Below, in pieces: positions 1 through 64,000 of a stretch of DNA of 64,000 nucleotides; the first letter of the stretch is position 1, and each line of letters opens with the position of its first letter. The stretch is from contig JBDRQE010000042.1 of the NCBI GenBank assembly GCA_043826415.1, forward strand, positions 97,037-161,036. Direction: 5' to 3'. The translations under genes and the position numbers were made by a program. Under the pieces are notes generated by a model. It was given only the letters and a program-made list of their open reading frames with translations, was not told the DNA's origin and did not search any database. This stretch comes from Pseudomonadota bacterium (GTDB lineage: Bacteria > Desulfobacterota > Desulfobulbia > Desulfobulbales > Desulfocapsaceae).

Positions 1-1
1 C

Positions 2-805
2 AATGCTCTGGCTGGCCGTGTGCACAAGGGCAGGTTCAGCTTCTATGTCAACGATGAGCCGGGGATTCATTCATTTCCGCGCTGGAAAGCCCGGGATATT
101 CAAAGAATCCTCCATGACAGGTTCCCTGGGATCCCGACATCAATGGCTATAGTACGTCCGCAGGCCATTCCAGACTATGCTGAAAGTTCTGATTACTTCA
201 TGCTTGATCAATATCCCGTCCCTTTCATGCCCATGACCTGGCTCTCTGAGTCAATGGATCAAGCAGCGGCTTCTATCGGCAGGAATCGTCTGCAGTCGGT
301 GATCCAGGCATTTGGCGGCAGTGAATGGAGCTCTGCCGGTTGGCCGAGGCTGCCAGGTTTTGAGGAGATGAACTGTCTGGCCTTTCTCTCCATCATCCAT
401 GGAAGCAGAGGCGTCTATTTTTATACATTTCCGATTATTGCCGCCGATGAACAGGGGAAAAAAGATTTTCAGCGAGTGGTCGGACGTTTACAGAAGATGC
501 TTCCCTGGCTGGAAAGAATAAACCAGCCAGAACCTGTTGCCATTGAGATGCTGTCCGCCAACAGGTTTGACCCGCAAGGAAATCCGGCAGTCCATTGTGT
601 CTATAAGAAAAAGGATTCCGAACTGATGCTGCTGTGCGTAAACACCCTGTCAACCTATACCACGGCTTCTGTGTCACTTCCGGCAGGGAGGGAATTGGTC
701 TGGCAGGAGTTCTTTGATGGCAGTAAAACGATGGCGGATAATGGAGCTCTGCAGCTTGATTTTCTTCCCCTGGAAGTAAAGGCCTACGTGAAGCAGGAGA
801 AATGA
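2..805 (+). CDS. Hypothetical protein, C-terminal part (frame open to the left window edge)
   Basis: The frame is open from nt 2 to the TGA at 803-805. The track's GTG at 20 is probably internal. I cannot name a family motif. Confidence 0.45.
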   Translation, partial: NALAGRVHKGRFSFYVNDEPGIHSFPRWKARDIQRILHDRFPGIPTSMAIVRPQAIPDYAESSDYFMLDQYPVPFMPMTWLSESMDQAAASIGRNRLQSVIQAFGGSEWSSAGWPRLPGFEEMNCLAFLSIIHGSRGVYFYTFPIIAADEQGKKDFQRVVGRLQKMLPWLERINQPEPVAIEMLSANRFDPQGNPAVHCVYKKKDSELMLLCVNTLSTYTTASVSLPAGRELVWQEFFDGSKTMADNGALQLDFLPLEVKAYVKQEK

Positions 806-825
806 GCAGGGATGTTGCCAGCTTG

Positions 826-1962
826 TCAATCCTTGCCCCCCAAGACAATGGTGGTTGACATCTTCTGGTCCTTCCGGAAAAACTGCAGGGTGACGGGTGT
901 GCCTGGTGCGCTCAGGGCAATGCGATTACGAAGATCGGCGGCTCCGGCAATGCTGATATCATTCATGGAGACAATCAGGTCTTCTACCTGCAGGGAGCTT
1001 GAGGCCGGAGAATTTTCTCTGATCTTACTGACAAAAGCGGCATTACTGGTATCGCTGTTCAGCTTCTTTGCCTTGAGTAGATCGGGGCTGATATCCTTGA
1101 GAGCTACCCCTAACCATGCCCTGGTCATTTTTCCATCCTTTTGTAATCGTTCCGCAATGATGTTTGCCATATTGATCGGAACGGCAAAACCAACTCCCAT
1201 ATACCCACCTGTTTGGGTCAGGAAGGCAGTGTTTATGCCGATTACCTGGCCATGAATATTGAGAAGCGGACCACCTGAATTGCCGGGATTGATGGCCGCA
1301 TCGGTCTGGATGAAATCTTCGTATTCGCTGATGCCGACACTGCTTCGTCCCGTGGCGCTGATAATGCCGACGGTCACTGTTTGGATCATCTCAAAAGGAG
1401 ATCCTATGGCTATGGCCCACTCCCCTACTTTGAGGGATGATGAGTTACCTAAAGATATTACCGGGAGGTCTTCTGCCTCGATTTTTATCAAAGCCACATC
1501 AGATTTCTGATCCTGACCGATTATTCTTGCAGTAAACTCTCGCTTGTCTATAAGACGTACTGTTACTTCCTCGGCGTTGTTGATGACGTGGGAGTTGGTG
1601 AGGATGTATCCGTTTTTATTTATAATAAAACCAGATCCATGGGAATATGATGTTTGCTGGCCGTCAGCGTCATAGTCCTTGCTGTTCTTTTGTTCTCCAA
1701 AGAAATCATGAAGAAGCGGGTCGTTAAAGAATTCGTCCGAGGCTTTTTTGTCGGCGGCGGTTTCCGCTGCAACTTTTTTCACATACACATAGACAACGGC
1801 AGGTTTGGCCCTCTCGATGACCACTTGAAAAGCCTCCGCTGTATCGATCAGTGCTGCCGTCCGAGCATCGATGTTTTCCGAGCCGATACAGACAAACGGT
1901 ATAAGCAGGATAACAATGGTTAGAAAAAGAGAACGGAGTATTCTAAGTTGCTGCAAAGTCAT
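826..1962 (-). CDS. HtrA-family (DegS/DegP-like) periplasmic serine protease: trypsin-like domain plus one PDZ
   Basis: Catalytic-triad contexts TNSHVI, DVALIKI and GNSGGPLLN are present, with a PDZ-like C-terminus. I chose the ATG at 1962 (MTLQQLRILRSLFLTIVILLIPF, signal-like). The 470-aa track ORF would overlap purC by about 170 nt. Confidence 0.88.
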   Translation of the reverse strand: MTLQQLRILRSLFLTIVILLIPFVCIGSENIDARTAALIDTAEAFQVVIERAKPAVVYVYVKKVAAETAADKKASDEFFNDPLLHDFFGEQKNSKDYDADGQQTSYSHGSGFIINKNGYILTNSHVINNAEEVTVRLIDKREFTARIIGQDQKSDVALIKIEAEDLPVISLGNSSSLKVGEWAIAIGSPFEMIQTVTVGIISATGRSSVGISEYEDFIQTDAAINPGNSGGPLLNIHGQVIGINTAFLTQTGGYMGVGFAVPINMANIIAERLQKDGKMTRAWLGVALKDISPDLLKAKKLNSDTSNAAFVSKIRENSPASSSLQVEDLIVSMNDISIAGAADLRNRIALSAPGTPVTLQFFRKDQKMSTTIVLGGKD

Positions 1963-2065
1963 GACCTCTCGTGCCGGGCAAAGTTGATCGTTTTCTTGAA
2001 GATGGAAAACGCCATTACTCTCCTGACGTATTTCATAAAATCCCCCTACCCTGTTTCCTGTCAAC

Positions 2066-2959
2066 TTACCCCTCGGTAAGCTTCCGCAGGGCCTCTTCGT
2101 AGCGGGATTTCGTCTTTTCAATGATCTCCGCTGGGAGTTTGGGTGGCGGCGGGGTCTTGTCCCAATCAAGAGAGGAGAGATAATCGCGCAGGAACTGCTT
2201 GTCAAAACTTGCCTGGCCACGGCCCGGCTGATATTCATCCACCGGCCAGAAGCGGGAGGAATCAGGGGTCAGCACCTCATCAATCAGGATCAGCCGGTCG
2301 CCAAGGACACCCAATTCAAATTTGGTATCGGCAATGATGATCCCCTTTTTCCGGGCATAGTCCGCGGCCCGACTATATAATTTAATACTGATATCGGCAA
2401 TCTCCCGAGCCCTTTCCCTGCCGACTATCTCTTCCATGGTGGCAACAGAGATATTCTCGTCATGATCGCCCAGGGCCGCCTTGGTGGAGGGGGTAAAGAG
2501 AGGCTGGGGAAACTGGTCGGATTCCTGCATGCCGGCGGGCAGTTCAAAACCACAGACCGTTGGATTTTTCTTGTAGGCACTCCAGAAGGAACCGGAGAGA
2601 TAGCCGCGCACAATGCACTCAATAGAGAGAGGCTGGGTCTTACGCACCAGCATGGAGCGGTCGCGCAACTGGTCGGCATAGGGTTGACAGAGCGCGGGAT
2701 ACTCATCCACATCGGCGGTGATCAGGTGATTGTCAACAATATCGCCCAGCAGGTCAAACCAGAAGAGAGAGATCTGGGTGAGGATCCTGCCCTTGCCCGG
2801 AACCGCATCATCCATCACCACATCATAGGCGGAGATCCTGTCGGTAGCCACCATAAGCAGCTTATCATCATGACCGGGAATGGCATACATATCCCTGACC
2901 TTTCCCCGATGCACCAGGTTGAGCCCCGCAAAATCAGTTTTCACAATTGCCTGAGTCAT
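2066..2959 (-). CDS. purC: Phosphoribosylaminoimidazole-succinocarboxamide (SAICAR) synthase
   Basis: The N-terminus GKVRDMY...LLMVATDRISAYDVVM and the length (297 aa) are typical of PurC. Confidence 0.93.
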   Translation of the reverse strand: MTQAIVKTDFAGLNLVHRGKVRDMYAIPGHDDKLLMVATDRISAYDVVMDDAVPGKGRILTQISLFWFDLLGDIVDNHLITADVDEYPALCQPYADQLRDRSMLVRKTQPLSIECIVRGYLSGSFWSAYKKNPTVCGFELPAGMQESDQFPQPLFTPSTKAALGDHDENISVATMEEIVGRERAREIADISIKLYSRAADYARKKGIIIADTKFELGVLGDRLILIDEVLTPDSSRFWPVDEYQPGRGQASFDKQFLRDYLSSLDWDKTPPPPKLPAEIIEKTKSRYEEALRKLTEG

Positions 2960-2994
2960 TTGTCCACAACTCCTTGTTTATGGGTACCTTGAGT

Positions 2995-3035
2995 TAAAAA
3001 AGGAGGCTGACCGGTCATAGCCGAACAGCCTCCTT
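2995..3035 (-). terminator. Rho-independent terminator downstream of adk
   Basis: On the minus strand, AAGGAGGCTG and CAGCCTCCTT form a 10-bp stem with a 16-nt loop, followed by a T-run. It lies about 75 nt after the adk stop. Confidence 0.6.
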
Positions 3036-3109
3036 GGATGGTATCTGCCAGACACCGTAATTTGATAAGCAAAAAAAACACTGCTTATTTCAGCACGGCA
3101 GCTAATATT

Positions 3110-3757
3110 CTACAGATTCAGTTTCGCCTTCACGGCGTTAATCACATCATCGCTGGAGGTGGCAGGCACACTCATCAGCAGGCCTTTCTCGCGGTAAAAA
3201 CCGATAAGAGGGGCGGTCTTCTCGTTATAAGTCTCAAGACGATGGGTGATGGCCTCCTCGGTCTCATCCTCACGCTGGACAGCCTTAGCGCCGCACTTGT
3301 CGCAGATGCCCTCTACCTTGGGGGGATTGGATTTCACGTTATAGATGGCCTGACATTTTGGATTCTCGCAGGTCCGGCGGGTACAGAGACGGTCAAGAAT
3401 GATATCACGGGGAACATCAATATCAACGGCCATATCAAGTTTAATATTGAGTTTTTCCAGAAGCTGGGTCAACTCCTCGGCTTGAGGAATGGTCCGGGGA
3501 AAACCGTCCAGGAGAAACCCCTTGGCACAATCAGGCTCCTGCAATCTTTTTTCCATGATCCCCATGATCAGGGAATCCGGCACAAGATCACCGCGTTTCA
3601 TGAAGGCCTCGGCCTCTTTACCCAGCTCAGTCCCGGCCTGAACAGCGCCACGCAGGATATCGCCGGTGGAGATCTGGACAGAACCATCGAGTGCGGTCAA
3701 CAATTTGGCGACGGTGCCTTTTCCAGCGCCAGGGGCGCCCAACAGAATCAGTTTCAT
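3110..3757 (-). CDS. adk: Adenylate kinase
   Basis: P-loop MKLILLGAPGAGKGT is present. The lid region has a Cys-rich motif (CTRRTCENPKC...CDKCG). Length is 215 aa. Confidence 0.95.
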   Translation of the reverse strand: MKLILLGAPGAGKGTVAKLLTALDGSVQISTGDILRGAVQAGTELGKEAEAFMKRGDLVPDSLIMGIMEKRLQEPDCAKGFLLDGFPRTIPQAEELTQLLEKLNIKLDMAVDIDVPRDIILDRLCTRRTCENPKCQAIYNVKSNPPKVEGICDKCGAKAVQREDETEEAITHRLETYNEKTAPLIGFYREKGLLMSVPATSSDDVINAVKAKLNL

Positions 3758-4080
3758 TACCTTCTCCTTCTTATTAGAAAAAAATCTTCATGCAGTAATT
3801 GCAAAATTGCAAATTTCACATCATGCCCCTGTTTATCCAAGGGTATAAAATGGAAAATAATATAAACACTTTTTCATTCAACGCCAGTCAAATATCAAAA
3901 TAGCTCCATCAGTTTTTTAAAAATAAGACAATCTCCTAAAAACTCAAACAAATCTGTCATCCTATGCCTGGAAGCGAGAAACATTATTTTTCAACCAATC
4001 GATACTATTAAGATTTCTCCCGATGGTCGAAATGACACTATGGCAATTTCTATTTTTTACGAAACCATCAAAATATGCCT

Positions 4081-4109
4081 TTGACAAAGAACTCTTACCG
4101 GCTTAAGTT
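4081..4109 (+). promoter_or_regulatory. Candidate sigma70-type promoter for the small ORF at 4134
   Basis: TTGACA (4081-4086), a 17-nt spacer, then TAAGTT (4104-4109). It is followed by AGGAGG (4121-4126) 7 nt before the ATG. Confidence 0.35.
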
Positions 4110-4133
4110 ACGAGTAATAAAGGAGGAGTTACC

Positions 4134-4331
4134 ATGGAAGGGATCAGCACCACGGGAAGTGTATCTATTTTAGTCTCTGCCAACAGACAACCGGAGCTGG
4201 CCCTGCAGCTTCTGCAAAAATCACTGGCAACACCTGCCTCTGCTCCAAACCTGCAAAGCCCGACACCGGTCCCCGCACCTGCATCTTCCACCGACACCAC
4301 AACCGGCAGGATCATTGATATCCGGGTATAA
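4134..4331 (+). CDS. Small YjfB-like 'putative motility protein' family member (65 aa)
   Basis: A perfect AGGAGG Shine-Dalgarno precedes the start. The central segment VSILVSANRQPELALQLLQKSL and the C-terminal GRIIDIRV resemble the YjfB-family pattern (helical core, LL..sL, G..iDi.v end). Confidence 0.5.
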   Translation: MEGISTTGSVSILVSANRQPELALQLLQKSLATPASAPNLQSPTPVPAPASSTDTTTGRIIDIRV

Positions 4332-4500
4332 AAGATAAGGCCCAGGAACTCGCCTCATTCTCCCCTGCCTGTCTCTTTTCTTCACCACCGGCAGAAAATA
4401 CGCCCGCACTTCCCCTTCATCCAACACACTCCGGACTGTCCCGGCCAGATCTTTAGTCCCTACCGGTTTAATGAGATATTGGCGGTGCCAAGCACTTTTA

Positions 4501-5340
4501 TCAATCGCCCTTGACCTTCAACACCTTCTTTTCGAGATCCCAACGTCGGCCGCAGGAGTAGCCATGATAGGAGACCAGTTCGGCAACCAGCGAACCGATC
4601 AGGATCTTTGAGCGGATCAATACCGGTATCCGGCAGGCATCATCGGTGAGCCAGATCACCGTATCGCCGCTCTTGTCATAGAGGCCCTTGAAGGTCATGC
4701 GCGGCAGCACCTCGATGACCTTCACCGGCCCCAGCAGGCTGTTCTCAAAAAGGGTCCACTGCCGGGGAGTGACCACCACCTGATGCCTTTTTTCATCGGC
4801 AAAGGTGGGCACGATGACGGAAACACCCGGTGTGAACGGCAGCACACGGCTAAGGAAAAATGAGGAGAACTCATTGTGCACCGGCCCGGCGACCACAAAC
4901 TCCTTCTCCTGCTCCTCGTTTTTCCGGTAACGGATGCGGCCCCCATCCTGATCATAGAGGGTCAGACGACGCGCCCTGTAACTGCGCCCCTCTTTCTGCT
5001 CCACCTCATAACGGCGCGGTAACCTCTCCGGTCCCTGCACGACCGTGACAAAGGTGTCATCCACCGGATAGAAGAAACGAAAGGCCCCGTAATCGGTGAC
5101 CCGGGCATGGATCTCGAAGCTCTCCTCAGGCTCATCCAGCCGCTTAATCTCCAGGCGCAACTCGCCGATCTTGATCCCCCCGCTCCAGGAGACATCATAG
5201 CGGAAGCTTTCATCTCCTCCATAGGCGGAGGCCCGCAAGGCTGGATCAGGGATACCAAGGGCAGGCATCTCTGTCGAAAGAGCGCTACCTGCCCCCACAC
5301 AGAAGACAAAACAGAGCAAGGCACAGAGTCTTCCCATCAT
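4501..5340 (-). CDS. DUF3108-like secreted protein
   Basis: A signal-like start MMGRLCALLCFVFCVGAGSA and the segment YDVSWSGGIKIGELRLEIK are typical of DUF3108. The ATG at 5340 sits directly after the upstream stop (5342-5344). Confidence 0.6.
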   Translation of the reverse strand: MMGRLCALLCFVFCVGAGSALSTEMPALGIPDPALRASAYGGDESFRYDVSWSGGIKIGELRLEIKRLDEPEESFEIHARVTDYGAFRFFYPVDDTFVTVVQGPERLPRRYEVEQKEGRSYRARRLTLYDQDGGRIRYRKNEEQEKEFVVAGPVHNEFSSFFLSRVLPFTPGVSVIVPTFADEKRHQVVVTPRQWTLFENSLLGPVKVIEVLPRMTFKGLYDKSGDTVIWLTDDACRIPVLIRSKILIGSLVAELVSYHGYSCGRRWDLEKKVLKVKGD

Positions 5341-5341
5341 C

Positions 5342-6202
5342 TCACCCTTTTCCGGTAAACAGGGCAAGCCAGGTGGCGACAAAGAGGGTGAGGCTGATCA
5401 CCCCGTTCAGGGAAAAAAAAGAGCCCTTAATCCGTGACAGATCTCTGGGATTGACCCCCAGATGCTGGTAAAAGAGGATAGCGGCGGTGACCACGATGCC
5501 GATATAATAACAGAGGTTGAGACGACTCTGCGCCCCGGTGAGGACAAAAAGAACAAAGGCGAGAACGTGAAAGGCAATTGCCAGCCGGAAGGCCTTTTCC
5601 CGCCCAAGTAGGGAGGGCAATGAATGAAGGCCGGCACCCTTGTCAAAATCTGCGTCCAGGCAGGCGTAGATGGTATCAAAACCGGCCACCCAGAAAAGGA
5701 CACCCAAAGAGAGCACCCAGGGAAACCCGGTCAGGCTTCCCGAAACCGCCACCCAGCCGCCCAGGGGCGAAAAGGCCAGGGCCACCCCGAGCACCAGATG
5801 ACAGAACGAGGTAAAGCGCTTGGTCAGGGAGTAAAAAAGGGTCAGGGAAAGGGCCAAGGGCGCCAGCTTCAGGGTCAGGGCATTCAGATTATAGCAGGCA
5901 AAGAAAAAGAGGAGCCCGGCCAGAATCACCATGGCCCAGGCCTCCACCAGATGCACCTCTCCAGCCGGTATTGCCCTGCCTGCCGTCCGGGGGTTGGCAC
6001 GGTCAAAATGGCGGTCAACAATGCGGTTAAAGCCCATGGCACAGGTCCTGGCCCCGACCATGGCCAGAATAATCCAGAGGAAGGTCAACCCTTCCGGCAC
6101 ACCGCGACCCGCGAGAAAGGCACCCATCAAGGCAAAAGGCATGGCAAAGATTGTGAGTTTGAACTTTACCATCTCCAGGAGAACAGCTATCTTCTTCAAC
6201 AT
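5342..6202 (-). CDS. UbiA-family aromatic prenyltransferase (probable 1,4-dihydroxy-6-naphthoate prenyltransferase, MqnP-like)
   Basis: The protein is polytopic and carries NRIVDRHFD (the NxxxDxxxD motif). It abuts the UbiX-like gene inside the mqn cluster. Confidence 0.8.
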   Translation of the reverse strand: MLKKIAVLLEMVKFKLTIFAMPFALMGAFLAGRGVPEGLTFLWIILAMVGARTCAMGFNRIVDRHFDRANPRTAGRAIPAGEVHLVEAWAMVILAGLLFFFACYNLNALTLKLAPLALSLTLFYSLTKRFTSFCHLVLGVALAFSPLGGWVAVSGSLTGFPWVLSLGVLFWVAGFDTIYACLDADFDKGAGLHSLPSLLGREKAFRLAIAFHVLAFVLFVLTGAQSRLNLCYYIGIVVTAAILFYQHLGVNPRDLSRIKGSFFSLNGVISLTLFVATWLALFTGKG

Positions 6203-6787
6203 TTATTCTTCCTCTATTCCCCAACGCCGCCGACCGGGGATATCGATCCCGACCTGGTCGGCAAGCCGCCAGGAAAAGGTATCGGCAGCCTCTTCCAGGC
6301 TGGCGGGCTGCAGGTAATAGCCAGGCATAGGGGGGCAGATAATAGCGCCGGCATCATGGGCCGCCAGCATATTCTTGAGATGGGTCCTGTTGAAAGGCGT
6401 TTCTCTCACCACCAGCACCAGATCCCTCCGTTCCTTAAGCATCACATCGGCACAGCGTTGGATCAGATTGGCTGAGATCCCGGCGGCAATAGCGGCAAGG
6501 GTTCCCATACTGCAGGGCAGGATCAGCATGGCATCATAACCGCTGGAGCCGGAGGCCGGAGGTGCTGCAAAATCACGGCAGTCAAACCAGGTGGTGACCG
6601 CCGGCAGGTCCTCAGGGCTCAAACCCTTTTCCAGCCCCAGCACCTTCTGCCCCGCCTCGGAGCAGATGCCATGCACCACTAAATCAAGGTCGGTAATGGC
6701 CGTCAGAAAAGACTGGAGATAAAGCATGCCCGAGGCACCAGTCACTGCCACCAGGATCTTTTTTGCTACCTGCCTGCTTCCCATCAC
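6203..6787 (-). CDS. ubiX: UbiX-family flavin prenyltransferase
   Basis: KILVAVTGASGMLYLQSFL and VVRETPFNRTHLKNML...ICPPMPGYY are typical of UbiX/Pad1 flavoproteins. Confidence 0.82.
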   Translation of the reverse strand: MMGSRQVAKKILVAVTGASGMLYLQSFLTAITDLDLVVHGICSEAGQKVLGLEKGLSPEDLPAVTTWFDCRDFAAPPASGSSGYDAMLILPCSMGTLAAIAAGISANLIQRCADVMLKERRDLVLVVRETPFNRTHLKNMLAAHDAGAIICPPMPGYYLQPASLEEAADTFSWRLADQVGIDIPGRRRWGIEEE

Positions 6788-6823
6788 CTGCTCTCCCCTC
6801 TTTCGTCCCTCATTGTTTTACCA

Positions 6824-7660
6824 TTAGCTTGCAACTATCTTCAAAGGCAGCGATTGCGCCGAGCCCTCATCCCGATCTATCAAATAGCGGAAAAACCTTT
6901 CCAGGGCCAACTGTTTTTCCGCACCAAGATCATACTCGATGGCCCGCAGGTAGACATAACATTCATCAGGATGCATGGGAATCCTCGGAGCTGCCAACTG
7001 GCAGATAGCCTCAAGGTTCTGCCGCCCTTGCCGAACGCAGCCAATAAGTTCCCGATGTATCAGGGCCAAAGTCTCAGGCTCTCTCCGGCAAAATTCCTCC
7101 CGCACCGCATACACGGCAAAGACAAAGGGCAAGCCGGTATGATGCCGCCACACAGCCCCCAGATCAAGCTGATAGGGGAACTGCGGATCTCCCACCAAAC
7201 GCAGGGCCTGATCGCCGATAGCCAGAAGAGCGGTCGCTTTGGCATTCATATCACCGCTGACATCGCCGGAACTATAAAGGGGCTTGACTCCATAAAATTC
7301 CTCCAGAATAATCTTAACCAGAAAGACTGAGGTCTGTGACTGCCCACTGAGCAGCACCGGACAGCCATCAAGTTTGCTGGGATCAATCCTTGAAAAGAGA
7401 AACACCGAGCCCACTGAACCGCTTGAGCTGATCGATAGATCGGCCAGGATCCGGTACAGTTCCGGACGTACGCAATATTCATGGGAGGAGACAAAACCGA
7501 GATCCAGTTCTCCCCCCGCCAGCATCCGGTTCAGGGTAGAAGGCGGAGCCTCAACCAGATGCCATTGGCCAGGATGCTTCCTTTTCTTCCAACTCTCATA
7601 GATCGGCGCAGTATTGATATAGTTTACCATACCGATCCTGGCTGTGATTGGCAGTTTCAT
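6824..7660 (-). CDS. mqnA: Chorismate dehydratase MqnA (futalosine pathway)
   Basis: The N-terminus IGMVNYINTAPIY and a periplasmic-binding-protein-like layout of 278 aa match MqnA. The mqn neighbours support the call. Confidence 0.78.
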   Translation of the reverse strand: MKLPITARIGMVNYINTAPIYESWKKRKHPGQWHLVEAPPSTLNRMLAGGELDLGFVSSHEYCVRPELYRILADLSISSSGSVGSVFLFSRIDPSKLDGCPVLLSGQSQTSVFLVKIILEEFYGVKPLYSSGDVSGDMNAKATALLAIGDQALRLVGDPQFPYQLDLGAVWRHHTGLPFVFAVYAVREEFCRREPETLALIHRELIGCVRQGRQNLEAICQLAAPRIPMHPDECYVYLRAIEYDLGAEKQLALERFFRYLIDRDEGSAQSLPLKIVAS

Positions 7661-7678
7661 CCTTTTTTATCCCTCAAA

Positions 7679-8761
7679 TCAAGCCATTATTTTCAACCGC
7701 CGGATGATTGTTTTTTCCACCCAGGTTACCAGAAAGGCGGTGAAAACAAGCAGCACAAAAAACCAAACAAAATACATTCCCGGCTGCACAGCGACATCTT
7801 CAGGAAGAATATATTTATACAGAGTATGCATGGGTGCCTGCAATATATAGAGAGCGTAACTTATTTCTCCCCAAATCACAAAATTATGCCACGACAATAT
7901 TCTTAACAAAGAGTTAGTTGACAGGGTCATATGACAAAGAACCAGCAGAACAACAGGCGCGTAAAAGCTGGAAACAAAGGGCAACTTCCAGCCCGCCAGT
8001 TTACTTAATTCAGGCTGGAACTGAACCATCAATCCCACTGCACAGAGGATAAACAATGTCAGCAACAAGGACAGTGTTGTTTCCTGCCGCCTTGCGACGC
8101 CATTGCTTTGAATAAAATATGCTCCGCATATCCCCATGAAAAAACTACAAAAATGAGAAAGAGGGAAATACATGACCAACTCATAAAGAGGGAAAGAATG
8201 GACAGCATACAAGCCTGTGTTGAGAAGCTTGATCAAGATTATCAACACGCCTTGCGTGAAGGCCCAGAGCAGCAAACCCACTGTTACCATCTTCAAGCCA
8301 TCCGGTCTTGATTTTTTCAGAACGAACAAGATAGGGGGAAAAAGACAATAAAAGAACAGCAAATCCGAAACAAACCAACTGGTAAAATTCAAAGAGAGCG
8401 GATGCGGAAACCAGGATTGCAGGCAGAGAAGATTCAGAAGGAACTCGGTAAAAGACAAATGACCGGAAAGAATCCTGAACAGCACCGACATCAAGAATGC
8501 CAGAAAATAGAGAGGTAATATCTTTATTGCGCGCTTCAGAAAATAGTGTCGTAAGACAAGTTCCCTCCCTTGATACCCCTGGAACAACACGAATCCGGAT
8601 AAAACGAAGAAAAATGTAACCACCTGGGGCCCTGCCCTGAATATCACCGGTACTTGTTGATAATACTCAATCTTCTGGCCAAAGTGAAAAAAAACCACGA
8701 TACTGGCCGCGAGAAATCTGAAAATCGGCAATACCGATGTATTTATGGCAGTCGTCTTCAT
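7679..8761 (-). CDS. Acyltransferase-3 family integral membrane O-acyltransferase
   Basis: The 360-aa protein has about 10 TM segments. The N-terminal FRFLAASIVVFFHF is typical of the family. The gene is markedly more AT-rich than its neighbours. Confidence 0.72.
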   Translation of the reverse strand: MKTTAINTSVLPIFRFLAASIVVFFHFGQKIEYYQQVPVIFRAGPQVVTFFFVLSGFVLFQGYQGRELVLRHYFLKRAIKILPLYFLAFLMSVLFRILSGHLSFTEFLLNLLCLQSWFPHPLSLNFTSWFVSDLLFFYCLFPPILFVLKKSRPDGLKMVTVGLLLWAFTQGVLIILIKLLNTGLYAVHSFPLYELVMYFPLSHFCSFFMGICGAYFIQSNGVARRQETTLSLLLTLFILCAVGLMVQFQPELSKLAGWKLPFVSSFYAPVVLLVLCHMTLSTNSLLRILSWHNFVIWGEISYALYILQAPMHTLYKYILPEDVAVQPGMYFVWFFVLLVFTAFLVTWVEKTIIRRLKIMA

Positions 8762-8843
8762 TCGTCGGGGAACAGATTAAACCCCAGTATTTCTTCATAT
8801 CCGGCCTTCCATGGCCAGGAATCCGTGCTCGACCAGATAGCCA

Positions 8844-10124
8844 TCAAGTTTCAACGATCCAGCAAATCTTTTCGGGACGACCGCCGCCGGTGAGGGTATC
8901 AAGGAGTTGATCCCCGTTGCCAACGCCTTGCAGGACAGGGCTGTCAACATTGAGCAAGATGGATTTTCGGCCAGGGGCCAAAGCTCCAAACTCCTCTTCA
9001 TACCCCATGGCCTCGGCCCCTCCCAGGGTTGCCATGGCCAGGACCACGGCAGGAGCCACTCCGGGATGATCTTCACGCAGGATCTGCATCTCCCGCCACA
9101 GATCCAGCTCTTCATTGGAGGCGATGGAGTCGGTGCCCAGGGCAGGCAGCAGCCGATGAGCCAGCATCATCTCCAGAGGTGCGACCCCGACTCCAAGAAA
9201 GCGGTTGCTGCCGGGACAGAGACAGACCTTACATCCGTGCGCCGCCAGCATCTGTACCTCTTTTTCACTCACATGGACACAATGAACACAGAGCAGATTC
9301 GCATCCAGCAGCCCCAGATGCTCCAAGTACTCCACCGCCCCACGACCGTCCATTCCCGGACAGGGGAAAATATTCTCCCAGGCTCCCCGTTCTTCAAGGA
9401 AGCTGCGAAAGCAGCCTTGACCGCTCTGCAGAAGTTCAATCTCATCGGCTGATTCCGCCACATGCAGTGAAAAGATGTGACGCAGACGATCCGCCCTCTG
9501 CTTCAGGGCCATCATAATTCCGGCAGTCGTCGAATAGGGGGCGTGAGGGGTGGCCGCCACTGAATCAGGAAGGGAGGCAATCTTGACCAGAACCTGTTCT
9601 TCAGCCTTGCTAGTGGGTCCCAGCAGTTCAAGAAGAAAGGAAAGGTAAACAGCAGGCGAGTTGGTTGCCGGGAAAGATGGCAGGATATTGCCGATATCGA
9701 GCAGGAGAAGAACTCCGGCATCATGCTGCTGCTGGAGCATATTCCGGGCCGCACGTGCCACCTCTTCCGCCTCGATCCCGCCGTCCTGCCTGAGCTGAAG
9801 CAGGGAGCGAATCCAGTCGCAGAACGTTTCCTCAGGGGTCGGTCGCGGAACATGGTGATACGCAGACAGCTCAAGATGGATGTGGGCGTTCACCAGACCG
9901 GGCAGCAGCACTCCCTGACAGTTCTCGATACGTGCATCGGCAAACTGGGCTCGAAGGGAAGAAGAGCTGCCTACAGCAAGAATCCTGCCATTACCAACGG
10001 CAACAGCACCGTCCCGGATTACCGGCGAGCTGATGGACACGACCCAGGGAGCCAGATAGAGAGAAACAGGGAAAGATGGGAGCTCGTTCTTTGTAGCAAG
10101 GGATGTAGATAGTGGCGATGACAA
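8844..10124 (-). CDS. Amidohydrolase-superfamily deaminase (candidate aminodeoxyfutalosine deaminase)
   Basis: The metal motif LLPGLVNAHIHLELS is present, with later HV.ES and D-type motifs. It lies directly downstream of mqnC and mqnE. Confidence 0.68.
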   Translation of the reverse strand: MSSPLSTSLATKNELPSFPVSLYLAPWVVSISSPVIRDGAVAVGNGRILAVGSSSSLRAQFADARIENCQGVLLPGLVNAHIHLELSAYHHVPRPTPEETFCDWIRSLLQLRQDGGIEAEEVARAARNMLQQQHDAGVLLLLDIGNILPSFPATNSPAVYLSFLLELLGPTSKAEEQVLVKIASLPDSVAATPHAPYSTTAGIMMALKQRADRLRHIFSLHVAESADEIELLQSGQGCFRSFLEERGAWENIFPCPGMDGRGAVEYLEHLGLLDANLLCVHCVHVSEKEVQMLAAHGCKVCLCPGSNRFLGVGVAPLEMMLAHRLLPALGTDSIASNEELDLWREMQILREDHPGVAPAVVLAMATLGGAEAMGYEEEFGALAPGRKSILLNVDSPVLQGVGNGDQLLDTLTGGGRPEKICWIVET

Positions 10125-10137
10125 GAAGAGACCTTCC

Positions 10138-11241
10138 TTAGATCACCGTATAATTCATCAGCCGCTGCCGCGGTTCAAAGCCGGCATCAACGACCAGACG
10201 TCTGATCTCCTGCTCTGAGAGCCTGAAACTGACCCCGGCCGCCGCCACCACATTCTCCTCGAGCATGGTGCTGCCAAAATCATTGGCCCCGAAGAAAAGA
10301 GACAGCTGGGCAATCTTCGGTCCCTGGGTCACCCAGGAGGCCTGGACATTCTCAAAATTATCAAGATAGATCCGAGAGAGGGCCAGCATGCGCAGATAAC
10401 CCATGCCGGTGGTTTTTTCGATCTCCACCTGTTGGGAAAGGGCGGTATTGTCGGGCTGGAACGGCCAGGGGATAAAGGCGGTAAAACCGCCGGTCCGATC
10501 CTGCAGTTCCCGCAGACGACGCAGATGCTCCAATCGCTCGGCAACAGTCTCGATATGGCCGAACATCATGGTGGCGGTGGTACGCAAGCCCTGCTTATGG
10601 GCCTCTTCCATGACCTCAATCCACTGATCAGCCGAACACTTCCGGGGGGCAGTGGCCTCCCGCACCCGATCGGACAGGATCTCGGCGCCTCCTCCGGGGA
10701 TGGAATCAAGACCGGCAGCGATCAGCCGTTGCAGTACCTCGCGGATCGAAAGACCCGAGAGGCTGGCAAAATGACAGACCTCCGGAGGCGAAAAACCATG
10801 GACGTGGATGCCGGTTGTCTTCATAAAGCGCAGCATCTCTTCGTAATATTCCAGTGGTTTATCTGGGTGGAGTCCACCCTGGAGCAGGATCTGAGTCCCG
10901 CCCAGATCCTGGGTTTCACGAATTTTCAGTGCAAGTTCATCAAAGGTGAGCAGATAGCCGGTCTGATCCTCAGGGGCCTTGAAAAAGGCACAGAATTTAC
11001 AGGCGGAGATACAGATATCGGTGTAGTTCACATTGCGGTCAACGACATAGGTGACATTGCCCTCCGGATGGAGGCGCCTCCTGATGCCATCGGCTAAAAA
11101 TCCAAGCTGGTAAAGGTCTGCGTCCCGTTCGAGCGCAAGAAACTCCTCGTCACTGATCCTGCCGCCTGCCATAACCTTTTCAGTAATGGACTCCATCACC
11201 TCTTTCTGCAACCCCTTCATCTGCAACCCCTCATCAATCAT
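10138..11241 (-). CDS. mqnC: Radical SAM enzyme, cyclic dehypoxanthinyl futalosine synthase MqnC-like
   Basis: VTYVVDRNVNYTDICISACKFCAFF carries the CxxxCxxC cluster motif. It is a paralogue of the adjacent gene. The MqnC versus MqnE assignment rests on remembered N-terminal patterns. Confidence 0.7.
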   Translation of the reverse strand: MIDEGLQMKGLQKEVMESITEKVMAGGRISDEEFLALERDADLYQLGFLADGIRRRLHPEGNVTYVVDRNVNYTDICISACKFCAFFKAPEDQTGYLLTFDELALKIRETQDLGGTQILLQGGLHPDKPLEYYEEMLRFMKTTGIHVHGFSPPEVCHFASLSGLSIREVLQRLIAAGLDSIPGGGAEILSDRVREATAPRKCSADQWIEVMEEAHKQGLRTTATMMFGHIETVAERLEHLRRLRELQDRTGGFTAFIPWPFQPDNTALSQQVEIEKTTGMGYLRMLALSRIYLDNFENVQASWVTQGPKIAQLSLFFGANDFGSTMLEENVVAAAGVSFRLSEQEIRRLVVDAGFEPRQRLMNYTVI

Positions 11242-12331
11242 GAACCTTGATCACATTATACAACGTATCCCGTTCCACAGGAACCCGGCCCGCCTCTTTG
11301 ATCAACCGCACCAGTGTCTTACTGCCGATGGCCTGATCGGTGTCGGCACCGGCCATGTGAGTGATCACCTCTTCCTTGACCGTGCCGTCCATATCGTCAG
11401 CCCCGAAGGAGAGAGCGACTTGGGCCATTTTGGGCCCGATCATAACCCAGTAGGCCTTGATGTGCGGGAAGTTATCAAGAAAAAGTCTGGCCACGGCGAT
11501 ATTTTTCAGATCATCAATGCCGGTGGTGCGGGACAGACTGCTCATCTCGGTGTTTTTGGGATGGAAGGAGAGCGGGATAAAGGCAAGGAAGCCATTGGTT
11601 TCATCCTGGGCCGTGCGCAAAGCGTCAAGGTGTTCCAGACGCTCCTCCATGGTCTCGATATGGCCATAGAGCATGGTGGCATTGGTGTGCAGGCCTTGAC
11701 GGTGGGCGGTCTTGGCCACCTCCAGCCACTGCTCGCCGGGCAGCTTCTTTTCACAGGTGATCGCCCGGATGCGCGGGGCAAAAACCTCGGCTCCGCCGCC
11801 GGGAATGGAGCCTAAGCCCGCATCCCGCAGGATATCAAGGGTCTGCGCCACAGACTTACCGGCCAACCCTGCCAGATGAGCAATCTCGACACAGGTGAAG
11901 GCCTGGATATGAACATCGGGCCTGACCTCTTTGATACCGCGCAACAGTTCCAGGTAATAATCAAAAGGCAGGTCAGGATGAATCCCGCCCACCATATGGA
12001 TCTCGCTAATGGGCTCATCAAGCCGGGCCCGCACCTTTTCCTTGACCTGAGCCAGATCCATCTCATAGGCAAGGTCAGAGCTTTTATCCTTGCCAAATGC
12101 GCAGAACTTGCAGAGGTTGGTGCAGATATTGGAGTAATTGATATGCTGGTTGTAGATGAAATAGGCCTTATCACCATTCATCCTGTTGCGGACCAGATTG
12201 GCCATATAGCCAAGGGCCAGGATTTCCTTGGTGTTATACAGGGCCAGCCCGTCTTGCAGGTTCAGCCTCTCACCGGCCTCCACTTTTTCCAGAATATTCC
12301 CTAGTCCTGCCTGTTGCACAAAAGATTTCAT
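11234..12331 (-). CDS. mqnE: Radical SAM enzyme, aminofutalosine synthase MqnE-like
   Basis: KVEAGERLNLQDGLALY...AYFIYNQHINYSNICTNLCKFCAFGK supports the call. I chose the ATG at 12331 (MKSFVQQ), because the track start at 12343 is a TTG. The stop overlaps the mqnC start by 8 nt. Confidence 0.7.
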   Translation of the reverse strand: MKSFVQQAGLGNILEKVEAGERLNLQDGLALYNTKEILALGYMANLVRNRMNGDKAYFIYNQHINYSNICTNLCKFCAFGKDKSSDLAYEMDLAQVKEKVRARLDEPISEIHMVGGIHPDLPFDYYLELLRGIKEVRPDVHIQAFTCVEIAHLAGLAGKSVAQTLDILRDAGLGSIPGGGAEVFAPRIRAITCEKKLPGEQWLEVAKTAHRQGLHTNATMLYGHIETMEERLEHLDALRTAQDETNGFLAFIPLSFHPKNTEMSSLSRTTGIDDLKNIAVARLFLDNFPHIKAYWVMIGPKMAQVALSFGADDMDGTVKEEVITHMAGADTDQAIGSKTLVRLIKEAGRVPVERDTLYNVIKVHD

Positions 12332-12493
12332 AATTAGCCGCAAATAAAAAATAAAATTGTTATCTGGATGTCAAAACCGGCATACAAAACCAGTTACACT
12401 TGACATTCGTCCTTGAAACAAGCGCTACTTTACCGTCCATGGCCGAGGTTACGAAATAGTATTCAAGGCTTGCAATCTTTCGTAACGACTCCT

Positions 12494-12522
12494 AAAAAAA
12501 AAAGCCGGACACAAAGTCCGGC
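12494..12522 (-). terminator. Rho-independent terminator of the sigma factor gene
   Basis: The minus strand reads GCCGGAC-TTTGT-GTCCGGC followed by T10. It lies 27 nt after the stop at 12549. Confidence 0.72.
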
Positions 12523-12548
12523 TTCATACTTAAGTACAATGTTATCTC

Positions 12549-13898
12549 TTAATCAAGAAAATATTTCAGTTGATCACGTCTGCTGGAATGGCGCAGTCGA
12601 TTCAAAGCCTTTTTTTCAATCTGGCGAATCCGCTCCCGGGAGACATTAAAGCGCTTACCAATCTCTTCGAGAGTATATTCAGCCTTTTCTCCGATGCCGA
12701 AGCGAAGACGGATAATTTTTTCTTCCCGTTCACTGAGGGTTGACAGGATCTCGGTCACCCGACCGGCAAGCTCCCGGGTCTGCACCGTATCATAGGGAGA
12801 CTGAGATTCATTATTTTCGAGAAAGTCACCCAAAGTCGAATCATCATCACCAACCGGAGTCTCCAGGGAAATGGGTTCCCGTGACGCCTCCAGAATGGCC
12901 AGGATCTTGTCCATGGGCAGTTCGGTACTTTTGGAAATTTCAAGTGGAGTTGGTTCCCGGCCCAGCTCCTTGAACAGGGCATAAAAGGCCTTAAAAAACT
13001 GACTGCGCAGCTCAAGAAAATGCACCGGCAAACGAATGGTCCGGGTTTTATCAAGAATCGCCCGGGTGATAGCCTGCCTGATCCACCAACTGGCATAGGT
13101 GGAAAACTTATTACCTTTGGTATAATCAAAACGAAAGACCGCACGCATCAAACCCAGATTTCCCTCCTGGATCAGATCGGCCAGGGTCAGTCCCTGATGC
13201 ATATACCGTTTGGCAATGGAGACCACCAGACGCAGATTGGCGCGAATCATCGCATCCTTTGCGACCTCAATAGAACGACTGTAGGCCTCAATCTTGGCCT
13301 GCAATTCATGCAATTCGCGCTTATCAGAATATTTCTTGGCAGCGCTGATCACACTGTAACGCATGAAATTGAGCTGCTGTTTTTTAGGCTTCAGGGTCGG
13401 ATCACGCTTTTCCCAGAGATCAATCCGGCCACACAGCAAGCCCATCTCCGCAACCCCGGTCACATCTTCGCGTATCGCCAGAATAATCTGATCAAACCCC
13501 TCTCGAATACACTTGGAGTATTTAGCCTCCTCGTCAGGGGTCAAGAGATCAAACTGCCCCATTTCCCGCAGGTATGTGGTTGTGGTCTCTTCTGCTTCAT
13601 GGCTGACATCGCCTGCAGCCATGATCGAGCTATCTGTCAGATCATCATCATCATCACTTTCAGCCTTATCATGATCCCACGCCTCTCCAGACAAGGTTCT
13701 TTTTTCACCGTTTTTTTCAACAGTGACGATCTGAATATTGTTGGCTCCAAGAAAATTAAAGATATTTTCAATGGCATTGGGATCTTTAATCTCATCAGGC
13801 AACAATTCATTCAAGTCGCTAAAGCTGAGACAGCCTTCAGTCTGACCCGCTTTCAGTAGATTTTCTTTCAATTCAGAGAGCACTGGGACATACTCCAT
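12549..13898 (-). CDS. rpoD: RNA polymerase sigma-70 family factor, RpoD-type (449 aa)
   Basis: Region 2 reads RLVVSIAKRYMHQGLTLADLIQEGNLGLMRAV..FSTYASWWIRQAITRAI. Region 4.2 reads TLEEIGKRFNVSRERIRQIEKKAL. It also has an acidic spacer and a 1.1-like N-terminus. Confidence 0.85.
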   Translation of the reverse strand: MEYVPVLSELKENLLKAGQTEGCLSFSDLNELLPDEIKDPNAIENIFNFLGANNIQIVTVEKNGEKRTLSGEAWDHDKAESDDDDDLTDSSIMAAGDVSHEAEETTTTYLREMGQFDLLTPDEEAKYSKCIREGFDQIILAIREDVTGVAEMGLLCGRIDLWEKRDPTLKPKKQQLNFMRYSVISAAKKYSDKRELHELQAKIEAYSRSIEVAKDAMIRANLRLVVSIAKRYMHQGLTLADLIQEGNLGLMRAVFRFDYTKGNKFSTYASWWIRQAITRAILDKTRTIRLPVHFLELRSQFFKAFYALFKELGREPTPLEISKSTELPMDKILAILEASREPISLETPVGDDDSTLGDFLENNESQSPYDTVQTRELAGRVTEILSTLSEREEKIIRLRFGIGEKAEYTLEEIGKRFNVSRERIRQIEKKALNRLRHSSRRDQLKYFLD

Positions 13899-14288
13899 TA
13901 CTTATATTTTTAAAACAACTCATCTATTTACAAAACCCAATAATTACAGTAAAAATTTAATATTACACATTGACATATTCAGAAGTACGGCCCCCGTTGA
14001 CACCACATTCTCTAGCAACCTGGACATCCCACCGCCTGCAAAATCCTTAACAGAACATAATAGCGTACAACGCCTGACCACAAAAAACAAATAAATAAAT
14101 TGGGGGAACTCACCAAAAGAGGAATAATAATTTTTTCTAAACACAAAAGTTATATTTTAGTATTGTAAGATTGATTTATCAAACAGGCAAGAGAGGCAAC
14201 AGCATCTTTTTTCGTCACCACTGATAAACACTTATAACATGCTGAAACAAAAATATTTATTTTTTCAAACAACGACAATACACATTTT

Positions 14289-15842
14289 ATGCGAGCTCTC
14301 TCCCCTCCCAAACGCGGCAGTGGCATCCTGGTCCATATAACCTCTCTCCCTTCTCCCTACGGCATTGGAGATTTGGGTTTTTCCAGCCACGCCTTTCTTG
14401 AATTTCTGGCCCGGGCCGGGCAAGGACATTGGCAGTTTCTCCCCACAGGACCCGGGAATCCTGTGTTTGACAATTCTCCCTACATGAGCAGCTCAGCCTT
14501 TGCCGGCTCTCCGCTGCTTATCTCGCCAGAGCTACTGCTTGAGCAAGGATTGATCGAGGAGAGTTCCCTGAAAACCGCCCCGGTTTTTTCTGAGTACAGT
14601 ACCGACTTCCCGCAAGTTGGTCTTTTCAAAGCAAAAATCCTGCACGAGGCGTTTGCAAATTTTTCTCCAGAGTCGCAACCATTTATCACCTTCAAAGAAG
14701 ATACTCCATGGCTGGAAGATTACAGCCTGTTCATGGTCCTGAAGGAGGAGTTCCATGGCCTTGGCTGGTTTGACTGGCCTGCTGAGATTGCCACCCGCAG
14801 ACCAGAGGTCTTGACGGCCTTACGCCTGAGACACCATGACCGTATGCAATATTATGCCTTTGAACAGTTTGAGTTCTTCCGGCAATGGCAGATTCTGCGA
14901 ACAAAAGCCAAAAAAGAAAACATTAAACTCATCGGTGACATCCCCATCTATATGGGCTGGGACAGTGTGGATGTCTGGGCCAATCAAGAGATATTTACCC
15001 TTGACACCGAAAGCCTCCGCCCCACCCATGTTGCCGGTGTTCCTCCCGATTATTTCAGCATAACCGGACAACGATGGGGTAATCCTCTTTACAGATGGCA
15101 GAGCAGTGATCAAAATGTCCAGGAGAAGCTGACCGACTGGTGGATCGAACGATTTCGTACCGTATTTCAAATGGTTGACACTGCACGTATCGACCATTTT
15201 CGAGGTTTTGAGGCCTACTGGTCCATTCCGGAGGAAGAAAAAACAGCCATAGGGGGCGAATGGCTCAAAGGACCGGGCAAACTCTTTTTTGACAAAATAT
15301 TCAGCGCCCTCGGCCCACTCGATATCATCGCCGAAGACTTAGGCATAATTACTCCGGAAGTCACCACGCTTCGTCGCACCCTTGGATTTCCGGGCATGAA
15401 AGTGCTGCAATTCGCCTTTGATGACAACCCGCATAATCCCTTCCTTCCCCATAATTTTAGCAGTTCAAACTGCGTCGTCTATACCGGAACCCATGACAAT
15501 GACACCACCGTCGGCTGGTTCCTCAGTGATCACCTGACTCCCTCGCAGAGGTGGCGCATCAAAAAAAATGCCAACCGTGATGATGACAATCCCTCAACAA
15601 TACATAAGGACCTTATCTATCTGGCCATGGGCTCCATCGGACGCCTGACCATCTTCCCCCTCCAGGACATCCTGGGGTTTGGTAACGACTGCAAGATGAA
15701 CAGTCCCGGCACCTGTAAAGGCAACTGGACATGGCGCTGCGCCCCTCGTTTTTTCACGGAATCATTAAGTTCCTGGCTGCGGGCCGAAACTGAGCTCTTT
15801 GGTCGTAGCCCCGAACAAGCCGTAAGCACCAATCACCCTTGA
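14289..15842 (+). CDS. malQ: 4-alpha-glucanotransferase (amylomaltase, GH77)
   Basis: SGILVHITSLPSPYGIGDLG, YFS.TGQRWGNPLY, IDHFRGF and YTGTHDNDT are the typical GH77 signatures. Confidence 0.9.
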   Translation: MRALSPPKRGSGILVHITSLPSPYGIGDLGFSSHAFLEFLARAGQGHWQFLPTGPGNPVFDNSPYMSSSAFAGSPLLISPELLLEQGLIEESSLKTAPVFSEYSTDFPQVGLFKAKILHEAFANFSPESQPFITFKEDTPWLEDYSLFMVLKEEFHGLGWFDWPAEIATRRPEVLTALRLRHHDRMQYYAFEQFEFFRQWQILRTKAKKENIKLIGDIPIYMGWDSVDVWANQEIFTLDTESLRPTHVAGVPPDYFSITGQRWGNPLYRWQSSDQNVQEKLTDWWIERFRTVFQMVDTARIDHFRGFEAYWSIPEEEKTAIGGEWLKGPGKLFFDKIFSALGPLDIIAEDLGIITPEVTTLRRTLGFPGMKVLQFAFDDNPHNPFLPHNFSSSNCVVYTGTHDNDTTVGWFLSDHLTPSQRWRIKKNANRDDDNPSTIHKDLIYLAMGSIGRLTIFPLQDILGFGNDCKMNSPGTCKGNWTWRCAPRFFTESLSSWLRAETELFGRSPEQAVSTNHP

Positions 15843-15853
15843 GAGGAGTCCCC

Positions 15854-16432
15854 ATGCATACCCTCATCATCCTTGGCAGTCCACGCAAAAATGGTAACAG
15901 TGACACCCTGGCCCGGAGTGTCGCTTGCGGCATAGAACAGCACCCTGAAGCTACCATTGAATCCATACGGCTGAACGACCTGCAGATCTCTCCCTGTCAA
16001 GGATGTGGCGGCTGCAACAAGACCTCAACCTGTGTCATCGACGATGACATGACACACCTCTACGACAAGGTCGACAGCTGCGACCATCTGATTCTGGTAA
16101 GTCCCATATATTTCTATGGACTTTCGGCCCAGTGCAAAACCTTTATCGACCGTTTTCAGGCCCGCTGGGCGAGGAAATATCTGTCAGGAATCCCGTTCAG
16201 AAAGGAGGAACACCGCCAGGGAACCCTTCTTGCTACTGCAGCAACAGAAGGGAAAAAGGTCTTTGATGGCGCTTTGCTTACCGCGCGTACCCTTTTTGAT
16301 GCTCTCGATCTGGAAAACGGAGAGTCTTTGCTGGTCAGAGGAGTCGATCAACGTGGAGCCATGCAGAAAAAGACTGAAATCCTGGCCCAGGCTGTCGCTC
16401 TGGGGCAAAAAATTGCTCGCGGCAAGAGTTGA
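15854..16432 (+). CDS. Iron-sulfur flavoprotein / NADPH-dependent FMN reductase family
   Basis: MHTLIILGSPRKNGNS is a flavodoxin-like start. CQGCGGCNKTSTC is a CX2CX2CX5C motif, as in Isf proteins. GAGAGGAG lies upstream of the ATG at 15854. Confidence 0.72.
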   Translation: MHTLIILGSPRKNGNSDTLARSVACGIEQHPEATIESIRLNDLQISPCQGCGGCNKTSTCVIDDDMTHLYDKVDSCDHLILVSPIYFYGLSAQCKTFIDRFQARWARKYLSGIPFRKEEHRQGTLLATAATEGKKVFDGALLTARTLFDALDLENGESLLVRGVDQRGAMQKKTEILAQAVALGQKIARGKS

Positions 16433-16500
16433 GAAATCCTGATAAATATCCATTTTCATTGCCACCCGGCATTTATCCTCAAAACTCCTGGAACAATTCC

Positions 16501-16529
16501 TTGACAATGGAATCTGATTCCTGTAAAAA
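16501..16529 (+). promoter_or_regulatory. Candidate sigma70 promoter of tRNA-Glu
   Basis: TTGACA (16501-16506), a 17-nt spacer, then TAAAAA (16524-16529). The mature tRNA 5' end lies 15 nt downstream. Confidence 0.45.
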
Positions 16530-16543
16530 GACATCGACCTTCA

Positions 16544-16618
16544 GGCCCCATCGTCCAGCGGTTAGGACAGCGGCCTCTCACGCCGTAAACAGGGGTTCGA
16601 TTCCCCTTGGGGTCACCA
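16544..16618 (+). tRNA. tRNA-Glu (anticodon CUC)
   Basis: A cloverleaf can be read. The acceptor pairs GGCCCCA with TGGGGTC. The anticodon arm is GCGGC-CTCTCAC-GCCGT (T33, CTC, A37). The T-arm is GGGGTTCGATTCCCC, and the 3' CCA is encoded. Confidence 0.85.
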
Positions 16619-16625
16619 TTCATTC

Positions 16626-16661
16626 AAGGCCTTCTGCGATTTTCGCGGAAGGCCTTTTTTT
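16626..16661 (+). terminator. Rho-independent terminator after tRNA-Glu
   Basis: AAGGCCTTCTGCGA-TTT-TCGCGGAAGGCCTT forms the stem and is followed by T7. Confidence 0.65.
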
Positions 16662-16855
16662 GTTATATGGCTTGCTACGTATTTAGAACGAGTCTCTTGC
16701 AACATGAGGATTTTTGTTCAAAATCAAGGCATGTTAAAAATGTCACAGCAGGCATCTGATTAATATGCCGATGATAAAATTTTGAGCGTAACTCAGAGTT
16801 GCAGCGAAAAGGCCATCTTACAAGAGACTTGACCCTGTCCGTTCCCGGGAAGCTC

Positions 16856-16884
16856 TTGACATCGTTGTCAGCGATGGCTATAAA
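16856..16884 (+). promoter_or_regulatory. Candidate sigma70 promoter of the feo locus
   Basis: TTGACA (16856-16861), a 17-nt spacer, then TATAAA (16879-16884). It lies 57 nt upstream of the feoA ATG. Confidence 0.5.
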
Positions 16885-16940
16885 AATATTGCTTTTAAAG
16901 AAACAAATCCGCCCCGTAATAAAAGTATCCGGAGAAAAGA

Positions 16941-17183
16941 ATGGTTGAGATGAACCTGCGTCAGATGAAGAAAGATCAATCCGGGATCATTTCCTCCATA
17001 AAAGCCGGCGGTGAACTTGGTCTCAGAATGCGCGAGATGGGTCTGGTTCCCGGCACAAAAATTACCATTCAGGGGCGGGCCCCGCTTAATGATCCGGTGG
17101 CTCTGCGACTGATGGGTGGAGTTTTGACCCTGCGCAACAATGAGGCCGATCATATTACCGTCATCGTCGATGATAATGACTGA
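16941..17183 (+). CDS. feoA: FeoA family ferrous iron transport protein
   Basis: The 80-aa protein contains GIISSIKAGGELGLRMREMGLVPGTKITIQGRAPLNDPVALRLMG, typical of the FeoA SH3-like domain. GGAG lies 6 nt before the ATG. Confidence 0.85.
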   Translation: MVEMNLRQMKKDQSGIISSIKAGGELGLRMREMGLVPGTKITIQGRAPLNDPVALRLMGGVLTLRNNEADHITVIVDDND

Positions 17184-17460
17184 ATATCAGCAACAAAATC
17201 ATTGTCTTTTCTAAGCAAAAACCCTTCCGGCAAGGCTCTCTCTTTGAGTCCCTGGCGTCAACGCCCCTGTTCATGAACAAGCACAACACAGGACCGGCAC
17301 AGCCTGCAAGCAATGCTGGTCATCCTTTGTCCAGGCCTTGCTCAACGCATCTTCCGGCGAAACGCCAATAGGCAGCGGAACAAAATATCCGACAAAGAAA
17401 ATGGTTCCGAGATTACGACCTCTTTGATATCCAGCCCCCCCCTTTTCCCTTGAAAAAATA

Positions 17461-17495
17461 TTGACAGGTATTAATGTTTGGTGTACCTAAACATT
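17461..17495 (+). promoter_or_regulatory. TTGACA hexamer plus near-palindromic operator-like element upstream of the second feoA
   Basis: TTGACA sits at 17461-17466. The arms AATGTTTGGT / ACCTAAACATT (17473-17495) are perfect for 7 bp, and extend to 10 bp with one bulge. The element ends 22 nt before the ATG at 17518. Confidence 0.35.
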
Positions 17496-17517
17496 GCTTT
17501 ATTTCACAAAGGGAAAC

Positions 17518-17835
17518 ATGAGCATGACCTTCAAAAGACTTAATCAAAAATGTACCTGTTTGGCGGACAAGGTCAAAAATTGCATCAAGCAATCTCCTTG
17601 CCCCGGCCAGATCACTCCCCTTTCAGAGTCCTGTCGATCTGGGCGGGTGAAGATCTGCAAGATCACCGGGGATAGAAAGCTTTGCGCCAGAATGGCATCA
17701 CTTGGCGTTTATGCCGGAGAAGAAGCTGAATTGCTCTGTCCTGAAAACGGTTCACAGTGCCTGCTAAAACTGCAGGGCGCTACCCTGAGTCTTGACAGCA
17801 CTGCCACCCGCAACATCATGGTGACAGAAGTATAA
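17518..17835 (+). CDS. feoA: FeoA domain protein (second copy, N-terminally extended)
   Basis: The C-terminal GRVKICKITGDRKLCARMASLGVYAGEEAELLC....CLLKLQGATLSL is FeoA-like. The ATG at 17518 follows AAAGGGA. Confidence 0.72.
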   Translation: MSMTFKRLNQKCTCLADKVKNCIKQSPCPGQITPLSESCRSGRVKICKITGDRKLCARMASLGVYAGEEAELLCPENGSQCLLKLQGATLSLDSTATRNIMVTEV

Positions 17836-17846
17836 AAAACAACAAC

Positions 17847-17869
17847 CCGCAAGCTTTGCGGTTTTTTTT
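17847..17869 (+). terminator. Intrinsic terminator-like hairpin between feoA2 and the downstream feo genes
   Basis: CCGCAA-GCT-TTGCGG is followed by T8. It begins 12 nt after the feoA2 stop. Confidence 0.5.
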
Positions 17870-17916
17870 GGCCCCTCAAGTTTAGGAAGACCTAACTATC
17901 AATTCCGAGGAATACC

Positions 17917-18093
17917 ATGTGGCAATCTCTCTCAATCGCCTTTGTGCTTATACTCTGCCTTTTCTTTATCGGTAGAAAGTTGTACAGACAGTTCAAGATC
18001 GCAACAGATCCCAAAGAAAAAATGAGTTGCGGCTGCGGGTGTTCCGGTTGTTCCTCTCAAGGTTGCGCACCGAGCCAGAAGAAAACAAGATAA
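17917..18093 (+). CDS. FeoB-associated Cys-rich small membrane protein (58 aa; absent from the supplied ORF track)
   Basis: My own translation is MWQSLSIAFVLILCLFFIGRKLYRQFKIATDPKEKMSCGCGCSGCSSQGCAPSQKKTR. It has one TM helix plus a CGCGCSGC tail. GAGG lies 6 nt upstream of the ATG, and the stop is 7 nt before the feoB ATG. Confidence 0.65.
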   Translation: MWQSLSIAFVLILCLFFIGRKLYRQFKIATDPKEKMSCGCGCSGCSSQGCAPSQKKTR

Positions 18094-18100
18094 TTTACCG

Positions 18101-20305
18101 ATGAAACAGAATATACGCATGGCCCTTGCCGGCAATCCAAACGCCGGCAAAACCACCCTCTTCAACACCCTGACCGGGGCCAGACAACATGTAGGCAACT
18201 ACCCCGGCATTACCGTTGACTACAAGGAAGGTGTTTTCACCCATAATCATCAGGAAATCATCCTCACCGACCTGCCCGGAACCTACTCCCTGACGGCCTA
18301 CTCAGTTGAAGAGGTTGTGACCAGAGATTATCTGGTAAACGAGAAGCCGCAGGTGGTGATCAATATTGTTGACGCCTCAAACCTCGAACGTAATCTCTAT
18401 CTGACCACCCAGTTTCTGGAGCTTGGCTGCCCTCTGGTCATTGCCCTCAACATGATTGATGTGGCAAAAGATCGTGGCATTGAGATCAGGGCCGAAAAAT
18501 TGGCTGAACTGCTGGGAGTGCCGGTGGTTCCGATCATCGCCCGTTCCGGACAGGGCACCGAGACTCTGATCAGTCAGGCCATACTGCAGGTAACACAGGA
18601 ATGGCAGCCCCGTGACATATCGTATGGTGAAGATCTGGACGAGGCCATCATGGAATTGATCGCCATCATCTCAGAAAATAGTTTCCTGGCCCATACCTAT
18701 CCTGCCCGTTTTACCGCCATCAAATATCTTGAACATGATGACCAGCTCCTGCAGAAAGGACAACAGGAGGACAGCGCCACGGCGGTACGCCTTGAAAAAA
18801 AGGTCACCCAGGTCTCTGACCACCTCCTGAAGACCATGGATGCCTACCCCGAGGCAATCATCGCTGACCATCGCTATGGATTTATCAAATCCATCCTCCG
18901 TCAAGGCGTTCAGACCCATGCCTTTGACACCGACCGGCTCTACACCTCCGACAAAATTGACAAAATCCTCACCAATCGTCTCCTGGGTCCCATTTTCATG
19001 CTCATGATTCTCTTTGGCCTCTACCAGTTCACTTTTTCCTGGAGCGAGTTTCCGGTAGCCTGGCTGGGATTGCTTTTTGGCTGGCTGGGCGAACATGTCG
19101 AAGCCATCATGCCCGACGGCCCGGTTAAATCCATGATAATTTCAGGAGTAATCGACGGAATGGGCGGCGTGCTTGGCTTTGTCCCCTTGATCATGTTCAT
19201 GTTTTTGGGGATTGCCGTCCTTGAAGACTCCGGCTATCTCGCCAGGGTCGCTTTCATGATGGATCGTATCTTCCGTATTTTTGGCCTGCACGGCTCCTCG
19301 GTCATGCCATTTATCGTCTCGGGGGGGATTGCCGGAGGCTGTGCTGTACCTGGGGTCCTGGCCACCAGAACCCTGCGTTCCCCCAAGGAACGGATGGCCA
19401 CCCTGCTCACCGTCCCTTTCATGAACTGCGGTGCCAAGGTGCCGGTTATCGCCCTCTTGATTGGCGCTTTTTTCAGTGAGAACAAGGCAATGTACATGTT
19501 TCTCTTTACCCTGATCTCCTGGGCAGTGGCCCTGCTGGCGGCAAAGTTTCTCCGTAGCACCGTACTCAAGGGTGCAGCCACGCCCTTTGTCATGGAACTG
19601 CCTCCCTACCGCTTCCCCACCCTGCGCGGCCTTGCCATTCATACCTGGGAACGCACCTGGCAGTACATCAAAAAGGCCGGAACCGTAATTCTGGGCATAT
19701 CCATTCTCCTCTGGGCCTTGATGACGTATCCCGGACTGCCGGCGGCAACCAAGGCTGATTATGAACAACAGAGACAGGCCGTGACTTCTTCATTTGCATC
19801 AGAGATCATCGGCGAAAGCACTTCGAAGCACAAAGTCGTGTCAGAAAAAGCACAGAGCCTCCGGCTGCAGCTTCTCGCCATTTCCAATCAGGAATCGGAA
19901 CAGGCGCTGCGCAACTCTATTGCCGGCAGGATAGGCATCGCCCTGGAACCCCTCTCCAGACTGGCTGGATTCGATTGGCGCACCAACATTGCCCTGGTTG
20001 GCGGTTTTGCGGCCAAAGAGGTGATCATCTCCACATTGGGAACCGCTTACTCCATGGGTGACGTCAAAGCAGAGGCCTCTGATTCTTTAGGGAAAAGATT
20101 GACCCGTGACCCCAACTGGAACAAGGTGGTGGCAGTGGCTGCCCTGATTTTCATCATGTTCTACGCCCCCTGTTTTGTCACAGTGGTCTGTATCGCCAAA
20201 GAAGCAGGGCACTGGGGATGGGCACTGTTCTCCATGTCCTTCAATACGATTTTTGCCTTCCTCATGGCCACAGCCGTCTTTCAGATCGGCACCTGGCTGG
20301 GATAA
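18101..20305 (+). CDS. feoB: Ferrous iron transporter FeoB
   Basis: The N-terminal G-domain reads ALAGNPNAGKTTLFNTLTG...DLPGTYSL. The polytopic permease has gate motifs. Length is 734 aa. Confidence 0.95.
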   Translation: MKQNIRMALAGNPNAGKTTLFNTLTGARQHVGNYPGITVDYKEGVFTHNHQEIILTDLPGTYSLTAYSVEEVVTRDYLVNEKPQVVINIVDASNLERNLYLTTQFLELGCPLVIALNMIDVAKDRGIEIRAEKLAELLGVPVVPIIARSGQGTETLISQAILQVTQEWQPRDISYGEDLDEAIMELIAIISENSFLAHTYPARFTAIKYLEHDDQLLQKGQQEDSATAVRLEKKVTQVSDHLLKTMDAYPEAIIADHRYGFIKSILRQGVQTHAFDTDRLYTSDKIDKILTNRLLGPIFMLMILFGLYQFTFSWSEFPVAWLGLLFGWLGEHVEAIMPDGPVKSMIISGVIDGMGGVLGFVPLIMFMFLGIAVLEDSGYLARVAFMMDRIFRIFGLHGSSVMPFIVSGGIAGGCAVPGVLATRTLRSPKERMATLLTVPFMNCGAKVPVIALLIGAFFSENKAMYMFLFTLISWAVALLAAKFLRSTVLKGAATPFVMELPPYRFPTLRGLAIHTWERTWQYIKKAGTVILGISILLWALMTYPGLPAATKADYEQQRQAVTSSFASEIIGESTSKHKVVSEKAQSLRLQLLAISNQESEQALRNSIAGRIGIALEPLSRLAGFDWRTNIALVGGFAAKEVIISTLGTAYSMGDVKAEASDSLGKRLTRDPNWNKVVAVAALIFIMFYAPCFVTVVCIAKEAGHWGWALFSMSFNTIFAFLMATAVFQIGTWLG

Positions 20306-20405
20306 CACGTTCTCTCATCTTTACAGCCATCACCTCTTCCAGGTAACATTACGAACGTTGAGAAATCAAAGAGAGATTATTTTTCAGCTGTTAAACAGGT
20401 ATGCG

Positions 20406-20447
20406 GCCCCTTTATTTCTGCAGTTTCCCGGGCAGACATAAAGGGGC
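20406..20447. terminator. Long hairpin between convergent feoB and the PilZ gene (no clear U-tract)
   Basis: GCCCCTTTAT and ATAAAGGGGC pair, with an inner TCTGC/GCAGA stem. Neither side has a T-run, so its terminator function is uncertain. Confidence 0.35.
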
Positions 20448-20486
20448 TGGAGGAAAGGAATAAGCTTTTTCTATTCCAAACAAAGC

Positions 20487-20897
20487 TCATTGCCGGCTGG
20501 CATGATACTCATTAGTAAGCGCCTCGACAGCCTCCCCCTGCTCTCTGGAAAGGGGGCCAAATTCAACACCTCTTCGACGGATGTGAATCGGACCAGTTTT
20601 CTGTTGAGCAAGAAGCCTATAAATAGGATGATTCGTGTCAGTTACCTCAGCATCATAGGTGGTGATCAACGATACGTTCTCCACATTATATTTATCACCA
20701 AAGAGATAGAAAAGTTCTGAGCTGTCCTGAGGCCAATCCTCATCTTCATGGTAGAAAAAAGCAAGTCCACCCTTACTTATATCAACAATTAAACCCGGCA
20801 GGACCGACAGATCATGCCGGAAGACAGCAAAAGAGCCGAGTTCGATGTTATAACGGATATATTTCCTCTTATTCTGCTCTGTTTGTTCCATAGTCAT
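20487..20897 (-). CDS. PilZ domain protein (c-di-GMP binding)
   Basis: RKYIR matches the RxxxR motif and DISKGG matches D/NxSxxG, at the expected spacing. Length is 136 aa. Confidence 0.8.
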   Translation of the reverse strand: MTMEQTEQNKRKYIRYNIELGSFAVFRHDLSVLPGLIVDISKGGLAFFYHEDEDWPQDSSELFYLFGDKYNVENVSLITTYDAEVTDTNHPIYRLLAQQKTGPIHIRRRGVEFGPLSREQGEAVEALTNEYHASRQ

Positions 20898-21155
20898 TCG
20901 CTGTCCCCGTAGCTATAAAAAATATAATCGCCTCTGAAGTCGACACCTTGGGAGGCAAAACAAACTTTCTATTCAATTCCCACATTAGTGTACGACAAGA
21001 ATCCAATCGTTTCAACACCCTTTGGATTGTGGCTGAACTTTATCGTCAACGACAAACGAAATAGTTTCAAACTGGCCGACAGTAAGGGTATTGACAGCAA
21101 CGCTTGCCGCCCGTTGCCTCAATATTGATTGTTTCCTGCCGGCATTCCATGCAGC

Positions 21156-22433
21156 CTATGCCTTGCGTCCCCGGCGCGGTTTCCGGACACTGTTTTTTGG
21201 TTCTTCATCGGGTTTCCGGCCTTCACCTCGCACCTGCACCGGCTTTATTTTTTTCGGCCTCTTCGGTCGCGCCTGCAGCCGGCGGGTCAAAGGAACATGA
21301 TGGTTGGGGATAAACCCGGTCACTACTTCGCGTACCAGCAGTTGACCGATCAGCGTCTCTATGGCCGAGAGCAGCTGTACCTCGTCGGCGCTGACCAGCG
21401 AGATCGCCTCCCCCTTGCAACCGGCCCGACCGGTGCGGCCGATACGATGGACGTAGTCTTCAGCCACCTTGGGCAGATCAAAATTGATCACGTGCGGCAG
21501 CTCACTGATGTCGATACCGCGGGCAGCAATATCAGTGGCGACCAGGACCCGGACCTTGCCCTCTTTGAAGTCGGCCAGGGCGCGGGAACGCTCGGACTGA
21601 GACTTGTCACCGTGGATCACCGCTGCCAAGATGCCGTCGCCCTCCAGTTTCCTCGCCAGACTGTCAGCCCCGTTCCTGGTGCGGACGAAAACCAGTACCT
21701 GTTCCCAACCATGCTTGCGCACCAGATGACTGAGCAGGGCCGACTTCTTGCCCTTATCAACCTCATAGAGCCACTGTTTCACACTCCGGGGGGCGGAGTT
21801 CCGCGGACTGACCTCTATCTGCACCGGATTTCGGAGAAGTCCCCCTGTGAGCTTGCAGATGTCACTGGAAAAGGTGGCCGAGAAGAGCAGGTTCTGACGC
21901 CTGGACGGCAGCAGGGCCAGGATCTTACGGATATCGTTGATAAACCCCAGATCAAGCATCCGGTCGGCCTCATCAAGCACCAGGGTCTCCACCTGCGCAA
22001 ACTTCACGGCATTCTGGTTGAACAGGTCCAACAAACGGCCCGGAGTCGCCACCAGCACATCGACCCCGCCACGCAGTTTCATCATCTGCGGATTGATCTT
22101 CACCCCCCCGTACACCACACCCGATTTCAGCGGCAGGTATTTGCCATAGATGGCAACACTCTGCTCTACCTGCACCGCCAGCTCACGGGTCGGCGTCAGC
22201 ACCAGAACGCGGATGTGATTCGCCTGCACCCTGGGGCCACCGGTAAGACGCTGCAGCAAGGGCAGGACAAAACCAGCGGTCTTACCGGTTCCGGTCTGGG
22301 CCGCAGCCATGACATCCTTGCCGGAAAGAACAGCGGGAATCGCCTTGAGCTGGATCGGTGTGGGGATGACATACCCACTTTCATCAATGGCACGAAGTAG
22401 GGCGTCGGAAAGTCCGAGGGAGGCAAATGACAT
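21156..22433 (-). CDS. rhlE: DEAD-box ATP-dependent RNA helicase, RhlE-like
   Basis: The motifs [27 protein letters not shown] and [10 protein letters not shown] are present, with a basic C-terminal tail. Confidence 0.9.
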
Positions 22434-22522
22434 GGGGCATGTTTCTCGAAAAGAGGTTGATGTTCTCTCAATAGTAACGGATGTCGCCTATCGAAAGAGA
22501 GGTGTTGGGACCTGGCCAGAAA

Positions 22523-24133
22523 TCATCTTCCCCGACTGAACACCCTTTCCCTCACAGGGTTGACGGAGCTGAGCTTGATGGCGAGAGCCGCCTGATTCCG
22601 CAGGGTTTTCAGGGCATCCAGCTGACGCTGTTCAAGATGGTGCTCCGGCGAGATATGTGCACCATAGATGAGGCCGGTGGATCGTTTATTCACGATGAGG
22701 GGATAAATCACAAAGCTTGGTGAAAAAATCATCCCCCGAAACCAGGCGGGGGTGCGCAGGGTGAGGTCGGCAACAGAGATGTTATCAATATAGAGATCCC
22801 GGCCTTCGGCCAGGGCCATATTAAAGAGATCTCTGGAATTCTCCTGTACCGGAAAGCTGAACTCCGCCAGCAACTCCTTAGCATTCCGGCCAAAACCGTA
22901 ACGGGGCTGCATGATATTCGTCGTTGGATTGCGAAAGAATATGAGCGTCTGGTCAAAACCAAGCCCACGGTAAACGCTCTCCAGGATCAGTGTGAGCAAG
23001 GGATCGAGAGTAAAATCATCCAGCATGGCATCAGTGATCTCCTGAATAGCATCTGACAGCAGTTGCTGCCTGTCCTCTATACTGATACTAGCCGATGATG
23101 GTGGCACGCCGTCACTGATTTCAAAATCCGCAAGGGAGACAGCGGCCTCAGAGGGCCTCACCTGTTCCTCAGGGGTATTGACGGAGGCGAGCTCAGATTG
23201 CCCCCTGAAGCTACGCTGATCAAGTTTGGACAGATCCTTCTGTTTGAGGTTGAGCACATCGGCGAAGTCTCGCATCTTGGAGAGAGCCGAATCCATCATC
23301 TTGATTATTTCTTTTTCCGGAATATTATAGGAGGCCTTGTATTTTTTCAGAACACTGCGAAGCTCCTCTTGCCGCTGCTCGGGTAAGGAATCTATTCTGA
23401 TACTACAAAGCTCATTGGCAAAATTGACCAGTTTCCTCTGTCGGTCGATTTTTGCGTTTCTGTCCTTTATCTCCTGCACCGGAATCATTTTCATGCTGGT
23501 AATAATTAATGTCGGCAAATTCCATAAATCGGCCACCTCCATTCCCAGTTCGTCAAAGGTGGTGCCAAGAGTTTTCTGCATGGCTATCTCGTCGGTCAGT
23601 TCCCCTTCCACCACCAATTGCCGATATTCCTCATACTTGTCCGGAAAACAATACATGACAAGCAGCCGCCCGAAATTATGGAACATGCCACAGATAAAAA
23701 GATCCTCCCCATCTTCCATCTTCAAATGTTTTGAGAGATCCTGGGCCAGTATTCCGGTGAGAAAAGAAGAAAACACCTCTTCTTTGACATACTGTGCTGT
23801 GGTTTTATCCTGCAGATTTGCGAAAAACATAAGCCCGGTCGCGGTAATCCGGACCTGTTCAAAGCCGAGGATAACCACAGCCCGTGAGACGGTTGAGATC
23901 TGACCTGAGAATTGCCGGTACATTGCCGAATTTACCACTTTAAGCAATTTGCTGCTCAGAGAGAAATCTTTGAGAACAAGACTGGCCAGTTCATTGGCAG
24001 AAGTCATGCTTAAAGGAGAGGTCTTTAAATTTATTTCGGTGATATGTTGAAGCACTGCCGGGAACTCACCCTTCTCATTCATCCGCTCAAGCAATTGTTC
24101 ACCGGTGATCTTATTTGCTTTGCTGATCGTCAT
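22523..24133 (-). CDS. HDOD domain signalling protein with C-terminal GAF-like domain
   Basis: The N-terminal HDOD pattern is LASLVLKDFSLSSKLLKVVNSAMY...VSRAVVILGF, followed by MFHNFG. The C-terminal ~160 aa is GAF-like. Confidence 0.75.
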   Translation of the reverse strand: MTISKANKITGEQLLERMNEKGEFPAVLQHITEINLKTSPLSMTSANELASLVLKDFSLSSKLLKVVNSAMYRQFSGQISTVSRAVVILGFEQVRITATGLMFFANLQDKTTAQYVKEEVFSSFLTGILAQDLSKHLKMEDGEDLFICGMFHNFGRLLVMYCFPDKYEEYRQLVVEGELTDEIAMQKTLGTTFDELGMEVADLWNLPTLIITSMKMIPVQEIKDRNAKIDRQRKLVNFANELCSIRIDSLPEQRQEELRSVLKKYKASYNIPEKEIIKMMDSALSKMRDFADVLNLKQKDLSKLDQRSFRGQSELASVNTPEEQVRPSEAAVSLADFEISDGVPPSSASISIEDRQQLLSDAIQEITDAMLDDFTLDPLLTLILESVYRGLGFDQTLIFFRNPTTNIMQPRYGFGRNAKELLAEFSFPVQENSRDLFNMALAEGRDLYIDNISVADLTLRTPAWFRGMIFSPSFVIYPLIVNKRSTGLIYGAHISPEHHLEQRQLDALKTLRNQAALAIKLSSVNPVRERVFSRGR

Positions 24134-24414
24134 TCACTGCTCCGAGAAAGATTCCAAAAAGGTTTTGGTTGTGAGATATAGCTAATCTATTGCGGGTTGC
24201 CGATGAAACAATATGTCCCCTGTAATCCATATCGGTAAACTTTTCAATAAAATGACTAAATACGCTGAACTGGCATAATTTTCACCACGAATACGGCATA
24301 AGTCTTTTTGAGAGTGTCATCCCCCGTATCTGTAGGTCGATTCCACAGTGACATGAACGACTAATCGCCTCTGGCGATGCCGGCGTGTAAACAACCATCG
24401 ACAAGATATTCTTG

Positions 24415-25269
24415 CTAGTACCCTTCCAGCGGATGCATAAGCGCCGCGATCTGTTCCAGACCCTTGACAAAGGTCAGGGGCGAGGGGCTGCAGATGATAT
24501 CCGGATCCACGACAAAGACCTGCCGGTTCCGCACCGCCGAGATAGGCGCGAAACGTAGCCACTCCTCCTTTTCCCTGGCGCCGATCCCACCTTCGCTGCC
24601 CATGACCGCGATAATGATCACATCCGGGTTCTGGGCCGCCACCTTTTCCCGGTTATAGCGGCCATCCCTCTGGCCGGCGGCAATGTTGACGCCGCCGGCC
24701 AGCACGATATAGTCATTGGTAAAGGAACTTGCCACCGAGGCAAACAAGGGATGGGCACCCACCTGCAGGAACACCTTTTTTGGCGGAATCCCGCTAACCC
24801 TCTGCTGGATGGCCCGGACCTCTTTCCTGGCCTGGCCAATGATCTCACGGGCTCTGGCTTCAAGACCCAGGAGTTTCCCCAGCTCCAGAAACTGAGTGCA
24901 GATTGCGGCAAAGTTTGAGGGTTGGGAGAAATGAACCACCCGCACCCCGGAGGCCGCCAACTGAGCCACCTGCTGCGGACTGGTCAGCCCGGTGGCCAGA
25001 ATAAGGTCCGGCTGCAGACTCAGGATCTGTTCGATATTGAGCTGCATCACCGAGCCGATCTTCACCTTGTCCCGGGCCGCTGCCGGATGCACGCAATAGC
25101 TGGTGTCAGCCAGCAGACGATCCCCCGCCCCCAGCAGAAAGACATTCTCGGTATTGATCGGCCCAAGTGAGACAATCCGCTGGGGGTATTGCCCATCATC
25201 ACTCACCGCCGCAGCCGGAGACAAGCCCGTGACTGCAAGCAGCATCAGACAGAGAAGGTATCGAAACAT
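24415..25269 (-). CDS. Periplasmic binding protein, cobalamin/siderophore class (BtuF-like)
   Basis: A signal peptide is present. RIVSLGPINTENVFLLGAGDRLLA...ILSLQPDLILA is typical of the Peripla_BP_2 family. The gene lies 3 nt downstream of the B12-riboswitch-controlled receptor. Confidence 0.78.
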   Translation of the reverse strand: MFRYLLCLMLLAVTGLSPAAAVSDDGQYPQRIVSLGPINTENVFLLGAGDRLLADTSYCVHPAAARDKVKIGSVMQLNIEQILSLQPDLILATGLTSPQQVAQLAASGVRVVHFSQPSNFAAICTQFLELGKLLGLEARAREIIGQARKEVRAIQQRVSGIPPKKVFLQVGAHPLFASVASSFTNDYIVLAGGVNIAAGQRDGRYNREKVAAQNPDVIIIAVMGSEGGIGAREKEEWLRFAPISAVRNRQVFVVDPDIICSPSPLTFVKGLEQIAALMHPLEGY

Positions 25270-25272
25270 TTG

Positions 25273-27324
25273 TTAATACTCCCACTTCAGGCTGACCAAG
25301 GCCGACCGCCCCGGCATGGGGTAGCCCTTGACATAGGCATAGTCCTCATCAAAGAGATTGCGCAGCTCGCCGCGTACAGTGAAGTCGCCCAGAGTTGCAT
25401 CCTGCCGGAAACGATAACTGAGGGTCAGGTCGGTGACCACAAAGCTGCCCTTCTCCACCACCTCATAGCTCTCTTCCCAGTCATCCACCTGCTGCGGCCC
25501 GGTATAGGTCACATTGAAACGGCCGGAAAAGGCGCCGGAATCAGAAAAGGCAAGCCCCGTTGACAGGGTCAGATCACTCACATAGGTGAGATCAAGACCG
25601 GTTGAGTCATCCTCATACTGGTTGAGCCAGGTCATATCAACAAAGGGACGGACCTCCCAGGCCCAGCGCAGGGGAGCGCCGAGGTCATAGGAGAGCGCCG
25701 CCTCCAGACCATTGATGGTGGCACTGCCCAGATTGGTATAGGAACTGGCCCCACTGGCCACTTTATTGCTGACAATCTTATCTTCAAAATCAGTGGCAAA
25801 CCAGGTAAGCGAGCCGGAAAAACCTGCTTTGCTATAATCGGCGCCGCCCTCCCAGGTCAGGCTTTTTTCAGGATCAAGATCGGGGTTGCCAATGGTGCGG
25901 CGGCCAAAAGAAACCATATCAATGGCGAGCTGGTCGGCCGAGGGCATGACAAAACCCTGGGCCACCTGACCCCGCAGCTTGAGACCATCGTTCACCATCC
26001 AGGCCATGCCAAGCTGGGGCGTAAAATGAGAGTCATCGACCTTGGAGCCAGTCGGTTGCTGCACTTCAACAGCGTACCAGTCCTGGCGCACCCCGCCGGA
26101 AACGATGATACGGTCTTCAAGAAGGCCAAGCCTGGCCAGCAGAAAAAAGGCCGGATTCGTATAACTGGTCTGCTGGGGGCTCCAACTGTTTTCCACCGCA
26201 TAATGGAGCCAGTCCACACCGGTGGTCAGGCTCAGCGCTCCGAAGGTTCCGCTGATCTGGGCCTGCCCCCCCTGCTGATCGGTGGTGTTACGGGAATCGA
26301 TACCGTTATCCCAGCCCGTAGGATTGGATGACATTGGGTCGACCCAGACGTTTTTATCCCTGCCGAAGAAATAGCGGCCCATCCACTGATAGCGGCCGGA
26401 ACTGTTCCGGCCGCTGTAGCGGCTATCCACGGAATAATTGCTGCTATCGGTATAATTGTCGCTATCATTGACACTCAGATAGCCGGGATTACCGGCCTTA
26501 TTGACATCAAAATCGGTGACGATCACCCCCACCCGGTTATGCGGCGCAAACTCATACCCCACGTTGGCGCTGGCCCCAATCTGAGAATGGAGAGCGGTAT
26601 TGGCATAGGTGACGCCACTGGCCGTCTCATAGTCATCATGGGTGGCCGCGGAAAAGGCCCCGGCGAAATCAAACCCCTGTCCTTTGGCGGTGCCGCCGAG
26701 ACTCCCCTCTGCCTGCCCGAAGGTGCCGCCTCCAGCCTCAAGGAAAGCGGAATTGGCAAGGCCCTGGCGGGTGATAATATTGACCACCCCGCCCATGCCG
26801 CCGGAGCCATACTGGACCGCTCCCGGGCCGCGGACAATCTCGATCCGCTCCACATTTTTGGTCAGGATCTTGGCCAGATTGCCGGTCCCGGACCTGCGGC
26901 CATCAAGGAGGATCAAGACATGGCCCTGAAGATCATTGCCGTGGGTCTCGGTGCGAAAACCACGAATACCGATGGTGGTCAACGCCCCAGGATATTTCTG
27001 GACATGGCCAAGACCCTTTTCAGCCAGGAGATCGCCTACATTATCGGCCGCGGCCCGCTCCAGCTCATCCCGATCGATCACCGTCAGATTGGCGCTCACC
27101 CCGCTGCTCTTTTCCGGGACCCGAGTCGCCGTGATGGTCAGATAAGTCTTGCCGTTGACGGTCTCGATTTGCGGCAATTGCTCGACCGCCGGGGAGACAG
27201 CCGCCACATCGCCCGCCGGAATCGGCGGCGGCCCACCTTCCACGGCCAGCACTCCACTGACATCAGAGAAAAACAAACTACAAACTGCTAAACAAAAACA
27301 TTGCCGAGGATACCGCTTCTTCAT
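25273..27324 (-). CDS. btuB: TonB-dependent outer membrane receptor, vitamin B12 transporter BtuB-like
   Basis: It has a plug domain (TVIDRDELER, GIRGF), a beta-barrel and the terminal residues WEY. I chose the ATG at 27324 (MKKRYPRQC..., signal peptide), preceded by GAAGGAG. A cobalamin riboswitch lies upstream. Confidence 0.85.
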   Translation of the reverse strand: MKKRYPRQCFCLAVCSLFFSDVSGVLAVEGGPPPIPAGDVAAVSPAVEQLPQIETVNGKTYLTITATRVPEKSSGVSANLTVIDRDELERAAADNVGDLLAEKGLGHVQKYPGALTTIGIRGFRTETHGNDLQGHVLILLDGRRSGTGNLAKILTKNVERIEIVRGPGAVQYGSGGMGGVVNIITRQGLANSAFLEAGGGTFGQAEGSLGGTAKGQGFDFAGAFSAATHDDYETASGVTYANTALHSQIGASANVGYEFAPHNRVGVIVTDFDVNKAGNPGYLSVNDSDNYTDSSNYSVDSRYSGRNSSGRYQWMGRYFFGRDKNVWVDPMSSNPTGWDNGIDSRNTTDQQGGQAQISGTFGALSLTTGVDWLHYAVENSWSPQQTSYTNPAFFLLARLGLLEDRIIVSGGVRQDWYAVEVQQPTGSKVDDSHFTPQLGMAWMVNDGLKLRGQVAQGFVMPSADQLAIDMVSFGRRTIGNPDLDPEKSLTWEGGADYSKAGFSGSLTWFATDFEDKIVSNKVASGASSYTNLGSATINGLEAALSYDLGAPLRWAWEVRPFVDMTWLNQYEDDSTGLDLTYVSDLTLSTGLAFSDSGAFSGRFNVTYTGPQQVDDWEESYEVVEKGSFVVTDLTLSYRFRQDATLGDFTVRGELRNLFDEDYAYVKGYPMPGRSALVSLKWEY

Positions 27325-27371
27325 TTTTTCTCCTTCAAGAAAAGCAGTCCGGGGCAGGCCAGTAAAAAAGC

Positions 27372-27410
27372 AAAAAAATCCCCGGACCAATAAATATTGA
27401 TCCGGGGATT
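27372..27410 (-). terminator. Riboswitch expression-platform terminator
   Basis: The minus strand reads AATCCCCGGA-(14 nt)-TCCGGGGATT followed by T7. It lies between the aptamer and the btuB RBS. Confidence 0.68.
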
Positions 27411-27471
27411 GCCTTGTTTTATCCACAGATGACACAGGTCTGCCCCTTGTCCACGGAGACATCCTTCTTTA

Positions 27472-27637
27472 TTTCAGACAGGTCTTCTGACTCCCGGATC
27501 GTCCTCCCTGTTGCGCCTTCCCAACCTGAAAAATAAGGTCAGTGGCTTGAATGCAACGGTCGTCCCCGGTCACAGCGGCGGGCCCGTCCCGGATTGTCAC
27601 CGGGTTCCCTTTTAAGCTCAGTTATGAGCATCTGAAA
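27472..27637 (-). promoter_or_regulatory. Cobalamin (B12) riboswitch aptamer
   Basis: The minus strand reads AAAAGGGAACCCGGTGACAATCCGGGACGGGCCCGCCGCTGTGACCGGGGACGA...GCCACTG...GGGAAGGCG...AGTCAGAAGACCTG (B12 box). P1 pairs TTTCAGA (27637-27631) with TCTGAAA (27478-27472). Confidence 0.88.
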
Positions 27638-27649
27638 TTTTCTCGTCAA

Positions 27650-27678
27650 TGATTACTGAAAAAGCCGGCACAAGTCAA
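27650..27678 (-). promoter_or_regulatory. Candidate sigma70 promoter of the riboswitch-btuB transcript
   Basis: The minus strand has TTGACT (27678-27673), a 17-nt spacer, then TAATCA (27655-27650). It lies about 13 nt upstream of P1. Confidence 0.4.
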
Positions 27679-27731
27679 CGACAAAAATGTGCTCTTCTCA
27701 TGGCTGTCAGGTCCAGCAAGTATCCGTCATC

Positions 27732-28586
27732 TCATGTCAGGGAAAGCAGATAGGTACGCAGATTCTTGGACCGATCGTGCAGCCCCAGTTTACGGCGCAG
27801 ATTTTTACGATGAAAGCTGACCGTACTTACTGACACGCCCAAGACATCGGCTATCTCCTGGCTGCTCTTTCCCGGACGAATCAGAGCCGCCACATCAAGC
27901 TCCTGGGGAGTCAACAGAAGATTGAGGGAGGAAAGTCGATATAAAAAAGGAGTGATTATGGTATTGAGATTGCTCTCAATGATATCAATCAATGTCCGCT
28001 CCCGATCTCCCCTCAGGCGACCTCTCAGCTTCTCAGTATAAGGCAGTACCAATTCGCGAATATTGGAGACCACCCGTTGTTCCAACTCCTCCGACCCTCG
28101 CTCACGGTGTTCAAGCAGTACCTTGAGGGCGACGTTCATATCCTCCAGCTTTTCACTCTTCTGCCGCAGTTCATCCTCTTTCCGGCGGAGCTCTTCCTGC
28201 GCCAGGACTATAGGGGTTATATCCTCATGCACAACAAGAACCCGATGTTCCACCTCCGAGAGATAGGGTAGAACCCGGAGATTGAACCACTGACGCCTGG
28301 TCGGCGAGTGACAGGGATACTGGATGACAAATTCCCCAATTTCTCCAGCCAGTATCTCTTGTATGCCGGCAGCAACAAGAGCTCCTTCCTCCTCACCACT
28401 TGCACTCGCCACCTCACAGACAGCAAGGTAATTCACGCCAATGCAGTCGGGGTATTCCATCATTCCATTGTGGACAGCAAATTCCTGCCAGGCACGGTTG
28501 GTTTGAATAATCACCCCCTGGTCATCCAGAACGGCAACATGGGCAGAAAGAGAATTAACAATAATCTCATAGATGCTATTTTTCAT
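27732..28586 (-). CDS. PAS domain - LuxR/GerE-type HTH transcriptional regulator
   Basis: The C-terminus LTPQELDVAALIRPGKSSQEIADVLGVSVSTVSFHRKNLRRKLG is a LuxR-type HTH. An N-terminal PAS domain and a coiled coil precede it. The ATG at 28586 follows GGTGGAG. Confidence 0.8.
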   Translation of the reverse strand: MKNSIYEIIVNSLSAHVAVLDDQGVIIQTNRAWQEFAVHNGMMEYPDCIGVNYLAVCEVASASGEEEGALVAAGIQEILAGEIGEFVIQYPCHSPTRRQWFNLRVLPYLSEVEHRVLVVHEDITPIVLAQEELRRKEDELRQKSEKLEDMNVALKVLLEHRERGSEELEQRVVSNIRELVLPYTEKLRGRLRGDRERTLIDIIESNLNTIITPFLYRLSSLNLLLTPQELDVAALIRPGKSSQEIADVLGVSVSTVSFHRKNLRRKLGLHDRSKNLRTYLLSLT

Positions 28587-28787
28587 CACACTCCACCTGA
28601 TGATGGTTTTCACTATCATTTATTCCAAATTTAACTATCATTGCTATCTTAATTATCAAAGCTTATTTTTAAAGTAAAGATGAAAATCTCCACCGGACAA
28701 GGATGAAGGAGAAGCTGGACAATATTGGTTGCCCGGGGCTCTCTCCCACAAAGTGTTTTGATACAGGGAGCAGTAGAAGAAGATGTC

Positions 28788-29054
28788 ATGGAAAAAAAAT
28801 ATGATGAGACCCTTTACAATATCATACACTTTTATACAGACAAGATTGCCGCCGATCCAGAAGGCATACTTGACCAGGTAAAACAGGAACTGCAGAGCCA
28901 GTGGGTAAGGCTTGGCAATGACTGGACAGGAAGAGGGGGTCGTAATGGGATATACCATACTCACGGCAACCATATCAGCCTTAGACATTGTCAGAGCCTC
29001 ATGCCTGCAAAAACTAGAGAACAGCAACCATCACAAGGAGAACAAATAGAATGA
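28788..29054 (+). CDS. Hypothetical small protein (88 aa)
   Basis: Its stop overlaps the next gene's start as ATGA (29051-29054), which suggests translational coupling. There is no good SD and no recognisable family. The competing antisense ORF is less plausible. Confidence 0.3.
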   Translation: MEKKYDETLYNIIHFYTDKIAADPEGILDQVKQELQSQWVRLGNDWTGRGGRNGIYHTHGNHISLRHCQSLMPAKTREQQPSQGEQIE

Positions 29055-29446
29055 ATTTATCTAGTTACTTCAAGGAAACGAATGGAACAGGAGTTATGGC
29101 CACCAGTAATAAAAATGGCGTCATAAACACGGCAATTTACTCGAGGCCGCATGTACAGGGAATAGATGAAGTTGCCTTTATCATGCGTGATCGACTTAGC
29201 CATAAGAACCTTGAGGAAGTCAAACATGCAAATTATCTTTTCCTTGAGGATGGACCTGGCTATAGCGGAATTCGTCTTTTTCTGACCAAGCTCGACGAAA
29301 GCACAGACCCGGAACTGATCGCCTCCCTGAGCAGACGTCATCAGAACTCTGAGGAAAACCTGTCACAGGGGGAAAAGTTTCTGGTCCGGTTTAAAGTGGA
29401 TAAAGTGCTCAGCCTCATTGGCGGCGAAGAATTAAGAGTTGAGTGA
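29051..29446 (+). CDS. Pyridoxamine 5'-phosphate oxidase-like (split-barrel flavin-binding) family protein
   Basis: TGVMATSNKNGVINTAIYSRPHV...VAFIMRDRLSHKNL fits the PNPOx-like split-barrel pattern. Length is 131 aa. Confidence 0.55.
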   Translation: MNLSSYFKETNGTGVMATSNKNGVINTAIYSRPHVQGIDEVAFIMRDRLSHKNLEEVKHANYLFLEDGPGYSGIRLFLTKLDESTDPELIASLSRRHQNSEENLSQGEKFLVRFKVDKVLSLIGGEELRVE

Positions 29447-29530
29447 GTGGAGCGGCCAATGAGGCCGCCTGAGAGAAGATGATTTGAGGCAAGTGTCCCA
29501 ACGATCCCCTGTCAATCCCTGGAGGAGAGT

Positions 29531-30343
29531 ATGCATCACAACCCGGAAGTATCAGCACGGTCTGTCTTATATATTTCCCATGGGGGAGGCCCCTTGCCGT
29601 TACTGGGAGAGCTCTCCCACCAGGAGATGGTCGCTGGTCTGCAAAAGATTGTAACCCTTCTGCCCAAGCCATCGGCTATCGTCCTCATCAGCGCCCATTG
29701 GGAAGAAGAGCAGGCAACCGTTACCAGTGGGACGAATCCTGCACTGCTCTACGATTACTCCGGATTTCCTCAGGAATCCTATGAAATAAAGTATCCCGCA
29801 CCGGGAAAGCCGACACTTGCCCGAGAGATCTGCAACCTCCTGGGAAAAAAGGGGAGGCAAGCTGTTCTGAATGAGAAAAGAGGTTTTGACCATGGCCTGT
29901 TTGTTCCACTGAAAATCATGTATCCAGATGCCGATATCCCCTGTGTCCAGCTGTCTTTGCTCAAAAACCTTGATCCAGATGAACATATTGAGCTCGGCAA
30001 GGCTCTGACCGGCTTACAAGAAGAAAACATTCTTATCATAGGTTCCGGTTTCTCATTCCACAACATGAGAGCGTTTTTTTCACCCTCGACAGAGGCGATA
30101 GATTCGATGAATGAATCTTTTGAGCAGTGGTTGATCGAGACATGTTCAAGTCCTGTACTCAATGAAAATGAGCGGGAAGAAAGGTTGATCAACTGGGAAC
30201 GTGCACCGGCTGCACGATTTTGCCACCCGAGAGAAGAGCACTTGTTGCCATTACATGTCTGTTATGGTGTGGCCCAGTCACCGGCAAAGCATGTCTTTCC
30301 ATGGCAGGTACTGGGAAGGCGGGTCAGCGCCTATCTCTGGTGA
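29531..30343 (+). CDS. Class III extradiol dioxygenase, 4,5-DOPA dioxygenase (YgiD-like)
   Basis: YISHGGGPLPLLG, LISAHWEE, DHGLFVPL, GSGFSFHN and EHLLPL motifs are present. GGAGGAG precedes the ATG. Confidence 0.82.
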   Translation: MHHNPEVSARSVLYISHGGGPLPLLGELSHQEMVAGLQKIVTLLPKPSAIVLISAHWEEEQATVTSGTNPALLYDYSGFPQESYEIKYPAPGKPTLAREICNLLGKKGRQAVLNEKRGFDHGLFVPLKIMYPDADIPCVQLSLLKNLDPDEHIELGKALTGLQEENILIIGSGFSFHNMRAFFSPSTEAIDSMNESFEQWLIETCSSPVLNENEREERLINWERAPAARFCHPREEHLLPLHVCYGVAQSPAKHVFPWQVLGRRVSAYLW

Positions 30344-30424
30344 CACTCCACCTAAACTCCCGCAGGATCAATGAGTAGCCGCTGCCTGAACAGTGAGTCG
30401 CTGCCGCACACAAGAGGAACGTGC

Positions 30425-30850
30425 ATGAATGAACTGACTGAAATACAGATAAGTGTTGACAGCGGACTTTTCATTCTGATCTGGCTCGTCCAGCTCATCA
30501 TCTATCCCTCTTTCCGTTACACGAAAGCGGAAGATTTCATCCAGTGGCATAGCCGTTACACCTTCCTGATGGGTTTGATTGTCAGTCCGCTCATGCTGAT
30601 CCAGGTGGGGATAGAGGGATTTTTCCTCTGCCGGGGCGAGATCCGCTGGTGGCGCCTTGCCACCATTGCCCTGATCTGGCTGGCCACATTCACCCTTGCA
30701 GTACCCTGTCACAGACAACTTCAACATCACGGCAAGGTATTATCGACCATCGACCGACTGGTGATCACCAACTGGCTCAGGACCGTGCTCTGGAGCCTGT
30801 TGTTTTTCAACACCGTATTTGCAGCATATAACCTGCCATTATTACCTTAG
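30425..30850 (+). CDS. Hypothetical 4-TM membrane protein
   Basis: Four hydrophobic segments are visible. The ATG at 30425 follows AGAGGA. I cannot assign a family. Confidence 0.5.
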   Translation: MNELTEIQISVDSGLFILIWLVQLIIYPSFRYTKAEDFIQWHSRYTFLMGLIVSPLMLIQVGIEGFFLCRGEIRWWRLATIALIWLATFTLAVPCHRQLQHHGKVLSTIDRLVITNWLRTVLWSLLFFNTVFAAYNLPLLP

Positions 30851-31023
30851 GAGACCTGTCCATGGAACAGCCATTCCCCGTTCAACTCAGTGATCTCTCC
30901 GACAGTGGTCGCGGCAGAGAGATCCTGTGACAGGCAGACACCGACCAACACCACCGCCTCGCCTTGTGACCGCGCGGCATGCGCCCTGCTTGCATTCACA
31001 AATCTTTGGTTAAGAGTATTCCC

Positions 31024-32397
31024 ATGTTATTCAGATACATCGTGGACCAGGAGCGCGGCCGCCTTTTGCAAAACGGCCGCAAAGGTGAGGGGCCGGTTAT
31101 CTACTGGATGGGCAGGGATCAAAGGGCTCATGACAACTGGGCCCTGCTCTTTGCTCAGGAACGGGCCTTAGCACTGCAGCGGCCCTTGATCGTCCTGTTC
31201 TGCCTGGACATGAGCAGCCCCGCTGCCACTCTCCGCCATTACGGCTTTCTCATCCGAGGTTTAGGCGAATTGCAGGCTCGACTTGCCGAGCACGCCATCC
31301 CCTTTTTCCTTCTCCAGGGTGATCCGCCCCGGACCCTGCCGGACGTTCTCAAGGAAGAGGACCCTGCCCTGCTGGTCATGGATTTTGATCCTCTGCAGAT
31401 AACACAACAATGGAAGAAGGCTGTTGTCCACCAGTGCGAGTGCCCAGTCTACGAGGTTGATGCCCACAATATCGTCCCCTGCTGGCTGGCTTCAGACAAA
31501 CGGGAATATGCCGCTTACACCCTGCGGCCAAAGATACAAAAACTGCTGCCCCGTTTTCTCACCGATTTTCCTGCACTTGCAGTCCACCCCTACAAGGCTG
31601 CGCGTCACGACAATAAACTGCTTGCTGTGCATGCATTACTGGGCTTCATCAAGGATCAATCCGTTGACGAAGTGACCTGGCTGAAACCCGGAGAGCAGGC
31701 CGCCTGGAAGACTTTTACTGATTTTCACCCGCATCTCCTGCAATCCTACCCCACAGACCGGAACAACCCCTGCCTCGATGGCCAGTCCAACCTGTCACCC
31801 TATTTTCACTTTGGCCAGCTTGCACCCCAACGGGTAGCCTGGGACATATGGCAGAGTGACACGGACCAGGAAGCCAAGGACGCCTACCTTGAAGAACTGA
31901 TCATCCGCCGGGAACTGGCGGATAATTTTTGCCATTACACGGCTGACTATGACCGCACCAGCGCCTTTCCCGACTGGGCTCGCACAAGCCTCACCGCCCA
32001 CCGGCAAGACCCGCGTCCCTTTATTGCCGACCTTCAGACCCTGGAGAGTGGCGCCACCGGAGATGTGCTCTGGAACGGCTGTCAACGGGAGTTGACAGGA
32101 CGGGGGAAGCTGCATGGCTACCTGCGCATGTACTGGGCCAAAAAGATCCTGGAATGGTCCGCCTCACCGGAAGAGGCCATGTTCAATGCCATTTATCTCA
32201 ACGACAGATACTCTCTCGATGGACGTGATGCCAACGGATATGCCGGAATCGCCTGGAGTATTGGCGGCGTTCATGACCGGGCCTGGCAGGAACGAGCTAT
32301 CTTCGGGAAGATACGATATATGAACCAGAACGGCTGCAAAAGAAAATTCAGCATCTCTGAATATTTACAACGGGTCGACTCGCTCACATCGAAATGA
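31024..32397 (+). CDS. phr: Class II CPD deoxyribodipyrimidine photolyase
   Basis: GPVIYWMGRDQRAHDNWALLFAQ...VDAHNIVPCW...EYAAYTLRPKI...GYLRMYWAKKILEW match class II photolyases nearly residue for residue. The start at 31024 is favoured over 30979 by N-terminal length, and neither has a clear SD. Confidence 0.9.
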   Translation: MLFRYIVDQERGRLLQNGRKGEGPVIYWMGRDQRAHDNWALLFAQERALALQRPLIVLFCLDMSSPAATLRHYGFLIRGLGELQARLAEHAIPFFLLQGDPPRTLPDVLKEEDPALLVMDFDPLQITQQWKKAVVHQCECPVYEVDAHNIVPCWLASDKREYAAYTLRPKIQKLLPRFLTDFPALAVHPYKAARHDNKLLAVHALLGFIKDQSVDEVTWLKPGEQAAWKTFTDFHPHLLQSYPTDRNNPCLDGQSNLSPYFHFGQLAPQRVAWDIWQSDTDQEAKDAYLEELIIRRELADNFCHYTADYDRTSAFPDWARTSLTAHRQDPRPFIADLQTLESGATGDVLWNGCQRELTGRGKLHGYLRMYWAKKILEWSASPEEAMFNAIYLNDRYSLDGRDANGYAGIAWSIGGVHDRAWQERAIFGKIRYMNQNGCKRKFSISEYLQRVDSLTSK

Positions 32398-33357
32398 TCA
32401 GGACACTCTGCGGATCAATCGTTGAATATCTGGAACAAGCTTGAAGACAGGAGACCAGAGCTGACAACCGGCCTCCTGCAAAAGAAGATCATCCACGGGA
32501 ACACCCTGGCCGCCGACAACAAAGAGAAAAGGATGCCTTCTGACCAAGGCCGCGAGCGCAGAACGATATTTCCGGTATCTTGCTGAGTCACTTACTGATA
32601 ACCAGACACTCGACGGCTGCAGTTGATCTACGGTCTGTTCAAGATCGGCCAGGGGTAATGCCGCCCCGAGATAAACGACATCACAGCCCTCACGGGTCAG
32701 GGCATAGGCGACGACAAGCAGCCCTATCCTGTGTTCATCACCGGGAAAGCAACTGCAGACAACCGTTGACTGCGCCCCGTTAGTTCCGGGTCTTGCCCTG
32801 CGGGCCTGATCAATGCAGTTGTGCAGGTAATGTTCTATCATGCAGCTGACAAGGTGTTCACCGGCCACACCGACCCTGCCGGCAAGATACGATTCACCGA
32901 TCACGACCATGGCCGGAACGAAGACATCGTACACCACCTGATCCGGACTGAGTTCCAGCAGGGCACGATCGAGGGCAGCGCGGAGCTTCAGGGCATCAAC
33001 ATCTTGAGCGGCAGCAAGCAGGGGGGCGATATAGCCGGCCGGCACGGTTGCCTCCGGCTCTCTGAGGGATGCAGTCGCTCCATCTTTGTCTCCAGGCCCG
33101 CCCTTGCTCCTGACCTGCCGCAAAAGCTGCTCCCGTCCAAGTAAGGCCAGTTCTCCAATGCGATGACCACCGGCAACAAGCTGCGCAACAGAGCAGACCA
33201 GAAGCACATCCTCATGACTGTACAGACGATGCCCCCCAGCTCCTCGCTGTGGAGCCCACAGGCCATACCTTTTTTCCCAGACCCGTAAAAGGGTCGGCGA
33301 GACTCCGCTCTTTCTGGCCAGTGTCCCGATTTTGTACCATATTTTATCCTCGGTCAT
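32398..33357 (-). CDS. MerR-family regulator with B12-binding domain (CarH/LitR-type candidate photoreceptor)
   Basis: The MerR HTH reads YKIGTLARKSGVSPTLLRVWEKRYG. The helical-bundle motif is ESYLAGRVGVAGEH (Y-x9-E-H). The Rossmann B12 motif is PGDEHRIGLL (DxHxxG). The ATG at 33357 follows GGAGG. Confidence 0.78.
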   Translation of the reverse strand: MTEDKIWYKIGTLARKSGVSPTLLRVWEKRYGLWAPQRGAGGHRLYSHEDVLLVCSVAQLVAGGHRIGELALLGREQLLRQVRSKGGPGDKDGATASLREPEATVPAGYIAPLLAAAQDVDALKLRAALDRALLELSPDQVVYDVFVPAMVVIGESYLAGRVGVAGEHLVSCMIEHYLHNCIDQARRARPGTNGAQSTVVCSCFPGDEHRIGLLVVAYALTREGCDVVYLGAALPLADLEQTVDQLQPSSVWLSVSDSARYRKYRSALAALVRRHPFLFVVGGQGVPVDDLLLQEAGCQLWSPVFKLVPDIQRLIRRVS

Positions 33358-33892
33358 GCCCTTGCTTCCTCCCCCAGACCATATAGACCGGGTCACTGGC
33401 TGGAATTTCCCAATGCGGATCATCATCCGGTCTGGGCAAACCTCGTCGACTCAAAGTGGCCAGATCCTGAAACCCTGCAGTCCTGTGAAACATCTCCAAA
33501 ACCATACCAAGCCGCTCGAACTCATGCAATTGACTCCAGACCTTGATCGCCTTTGGCGGAAACCAGCGATTTGAAAAGGCCATAGCCAGGACACCACCTG
33601 GCTGCAGGACCCGATAAGTCTTATATCCTGGTGTTGGAGGAGAAAATTGTTCCGGCCTGACAGCTACCAACTTATCCCGTCGATATGGAGGAAAAGAGCC
33701 CGGGGCAACAGGCACCCTCACCCTTTGCCCCTCTGCCTTCCCCTGAAGCGCCACAGCAAGCCCGGGGACAAAACAGTCTCGCCACATATTGACAGAATCA
33801 GCCCACAGACTGTCACTGTGCCGGACCCCGTCAACAGACCATTCCAATGTAAACTCAATTATTGCCCTGCTGTTTTTTTCAATTACCTTCAT
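33344..33892 (-). CDS. Chimeric ORF: SlyD/FKBP-like N-terminal segment joined to the C-terminal part of a class I SAM methyltransferase (possible gene remnant)
   Basis: MKVIEKNSRAIIEFTLEW..FVPGLAVALQGKAEGQRVRVPVAP..RDKLVAVRPEQF follows the SlyD pattern. YRVLQPGGVLAMAFSNRWFP... is the post-motif-II part of a methyltransferase, and no GxGxG motif I is present. The start is uncertain (33892 or 33934). Confidence 0.45.
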   Translation of the reverse strand: MKVIEKNSRAIIEFTLEWSVDGVRHSDSLWADSVNMWRDCFVPGLAVALQGKAEGQRVRVPVAPGSFPPYRRDKLVAVRPEQFSPPTPGYKTYRVLQPGGVLAMAFSNRWFPPKAIKVWSQLHEFERLGMVLEMFHRTAGFQDLATLSRRGLPRPDDDPHWEIPASDPVYMVWGRKQGHDRG

Positions 33893-34024
33893 GACATCCC
33901 TCACGATTGATGAATTTCCGGAATTATTAAACATATCAACCACACACTCAAAGCCCTCTGTCAGACAGAAGATACGCCGCATGCAAAAAAAAACAGATGA
34001 GACACGAAATACAATTATATAAAC

Positions 34025-34109
34025 AAAAATTAGACACCGATCAACACATGTCAACATAAAGCGGAACAAAACATTGACACAAAAACAGCCAGGTCTTACT
34101 GTCAAAGAA
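34025..34109. promoter_or_regulatory. Back-to-back divergent promoter region with three TTGACA/TGTCAA hexamers
   Basis: On the plus strand, TTGACA (34073-34078), 17 nt, then TACTGT (34096-34101), facing the SDR gene. On the minus strand, TTGACA (34053-34048), 16 nt, then TAATTT (34031-34026), facing the FKBP/CarH-like operon. A third TGTCAA lies at 34099-34104. Confidence 0.4.
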
Positions 34110-34167
34110 AAGAAACTTTTCTGATAACATACTTATCCCGCATGCCCGGGTTTGAGGAGAAAATACC

Positions 34168-35058
34168 ATGAAAGCACTGATCACCGGCGGAACAGGATTT
34201 GTCGGGCAGCACCTGGCCCAAAGATTATCAAGTCCAATTATTGCAGGTCGCAATCCAGATAAAATCAAACAGCTATTTACCGGCAGTGAGGTTCGCAAAT
34301 GGGATGGGTCAGCGAGCGCAGGGTCGTCATTTTTTGACGGGGTAGACACCGTGTTCCATCTGGCCGGCGAGTCGATCTTTCAAGGCCGCTGGGATACAGC
34401 GAAAAAAGAACGGATACGGGCCAGCCGTGTAGACGGCACCCGTCATCTGGTGGACCTCATTGCCGGATCTGAAAAGAGGCCGGCAACTCTGATCTCATCT
34501 TCCGCGGTGGGCTATTACGGCTCACGCAAAGACGAAAAATTGCATGAAGGCTCAACCCCTGGAGATGATTTCCTTGCCAAGGTCTGCCTGGAATGGGAAA
34601 AAGAGGCAATGCGCGCACAAGAATACGGAGTCCGAGTGGTCCTGATCCGCACGGGGGTCGTGCTGGGTAAAAACGGCGGGGCTCTGGCACAGATGCTGCC
34701 CCCGTTTCAGCTGGGACTGGGTGGCAGACTGGGAAGCGGCAGGCAATACATGTCCTGGATCCATATGGATGATCTTACCGCAATCATGCTCTATGCGCAG
34801 GAGAATACAAATCTGCAGGGCCCGATCAATGCGGTGGCGCCCAACCCGATCACCAACCACGAATTCACCCGCAGTCTGGCAAGATCCCTGGGCCGCCCGG
34901 CTCTTCTGCCTGTGCCCGGCTTCGCCCTCAAGATCGCCCTGGGCGAGGTTGCAGATGTCCTGTTGGGCTCTCAGCGCGTTATCCCGGAGGCCCTGCAACA
35001 GGCTGGTTACACCCATGCCTTTCCGGACATCAAGGTTGCCCTCCGAAACCTGCTGTAA
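34168..35058 (+). CDS. TIGR01777/YfcH-type NAD-dependent epimerase/dehydratase family protein (SDR with DUF1731 C-terminus)
   Basis: MKALITGGTGFVGQHL is a Rossmann motif. YGSR...E, a C-terminal QRVIPEALQQAGYTHAFPDI and the 296-aa length are typical of the family. Confidence 0.82.
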   Translation: MKALITGGTGFVGQHLAQRLSSPIIAGRNPDKIKQLFTGSEVRKWDGSASAGSSFFDGVDTVFHLAGESIFQGRWDTAKKERIRASRVDGTRHLVDLIAGSEKRPATLISSSAVGYYGSRKDEKLHEGSTPGDDFLAKVCLEWEKEAMRAQEYGVRVVLIRTGVVLGKNGGALAQMLPPFQLGLGGRLGSGRQYMSWIHMDDLTAIMLYAQENTNLQGPINAVAPNPITNHEFTRSLARSLGRPALLPVPGFALKIALGEVADVLLGSQRVIPEALQQAGYTHAFPDIKVALRNLL

Positions 35059-35254
35059 AATCCGGGATCCTCGGCTGGCAGTCACATCCCCATAAAGAAT
35101 AGAGCTGTTGTCTTATCAATTAGGATTGATTCTCACCATATTTTTTGTTAAGTAATTTCCTCGACAATCATCTATCTATTTTTACCAAGATATGTCTCCG
35201 GCTCTGCCGGGATACATGCAACTGGAAATCAACCACGCTGAAAGGAGTTTTCTC

Positions 35255-35623
35255 ATGTCCAGAACCGATGAACTGAACCAGGCCTTATCAAATTTACAGG
35301 CCGCCTCCGCCGACATTGAGGCCTGCGCGGTGGTCTCCGAAGATGGCCTGACCATCGCCAGCTCTCTTCCCCAGAATATGGAGGAGGAACGCATTGCCGC
35401 CATGTGCGCGGTCATGCTCTCCATGGGGGGCAGAACCGCCAAAGAGCTGCAACGCGGAGAACTCGATCAACTCTTTGTCAAAGGGAAGAACGGGTATGTC
35501 ATCATCAGCCATGCCGGGGAACACGCCTCACTGATAGCCATCACCCGTAAGGAAGCAAAACTCGGCCTGATCTTCCTCGACATGTCGCGGACTGCCGCTG
35601 AAATCGCCAACATCCTGGCATAG
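35255..35623 (+). CDS. Roadblock/LC7 (MglB-like) domain protein
   Basis: IEACAVVSEDGLTIASS...RIAAMCAVMLSMGGRTAKEL..GELDQLFVKGKNGYVIISHAG fits Roadblock/LC7. AAAGGAG lies 7 nt before the ATG at 35255. Confidence 0.75.
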   Translation: MSRTDELNQALSNLQAASADIEACAVVSEDGLTIASSLPQNMEEERIAAMCAVMLSMGGRTAKELQRGELDQLFVKGKNGYVIISHAGEHASLIAITRKEAKLGLIFLDMSRTAAEIANILA

Positions 35624-35671
35624 CTAACTCCCCTGACTTTCCCGTCCTTACAGCATAGCAAGGAATTAAAC

Positions 35672-36424
35672 ATGTTAGAACTTTACTCAAACAACGAGCA
35701 CAAAAGTATCTTCTGCAACGATCTCTCGGTGGGCAGTATGGTTGAGGCCAACCAGCATATCATCATTCATAACGGAGAGGGAATTCTCCTTGATCCAGGT
35801 GGCCATAAAATCTATACCCGCCTGTTTGCCCAACTTTCTTCCCATCTCACCATCTCCGGCCTGAAGTACATTTTCTTCTCCCATCAGGACCCTGATATTA
35901 TTGCCGCCACCAACGGCTGGCTTATGGTAACGGATGCCAACGCCCTTCTCTCGGCTCTGTGGATGCGTTTTATCCCCCATTTTGGCGTTGACGAACTGGT
36001 CGTAGGCCGGATCAAACCCATTCCCGATGAAGGTATGGTGGTTAAGGTCGGTGGAGTAGGGCTGAAGCTGATTCCAGCCCACTTCCTTCACTCCCCTGGC
36101 AATTTCCAGCTCTACGATCCGATCTCCAAGATACTCTACACCGGTGATTTAGGAGCGTCCCTTGGCACCGATGACCCTTTTGTGAAAGATTTTGACGCCC
36201 ATATCCCGGCCATGGAAGGCTTTCACCGCCGCTATCTCCCATCATCCAAGCCATTAAAAATGTGGGCAAAGACAGTACGGCAATTAGATATCGAGATCAT
36301 TGCCCCCCAGCACGGAGCAATGATGGCCGGCAGGGAAAATGTCGATCGTTTTATCTCCTGGATCGAACACCTTGACGGTGTGGGCTATGAGTTAATGGGA
36401 GATTCATTCCCCATTCCTGAATAA
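35672..36424 (+). CDS. MBL-fold, flavodiiron-core-like protein (oxygen-binding di-iron protein, ODP-like)
   Basis: ILLDPGG, FFSHQDPDIIAA (the HxDxD position of the di-iron site), HFLHSPGNF, YTGDLGAS and APQHG follow the order of FprA N-terminal/ODP metal ligands. No flavodoxin domain is present. Confidence 0.68.
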   Translation: MLELYSNNEHKSIFCNDLSVGSMVEANQHIIIHNGEGILLDPGGHKIYTRLFAQLSSHLTISGLKYIFFSHQDPDIIAATNGWLMVTDANALLSALWMRFIPHFGVDELVVGRIKPIPDEGMVVKVGGVGLKLIPAHFLHSPGNFQLYDPISKILYTGDLGASLGTDDPFVKDFDAHIPAMEGFHRRYLPSSKPLKMWAKTVRQLDIEIIAPQHGAMMAGRENVDRFISWIEHLDGVGYELMGDSFPIPE

Positions 36425-36442
36425 CAGCGAATAATAGTGACG

Positions 36443-36452
36443 CCCCCCCCCC
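36443..36452 (+). repeat. C10 homopolymeric tract at the 5' end of the kinase gene
   Basis: There are ten consecutive C residues, counted directly. They end 2 nt before the ATG at 36455 and lie inside the alternative GTG-started frame (36437, ...TPPPH...). Confidence 0.95.
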
Positions 36453-36454
36453 AC

Positions 36455-39400
36455 ATGGACAGCCTGGGTGAATCTAAAAAACTCTTCCTTGATAGTATCA
36501 CCCTGCTCTCCAAGATCCTTGATCTGGACGAAGGAGCAAAACTGGATCATGGCCAAAGGGTAGGATTGCTGGCTCATGCCCTGTCAGCCCCACTCAACAT
36601 CACAAGCCCAGGACTATTGTATATAGCTGGTTTATTGCATGATATCGGCGGAATGGGCCTGGCAGATCATGTGCTGCACCATGCCTTGCGAAATTTTCAG
36701 GACATGGAGGCACGCAAACATGCCGAGCAGGGCGCCCTGATTCTTGCCACCTTTCATCCCTTTGCCTCGCTGTCTGCATGGGTGCGAGATCATCATGAAC
36801 GCTATGACGGTGCAGGGTTTCCGGCCGGCAAGTCAAAACAGGAGATCACTCCGGAGGCAGGAATACTCCATCTTGCCGATCTGCTGGACATCTTTGTCCG
36901 TTCCAGCACAAACCTGAGCAAAAAAAAAGTTCTGCAGTTCATTGAACAGCAATCGGGCCGGACCGTTTCTCCGGCTATTGCCGCAGCCGGTAAACGATTG
37001 TTCTCTGCAAATCAGGACAGCATGGAACTGCTGACAAGTCCCTTTCCCCTGTCACGCCCCAGCAACTCGCCGCTGCCGGATCTTCCATGTTTCTCCGATT
37101 GCAGCAACCACGATCTTCTCTGCCGGCTCCTCTGGTTTATCGCCCATGTGGCTGACAGTAAACACCCTGGACACCAGAACCATTCTATTCATGTTGCCTA
37201 TTACAGCCATCACATTGCCTGCGCCCTCACAAATCCGATCCTCCCCCCGCTGGAGACACTCTGGGCAGCCCTCCTTCATAACATTGGAATGGCAGCGGTT
37301 CCCAGAGAAGACCTGCTCATTGATTATGACATCCGGCCTGAGATTTCTCCCTTTTACCGACGGCACCCGGACATATCGGCACAACTGATTGCCGACATAT
37401 CCGGCCTCGCCCATCTGGCCCCGGTAGTGGCTGCCCAGCATGAACATTTTGATGGCACAGGTTTTCCCCATGGGCTCCAAGGCACACAGATTCCGCAAGC
37501 CGCCCAGATTATAGCTCTGGCCAATACCTATCACTGGCTGACCGGCAGACAAGGACATATGCATGCCCTTAAGGTTATCGAGCAAGGCAAAGGAAATCTT
37601 TTTGATCCACTCCTTGCCGAAACGGCGCTCAAAATCTTCTCCATTCATGGCCCGCGCGATATCAACTGGCTCGACACCCTGCCTAATGTGTATGCCTTTT
37701 TCCAGACACAGCAGAAAAAAAACATCGCTCCGGAACAGGATCAAACTCCGGCCACCATGAACATCAGGAACGAAGAGGCACAGCTTCCTCGACAATGGCA
37801 TTTCAGCAGACTTACCGATACCTTGCGGATTCTTTCCGGTGGCGCCTGTTTTTCAGCCCTGTGCGGCATCAATGACTGTTATCACCTGAATCAAGCCCTG
37901 AGCGATCAAGGTTTTCTGGAGTTGACCAGGCAACTCTCCACCCTCAAACCCGAATCAACCCTGACTCTAACCCTGCCCAGCAGAAAGAATACCGTTCTGG
38001 AACTGATTTTTACCAGACAGTTAAGCGGCTATGATCTTCTGTCACGAGGAGTCAACACAGCACCCATATTTCAGCAGACAAACTCTGTCTTTTATCAAAA
38101 TTTTATCACCAATTCAGAAGCGGAACTTCTTCTTGACATAGATGGCCGGATCAAAGAGGCCAATACCGCTTTTATGGAATGTTTCCAGATTCCCAGAGCA
38201 ATGCTGCTGCAAACGACTATTATCAAACTGTTTGAGCCATTCCTCACCCCGGCAAAATTCGTGGGCCTTCAACGCTTTTTCTCTACACCGGACATGGAGA
38301 TCTGGACAGACGAATTTCCCTTCATTAACGGTCCTGAAAAACACCTGATCATCCAGGCCACGCTCTATCGTATTGGCGGAGGCGAACAGAATAAATCAAC
38401 ATATTTATGTAGATTTATTAATATTTCTGAAAGAAAAAAATTTGAGCAAGAACTCATCCGACGCGACGATGAACTGCGGGCCAGTGTCCATAATACCGCG
38501 GGCATGACCGGGGAAAGTTTCTTTAAAACGCTGCTCTATCAGTTCATCATGCTAACCAAGGCCCGAACAGGAATGATTTCAGAACTGACGGACAATGGCA
38601 AATCCCTTCTCCCCCTGGCCTTCTGGGAAAATAACAAATTCTGGCCGCCACCGGACCAATTTCAACTGCAGACCTCACCTTGCCTACTGGTAGTGAAACG
38701 GGGGGAAACCTATTTTCCTCGCCGTCTGCATGAATTTTTCCCCACCAATTTTCTTCTGCAGGACAGAAATCTCAGCAGCTACTGGGGTCTTCCACTGCGA
38801 CAACAGGATGGGACTCTCAGCGGGATACTCTCGATCTATGATGACAAACCCATTCTCCATTCCAGGAACATGCAGACCATCGCCCGGATTTTTCAAACCA
38901 GAATAACCAGTGAACTGGCTCGACTGCAAACCGAACAAATCCTGCTGGAAAAAGACCGACAACTGGAAATCCAGAACAACGCCCTGATCCGCATGAATCA
39001 ATTCAAAAATGATATGATCGCCATTACCTCACACGACCTGAAAGCACCGCTCTCGGCCATCATCGGTTACGCGTCTCTGTTGACCGAACATTCAGCCCGA
39101 CTGGACAAAGACAAAACTCTGCACTATATCCATAGGATTCATGACGAAGGACAGAAACAACTCATATTCATCAACAAGATGCTCGATCTTTATCGAATTG
39201 AGTCCGGCTCCATAGAGTTGACGCTGGAGCCCCATCGCCTGGACATGCTGCTCGGAAGTGCCATGAGTTCTTTAAACGAACTTGCCCGCACACGGGCAAT
39301 AACCTTCAGTTTTACCATTACCGGCAAGGCGACCTCATTACCGATTGACCATGTGCGTTTCGGTCAGGTCTTTTCCAACCTGCTTTCCAATGCCATCAAA

Positions 39401-39727
39401 TTTTCTCCCGAACAAGGCCAAATTACGGTATGCTATGACCAGAATCCGCACAATGTGACTGTTCATATCCGCGACCAGGGCCCCGGCATCAACGAAAAGG
39501 AGATAGACCATATCTTTGATCGGTATTATATGGGCAGAACTGATTTTAAAATTCGCCCGGAGGGTTCCGGTTTGGGACTGTATATTGTTAAAAATATAGT
39601 CCAACTCCATGGTGGTACAGTTTCCGCCCGCAACAACAGTACCGGAGGCAGTTGCTTTACCGTAGAGCTGCCTGTCACCAATCAACAGGATACAAATCAT
39701 GAAACAGCAGAATATTCTTATCATTGA
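36455..39727 (+). CDS. Multidomain sensor: HD-GYP, degenerate HD-GYP, PAS, GAF, HisKA and HATPase_c histidine kinase
   Basis: Domain 1 has LLHDIGGMG and HHERYDGAGFPAG. Domain 2 has LLHNIGMAAV and QHEHFDGTGFPHG. The HisKA motif is ITSHDLKAPLSAI and the ATPase has GSGLGLYIVKNIVQLHGG. The start is ambiguous (ATG 36455 or GTG 36437). Confidence 0.85.
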   Translation: MDSLGESKKLFLDSITLLSKILDLDEGAKLDHGQRVGLLAHALSAPLNITSPGLLYIAGLLHDIGGMGLADHVLHHALRNFQDMEARKHAEQGALILATFHPFASLSAWVRDHHERYDGAGFPAGKSKQEITPEAGILHLADLLDIFVRSSTNLSKKKVLQFIEQQSGRTVSPAIAAAGKRLFSANQDSMELLTSPFPLSRPSNSPLPDLPCFSDCSNHDLLCRLLWFIAHVADSKHPGHQNHSIHVAYYSHHIACALTNPILPPLETLWAALLHNIGMAAVPREDLLIDYDIRPEISPFYRRHPDISAQLIADISGLAHLAPVVAAQHEHFDGTGFPHGLQGTQIPQAAQIIALANTYHWLTGRQGHMHALKVIEQGKGNLFDPLLAETALKIFSIHGPRDINWLDTLPNVYAFFQTQQKKNIAPEQDQTPATMNIRNEEAQLPRQWHFSRLTDTLRILSGGACFSALCGINDCYHLNQALSDQGFLELTRQLSTLKPESTLTLTLPSRKNTVLELIFTRQLSGYDLLSRGVNTAPIFQQTNSVFYQNFITNSEAELLLDIDGRIKEANTAFMECFQIPRAMLLQTTIIKLFEPFLTPAKFVGLQRFFSTPDMEIWTDEFPFINGPEKHLIIQATLYRIGGGEQNKSTYLCRFINISERKKFEQELIRRDDELRASVHNTAGMTGESFFKTLLYQFIMLTKARTGMISELTDNGKSLLPLAFWENNKFWPPPDQFQLQTSPCLLVVKRGETYFPRRLHEFFPTNFLLQDRNLSSYWGLPLRQQDGTLSGILSIYDDKPILHSRNMQTIARIFQTRITSELARLQTEQILLEKDRQLEIQNNALIRMNQFKNDMIAITSHDLKAPLSAIIGYASLLTEHSARLDKDKTLHYIHRIHDEGQKQLIFINKMLDLYRIESGSIELTLEPHRLDMLLGSAMSSLNELARTRAITFSFTITGKATSLPIDHVRFGQVFSNLLSNAIKFSPEQGQITVCYDQNPHNVTVHIRDQGPGINEKEIDHIFDRYYMGRTDFKIRPEGSGLGLYIVKNIVQLHGGTVSARNNSTGGSCFTVELPVTNQQDTNHETAEYSYH

Positions 39728-40661
39728 TGATGACCCAGCCCAGCAGGAAATTCTAGGAGAACACCTGCTGCTGAGCGGATTTCAGCCTCTCCATGCCCTG
39801 GGCTGTAACAGCGCCTTTGATGTTTTACAAACTACTCCCGTTGACCTGATCCTCCTTGACATCAACATGCCTCAGGTTGATGGTTTTCAAACCATCGAAC
39901 GTCTGCGCCGGAATGAAAAAACCCAAAGCACCCCTGTCCTGTTCCTTACAAGTCTTGATCGTCAATACTTGAAGATCAAAGGACTGGAGCTTGGCGCAGA
40001 TGATTATATCACAAAACCCTACAACAGCGCCGAGCTGATAGCCCGCATCAAGGCGATCCTGAGAAGATCCGCGCCTGTTCCTCTCCCGCCGGGCGTCATT
40101 CAGGGTGATATTACCGCCATCGGATTATCCGAACTGTTGCAGAATATCGGGCAAAGTGCGCGTTCAGCCCGTATTAGCTTTCCGGACATGAACGGTACAA
40201 TTATTACAGCCAACGGCAATATCCTGCTGATTCGTCAAGGCACGTTTTCAGGCCTGGAAGCACTGACCCGCCTCCTGCTTCTGGAAAAAGGCCAATTCTC
40301 TGTGCAGTATGATCACCTTCCGAATCAGCTGCCGGATCCGGAAATCACTATTTTTGCAGCACTGCTGAACACCGCCGCCCAAGTTGACCATCTCAAAATG
40401 GCGGCGGAAAGCACTGGTCAACAAAATCCGGTGCTCACTCTTAGCCCACAGGGAAGCGGGATTCTGGAGATTGATCTCTGGAGATCTTATTTTCCTCTGC
40501 CCCTGTTTTCCCTCATCAGCATAATGGATGACGCCATTGAAGATAATATGAACAAGGTCCTGAAAGCGATCATTGAAGACAGACTTCACTGTCTGCCGGC
40601 GGATGCGGAAGCTCTTTCAACAGAGAGTAACGACTCTTCACCCGGCCAGTCCACAATTTAA
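39699..40661 (+). CDS. Response regulator receiver with C-terminal DUF4388 (PATAN-like) domain
   Basis: The REC domain has ILIIDDD...DLILLDINMPQVDG...KP. The DUF4388 pattern is GDITAIGLSELLQNIGQSARSARISF...GNILLIRQGTFSGLEALTRLLLLEKGQFSV. The gene overlaps the kinase by 29 nt. Confidence 0.8.
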   Translation: MKQQNILIIDDDPAQQEILGEHLLLSGFQPLHALGCNSAFDVLQTTPVDLILLDINMPQVDGFQTIERLRRNEKTQSTPVLFLTSLDRQYLKIKGLELGADDYITKPYNSAELIARIKAILRRSAPVPLPPGVIQGDITAIGLSELLQNIGQSARSARISFPDMNGTIITANGNILLIRQGTFSGLEALTRLLLLEKGQFSVQYDHLPNQLPDPEITIFAALLNTAAQVDHLKMAAESTGQQNPVLTLSPQGSGILEIDLWRSYFPLPLFSLISIMDDAIEDNMNKVLKAIIEDRLHCLPADAEALSTESNDSSPGQSTI

Positions 40662-40676
40662 CCCCCAAAACAAAAA

Positions 40677-41450
40677 ATGAGCAAAATCATAGCAATAACC
40701 AGCCAGAGAGGCGGGGTCGGCAAGACAAGCACCTGCTTGAATCTGGGAGTAAGCCTGGCCAAGACAGGTAAAAAAGTTCTACTGATAGATACAGACCCGC
40801 AGGGAGCGCTGGCCATCGCCTGCAATCTGACCAGAATCACAAAAAAAGGGCTGACGCAGTTGCTCCGTGGCGAGGTCACGGAAGATGACATCGTCATTCA
40901 AGCAGGTAAACGTTCCCTCTTTTTCGTCGGTGCAGGGGTGGAAACCCCGCAAGACGTTTTTTTTCTGAAACAGGAATGCAGCAACGGCCATCTGGGAATG
41001 GCCATCAGAGGACTGGCAACCGGATATGATTACATCCTGCTTGATACCCGCACTGGACTGGACAATGCGCTGCTGCAATTACTGGTGCACGCAGATTCCA
41101 TTCTTCTGCCATGCCCCTGCCAAGTCAGCGCCATAAAGACCCTGCCGCTGCTGCTTAAAGGGATCCAAAAAATTCAGAGTGAACAGAACCCAAGGCTTAC
41201 CATTGAAGGTATTCTCCTCACCCTGACCGAAGACAAAGATCCCTGCGCCCTCGAGATCAGACAGGAGATAGAGAGAGCCTTCCCGGCCGGAATCTTCTTC
41301 ACAGCCACCATCCCTTTCCTCCGCTCATTTGAACAAGCCGCCCTGCATGCAGTGCCTGTTGCCCTGTTGAAAAATGCACCTGCCGCCAGTCAGGCCTTCG
41401 ATGCCCTGGCTGAAGAACTTGATGCCCGAACAGATTCCAGAGAGGAATAA
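40677..41450 (+). CDS. ParA/MinD-family P-loop ATPase with atypical deviant Walker A (RGGVGKTS)
   Basis: KIIAITSQRGGVGKTSTCLNLGVSLA...VLLIDTDPQG...YILLDT is Soj/ParA-like. The signature Lys of KGGxGK[ST] is replaced by Arg. Confidence 0.82.
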   Translation: MSKIIAITSQRGGVGKTSTCLNLGVSLAKTGKKVLLIDTDPQGALAIACNLTRITKKGLTQLLRGEVTEDDIVIQAGKRSLFFVGAGVETPQDVFFLKQECSNGHLGMAIRGLATGYDYILLDTRTGLDNALLQLLVHADSILLPCPCQVSAIKTLPLLLKGIQKIQSEQNPRLTIEGILLTLTEDKDPCALEIRQEIERAFPAGIFFTATIPFLRSFEQAALHAVPVALLKNAPAASQAFDALAEELDARTDSREE

Positions 41451-41456
41451 ACTCCG

Positions 41457-41978
41457 ATGAATAGATTAACAAATTCCAGCGAACTCGAAGAAGCATCTTC
41501 CCTTTTCTGCGCCCTCCTTGATCCTGTCATCTCTGCTGCCGATTCTGCAGACACACTCTCCACCGAGGCTCCTGACGCATCCGAGCCGTCTACAGATCTG
41601 CCGCTCCCCTTCCGCGGAGACCAACTGGAAAAGATTCTTTACGGTATGTGCAAACGAGGAGGATTTTCCAGTGCCGTCGTGGCAGACCGGCAAGGACTGG
41701 CGCTGGGGGTCTATAACAGCCCTGTTGATATGGAAGTTCTGGCTGCCTTCACTACGGTCCTTGGAGAAACCATCAATAAGGCCGGTCGTTTTCTCGATCA
41801 ACACGAAGCCAACAACATCTCTCTTGACATCAACTATGCCGACAAAGCAGTGGTCCGACAATTTTTCCTTGCCGAAAGCCCTTGTTATATTATGGTTATT
41901 TGTCCACAATATGTTGATGAACGCAGCGAGATCGAGCTTTCTCTTGATCAGATCATCACCCTTTTACAGAAGAGATAA
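41457..41978 (+). CDS. Roadblock/LC7-like protein with acidic N-terminal extension
   Basis: GFSSAVVADRQGLALGVYNSP.DMEVLAAFTTVLGETINKAGRFL...AVVRQFFLAESPCYIMVIC follows the Roadblock pattern. The gene starts 6 nt after the ParA-like stop. Confidence 0.55.
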   Translation: MNRLTNSSELEEASSLFCALLDPVISAADSADTLSTEAPDASEPSTDLPLPFRGDQLEKILYGMCKRGGFSSAVVADRQGLALGVYNSPVDMEVLAAFTTVLGETINKAGRFLDQHEANNISLDINYADKAVVRQFFLAESPCYIMVICPQYVDERSEIELSLDQIITLLQKR

Positions 41979-42040
41979 GCCCGCTTTTTACCCGTAACGA
42001 TCCGGCAATTCCAACCACCACAACCCATGGAGAGTAATAA

Positions 42041-42451
42041 ATGAGCTTACTTAAAGAATTCAAAGAGTTCGCCGTCAAAGGAAACGTCATCGACATGGCC
42101 GTTGGTATCATTATCGGGGCAGCCTTTGGCAAGGTCGTCTCTTCCATGGTAAGTGATATACTTATGCCGCCGATTGGTCTGCTCATTGGCGGCATAGACT
42201 TCAGCAAACTCGCTATCACTCTGCAGGCGGCATCCGAGGGCACGGAAGTGGTCGTTATTTCCTATGGCAAGTTTATCCAGACAGCCGTTGATTTTACCAT
42301 CATCGCCTTTGCCATCTTCATGATGATCAAGGCAATAAACTCCCTGAAACGCCAGGAAGCAGCCAAAGTGGAATCTCCACCCGAACCGGCGGCACCCACC
42401 AGGGAAGAACTGCTGCTCACCGAGATCCGCGACCTGCTGAAGACAAAATAA
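42041..42451 (+). CDS. mscL: Large-conductance mechanosensitive channel
   Basis: [55 protein letters not shown] is canonical MscL. Confidence 0.95.
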
Positions 42452-42459
42452 GCTCCAGG

Positions 42460-42495
42460 GCATGAACATATGTGGTTCATGCATGGGAACCACAT
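42460..42495 (+). other. Two mutually exclusive hairpins downstream of mscL
   Basis: Hairpin A pairs GCATGAAC (42460-67) with GTTCATGC (42475-82). Hairpin B pairs ATGTGGTTC (42470-78) with GAACCACAT (42487-95). They share nt 42470-42482. Confidence 0.4.
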
Positions 42496-42516
42496 AGGAA
42501 TAGATAACAACAGATA

Positions 42517-43314
42517 ATGACAGCCGATATCTTTGACACTCACAAGGAACCGGATGAGGTTTTCCTGCCGCTGAGCAATGAACGATACTGTCAGTTTTAC
42601 GATATGGAAATGGCAGATTTTCATGCCGATCTGCCATTTTACCTGGAGAGAATAAAGAGTTCCGGCACCGTCCTCGAGCTTGGCTGCGGAACCGGACGCC
42701 TGTGCCGGCAACTGGCGGCAACCGGGGCTGACATCACCGCCATCGACCTTTCCCTGCCCATGCTGCAGAGGGCCAAGCTCAAGGCCATGCCAACAAACAT
42801 AGCCTATGCCTGCATGGATATGACTGAACTGGCTCTATCCCGCCAATTCGACACCGTCATCATCCCCTATCATACCCTGAATCTCCTTGTCACCCCAGAT
42901 AAGATAAAAAAATGTCTGCAGCAGCTCAGGACTGTTCTCAAGAAGGAGGGCAGTCTGCTCCTGCAACTCTTTATCCCTGACCGGACGACCCGGGACCTGG
43001 GCAGCAAAAAGCTCTTTCAATTCCAGATCTTTGATCAACCGGGAGACGGCAAGGTCATCAAAGAGACCCTTCGCCATTACTCCCATGAACAACTCACTCT
43101 CGAAGAGCGCTATCGGGTCCGTCTCCGGCAACCGGGACCGGCCAATGAAGACCTGAGTCACACTCTGCACCTTGCAGCTTTCCCGGCGGAAAGATGGCAG
43201 GCACTGCTGCACGACTCAGGATTCACCATCCACCAGCAGTTCAGCGGCTATGAACTTATGCCCTTTACGCCTGGGGACAACACCTGCCTGTTCATCGAGG
43301 CCTATCGATTCTAA
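42517..43314 (+). CDS. Class I SAM-dependent methyltransferase
   Basis: Motif I is VLELGCGTGRL. AIDLS..ML and the post-I/II motifs follow. Length is 265 aa. Confidence 0.8.
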   Translation: MTADIFDTHKEPDEVFLPLSNERYCQFYDMEMADFHADLPFYLERIKSSGTVLELGCGTGRLCRQLAATGADITAIDLSLPMLQRAKLKAMPTNIAYACMDMTELALSRQFDTVIIPYHTLNLLVTPDKIKKCLQQLRTVLKKEGSLLLQLFIPDRTTRDLGSKKLFQFQIFDQPGDGKVIKETLRHYSHEQLTLEERYRVRLRQPGPANEDLSHTLHLAAFPAERWQALLHDSGFTIHQQFSGYELMPFTPGDNTCLFIEAYRF

Positions 43315-43444
43315 AAGGCTCTGAATTTCAGTTCTCGTGATTCCACATGGACATCTGTTCCCCAGCTTGTTATTGTATAGAAAATTGAGTTCTTCCTTGA
43401 AACTGCGCTCTCTTTTCATCACTTCACATTTTCTCCGGCTGCCC

Positions 43445-46159
43445 ATGACTGCTATTGCTCGAGCCATCTGCCTCTTTCTATTCCTTCTCTTCCCCTCATA
43501 TCTGCCGGCCGCCATCCCTCAAACCATATTCATCGGCGTCCTTGCCAAAAGCGGAGAGGATATTGCGGTGCAAAAATGGACGGCAACGGCTGACTATCTC
43601 TCCGCCACTCTCCCTGAGTACCATTTTACTATTGTCCCCCTGGGATTTAGAGAAATTCATGAGACAGTAGAACAGGGCAAGGTCGATTTCGTCCTGACCA
43701 ACCCGGCCTATTATGTAGAGCTGGAAAAGCTCTACGGAGTCAGCCGGCTTGCCACCCTGATTAACCAGAATCTCCCTGGACAACAGACCACCACCTTTGG
43801 CGGTGTGATCTTCACCAAGGCTGACCGTCTGGATATCAACACCTTCACGGATCTTAAAGGAAAGTCCTTCATGGCAACGGACTCGCTTTCATTCGGCGGC
43901 TGGATTGTCGCCTGGCGGGAGTTTTTTCTGCAGGACATCGAACCGCTCGCCGATTTTTCTTCTCTGCGCTACGCCGGCACCCATGAAGGTGTTGTCCAGG
44001 CCGTCCTGAATGGAACCGTTGATGCCGGAACAGTGCGCACCGACACCCTTGAACGCATGGCGGAAAACGGAACCATACATCTGGAACAGATAAAGGTTTT
44101 AAACAAACAGCGGAACGACGATTTTCCCTTTCTCCTCAGCACCGCCCTGTACCCGGAATGGCCCATGGCGGCAATCAAATCAACACCGGACAGGCTTTCC
44201 CGCCTCGTTGCCGGCGCCCTGATGACCATGGAAAGCAATGCCCCCGCAGCCTTGGCCAGTCATTCGGCAGGATGGACCATTCCCCTCAATTATCAACCTG
44301 TGCATGACTGTCTTTTTGATTTGAAGATCGGTCCCTACAAGGACTATGGAACATTTTCCCTTACCGATGTCCTCTCCCGCTACTGGCGGCAATTCACTCT
44401 TCTGGGCCTTACTGTTCTTCTGATCCTGATCACCGCCTGGTACGTCCTTCTCCTGAATCGAATCCTGCAAAAGAAAAAACTGGAGGTGGAGAGACTGAAT
44501 GTCACCCTTGAAAGCAAGGTAGCGCAACGGACAGAAAAGATTAATAGCCTTCTCGATCGTCAGATCTATCTCAAAGGCATTCTGCAAACCGTAGCCGATA
44601 TCAACAAATTACTGATCACCTCCCCCAACCTGATAGTCCTGCTCAAAAAGTCCTGTGAACTCTTTGTCCAGCATGGGCACTATGGATTCTCATGGATTGG
44701 CCTGCTTGATGAAGAGAAAATTCATACCGTATACAGCTCCGATGATTTCGAAAAATATCTGGCTCCTCCTCCGTATGCGGTCAACGACCCGGAGCTCCCC
44801 TTTTATCAAAGCCCGACGGCCAGATGTCTCCACGAAGACAAGACCGTCATCAGCGACCGTAACCATGACCAGGACCTTACCCCCTGGCGGGATCAGGCTG
44901 AAATAAAGGGATTTCAGGCAGCTATCGCGCTGCCCCTGCGGGCTCGAGAGTCAGCCAAGCCTCTGGGCACACTGACAATCTATACCTGGTTGCGAGAAGG
45001 ATTTGAGCAGGAAGAAGTTGCCATGCTGGAAGAACTTGCCGGGGATCTCGGTTTTGCCATCAGCTCCTTTCGCCACCGGGAGGAAGTCGCCAGATTGACA
45101 TTTGAACGAACGGTCAATTATCAAGAGACCATCTTCACGTTTGTGAACATGATTGAGCAACGGGATACTTACACCGCCGGCCATACGGAGCGCGTGGCCG
45201 GCTATTGTCAACAAATAGCCAAGGCAATGGGCATTGCCGAGCAGGAGATAGAAAAGCTCTACAAAGCGGCAATCCTCCACGATATCGGCAAGATAGCCAC
45301 ACCGGACTCCGTTCTTCTCAAACCGGGAAAACTCAACAGCCTGGACTATGAGCTGATCAAGCTCCATGCCACCGCCGGCTACGAAATGCTTTCCAATATC
45401 GACATGTATAAAGATCTGGCCGAAATCATTCACCATCATCATGAACGTCATGACGGCAAGGGCTATCCCGACGGACTACAGGGCGATGAGATCCCCTTTC
45501 TCTCCCGCATTCTCACCGTGGCCGATGCCTTCGACGCCATGACCACCAACCGTATCTACAAGCCACGAAAACAGATCCAGGAGGCCTTAACTGAACTGGC
45601 GTCTCTCAGCGGTCTCCAATTTAACCCTGATATTGTCGCCGTGGCCATTCAGGCACTCAAGGAAACAACACTCCCAGTGGCCGTCACCCAGAACCCAAGC
45701 ACGGATATTGAAAAAAAACGATTTTCTTATTTCTTCAACGACAGGCTGACCGGACTGTTCAACGAAGACTACCTGAAAATTTTCCTGCAGAACAACCTGA
45801 ATATCCACGAATACACCTGCCTGCATATTCTCCATCTCAGCAACGTTATCGAATACAATAAACGTGAGGGCTGGGAGCAGGGAAATCGTATAATCCAGGA
45901 ATTTGCGGTCGAGTTGCAGGCCCACTATCCTCACGCCCTGCTCTTCAGGGCCTACGGCAACGATTTCGCCATCCTCACCCGCAAACATTTTGAGCTGGCA
46001 GGAGATACCTTTGACTCTTTCACCAGCATAGCCGACTCCGAGATCACCGTTGAGCCCCAACATATTGATTTAGAGAAAGATCAGACCTACACCCTTGATA
46101 AACTAGAAAAAATGGTAATTTCATGCCCAATCCCAGAAAAGGGGCAAGGTACTGAATAA
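43445..46159 (+). CDS. Periplasmic PhnD/SsuA-like binding domain, TM, GAF, HD-GYP and degenerate GGDEF signalling protein
   Basis: A signal/TM start at ATG 43445 is followed by FIGVLAKSGEDIAVQKW...VDFVLTNPAYYV (PBP-like). The HD-GYP domain has HTERVAGY, LHDIGKIATP and HHHERHDGKGYPDGL. The C-terminal GGDEF-like fold has YGNDF in place of GGDEF. Confidence 0.8.
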   Translation: MTAIARAICLFLFLLFPSYLPAAIPQTIFIGVLAKSGEDIAVQKWTATADYLSATLPEYHFTIVPLGFREIHETVEQGKVDFVLTNPAYYVELEKLYGVSRLATLINQNLPGQQTTTFGGVIFTKADRLDINTFTDLKGKSFMATDSLSFGGWIVAWREFFLQDIEPLADFSSLRYAGTHEGVVQAVLNGTVDAGTVRTDTLERMAENGTIHLEQIKVLNKQRNDDFPFLLSTALYPEWPMAAIKSTPDRLSRLVAGALMTMESNAPAALASHSAGWTIPLNYQPVHDCLFDLKIGPYKDYGTFSLTDVLSRYWRQFTLLGLTVLLILITAWYVLLLNRILQKKKLEVERLNVTLESKVAQRTEKINSLLDRQIYLKGILQTVADINKLLITSPNLIVLLKKSCELFVQHGHYGFSWIGLLDEEKIHTVYSSDDFEKYLAPPPYAVNDPELPFYQSPTARCLHEDKTVISDRNHDQDLTPWRDQAEIKGFQAAIALPLRARESAKPLGTLTIYTWLREGFEQEEVAMLEELAGDLGFAISSFRHREEVARLTFERTVNYQETIFTFVNMIEQRDTYTAGHTERVAGYCQQIAKAMGIAEQEIEKLYKAAILHDIGKIATPDSVLLKPGKLNSLDYELIKLHATAGYEMLSNIDMYKDLAEIIHHHHERHDGKGYPDGLQGDEIPFLSRILTVADAFDAMTTNRIYKPRKQIQEALTELASLSGLQFNPDIVAVAIQALKETTLPVAVTQNPSTDIEKKRFSYFFNDRLTGLFNEDYLKIFLQNNLNIHEYTCLHILHLSNVIEYNKREGWEQGNRIIQEFAVELQAHYPHALLFRAYGNDFAILTRKHFELAGDTFDSFTSIADSEITVEPQHIDLEKDQTYTLDKLEKMVISCPIPEKGQGTE

Positions 46160-46177
46160 TCAAGGCGGAACAACTAA

Positions 46178-46711
46178 CTATCCCTTCTGCCCATATTTTT
46201 CAAAACTCACTTTTGCATCCAGCAGAGACGAGCGGGGATGGCCGGGCAATTGTTCCGCCGGATAGCCAATAGCAATGATCGACTCCACCACCATGCCTTC
46301 TTTCAGCCCGAGAATTCCAGCCACATATTCCTGAGCCGTCTGCCTGGCGTCATGCTCCCGCAGCCGTATCTGTACCCAGCAGCTGCCGAGGCCAAGATCC
46401 GCTGCCGCCAGATGCAGAAGGATTGAGGCAATGGAGCAATCCTCCACCCACACATCACAATGCGTTGGATCGGCACAGACAACAATGGCCAGCGGCGCAT
46501 CTTTCAGGAATGACGCGCCATGCGGTTTGGCCTGAGAAAGTTGAACAAGGGTTTCTCTCTCCGTAACCACCACAAATTCCCAGGGATTTAAGCCCCGTGA
46601 AGAGGGCGCACGCAACATTGCCTCCAGCAACAGAGCTCTCTTCTCTTGTTCCACTTGCTGATTTTTAAATCGACGAATACTTCTTCTGGCTCGTAAAAGA
46701 TCGATAAACAT
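46178..46711 (-). CDS. Nitroreductase family protein
   Basis: LLRARRSIRRF...LLEAMLRAPSSRGLNPWEFVVV is typical of the family. The ATG at 46711 follows GAGAGGGA. Confidence 0.8.
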   Translation of the reverse strand: MFIDLLRARRSIRRFKNQQVEQEKRALLLEAMLRAPSSRGLNPWEFVVVTERETLVQLSQAKPHGASFLKDAPLAIVVCADPTHCDVWVEDCSIASILLHLAAADLGLGSCWVQIRLREHDARQTAQEYVAGILGLKEGMVVESIIAIGYPAEQLPGHPRSSLLDAKVSFEKYGQKG

Positions 46712-47062
46712 TTTTCCCTCTCGTTGTAACGTTCTCAACTCTGCATTTTTCATCTACCGCAACAGGACAGTAGACGTATATCTGCCTAATCATCTCCATT
46801 TCCTATGAAAAATCACCCTATGTGTCAAGAGCTAAAACATCCCCTTAACCAGCTTGCCTGCAGCCCCTGTTCATGTTTCAATTGCATGCCGTTGTCCATG
46901 AACCTTCAAGATCTTTTCTGCCAAGTTACACACGCATAAAGAAAAATAATGTTCCCCAATCCGGGAGCGAGTGTGATATCATATTTTTATCATCAACAGC
47001 TCATGACCGTTCCAGCACAGCGCCGCTGAAAAATAAGGTGCGCACTTCCCTGATGGACAAGC

Positions 47063-49603
47063 ATGCAAAACAAAACATCCTCCGGCAACCTTACATCCAT
47101 TGCACTCTATCTCCTGCTTTTACTGGTGGGAGCAGCCACATTTTATCCTCCATACCGGATGGTTCGTGACAATACCATTCAAGCGCTGAATGCCCAGCAG
47201 CTCATTTTGGCTCGTCAGGCTGCCAAGGGGATCGAAGAACATTTTGACCATTATCAAAGTATCCTCGCCTATCTGGCAAAACAGGACGCCATTATCCGGA
47301 TCAACGGAGAAGGAAAACAGCTCATGGAGGACATGTATGGCTTTAACCAAGGGGCGGTGAGCGCCGTCACCCGCATTGATGCCTCCGGACATATTCTCGC
47401 GACTGCGCCGGGCAATCCGAAGGTTCTCGGCATGGATGTCTCCAACCAGGAGCATAACCGACGTATCATTCAGACCCATCAGGCCCAGATCAGCGAGGTC
47501 TTTACGGCAGCTCAAGGGTACCGGACCGTCGCCTTTGCCTATCCGGTTTTTGACGGCGGTGTGTACGCCGGCTGCATATCCATTCTGATTCCGTTTGAAA
47601 CCATTACTAAACGATACCTGGCAGATATCGTTATCGGGGAAAACGGCTACGCCTGGCTGATCAGCGAGGCAGGGACAGAACTCTACTGCCCTGTCCCCGG
47701 CCATATAGGTAAAACAGTGAGCGAGACCTCTTCCGAGTTTCCTTCTGTGCTGATCATGGCCGGGAAAATGATGGCCGGGGAAGAAGGAGCCACAACATAT
47801 GATTATAACAGGATAAAAGATAATCAAGTCCAAAATATCCGCAAACAAGCCGTCTATTCGCCGATTCAACTCCCGGGGACCCGTTGGTCCGTTGTGGTCG
47901 CGACTCCGGAACAACAGGCGTTACAGGCGGTGAATGCCTTCGGCAGATGGTGGTTCACTCTGTTCCTTGCCGTTATGGCGGCAGGGGCTTTTCTGCTGCG
48001 TTCCCGTATCACGATCCGTGAATCCCGGCAGCGGGTGCAGGCTGAACAAAGGCTGCTGAAACAGGAACGGATCTTTTCCCGCTTTATCGACAACTCCCAC
48101 ATCCCTATTATCATTGCAGGCTCTGACGGCAAGACGAGACTGATCAACAGACAATGCCAAAAATCCTACGGCTACACCCTTGAAGATGTGCCAACGATCG
48201 AAACCTGGTTCACCAGAACCTTCCCCGACAAAAGAGTACAAGAAGAAGTGATCCAGGACTGGCGGAAGAAACTGCACACAGCCAAGGAGACCGGAGAGGC
48301 CGCCACGTTCAAGGAACAAGCTATCGTCTGCAGGGACGGCTCACTCAGGGACGTTATCCTGGCCTTCACTCTGGTCGACGATACCATCATCATCACCCTG
48401 AACGACCATACCGGCTATAATCGGCTCCAACGGGTGGAACAGGATCTGCAGAACCATCAAGCCCGAAGCAGCAAGATGGAGGCCATCGGCCTCATGGCCG
48501 GCGGGGTGGCCCACGATCTGAACAATATCCTTTCCGGCATTGTCGGTTACCCGGAGCTGGTAATCCGCCAGCTCCCCCTGGACAGCAACCTGCGCAAGCC
48601 CTTGCAGTTGATGCACGAGGCCGGACTCCGGGCCGCAGCAGTCGTGGCCGATCTGCTTACCATTGCCAGAGGAGTGGCCAGTACCAGAAAGCCAGCCGAC
48701 CTCAACGTTCTGATAAAGGAATATCTTGAGTCTCCGGAAGGGGTGGTGATGCAGGCCCTGCATCCGGAAGTGCAAATCACCTCCACGCTGACCTCCGGCC
48801 CCTGCACTGTTTCCTGTTCGCCGGTGCATATCCGCAAGAGCATCATGAACCTGATTACCAACGCGGCCGAGGCCATTACCGGGCCGGGCAACATCCATGT
48901 TTCCACCAACATCTGTGATATTGATGATTCTTCAGGAAACACTCTGAAGATAAGGCCGGGAAAATATGCGCTGCTGCGCGTCAGCGATTCCGGTTCCGGT
49001 ATAGCACAGGCGGATCTGGAACACATATTTGAGCCATTTTATACCAAAAAGGTCATGGGCAGAAGCGGCACAGGCCTTGGTCTGGCCGTGGTCTGGAGCA
49101 CCGTTCAGGACCATGGTGGAGGAATCAGTGTAGAGAGCAGCGAGAGAGGAACTTCCTTTACCCTCTATTTTCCAGCCTCAACGGATGGAGAACCCGAAGC
49201 GAGGAAAGAGCAGACTGACCTTGCCACATTACAGGGAAAGGGTGAATCCATTCTGGTCGTGGACGATGAGCCGCAGCAGCGAGATATCGCCTCACGCATG
49301 CTCGAGCAGTTCGGCTACTCAGTAGAAACCTCAAACTCAGGAGAAGAGGCGGTGCAATTCCTCCGGAAAAAACCGATGGATCTGATCCTTCTTGACATGC
49401 TTATGACCCCAGGCATGAGTGGCCGGGAGACCTATGAGCAGATCATCGCCATCCATCCCGGACAGAAGGCTGTGATTGCCAGCGGCTACGCCAGAAGCGT
49501 CGATGTGGAGGAGACGACTGCGCTTGGAGCCGGGAGTTTCATCAAAAAACCCTACACCATGGAAGAACTGGGCCGAGCGGTAAGAGACGAGCTGGCACGG
49601 TAA
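47063..49603 (+). CDS. Hybrid sensor histidine kinase: Cache-like periplasmic domain, PAS, HisKA, HATPase_c, REC
   Basis: An N-terminal TM helix is followed by a Cache-like segment (GENGYAWLISEAGTELY). The phospho-His context is GGVAHDLNNIL and the ATPase has GTGLGLAVVWSTVQDHGG. The receiver has ILVVDDE...DLILLDMLMPGMSG. Confidence 0.85.
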   Translation: MQNKTSSGNLTSIALYLLLLLVGAATFYPPYRMVRDNTIQALNAQQLILARQAAKGIEEHFDHYQSILAYLAKQDAIIRINGEGKQLMEDMYGFNQGAVSAVTRIDASGHILATAPGNPKVLGMDVSNQEHNRRIIQTHQAQISEVFTAAQGYRTVAFAYPVFDGGVYAGCISILIPFETITKRYLADIVIGENGYAWLISEAGTELYCPVPGHIGKTVSETSSEFPSVLIMAGKMMAGEEGATTYDYNRIKDNQVQNIRKQAVYSPIQLPGTRWSVVVATPEQQALQAVNAFGRWWFTLFLAVMAAGAFLLRSRITIRESRQRVQAEQRLLKQERIFSRFIDNSHIPIIIAGSDGKTRLINRQCQKSYGYTLEDVPTIETWFTRTFPDKRVQEEVIQDWRKKLHTAKETGEAATFKEQAIVCRDGSLRDVILAFTLVDDTIIITLNDHTGYNRLQRVEQDLQNHQARSSKMEAIGLMAGGVAHDLNNILSGIVGYPELVIRQLPLDSNLRKPLQLMHEAGLRAAAVVADLLTIARGVASTRKPADLNVLIKEYLESPEGVVMQALHPEVQITSTLTSGPCTVSCSPVHIRKSIMNLITNAAEAITGPGNIHVSTNICDIDDSSGNTLKIRPGKYALLRVSDSGSGIAQADLEHIFEPFYTKKVMGRSGTGLGLAVVWSTVQDHGGGISVESSERGTSFTLYFPASTDGEPEARKEQTDLATLQGKGESILVVDDEPQQRDIASRMLEQFGYSVETSNSGEEAVQFLRKKPMDLILLDMLMTPGMSGRETYEQIIAIHPGQKAVIASGYARSVDVEETTALGAGSFIKKPYTMEELGRAVRDELAR

Positions 49604-49654
49604 ACATCTCCTTCCACCAGAAAATCACTTTTCCCCAGAAAAAAACTCCTTTCC

Positions 49655-49668
49655 TTGACCTAGATCAA
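49655..49668 (+). promoter_or_regulatory. CRP/FNR-family (HcpR-type candidate) binding site upstream of hcp
   Basis: TTGACCTAGATCAA matches TTGAT-N4-ATCAA with one mismatch. TAGAGT (49691-49696) lies where a -10 element is expected for a class II site centred at -41.5. Confidence 0.5.
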
Positions 49669-49802
49669 AGAAACATTCTCCCATAATGGATAGAGTGTCA
49701 GACATAAACGATCCAATTTGTGAAGAACATTTTCACAATGGGCAAAAAATGACTTATTTTATGTAAAGAACATCTTCATTCACCCCAACCAAGGAGTAAA
49801 CC

Positions 49803-51440
49803 ATGTACTGCAACCAATGTGAACAAACTGCTAAAGGAATCGCCTGTACCACCATCGGTGTCTGTGGCAAGAACGAGGAAGTGGCTGGACTCGAAGATCT
49901 TCTTACCCATGCAGTCCAAGGCCTTTGCCTGATGGCTGATGCCGGACGCAAGGTCGGATTGGTCGACAATGCGGTTGACCGTTTCACCTGTGAGGCGATC
50001 TTTTCCTGTCTTACCAATGTTGATTTTGACCCGGCCCGTTTTGAGCCCATGATCCGCAAGGCCGTTGAACTGCGCGAAGGACTCAAGACCAAGGTCAAGG
50101 ACGCCGGCGGCAAGACCGATTTCACCGCCGCTGCCGCCACCTTCACCCCGGCCGCATCGCTGACCGATCTCGAGGCACAGGGCGCCGCCCTCAACTTCAT
50201 CAACACCCTGGATGCCAACCCCGACCTGCAATCCCTGAAGCAGATCACCATGTACGGACTGCGCGGCCTTGCCGCCTATGCTGATCATGCTGCCATTCTC
50301 GGCCAGGAAGATGACGCTGTCTACGCCTATATTCATGAGGCCATGGCCGCATTGACCGGCGACCTGGATCTCAACGCCCTGGTGGGCCTGGCCCTCAAAT
50401 GCGGCGAGGTTAACCTGCGGGCCATGGAACTGCTGGATGCCGGCAATACCGGCACCTATGGTCATCCGGTCCCCACCCCGGTACCGCTTGGTCATATTCC
50501 CGGCAAGTGCATCCTGGTCACCGGCCATGACCTCAAAGATCTGGCCATGCTCCTGGAGCAGACCAAGGACAAGGGCATCAACATCTATACCCATGGCGAG
50601 ATGCTGCCCTGCCACGGCTATCCTGAGTTGAAGAAGTACAGCCATTTTTATGGCCACTTCGGTACTGCCTGGCAGAATCAGCAGAAAGAGATGCCTGAAT
50701 TCCCAGGGGCCATCCTCTTTACCACCAACTGCATCCAGAAGCCGAAAGACTCCTACAAGGCTAATGTCTTTACCACCGGTCTGGTTGGCTGGCCGGATGT
50801 CGCCCATATTCCCGAGGCCGGCGGCAAAAAGGACTTTACCCCGGTGATCAACCAGGCCCTGGCCCTGCCCGGCTTCACCGACACCGTGGACAGCGGCTCC
50901 GTGCTCGTGGGTTTTGCCCGCAACACCGTTTTGGGCGTGGCCGACAAGGTGATCGAGGCGGTGAAATCCAAGGCCATCCGTCACTTCTTCCTGGTTGGCG
51001 GCTGTGACGGCGCCAAGCCCGGCCGTAACTACTATACCGAGATCGTCGAGCAGATCCCCAGCGACTGCATGATCCTGACCCTTGCCTGCGGCAAGTTCCG
51101 CTTCTTTGACAAGCAGCTGGGCGATATCGGCGGTATCCCCCGTCTCCTTGATGTGGGCCAGTGCAATGACGCCTACTCCGCCATCCAGATTGCGGTGGCC
51201 CTGGCCGGCGCCTTTGAATGCGGGGTCAATGACCTGCCCCTGTCCATGATTCTTTCCTGGTACGAACAGAAGGCGGTGGTTATCCTGCTGACCCTGTTCA
51301 GCCTGGGGATCAAAAACATCCACCTCGGACCCTCGCTGCCGGCCTTCATCACCCCCAATGTGTTGAATGTCCTGGTGGAGAACTTCAGCGTCAAACCAAT
51401 TTCCACTCCCGAGGCGGACCTGAAGGCCATCCTCGGATAG
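49803..51440 (+). CDS. hcp: Hybrid cluster protein / hydroxylamine reductase
   Basis: The N-terminal MYCNQCEQTAKGIACTTIGVCGK Cys motif and the 545-aa length fit Hcp, and conservation runs throughout. Confidence 0.95.
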   Translation: MYCNQCEQTAKGIACTTIGVCGKNEEVAGLEDLLTHAVQGLCLMADAGRKVGLVDNAVDRFTCEAIFSCLTNVDFDPARFEPMIRKAVELREGLKTKVKDAGGKTDFTAAAATFTPAASLTDLEAQGAALNFINTLDANPDLQSLKQITMYGLRGLAAYADHAAILGQEDDAVYAYIHEAMAALTGDLDLNALVGLALKCGEVNLRAMELLDAGNTGTYGHPVPTPVPLGHIPGKCILVTGHDLKDLAMLLEQTKDKGINIYTHGEMLPCHGYPELKKYSHFYGHFGTAWQNQQKEMPEFPGAILFTTNCIQKPKDSYKANVFTTGLVGWPDVAHIPEAGGKKDFTPVINQALALPGFTDTVDSGSVLVGFARNTVLGVADKVIEAVKSKAIRHFFLVGGCDGAKPGRNYYTEIVEQIPSDCMILTLACGKFRFFDKQLGDIGGIPRLLDVGQCNDAYSAIQIAVALAGAFECGVNDLPLSMILSWYEQKAVVILLTLFSLGIKNIHLGPSLPAFITPNVLNVLVENFSVKPISTPEADLKAILG

Positions 51441-51442
51441 AT

Positions 51443-51487
51443 AAAATGGGGACAGCCCCCGATACTGCTGGGGACAGTCCCCATTTT
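51443..51487 (+). other. Long hairpin immediately after the hcp stop, containing a 9-nt direct repeat
   Basis: AAAATGGGGAC (51443-53) pairs with GTCCCCATTTT (51477-87). TGGGGACAG occurs twice (51447-55 and 51469-77). Confidence 0.5.
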
Positions 51488-51516
51488 ATCTAAGCTAACG
51501 GCACTTGTTTCCCCCC

Positions 51517-51557
51517 GGCAGGACACGGCTCAGCCCGGCGTGTCCTGCCTTTTTTTT
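51517..51557 (+). terminator. Rho-independent terminator downstream of hcp
   Basis: GGCAGGACACG-(11 nt)-CGTGTCCTGCC is followed by T8. Confidence 0.75.
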
Positions 51558-51578
51558 CTGCGCAGCGGAGACGAAAGA

Positions 51579-52205
51579 ATGAATCAAAAAACCTACACCG
51601 TGGTTCCCGGTCTGAACATGGGGCTGTTCTCGCCCAAGGACCTGGAACAGATCGTGGCCATTATCAACAAATACGATGTCCCCATGACCAAGATCACCTC
51701 GGCCCAGCGTTTGGCCCTGCTCGGCATGAATGAGGAGGACCAGCAGAAGCTGAAAGACGAACTCCAGCACCTGATCAGGCCGGTGGCCGTCAACGGTGTC
51801 CATTATGTCCAGGCCTGCCCCGGCTCAAAGTGGTGTAAATACGGCACCAGCGACTCTCTGGCCCTCGGCACCAGAATTGAACAGCTCTCCTTTCCAGAAC
51901 CCCTGTTTGCCAAGGTCAAGGTCGGCATCTCCGGCTGCCGCATGTGCTGCACCGAGCCCCATGTCCGCGACGTGGGCATCTTCGCCACCAAAAAAGGCTG
52001 GACCCTGGTCTTTGGCGGCAACGGCGGCGGCAATCCCCGCCTGGGCGATATCGTGGCCGAAGGTCTGACCGATGATCAGGTGGTTGAACTTGTAAAAAAA
52101 TGCCTGACGGTCTATCAAGAGAAAGCCAAGTATAAATCACGGTCTGCCCGCTTCATGGAGCGTTTCGGGATTGAGGCCTTCAAAGAGGCCGTCCTGAGCG
52201 AATAA
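51579..52205 (+). CDS. Small nitrite/sulfite reductase-type siroheme-[4Fe-4S] protein (low-molecular-weight assimilatory-type sulfite reductase-like)
   Basis: CPGSKWC (CX5C) and CRMCC (CX3C) match the NiR/SiR cluster-siroheme Cys spacing. Length is 208 aa. The ATG at 51579 follows GGAG. Confidence 0.68.
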   Translation: MNQKTYTVVPGLNMGLFSPKDLEQIVAIINKYDVPMTKITSAQRLALLGMNEEDQQKLKDELQHLIRPVAVNGVHYVQACPGSKWCKYGTSDSLALGTRIEQLSFPEPLFAKVKVGISGCRMCCTEPHVRDVGIFATKKGWTLVFGGNGGGNPRLGDIVAEGLTDDQVVELVKKCLTVYQEKAKYKSRSARFMERFGIEAFKEAVLSE

Positions 52206-52225
52206 TTCATCACGGAGGCTCTATC

Positions 52226-52849
52226 ATGCAATGCCCTGGACAGGACAACCGATACTGGAGCGGCGAGGCCGTTTATGAGATCCCCTGCCCCCACTGCGGC
52301 AATATGCTGGAATTTTTCAAGGATGACAGCCAACGTACCTGCAAGCAATGCGGACACCGGGTGCTGAACCCCAGGATCGATTTTGGCTGCGCCTCCTACT
52401 GCCCTTATGCCGAACAGTGCATGGGCGCGCTGCCGTCCGATCTGAAGAGTGGACTGGCTGACCTGTTCAAGGATCGGCTGGCAGTTGCAGTGCGGAAACG
52501 TCTGCTGGATAATGAGCAAAAATATCTTCTGGCCGGCAGAAGGGCTGAATTCGGCGAGAAACTCTGCCAGGAGGAGGGAGGAAACATGGCCGCCATTGTC
52601 GCCGCCGCCCTGCTCAGCGAGATCGATCAGCCCCTGGCCCTGCTGACGGAGCTTGCGGCGGAAGAAAACTTTATCAAGGAGGTGAATGCGCTTCTCTCCC
52701 GGCAGCCTGCCACGAATGATGAAGAGGCCAAGTCAGCCGCGATTTTCCATGATGCCTGCCGCCTGGGCGACATGAGCATGCAGTCAGACATATCTGCCAC
52801 ATGCCTGACTGCAGCGGGCATACGAGAAGCCAAAAAACTTACCCCTTAG
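52226..52849 (+). CDS. Cys-rich zinc-ribbon protein with degenerate HD-like C-terminal domain
   Basis: The N-terminus is CPGQ...CPHCG...CKQCGH...GCASYCPYAEQC. The C-terminal helical region has IVAAALLSEIDQ where HD-domain proteins have AALLHDIG. Confidence 0.5.
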   Translation: MQCPGQDNRYWSGEAVYEIPCPHCGNMLEFFKDDSQRTCKQCGHRVLNPRIDFGCASYCPYAEQCMGALPSDLKSGLADLFKDRLAVAVRKRLLDNEQKYLLAGRRAEFGEKLCQEEGGNMAAIVAAALLSEIDQPLALLTELAAEENFIKEVNALLSRQPATNDEEAKSAAIFHDACRLGDMSMQSDISATCLTAAGIREAKKLTP

Positions 52850-54870
52850 TCACCATCGACTTCTACACGGTTGCGGCCGGAAGATTTGGCCCGATAGAGC
52901 ATTGCATCCACCAGGGAGAGGATGTCTTCAATGGATTGCCGCACAGTACAATTAACCGTCAGAACTCCAAGGCTGGCTGTAACCGAGTCTGCTACCTTTG
53001 ATCCCTGGTGGGGTATGGCCAGGGCATAAATGGACTGGCGGATATTTTCGGCCATGCTTACAGCACCATTCAGGTCTGTTTCCGGCAAAATGCAGGCAAA
53101 TTCCTCCCCGCCATAACGGGCAGCAAGGTCTGTAGCCCGGTGAGCGCAGCCCGCTATCACCTTGCCGATCTGACGTAGACATTCATCACCCTTGATATGA
53201 CCATAGGTATCATTAAAGGCCTTGAAGTAGTCAATATCCAACAGAATCAGTGACAGTTTCACCCCTGACCGGGCACACCGGCTATACTCCTGCACCAGCG
53301 TTTCATCAAAATGGCGCCGGTTGGCAATACCTGTCAGTCCATCAGTAATACTCAAGGCCGCCAGCTTTTGGTTGTATTCATCCAGCAACTCTTCTGCCTG
53401 TTTCCGCTCTGTTATATCCCGCTCAATAAAAAACAGGGCACGAGGATTGCCGTTATCGTCACGAAGTATCTCGGCATTGATTTCGATGAAAAATGTGCCG
53501 CCGTCTTTCCGGATCATCAGAAACTCGACAGCACCGGCATGAGTGCCTTTTACCAGTTCACCAATCATGATGTTAGCCCTGGCGTGCCAGGCTGGATCAA
53601 AGAAGTCAAATATGTTGCGGCCTATAATTTCATCTACTGAATCGTATCCAAACATGGCTGACACCCTGCTGGAAACCTGGAGAATGATTCCATCTAAAGA
53701 AGCAATGGTGATCCCGTCCGGTGAGGTATTGATGATGGTACGCCAGAGCCTCTCCCGATCCGCCAGTTCTGCTGCTGTCGTGCGGTTTTCCATTATGCTC
53801 CTGGCTAAACGGCGATTAATCCGGAAGATATAGAGAATGATGACAAGAACAACGAGCATGACCGCCATGGTAATCATTCGCCAGATGTTGAGCCATTTCA
53901 GATTAAACTGGAAGCGGTGACTATTGTACAGCAGCCCTTCTATGTTCGCATCCCGTGCTAACAAGCCCAGATCAGCATAAACTTCGGCAATATGCTGCCA
54001 GCGGCCGGATTTACTATTACCGATTTCGATCTGATCCTGGCGAATAAGTGACACCATCTCCCTGGCCTGAAAGAGATAAAAATCAAGGGAATGGGTCTTG
54101 GAATAGCTGGTGGAAATCAAAGCAGCAATTTCATCAGGGTGTTGTATGGCATAGGACCACCCACGCAGGCTGGCATCACGAAAGGCCTCAAGCCTCTGAC
54201 CATGATTTTTGGCCTCCAGTTCAGTAGTAAAGAGGTTATCCCCATAAAAATCAATACCTGCCGAACGAGGAGTATACACCTGATAGGAAAACCGGGCTCG
54301 ATCCAGATAAAAGAGATCTTGCGTTGAAGAGGCGGAAATGGCATCCACCTTATTTTTAAGCAGATCACGAGGGTTAACGCTCTGCGGCTGTGCCTCTAAT
54401 TTTTCAGGAAACAGTCCTTCCTGTTTGAAATATGCTCGTAACTCGTCCGCCTGCTTGGCGATGAGAACCTTTTTCCCGGCCAGATCATGGAGAGACTGCC
54501 CTCCCTGCTGTTTTTTGGCCACGACGACCAGAGGCGAATGTTGAAAAATGACGGCCAACACCAGCACCGGTTGATCGGCAGCACGGGCCAGCAGCAGGCT
54601 GCTGTCGCCGACACCAAACTGGGCACTATTGGTAATAACTCTCTTGACGACATCGGTATCGGCTGTCGCCTCCAGAAAATCAACATCAAGACCGGCCTCA
54701 CGATAATAGCCATGCTCCTTGGCCGCATAGTAGCCGGCAAACTCAAAAGAGTGCGTGCCATTAAGCTGCAGGGAAACAGTCTCCAGGGCCGCGACCGGCA
54801 CGGAGGACAGGAGTGACGTTACCAGCAGGCACCAGAATAAGAAACGGGAGCGAAAGGGATAAAGAGACAT
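52846..54870 (-). CDS. Diguanylate cyclase: periplasmic NMT1/SsuA-like binding domain, TM, PAS, GGDEF
   Basis: LTGIANRRHFDE...LLDIDYFKAFNDTYGH..GDECL...RYGGEEFACIL is an intact GGEEF site. The ATG at 54870 gives a signal/TM start MSLYPFRSRFLFWCLLV. Confidence 0.85.
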   Translation of the reverse strand: MSLYPFRSRFLFWCLLVTSLLSSVPVAALETVSLQLNGTHSFEFAGYYAAKEHGYYREAGLDVDFLEATADTDVVKRVITNSAQFGVGDSSLLLARAADQPVLVLAVIFQHSPLVVVAKKQQGGQSLHDLAGKKVLIAKQADELRAYFKQEGLFPEKLEAQPQSVNPRDLLKNKVDAISASSTQDLFYLDRARFSYQVYTPRSAGIDFYGDNLFTTELEAKNHGQRLEAFRDASLRGWSYAIQHPDEIAALISTSYSKTHSLDFYLFQAREMVSLIRQDQIEIGNSKSGRWQHIAEVYADLGLLARDANIEGLLYNSHRFQFNLKWLNIWRMITMAVMLVVLVIILYIFRINRRLARSIMENRTTAAELADRERLWRTIINTSPDGITIASLDGIILQVSSRVSAMFGYDSVDEIIGRNIFDFFDPAWHARANIMIGELVKGTHAGAVEFLMIRKDGGTFFIEINAEILRDDNGNPRALFFIERDITERKQAEELLDEYNQKLAALSITDGLTGIANRRHFDETLVQEYSRCARSGVKLSLILLDIDYFKAFNDTYGHIKGDECLRQIGKVIAGCAHRATDLAARYGGEEFACILPETDLNGAVSMAENIRQSIYALAIPHQGSKVADSVTASLGVLTVNCTVRQSIEDILSLVDAMLYRAKSSGRNRVEVDGD

Positions 54871-55264
54871 TGAGTTTACACCAGAAGACGAAGCTGCAAC
54901 ATGGACTGTTTTCACACAGTACACTGTTCGTGCTGGAAGCTCAAAGAGTAATTCTTACGGGATGCGGATAAGAGATATGCAGAGGACTTGGAAAATACAA
55001 ATTTACCATTGTCGAACATATAGGTCAAAAGTCATTCCGGTAACGCTGGTATTTCTCGGGATGAAGGGACTGTGTAATATGGCTTCAGTGATGAGATGAA
55101 GCAAAGTGATGAACAACTTTCTACAGTGATCTGCGATACAATCCAACTCTAGTTCCCGTGCAGTATGAGAACCAGGGTTGGATTGTTTCACTCCAGAGAC
55201 AGAGTGTGTGAATATGTGGAAAACCTTACAAAAAGATTTTCCACTGGCAGCATTAATCTTTTAT

Positions 55265-55702
55265 TTACAGGAGAGTACCGGAAAATGTCTTTGTGCCTGC
55301 TCCAGCCGCAGTAACGGTTAATCCTAGTATTAAAGTATCTCCAGCTCCTAATGGGGAGACCGCACCTGTAGCTGTAATCGAACCGGAACCAGTTGCAGCA
55401 GCACCAACACCGGCAGTTGCACAAGTCGGGGCACCATAGGTGAAATACTTTCCAGCAGCTGGGGTCTCGAGTGTAAAAGTTGTAGCAGCAGCACCGGTTT
55501 CTTTTACTTTTAATATTTTACCACTACACAGGTCCATGACTTGGGCTAAAACGGTGTAAGCTTCCTGTGCCGCCGCCTCTTTCTTGTAGCCGTTATAAAT
55601 CGGTACGGCAATAGCGGAAATAATGGCAAGGATGACGGCCACGACCATCAGCTCGATGAGGGTAAAGCCGTTCTGATTCTGGATTACTTTTGTTACTTTC
55701 AT
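55265..55702 (-). CDS. Type IV pilin (prepilin-type N-terminal cleavage/methylation domain)
   Basis: MKVTKVIQNQNG|FTLIELMVVAVILAIISAIAVPIY has a class III signal peptide with a G/F cleavage site and E5. AAGGAG precedes the ATG at 55702. Confidence 0.85.
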   Translation of the reverse strand: MKVTKVIQNQNGFTLIELMVVAVILAIISAIAVPIYNGYKKEAAAQEAYTVLAQVMDLCSGKILKVKETGAAATTFTLETPAAGKYFTYGAPTCATAGVGAAATGSGSITATGAVSPLGAGDTLILGLTVTAAGAGTKTFSGTLL

Positions 55703-55916
55703 GTTGTTGTTCTCCTTTGAAAATGGAATGAGTAATGATGTGGCGAAGGGACCACGGTTATTTATAATCTGGCGGAACACCCGTCAGTTTATGGATTACT
55801 TAAGGGCCGTTAAGAAATAACCATTACATTTTCATCTATTTCTTTACGGCGCCTTATGCCGTTCACGATACGAGAATGTTATAGTTATTTTATTTACCAC
55901 GGCTTAGCACTTCCGG

Positions 55917-57011
55917 TTATTTTTGCACCATTGGCGGATAAGCGCCCTGCTTTTGACCCGGAACAGCAACAGGAGTGCTTACCACTGGTGTTGCCGATTT
56001 CATCGAGCTTGCTGCTGCATCCGGCACCCCGTAAACATGTCGTCGCATATCCTGGACCAGGCTGGCGGCAGCCTCTTCCATGGCCAGGGCAAGAAGGTGC
56101 TGCTGATCGTAACGATCAAAGGCATTGCCCGGGGTAACGGTAAACTCGGTTCGGTTGGCCCAGAGTACCTGGCCGTTACTGGTTGATTGCAGGGCCAGCT
56201 CCAGTTGAATACGGGCCTCGGGCACATCACCGCCCTGATTGGCAAGATAGGCAACTCCAGCACCCACCGCGCCCCAGACCAGGGCATTGCTGCCATGGGC
56301 ACTGGGATTGCCGTTAAATGGAGTTCCGGCGTTGGTTCCAATCAGGGCACCAGCAGTGCCGGCGGTCGCCATTTCCTGCCATGTGTCATACTGTTCGGAT
56401 TTGGCTATCCCAAAGAGAGTGGTGCTGGTGCCATCGACGACAAAGGGGAGAATCCCGCGCCGGAGGGGATTAAAGGTGCGATCCTGGCCGATACGGTACT
56501 CGACAATCCGGCCTCGTAACAGGTATTTTGCCTGGAAGCGATTCCCCAGCTCCTGAATAACCTGCGGACTGACACCTACGGTAGCAGGAGTTTGATTGCC
56601 ATTGTCGCCGGCCATGATGGCGTCTGTAACACTGTTGACATAACTGCCCCATTTTTCCGCATCCAACTGGCTGATACCTTCCTGCGCCGGAGCGATAATA
56701 TGCTCTGCAAACAAGAAGGCATTGACATCCTCCTGGATAGCCGGCATCAAGCCCGACCCCGACAACTGATGGGAAAGGGCGGCCATAATCTTGGCCTGAC
56801 GGCGAGTGGCCTTGTCCGGCGTGGTGCCGCTGGAATAATCGGCCAGAGGCATGATGACCACATTTTCTTTGATTCCGGAAGTGATTGAGGGATCAAAATC
56901 CGGACGAGCCGGGTCAATGGTCCGGGTGACAATGGGCTGACAGCCTCCGGCGCACAACATGGCTGTACTGAGGACAAACAGCACTGTTTGTTTTGTTATT
57001 TTTTTGTTCAT
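55917..57011 (-). CDS. Lipoprotein with a CsgG/LpoB-like motif pattern and an internal glycine-zipper segment
   Basis: The lipobox is LCAGGC. VVIMPLADYSSG, AKYLLRGRIVEY and ARIQLELALQSTSNGQVLWANR recall CsgG/LpoB-type lipoproteins. The Gly-rich insert is AGTAGALIGTNAG...WGAVGAGVAYLANQGG. AAGGAG forms the SD. Confidence 0.65.
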   Translation of the reverse strand: MNKKITKQTVLFVLSTAMLCAGGCQPIVTRTIDPARPDFDPSITSGIKENVVIMPLADYSSGTTPDKATRRQAKIMAALSHQLSGSGLMPAIQEDVNAFLFAEHIIAPAQEGISQLDAEKWGSYVNSVTDAIMAGDNGNQTPATVGVSPQVIQELGNRFQAKYLLRGRIVEYRIGQDRTFNPLRRGILPFVVDGTSTTLFGIAKSEQYDTWQEMATAGTAGALIGTNAGTPFNGNPSAHGSNALVWGAVGAGVAYLANQGGDVPEARIQLELALQSTSNGQVLWANRTEFTVTPGNAFDRYDQQHLLALAMEEAAASLVQDMRRHVYGVPDAAASSMKSATPVVSTPVAVPGQKQGAYPPMVQK

Positions 57012-57103
57012 TACAGCTCCTTTTTCTTATAAATCCCTTATATCCAGTCAGTTGAAGCCAGTTGCAGGTCCGCCTGTAAACTGACAAAGCCCGCAGCCCT
57101 TCC

Positions 57104-58375
57104 TTAATGCCCCTTCATCGCCTTGCCGAGCATAAAGATCGGCATATACATGGCGACCAGCAAAACACCTATCAAGGCCCCAAGAAAAACGATCATCAGC
57201 GGCTCAATAAGTGAAGAAAGAATCTTTACTTTATTCATCACCTTACGATCGTAAAAGGCCGCTATTTTATCCAGCATATCATCTATGGTTCCGGTATGTT
57301 CACCCGCCGTCAAGAGCTGATTGGCAATGGGCGGCAGGACTTTATACTTCTTGAACTGAGCGGAAATCATCTCTCCTTCCGCCACCCCCTCTTTCGTGGT
57401 AATGATACGGTTACGGTAGGTAATCCAGGGAGTGGCCATTGCCGTATGCTGCAAGGCTTGCAGAACATGGATGCCGCTGCGGATGAGAAGCCCGAAAGTC
57501 CGGGAGATCTGGACATAAATATATTCTTCAATCAGGCTGCCGAAAATGGGAATACGATAGACGAACTGCTCCATTTTTTCCCGATACTTAGGGATGCCCC
57601 ACAACCAGTTAGCAACAAAAATCACCAGGGCAACCCCAATACCGCACAAGATAAAATGATCGCGAATGGTATGGCTGACAGCAATCAGAGAGCGGGTGAT
57701 AAGAGGTAGTTTTGACCCGAATTCAGCATAGATGGCCTCAAACATGGGCAAGACCTTGAGCAGCATCACCAACACCATCCCAAAAGCCACCACCAGGGTG
57801 ATTGCCGGATAGGCCAGGGCCCCAATGACATTACCACGCACCTCATGGAGCCGGTCCATTTGAAAGCTGATACTTTTCAAAACCGTGTCCAGCTGCCCAC
57901 TGGCCTCGCCCACGGCCACGACATTGACAATAACCTCTTCAAAAATTCTGGGATACTCGGCCAGGGCCTGGGAAAGGTCCTTACCTTCCTGGATGCTTTT
58001 GCTGATCCCAAAAAACATCTGCTGGGCCCGAGCATCTTCCATCTCTTCCCCTAAGGCTTCAAGGGCCGGCATCAAGTCCAGCCCTGCTTCGAGCATGGCA
58101 GCCAATTGAAAAAAGATAAAGGCCTTGGTTGCAAGAGACGGGCGATAAGGGAACCATTGGGCCAGCAGACTGCCTTTTTTACGGGTCGAGTACTTCCTTT
58201 CAAGAATGGCTGCCTGTTCCGCATTAATCTCCTCCAGCGACAGTAAAACAGCAACAAAGGCCCGGGCCATGACCATGGCTCCCTGCTTATTGCCGGCAGT
58301 CAGGACTCCGGTTTTCAGCTGGGAATTCTTGTCGCGGCCCTGATATTTATAATAGAGGGTGTCCTTATCAGCCAT
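57104..58375 (-). CDS. Type II secretion system F family / PilC-like pilus platform protein
   Basis: Two T2SSF repeats are present (AGLDLMPALEAL, SGIHVLQAL), with three TM segments. Length is 423 aa. Confidence 0.88.
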   Translation of the reverse strand: MADKDTLYYKYQGRDKNSQLKTGVLTAGNKQGAMVMARAFVAVLLSLEEINAEQAAILERKYSTRKKGSLLAQWFPYRPSLATKAFIFFQLAAMLEAGLDLMPALEALGEEMEDARAQQMFFGISKSIQEGKDLSQALAEYPRIFEEVIVNVVAVGEASGQLDTVLKSISFQMDRLHEVRGNVIGALAYPAITLVVAFGMVLVMLLKVLPMFEAIYAEFGSKLPLITRSLIAVSHTIRDHFILCGIGVALVIFVANWLWGIPKYREKMEQFVYRIPIFGSLIEEYIYVQISRTFGLLIRSGIHVLQALQHTAMATPWITYRNRIITTKEGVAEGEMISAQFKKYKVLPPIANQLLTAGEHTGTIDDMLDKIAAFYDRKVMNKVKILSSLIEPLMIVFLGALIGVLLVAMYMPIFMLGKAMKGH

Positions 58376-60137
58376 GAATCAGCACCTTTGCCATTTCTTC
58401 GAGGGTGGTCACTCCGTTTTTTACCGCCAGCAGTCCGGGACGTTCAATAGTATCATAGAGACCAAGTTTATAGCCGGTTTCCTTGATTCTGGAGGACATG
58501 ACCCCGGTGGCAATCATCTTGATCAATTCACCTTCAACAGATAGATATTCCAGCAGCGACATCCTCCCTTTATAGCCGCTCTGATTACAGGCTGGGCAAC
58601 CGCGCCCCCGTTTAAAGTTGAAATCGCTGAAATTAAACCCGGGAAACATATTGAGGGCAGTCTGTTCCGGTTGATAGCTTTCCATGCACTCGGAACAGTT
58701 GCGTCTGACTAACCGCTGAGCACCGATGAAACGGAGAGAGGCGGCCAGCAGATAGGGCGGAATCCCCATATCCAGCAGACGATCCAGAGTGGCGGAGGCA
58801 CTGTTGGTATGGAGAGTGGAAAGAACCAGATGGCCGGTCTGGGCCGCCCGGATGGCAATCTCGGCTGTTTCCTGATCCCTGATTTCACCAACCATGATAA
58901 CATCGGGGTCCTGCCGCAGGGAGGTGCGCAAAACCGAGGCAAAAGTCAGGCCGATAGCCGGATGGATATTGACCTGGGTAATCCCGGGCATATGATACTC
59001 TACCGGATCCTCAATGGTGATGACATTGAGTCTGCGGGTATCCACCTCCCGCAGCAGGGAATAGAGGGTGGTGGACTTGCCGCTGCCGGTGGGACCGGTA
59101 AGCAGGATAATGCCGCTGGTATTTTTGATGGCCCGAAGCATGGCTTTTTCGGTATTCTTGTCAATACCAAGGCGATCCAGGCGCAGCATGCCGGTCCCCC
59201 GCCGCAAAAGACGAAGCACTAACTTCTCGCCGTGGATGGTAGGCAGGGTGGAAACCCGAAAATCGACCTCCACCCCTTTATTGATGGTGGAGAATCGACC
59301 ATCCTGGGGCAGTCGCCTTTCCGCAATATTCATATCCGACTGCACCTTGACTGTGGTCATAAAGGGGACAAAGCGCTCCTTGCTGACCCGGGTGATCTCG
59401 TGGAGCACACCATCAATCCGGAAACGGACAATGGCCTCTTCCCGTCCCGGCTCCACATGAATATCCGAGGCATTGAGCTGAATAGATTTCTGAAGGAGTT
59501 GGTGAAGTAACAGCTGGGCCGGAGCAAGGTCCTGGCCATCACCATCTTCCAGATGGAGATGTGATTTTTTGCCGGCGCCTTCCACCTCTTCCTCGATGTC
59601 TTTACGGCCGCTATCCGAACGGTTGGGCGATTGCAACTCAAGACTTGCCAGCAAATCGGCATGCATCCTGATTCCGCCGTCAACGCCACTGTCATCATCA
59701 TAGAGGACAGACATGCCGGTATTAAAGATCTCCGGTGAGATCAGCAAGGACTGAATCCTTCTGCCGGTTGAGATCCGTAGAAGCTCTATGGTGTCGAGAT
59801 TAGTAGGCACGGTCATCCCGACCTTGAGGGTCTGGCCGTTATCATGGAGCGGCAGGGACTCATGATTTTTGGCGGTTTCCTGATCGATGAACTTGATCAG
59901 GTCACGGTTCCACTCAAAATCTCGGCCCGGCCGGGCAAACAAGACACCAATCTGGCCGGCCAGCACATCCCAGGAGTGATGATCATCGGCCAGAACACCC
60001 AGACGGAGCAGCGCGGAAAATAATTGTTCGTTCTGATGCCGTTCGTGCATGGCAAAGGACAGATCTTTTTCAGTGATCAGCCGATGCTCAACCAGCAGCT
60101 CACCAATGAGTTTTCTTGAGTTCTCAGAAAAAATCAT
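58368..60137 (-). CDS. GspE/PilB-family secretion/pilus assembly ATPase
   Basis: Walker A is GPTGSGKSTT. Asp and His boxes are present, as is the tetracysteine CSEC...CPAC. It has a T2SSE_N-like N-terminus. Its start overlaps the secretin stop as ATGA. Confidence 0.9.
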   Translation of the reverse strand: MIFSENSRKLIGELLVEHRLITEKDLSFAMHERHQNEQLFSALLRLGVLADDHHSWDVLAGQIGVLFARPGRDFEWNRDLIKFIDQETAKNHESLPLHDNGQTLKVGMTVPTNLDTIELLRISTGRRIQSLLISPEIFNTGMSVLYDDDSGVDGGIRMHADLLASLELQSPNRSDSGRKDIEEEVEGAGKKSHLHLEDGDGQDLAPAQLLLHQLLQKSIQLNASDIHVEPGREEAIVRFRIDGVLHEITRVSKERFVPFMTTVKVQSDMNIAERRLPQDGRFSTINKGVEVDFRVSTLPTIHGEKLVLRLLRRGTGMLRLDRLGIDKNTEKAMLRAIKNTSGIILLTGPTGSGKSTTLYSLLREVDTRRLNVITIEDPVEYHMPGITQVNIHPAIGLTFASVLRTSLRQDPDVIMVGEIRDQETAEIAIRAAQTGHLVLSTLHTNSASATLDRLLDMGIPPYLLAASLRFIGAQRLVRRNCSECMESYQPEQTALNMFPGFNFSDFNFKRGRGCPACNQSGYKGRMSLLEYLSVEGELIKMIATGVMSSRIKETGYKLGLYDTIERPGLLAVKNGVTTLEEMAKVLIHG

Positions 60138-61912
60138 TCTTTCAGTTCCGTATGGTTCAATTCAGCGGGTGGAAGTTTGATCCGCTGTCTACTGTTGGTG
60201 GAAATGATAGTGGGACGGACAATCATCATCAGCTCTCCCGTATCCTTTCGATCCTCTTTATAACTGAAGAGAGCGCCGAGCAGAGGAATATCCTTGAGAT
60301 AAGGCACCCCTTCCGAGGAGCGGTTATCCTGTTCGACCTTAAGGCCGCCCAAAACAATGGTCTCTCCATTTTTTACCAGCAGGGTGGTGTCAATGGAGCG
60401 CTCGGTGACCTCTGGAATACCGTTCACTGTCTTCTCATCAGCGGCTCGGTTCTGCAGGGTAATCCGCATCATCAAGGTCCCTTCAGGACTGACATGGGGG
60501 GTAATGGTGGCAATCAGTTTGGCTGGAATCTCCTTCAGAGAAGTTCCATCTGCGTTTTCGTACCAGGCATAGATATTGCGGCCCGAGGTGATGGTGGCCT
60601 CACGGTTATCCTGCACCGTCAATTCCGGCTGGGAGAGGATGTTGATATCACCATTGCTCTCCAGGGCCTGCATCTCGGCCACTAAGGAACCGGCGTCGGT
60701 GGTAATACCCATGCCAAGACTATAGGCATTGCCATTATATGGGGATGACTCGGTCTCATGTGTAAAGGTATCACTCCCCTCTTCAGTTACAAGCGGGATG
60801 GCACCATTGCTGATCCCTGCCAGGGGATAATTAAAGGCGCTCGTTGCCCCGTCATAGATATCCCGGCTTTTTCCCCAGACCAGCCCGTCGTCAAAATTGA
60901 ATTTGCCGGCCCAGCGTACCCCAATGGACTTGGCGACTGAAGAGCTGGTCTCAATGATCCAGGCCTGAATCTTGACCTGGGGCGCCGGTTGATCAAGTTC
61001 TGCCAGGACGTTCATGATCTTGGCCAGATTCGTCTCTTCATCTTTCACAATGATACTGTTAGTGGCCTCATTGATGGTGACCGCAGGCGGCTCTGAGACA
61101 TTTTTAGGATCAGAGAGAAGACTCTTGACCAGATTTTCCAGATCAGCCCTTTTTACCTGGTCGGAGGCACCAGTAGTGGTCTTGTCTTGAATCGAACCAT
61201 CTACCCGCAGGTAATTATCATTGAGATGACTGGTCACCTGGAGGTATTTGAAACGGTACGGGGCACTGGTCTTCACTGGAGCTTGCCGTTTAATCTCGAC
61301 AATTTTAGTCTGTGGACGGATATGGAAGGTATTATTTTCTATTTCATAGCCCAGGCCGCACATATTCATGATCTGGGTGATCGTGCCCCAGAGACTGACA
61401 TCACGAAGACGAAGGCTCACCGAACAGACACCGGTTGAGCTCCCGTCTGCCGCAGCCTTCTTCTCGCTCATATCCATGATGACATTGATTCCGTAATCAC
61501 CAAGGACGTTGACCAGATACGGTTCAATATTAGCCCGGTCAAGTTCAACCGATGACAGGATAATGGGCTTGCGGGTCTTATTTTCCAGAAACATCTCGGG
61601 GATTTCAATCGCCCCCTTGGGCAGCTGCGGCTGGTATGCCTGCTGCTCAGGTTTTGGCACCGGCAGAGAATCAAAGGGATCCGCTGCTTCGGTATTGATA
61701 TTGACCGAATTGGCGTCAATAATAGCCGGCGCCAGGGGGGCAGGCTGATAGATAGTGGGCGGCGGCATCTGATCCTGAGCCCGCATGCCCTTGATAGTAA
61801 TTTCTTCTTTGGCCTGAACGCTCTCTGCCGCAATAACCGGGAACAAAAGCAAGCACACAATCATCGTCGAGATTGCTCCTCGCAGGGGAAATTTTCGTGC
61901 TGGTTTCATCAT
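60134..61912 (-). CDS. Secretin (PilQ/GspD family outer membrane channel)
   Basis: The C-terminal secretin domain reads ILSQPELTVQDNREATITSG...VPYLKDIPLLGALF...ELMMIVRPTII. I chose the ATG at 61912 (MMKPARKF, signal peptide), because the track start is a TTG. Confidence 0.85.
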   Translation of the reverse strand: MMKPARKFPLRGAISTMIVCLLLFPVIAAESVQAKEEITIKGMRAQDQMPPPTIYQPAPLAPAIIDANSVNINTEAADPFDSLPVPKPEQQAYQPQLPKGAIEIPEMFLENKTRKPIILSSVELDRANIEPYLVNVLGDYGINVIMDMSEKKAAADGSSTGVCSVSLRLRDVSLWGTITQIMNMCGLGYEIENNTFHIRPQTKIVEIKRQAPVKTSAPYRFKYLQVTSHLNDNYLRVDGSIQDKTTTGASDQVKRADLENLVKSLLSDPKNVSEPPAVTINEATNSIIVKDEETNLAKIMNVLAELDQPAPQVKIQAWIIETSSSVAKSIGVRWAGKFNFDDGLVWGKSRDIYDGATSAFNYPLAGISNGAIPLVTEEGSDTFTHETESSPYNGNAYSLGMGITTDAGSLVAEMQALESNGDINILSQPELTVQDNREATITSGRNIYAWYENADGTSLKEIPAKLIATITPHVSPEGTLMMRITLQNRAADEKTVNGIPEVTERSIDTTLLVKNGETIVLGGLKVEQDNRSSEGVPYLKDIPLLGALFSYKEDRKDTGELMMIVRPTIISTNSRQRIKLPPAELNHTELKE

Positions 61913-61949
61913 AGTTTCACTCTCTTTTATTCTCAAAGATGGATGAGCA

Positions 61950-62912
61950 TTAGTACTGTTTTCGTGCTATACGCAGGCGGTATCTGAAACGCTCTTTACC
62001 AAGGATGACTTCATCAGCGTTGATCTCAACAATATGAAACTCCTCAAAATTCATACCTGCCTCTAAATATTTATTATTGATTAAAGCCTTATAGCCATCT
62101 TTTATAGCCATAATACCATTGAGCTGCAGTGATTCCGGTGCGGGCCGGAATACTACGTCCTCTCCCTTCTTGTTATTTTTTTCCGGGATGACCGTTGTCT
62201 CCTGTGCGTATGACCTGAAGGGATTTCTCTCGACTTCCTGGTTTGCCAGGGCAGGGGGTGTGACCACGGAGGTAAAATTCTTGGGGACCCCTTCCACCCA
62301 ATGCCATTTCAGTGAAAAAGAGAGCCAGTCGTCTGGTCTCTGCAACTCCATGTTGTCAAGGGCGGGAGGCTCAACGGCCTTGCCGTTGATAGTGGCTGCT
62401 TTCTGTGATTTTTTTCCTTCATTTACATCCACAGCAGATCCTGCAATGGTGAGTCCGGAAACAACCGCATGTTTTTCTTCCTCCAACCAGCGGACAAGGC
62501 TGACGATATCAGCAAATCGGGCCCCGCCGGTCAAGGTAAAGGAGACAATGGTCAGGAGGTCCTGCTTTTCTCTCTCCTGCTGTACCAGGCCAAGGAAATC
62601 CATCTGGTGTTCTTCAAAGAAGGGTGTCAGCTCTTTGAGAAGCCGGGGCTGGATCGTAGGCAGCGGGATGTCATCTTTGGTAAAGTAGTTGAAACGAGTT
62701 TCATAGACCGCATCACCATTCAGACCACGAGCCAGTGCCTCATCCCAGGCCTGGCGAGCACTTTTCACCGTTGCCAGCTCCTGATTCAGTGTCTGAATTC
62801 TGGCCTCGTTGGGCGTAAAGTATTTCTTGTTATACTGCCACCCACCTGCAACAACGATGAGGATGGACATAACGACAAGAAAAATGAGGGGCTGCCAGTT
62901 TTTAGATTCCAT
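61950..62912 (-). CDS. Bitopic membrane protein, PilO-like N-terminal half fused to a PilP-like C-terminal domain
   Basis: An N-terminal TM helix and coiled coil lead to LLTIVSFTLTGGARFADIVSLVRWLEEE (PilO-like). After a linker come RNPF and LQLNGIMAIKDGYKALINNKYLEAGMNF..FHIVEINADEVIL (PilP-like). Confidence 0.5.
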   Translation of the reverse strand: MESKNWQPLIFLVVMSILIVVAGGWQYNKKYFTPNEARIQTLNQELATVKSARQAWDEALARGLNGDAVYETRFNYFTKDDIPLPTIQPRLLKELTPFFEEHQMDFLGLVQQEREKQDLLTIVSFTLTGGARFADIVSLVRWLEEEKHAVVSGLTIAGSAVDVNEGKKSQKAATINGKAVEPPALDNMELQRPDDWLSFSLKWHWVEGVPKNFTSVVTPPALANQEVERNPFRSYAQETTVIPEKNNKKGEDVVFRPAPESLQLNGIMAIKDGYKALINNKYLEAGMNFEEFHIVEINADEVILGKERFRYRLRIARKQY

Positions 62913-62941
62913 GTACCTTGGATCCTCTTGATAAAATATGG

Positions 62942-63448
62942 TTACTGGATGGCTGCACGTAAGGTAAAATCAACATCCTCGGGGGTGAAACGAGCCAGCT
63001 TTCTAATCTCCCAGGGGCCAAGGTTCTCCTTAAGAAGCGTATCATCAAGACATTGAAGGGTATAGTCGCCTAATTCCGTCAGTCGAAGGACATTGGCTCT
63101 GGAAGAGATACTACCATTTGCCTCAAAGGCATCATCAAGAACGGCGAGGGAGGCAAGCTGAAGCTCCATCGGCAACAGGGAAGTAAACTGAATAATTCGC
63201 CGTCCCCAGAAAAATTTCTGTTTCTGTGACAACTCGCTCATGGTGCGCTGCCAGTCGGTCTGGGGGTCGTTAGCCGGTGGCCTCGTGGCCTCAATCTTGG
63301 CCTCAACATCTTTAATTTCAATGAGTTGTGTCTGTTTTTTCTGCTCTGCCCAATTGTAACTGACTATTAGAATCATCCCTCCAATAACCAAGCCCAAAAG
63401 TGTGGTGGCAAACGATGGATGTTTTATATAATTTTCGAGAGATTCCAT
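62942..63448 (-). CDS. Bitopic membrane protein, PilN/PilO-like alignment-complex candidate
   Basis: It has a single TM helix (TTLLGLVIGGMILIVSY) followed by a coiled coil, and AAGGA forms the SD. The cytoplasmic N-terminus lacks the INLLP-type motif. Confidence 0.45.
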   Translation of the reverse strand: MESLENYIKHPSFATTLLGLVIGGMILIVSYNWAEQKKQTQLIEIKDVEAKIEATRPPANDPQTDWQRTMSELSQKQKFFWGRRIIQFTSLLPMELQLASLAVLDDAFEANGSISSRANVLRLTELGDYTLQCLDDTLLKENLGPWEIRKLARFTPEDVDFTLRAAIQ

Positions 63449-63640
63449 GGGCTATCCTTTGAGTTTATTTCTTGGTAACTCTTCATCAAAGCAGTCTTCA
63501 CCGAAGCAGAAAAGGCTGGATCAAAATCAGATACTCGGGGCTTCGCGGCCAGTGCACCCCTCTCTATGAAAGGACATGCCCTTCATCCTGCGTAACTATC
63601 CCGCAGGTTTAATGGTACCTATCTGTTTTGTAGTATTTTT

Positions 63641-63709
63641 CGCGCGGAGGCGCAGAGACGCAGAGAAAAACTTTTCTGGTCCTTCTCAGCGTCTCTGCGT
63701 CTCAGCGCG
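63641..63709. repeat. REP-like imperfect palindrome in the pilM-pilN gap
   Basis: GAGGCGCAGAGACGCAGAGAA (63647-67) pairs with TTCTCAGCGTCTCTGCGTCTC (63683-703) at 19 of 21 positions. The loop is 15 nt and GC-rich CGCGC/GCGCG flanks extend the stem. Confidence 0.55.
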
Positions 63710-63762
63710 AGATCAGTTGTTAATCTGTAAACAAGGTGGAGAGCTACATCCTCCATTGCCAG

Positions 63763-64000
63763 CTATGCCTTTTTATGCCAGAGCATGGCGGCACCGGCCA
63801 GTATTTCAATGGCTGGACAATTCTCGGTCACGCCAATTGCCAGCTCAACATCAGCCAGGAGATTGATATGTTCAACCTTCATGGCCAATTGATCGGCCAA
63901 TACATGCTCAGGGTCCGGCACTGACGGCACACCCGGGCCGGCCAGATACAGGGTATCGACAACCTTTCCCGATTGACGGCTATAGAAGCTGATGGTCTGT
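63763..64000 (-). CDS. PilM-like (actin-like ATPase) pilus assembly protein, C-terminal fragment; the gene continues beyond the window
   Basis: My own translation from 63999 is QTISFYSRQSGKVVDTLYLAGPGVPSVPDPEHVLADQLAMKVEHINLLADVELAIG..., ending at the TAG at 63765-63763. The pattern resembles the PilM C-terminus. This ORF is not in the supplied track. Confidence 0.5.
   Translation of the reverse strand, partial: QTISFYSRQSGKVVDTLYLAGPGVPSVPDPEHVLADQLAMKVEHINLLADVELAIGVTENCPAIEILAGAAMLWHKKA

Follow-up and report, generated by a model that had tools for sequence, protein, structure and literature searches.

The six genes at positions 35255-41978 of the window (the whole 64,000-nucleotide stretch of DNA that was analysed) form a real, conserved system that was not previously characterised, where the place of a small GTPase appears to be taken by a ParA-type ATPase that works with two Roadblock-fold proteins. 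The module would represent a variety of NTPase-switch or positioning system. The searchable literature gave no account of a module of this kind, in agreement with the preliminary description, where the combination had not been recognised as a described system; nor was any description found of a ParA-type ATPase with a Roadblock-fold partner.

All six open reading frames were re-found on the + strand, with the coordinates and spacings originally assigned to them (Table 1). From gene to gene, the first two gaps measure 48 nt and 30 nt, the third junction is a 29-nt overlap, and gaps of 15 nt and 6 nt follow; the second gap is 30 nt if p3 starts at ATG 36455 and 12 nt if it starts at GTG 36437. 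The start of p1 is backed by a ribosome-binding site (GAAAGGAG, 35240-35247) and by its homologs, which are uniformly 122 aa long. Judged by spacing alone, the six genes are likely to be one operon, as had been proposed; promoter and terminator scans inside the module gave no signal above chance. The gap upstream of p1 is preceded by an epimerase gene unrelated to the module and, since no consensus sigma-70 site was found in this region, a promoter is placed there as putative only. No transmembrane segment was predicted in any of the six proteins, nor any hydrophobic segment in p5.

Table 1. Coordinates of the module and of its predicted domains in the window.
Feature	Position	Strand	Basis
Intergenic gap before p1, with putative promoter and 5' UTR	35059..35254	+	196-nt AT-rich gap
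p1 (RoblA), Roadblock/LC7 protein, 122 aa	35255..35623	+	Pfam Robl_LC7, E 5.5e-18
p2, free-standing ODP (oxygen-binding di-iron protein, MBL fold), 250 aa	35672..36424	+	Pfam ODP PF19583, E 4.6e-70
p3, soluble sensor histidine kinase, 1096 aa (1090 aa from ATG 36455)	36437..39727	+	Pfam
p3 HD-GYP-type domain 1	~36545-36889	+	Pfam HD_5/HD, motif check
p3 degenerate HD-GYP-type domain 2	~37148-37609	+	Pfam HD_5/HD, motif check
p3 HisKA	~39005-39208	+	Pfam
p3 HATPase_c	~39347-39679	+	Pfam
p4, response regulator, REC then PATAN/DUF4388 and variable tail	39699..40661	+	Pfam; overlaps p3 end by 29 nt
p4 REC	~39714-40052	+	Pfam
p4 PATAN/DUF4388	~40101-40391	+	Pfam
p5, ParA/MinD-type (deviant Walker A) ATPase, 257 aa	40677..41450	+	Pfam AAA_31 (E 1.6e-32), CbiA, ParA-type models
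p6 (RoblB), 173 aa	41457..41978	+	AlphaFold2 and Foldseek fold assignment
p6 Roadblock/MglB-fold domain, aa ~53-171	~41613-41969	+	

The core of the module (RoblA, ODP, REC/PATAN, ParA and RoblB) is kept in 48 related loci in genomes of several phyla, their lineages, as given in the records, being Desulfobacterota, Acidobacteriota/Aminicenantes, a Nitrospiraceae MAG, Chthoniobacterales, Myxococcota and 'Clostridia' MAGs; a protein record of a Thermodesulfovibrionales MAG is another relative of p6. In 47 of 47 loci, the gene directly upstream of RoblB is that of ParA. Of the 38 loci whose upstream sequence extends for 5 kb or more, RoblA was present in 37, REC in 35, ODP in 33 and a kinase in 25, and kinase and sensor differ from locus to locus. 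The flanks vary, no flanking gene family being common to more than seven loci, and they are not conserved even in the closest relative (L002). Candidate culturable carriers of the core are Geomonas sp. Red32, Desulfatibacillum alkenivorans DSM 16219 and Desulfonema ishimotonii. The recurrence of gene set and order in 48 loci with unrelated flanks is more than chance would give, and the neighbourhood survey thus bore out the expectation of a conserved order. That ordinary two-component genes simply lie by chance beside unrelated small genes would fit the uninformative promoter and terminator scans, but this is contradicted by a core kept across phyla with varying flanks and by fusions of its components (below), and it is hardly credible. 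We propose that the module was passed between anaerobe-rich lineages as a unit.

For p1 to p5, the Pfam search agreed with the domains of the preliminary description. RoblA is the best-conserved component (median identity of 66% across loci), and nearly all of its top 120 relatives in the database are 122 aa long, with a range of 119-152. Its gene adjoins the ODP gene in nearly all loci and the two move as a pair, being inverted together in L024 and L049. The ODP p2 scored 235.9 bits against a Pfam cut-off of 27.2 and matched the crystallised ODPs 6qnm/6r9n and 6qrq/6qwo at E ~1e-62; the motifs HQDPD, H(F/L)xHSxG, GDxGA and APQHGA are the same in the alignment with them. In loci without an ODP, its place is taken either by a PAS protein of small size or by a 205-aa protein rich in Cys. 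ODP is known as an O2/Fe(II) sensor from Treponema denticola, where the ODP-MCP system serves chemotaxis. As an O2 sensor, it works via a partner receptor on CheA (PMC7666581). The Treponema ODP is free-standing, ~50% identical to p2 with the same metal-site motifs and, like p2, it is encoded beside a signalling protein presumably under its control; in the module, however, the partner is a Roadblock protein with a two-component kinase and a ParA-like ATPase, and not a chemoreceptor/CheA array.

The kinase had been described as carrying c-di-GMP phosphodiesterase-type domains. Two HD-GYP stretches were indeed present in p3, but the second is degenerate: domain 1 retains H..HD..H..HHE..DG.GFP..AD, whereas the window copy of domain 2 has HN, QH and AN at the motif positions. 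Since its metal ligands are kept, domain 1 may hydrolyse or sense c-di-GMP. The middle region of ~430 aa bears merely a faint PAS similarity (E~0.09), and the H-box SHDLKAPL is intact. A tandem HD-GYP is fused to the kinase in 10 loci, window included, and is encoded as a gene of its own in Geomonas; PilZ proteins often adjoin the variants of the module with Roadblock fusions (below), a further link to c-di-GMP. As the kinase is missing or placed differently in about a third of the loci, the core may work without a dedicated phosphorelay.

The receiver of p4 was readily identified (Response_reg, E 1.5e-25), and its phospho-acceptor D54, together with D10 and K106, is invariant or nearly so in A2. 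The DUF4388 score of p4, 24.7 bits, is just under the Pfam cut-off of 25; this family was matched by 33 of 34 p4 orthologs (best E 9.4e-16). PATAN is an output domain that, in Synechocystis, binds PilC as well as PilB1's N-terminal domain (bioRxiv 10.1101/2021.06.11.447907). The module could chiefly regulate type IV or MSHA-type pili in response to O2 and c-di-GMP, with p4 PATAN binding a PilB-like ATPase or PilC and the cluster at 55265-63448 as its target in the window. The MshEN/GspE_N domain of the window pilus ATPase, the HD-GYP domains within the module and the PilZ proteins beside fused variants are in line with such a role. Nevertheless, unrelated genes and 13 kb of sequence separate this cluster, encoded on the other strand, from the module, pilus genes were found near the module in only one of the 48 loci (L046), and the invariant ParA-RoblB pair would be left unexplained. 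We consider this role improbable; the pilus cluster downstream is real, but the action on it that had been suggested is not supported. The cyanobacterial PatA-type (PATAN-REC) regulators PixG, PixE and PatA combine PATAN with a receiver as p4 does. However, the domain order of p4 is reversed, its context is not chemotaxis-like, and the fusions reported below suggest a Roadblock partner for the module PATAN rather than PilB or PilC.

The second Roadblock protein of the preliminary description, p6, was recovered by structure prediction and not by Pfam, which returned nothing at E<=0.01 (Robl_LC7 reaches E 0.067); a sequence search against the PDB gave no match. In the AlphaFold2 model, pLDDT exceeds 90 over residues 53-171, and the best Foldseek matches were MglB/Roadblock structures (6hjm, E 4e-9, target TM 0.72), further matches being 3t1s, 9jue and 3kye. 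By this model, RoblB is a Roadblock protein at the fold level only. Its family comprises 216 representative clusters, and its profile and that of RoblA are barely alike (hhalign E 0.0036, probability 9%). The Roadblock domain is preceded by a conserved N-terminal helix (aa 8-21) and a disordered linker; we take this helix, with its conserved basic residue, to resemble ParA-activating N-terminal peptides.

The solved structures closest to p5 are ParA 8ray and Soj 1wcv. The window copy reads RGGVGKT, with Arg at the signature-Lys position. KGGVGKT is present in 31 of 41 orthologs, and the non-canonical forms of the family are LGG and QGG besides the RGG of the window, as well as KGGVGQT in three loci; ATP turnover may thus not be essential. 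ParA and RoblB are naturally fused in a sister lineage, in at least seven protein clusters at 50% identity plus locus L047, where the fusion is a single continuous ORF. In seven representative proteins of ~400 aa, the ParA domains are N-terminal and the p6-type domain C-terminal. Furthermore, three sister-lineage loci that also have the ParA-RoblB fusion (L050, L052, L055) encode (REC-)PATAN-Robl_LC7 fusions, the Roadblock part of which matches p1, not p6. Both kinds of fusion speak for binding between each Roadblock protein and the partner to which it is fused. In the AlphaFold2 model of a natural ParA-RoblB fusion, both domains are predicted with confidence and a disordered linker (residues 265-286) connects them; with a pTM of only 0.67, it gives no defined docking geometry. 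These fusions are a basal grade in the NJ tree and may go back to one or few ancient events rather than to many independent ones.

Fusions demonstrate tethering and not regulation, and the ATPase with RoblB could be one more orphan pair of a ParA and its adaptor, of the kind of ParC/ParP, PpfA/TlpT or McdA/McdB, that merely positions or partitions an ODP-RoblA-PATAN-kinase complex, with RoblB as a ParB-like adaptor and the ATPase not a signalling output. The invariant position of the RoblB gene in the 'partner' slot directly downstream of ParA, the helix and linker of RoblB and the resemblance of p5 to chromosomal ParA/Soj structures are what such a pair would present. Yet every part of the module is small and soluble, nothing in it would make a large cargo of the kind of a microcompartment or receptor array, and a degenerate Walker A in some members is awkward for a ratchet that needs ATP turnover. 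In addition, the phospho-switch gene directly upstream of ParA and the fusion of PATAN to RoblA suggest a regulatory input, not a passive cargo. Simple positioning is a possible but rather unlikely account.

That no small GTPase is encoded was confirmed: tblastn with an MglA sequence found no MglA-like GTPase in the window or within ~10 kb on either side of the module in the 48 related loci, and the GTPase motifs G1 and G4 were likewise sought without success. The sole GTPase-like classical GxxxxGK[ST] P-loop of the window belongs to a FeoB-like ORF (18101-20305). RoblA and/or RoblB could still be GAPs or cofactors of an MglA-type GTPase encoded elsewhere, the ParA-like gene being a mere conserved neighbour. 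Orphans of unknown function make up 328 of 749 MglB homologs (PMC4316618), p1 has a strong Robl_LC7 match, and JGI labels several relatives 'predicted regulator of Ras-like GTPase activity'. The strict adjacency of ParA, the absence of MglA within ~10 kb in all 48 loci and the fusions, which link each of the two Roadblock proteins with a partner from the module itself, make this very unlikely. The adjacency and the fusions strengthened, without proving it, the earlier idea that a ParA-like ATPase with Roadblock partners stands in MglA's place. PATAN proteins had also been called known partners of MglA, which is overstated: the known association is solely one of gene neighbourhood, between PATAN genes and those of MglA/MglB (PMC4316618).

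With a little better than even confidence, we favour a self-contained cytoplasmic cassette in which an O2/Fe(II)- and c-di-GMP-linked phosphorelay steers the ParA-type ATPase via Roadblock adaptors. ODP would act with RoblA as the O2/Fe(II) sensor, and the soluble kinase p3 would pass phosphate to the receiver of p4. The PATAN domain of p4 would bind RoblA, and RoblB, the dedicated partner of the ATPase p5, would bind the latter to form the output pair. Since Roadblock domains are obligate dimers, contacts between RoblA and RoblB may couple the phosphorylation of p4 and the sensor state to the cycle of the ATPase, be it one of nucleotide, dimer or localisation; a RoblB-RoblA heterodimer is purely conjectural. 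The Roadblock proteins may act on ATP hydrolysis in the manner of a GAP or GEF, or may merely hold the ATPase in place as a tether, and p5 would serve as a spatial switch or positioning device, the role of MglA in MglA/MglB modules.

Several known systems share parts of this design. In MglA/MglB(/MglC/RomR) of Myxococcus xanthus and Thermus, Roadblock-fold proteins are likewise paired with a P-loop NTPase, MglB and MglC are two distinct Roadblock paralogs, and RomR is a receiver-domain protein in the circuit, as is p4. The module differs in having a ParA/MinD-type (SIMIBI-class) ATPase and no Ras-like GTPase, a RoblB too divergent for Pfam, and a built-in dedicated ODP sensor and kinase. The conservons of actinobacteria, thus of other taxa, also unite a histidine-kinase-type protein (CvnA, kinase-like), a Roadblock protein (CvnB) and a P-loop NTPase (the GTPase CvnD) in one operon, together with a DUF742 protein (CvnC). 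In contrast, the module has neither a DUF742 protein nor a small GTPase; it contains two Roadblock proteins, and its kinase is soluble and variable, with a cognate REC-PATAN regulator. Finally, in the orphan ParA/MinD systems (ParC/ParP, PpfA/TlpT, McdA/McdB, PomXYZ, TadZ/CpaE), a deviant Walker A ATPase is encoded beside a specific partner gene, as in the module, where the partner differs in its Roadblock fold, no cargo is evident and the window copy has Arg at the signature-Lys position. The genes of ParC and PpfA sit in che operons, and the module ATPase is likewise found among signalling genes; in TadZ/CpaE, too, a ParA-like ATPase is linked with a receiver-like domain.

Six ORFs on the forward strand constitute the module, and their positions agreed exactly with those of the preliminary description. 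In order, they code for a Roadblock protein (p1, RoblA), an ODP-type di-iron protein (p2), an HD-GYP/histidine kinase (p3), a REC-PATAN response regulator (p4; PATAN is DUF4388), a ParA/MinD-type ATPase (p5) and a second Roadblock-type protein (p6, RoblB). The intergenic gaps measure 48, 30 (or 12), 15 and 6 nt; the remaining junction, p3-p4, is a 29-nt overlap. The start of p1 carries the ribosome-binding site GAAAGGAG, and the p1 relatives are nearly all 122 aa long. Since promoter and terminator scans of the module gave signals at or below shuffled expectation, the operon call is founded on spacing alone. When the six proteins were searched against the NCBIfam equivalogs, no specific model reached its cut-off, and full-text literature searches (Roadblock with ParA-like, MinD or SIMIBI; DUF4388; ODP) returned no description of the module. 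A role in anti-phage defence was rejected, PADLOC having given generic domain-level matches only.

Coordinates of the module genes and of the other features mentioned in the text
Feature	Sequence	Position	Strand
p1, RoblA	window	35255-35623	+
p2, ODP	window	35672-36424	+
p3, HD-GYP/histidine kinase	window	36437 or 36455 to 39727	+
p4, REC-PATAN	window	39699-40661	+
p5, ParA/MinD-type ATPase	window	40677-41450	+
Walker A of p5	window	40701-40721	
p6, RoblB	window	41457-41978	+
FeoB-like ferrous-iron transporter ORF	window	18101-20305	+
729-aa ORF	window	25273-27462	
Cobalamin riboswitch	window	27460-27650	-
Photolyase (+) and MerR + B12-binding regulator (-) genes	window	30979-33426	+ / -
Phosphonate-bd + GAF + HD-GYP protein	window	43337-46159	+
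NMT1-PAS-GGDEF protein	window	52846-54924	
MSHA/type IV pilus-like cluster	window	55265-63448	-
205-aa Cys-rich protein	L050	8846-9463	-
205-aa Cys-rich protein	L052	2358-2975	-
205-aa Cys-rich protein	L055	9215-9832	-
~365-aa REC protein	L023	10588-11691	
~365-aa REC protein	L056	15683-16777	

For p5, AAA_31 (113 bits) and CbiA (63.8 bits) both scored over the Pfam cut-off, and the closest structures were ParA (8ray, E 5e-26) and Soj (1wcv, E 1e-24). Neither ParB nor MinE was found in the module, where the gene downstream of the ParA gene codes for a Roadblock-fold protein. This protein, p6, had no Pfam match in the main search (Robl_LC7 appeared at E 0.067 only) and no match in a profile search against the PDB, and hhalign comparison of the p6 and RoblA families was weak (E 0.0036, probability 9%). 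The AF2 model, computed from a 28-sequence alignment, reached a pLDDT above 90 over residues 53-171, with the topology alpha-beta-beta-alpha-beta-beta-beta-alpha; a conserved N-terminal helix is followed by a disordered linker. When this model was submitted to Foldseek, the top matches were the MglB proteins of M. xanthus and T. thermophilus and other Roadblock proteins (MglB 6hjm: E 4e-9, target TM ~0.7). On its predicted fold alone, p6 is thus taken to be a divergent Roadblock-fold protein. Its family is small: of 1.84 billion representatives searched, 216 clusters belong to it at E<=1e-3. An NCBI MAG protein labelled 'Pseudomonadota bacterium' has a sequence identical to p6, whose closest relatives belong to Desulfobulbales-like MAGs; the window itself coincides exactly with a Logan metagenome contig.

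In the window, the deviant Walker A motif of p5 (consensus KGGxGK[ST]) reads RGGVGKT, with Arg at the signature Lys. The canonical KGGVGKT is found in 31 of 41 p5 orthologs; the signature Lys is replaced by Arg in the window and in one related locus (L040), by Leu in two (L010, L013) and by Gln in one (L012), and in three others (L017, L020, L022) the P-loop Lys itself is changed to Gln (KGGVGQT). To judge from these residues, some members of the family may bind nucleotide as scaffolds without being active ATPases.

No MglA-like protein was detected by tblastn and motif scans in the 64-kb window or within ~10 kb on each side of the 48 related loci described below. The best tblastn hit over the window and these loci, obtained with an MglA sequence as query, had an E value of 0.46, and the motif scans found no ORF combining the G1 and G4 GTPase motifs. 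The sole GTPase-type P-loop detected in the window (G1 motif GNPNAGKT) lies in the FeoB-like transporter ORF.

On the input side, p1 matched Robl_LC7 in Pfam (E 5.5e-18) and p2 matched ODP (PF19583) with 235.9 bits for a cut-off of 27.2. Among crystal structures, p2 matches the T. denticola and T. maritima ODPs (6qnm, 6qrq) with E ~1e-62, about half of the aligned residues being identical, and the metal-site motifs HQDPD, HxHS, GDxGA and APQHGA are the same in p2 as in these solved proteins. To our knowledge, spirochete chemotaxis is the only context in which ODP has been placed to date. The T. denticola protein is an O2 sensor working via a partner receptor on CheA (PMC7666581).

The kinase p3, soluble by prediction, contains two HD/HD_5 stretches followed by HisKA and HATPase_c (Pfam). 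Compared with HD-GYP c-di-GMP phosphodiesterases, its first HD-GYP-type domain retains all metal ligands, with GFP instead of GYP; the second is degenerate in the window (HN, QH, AN) and intact in most orthologs. For p4, Response_reg (residues 6-118) precedes DUF4388 (135-231), the latter scoring 24.7 bits, just below the Pfam cut-off of 25. This marginal call was upheld because DUF4388 was found in 33 of 34 p4 orthologs (best E 9.4e-16); the Geomonas and Desulfonema orthologs also bear a precomputed PatA_N annotation. The phosphorelay residues of p3 and p4 are intact. PATAN has been described as an output and interaction domain (bioRxiv 10.1101/2021.06.11.447907).

The module was then followed across 48 loci, which came from a scan of one genome per species and onto which the window proteins were mapped by tblastn. 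A p5-type ParA gene lay directly upstream of a p6-type gene in 47 loci out of 47. Where at least 5 kb of upstream sequence was available (38 loci), RoblA was found in 37, REC in 35, ODP in 33 (duplicated in 6), a detectable PATAN in 32, a kinase in 25 and tandem HD-GYP domains in 9. Conservation is highest for RoblA and ODP, whose median identities across loci are 66% and 64%, compared with 38% for ParA and 30% for PATAN. After all-against-all clustering of the flanking ORFs, no family was common to more than 7 loci; as no other flanking family is widely shared, the cassette is self-contained and set in unrelated contexts.

Five architectures were distinguished among the loci. The tandem HD-GYP is fused to the kinase in the first (the window, Desulfatibacillum alkenivorans and others), and the second has a PAS-kinase, with an additional REC protein encoded downstream (Desulfuromusa and others). 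The third is devoid of an internal kinase; the fourth, Acidobacteriota-type, has a hybrid PAS-HK-REC-Hpt kinase downstream; the fifth lacks ODP and possesses a small PAS protein. Geomonas sp. Red32 has a distinct gene for the tandem HD domain, placed between odp and the kinase gene, and in Desulfonema ishimotonii roblA is flanked by two ODP genes. Many loci carry, directly after RoblB, a gene for a ~365-aa REC protein that is missing from the window; towards its C terminus, this protein shows weak DUF4388 and TPR matches. MAGs labelled 'uncultured Clostridia' (L033-L037, L041, L042) share both module architecture and flanking families (c8, c16, c53-c56) with Aminicenantes/Acidobacteriota MAGs, and their taxonomic labels may be unreliable.

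Natural fusions link the components two by two. In seven p6-family representatives of ~400 aa, a ParA-like ATPase carries the p6-type Roadblock domain at its C terminus, and in locus L047 the ParA-RoblB fusion is a single continuous ORF. In L050, L052 and L055, neighbouring genes code for a (REC-)PATAN-Robl_LC7 fusion whose Roadblock part matches p1, not p6. This pairing of ParA with RoblB and of PATAN with RoblA is the strongest available evidence for function. The fused ATPases formed a basal grade in an NJ tree, and the fusions may therefore stem from one or a few ancient events. The AF2 model of one ParA-RoblB fusion (P0169) had both domains confident, a disordered linker and a pTM of 0.67, with no confident interdomain geometry. 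A PilZ or cNMP-PilZ protein is also present in L050 and L052. In all three loci, the ParA-RoblB fusion gene is separated from the PATAN-RoblA one by a gene for a conserved 205-aa Cys-rich protein, which has no Pfam match and whose motifs include CPFAP, SPFC.VHQ, LGC and HMCCY. This protein may stand in for ODP as a redox or metal sensor.

For the module as a whole, we infer the following chain. ODP together with RoblA would provide the input, p3 would phosphorylate p4, and the PATAN domain of p4 would then engage RoblA. RoblB would engage the ATPase, and contacts between the two Roadblock proteins would pass the signal to the ATPase cycle, giving a spatial output; c-di-GMP would be integrated via the HD-GYP domains or, in fused variants, via PilZ. 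The main alternative concerns the invariably adjacent and sometimes fused ParA-RoblB pair, whose role would be one of positioning only. Our proposal goes further: the Roadblock-fold proteins would serve specifically to regulate a ParA/MinD-class ATPase, as its activating or exchange-type partners, in a new class of spatial switch linking O2/Fe(II) and c-di-GMP sensing to positioning in anaerobes. We advance it tentatively, as possible but short of probable.

Like the MglA/MglB module and the actinobacterial conservon, the module associates an NTPase, Roadblock proteins and a two-component input, and the Roadblock/LC7 (MglB) fold is present here (p1 by Pfam, p6 by AF2 fold). However, the Ras-like GTPase of the former was not found with the module, and neither the module nor the related loci showed the CvnC (DUF742) and CvnD (GTPase) components of the latter. 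Because it is without a small GTPase and a DUF742 protein, the module stands outside both classes. Orphan ParA/partner systems are also alike, but a partner of Roadblock fold has not been reported in that role. PatA-type regulators have an N-terminal PATAN followed by a C-terminal REC, whereas the order is reversed in p4. There is a substantial chance that the module represents a new class of ParA regulation.

From MglB to Ragulator, Roadblock/longin proteins universally serve small GTPases as platform regulators. Their role is to regulate NTPases, and orphans are frequent among the prokaryotic members: about 44% of MglB homologs (328/749) occur without a GTPase and without a known role (PMC4316618). 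In one large group of them, a ParA/MinD ATPase may serve as the NTPase partner. If so, the Roadblock-NTPase partnership would be widened from TRAFAC-class small GTPases to SIMIBI-class ATPases, and the repertoire of ParA-like ATPases would gain a new kind of partner protein. In anaerobes, O2/Fe(II) and c-di-GMP sensing in the cell would be tied directly to protein positioning, and ODP would acquire a second and far broader setting for signalling, that of the anaerobic sulfate and metal reducers that have to keep away from oxygen. As culturable carriers exist (Geomonas, Desulfatibacillum alkenivorans, Desulfonema ishimotonii, Desulfuromusa kysingii, Desulforhopalus sp. IMCC35007), the hypothesis is directly testable.

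For the type IV pilus cluster, put forward in the preliminary description as a possible target, conservation gives no support: pilus genes lie near the module in only 1 of 48 loci. The MSHA/type IV pilus-like cluster of the window includes a pilin with an N_methyl motif, T2SSF, a secretin and a T2SSE ATPase with an MshEN domain of the c-di-GMP-binding type; the NMT1-PAS-GGDEF protein is encoded beside it. At 1.4 kb downstream of the module lies the gene for a Phosphonate-bd, GAF and HD-GYP protein with a weak GGDEF match. In ODP-less loci, a stand-alone Phosphonate-bd protein follows the module, as confirmed by Pfam for L046 and deduced for L043 and L030 because their proteins cluster with that of L046; the association may be a recurring one or due to chance. 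Further upstream in the window, a cobalamin riboswitch (117.6 bits) precedes the 729-aa ORF. Just upstream of the module, a photolyase gene abuts the gene of a MerR and B12-binding (CarH-like) regulator, and the two look like a light-response pair.
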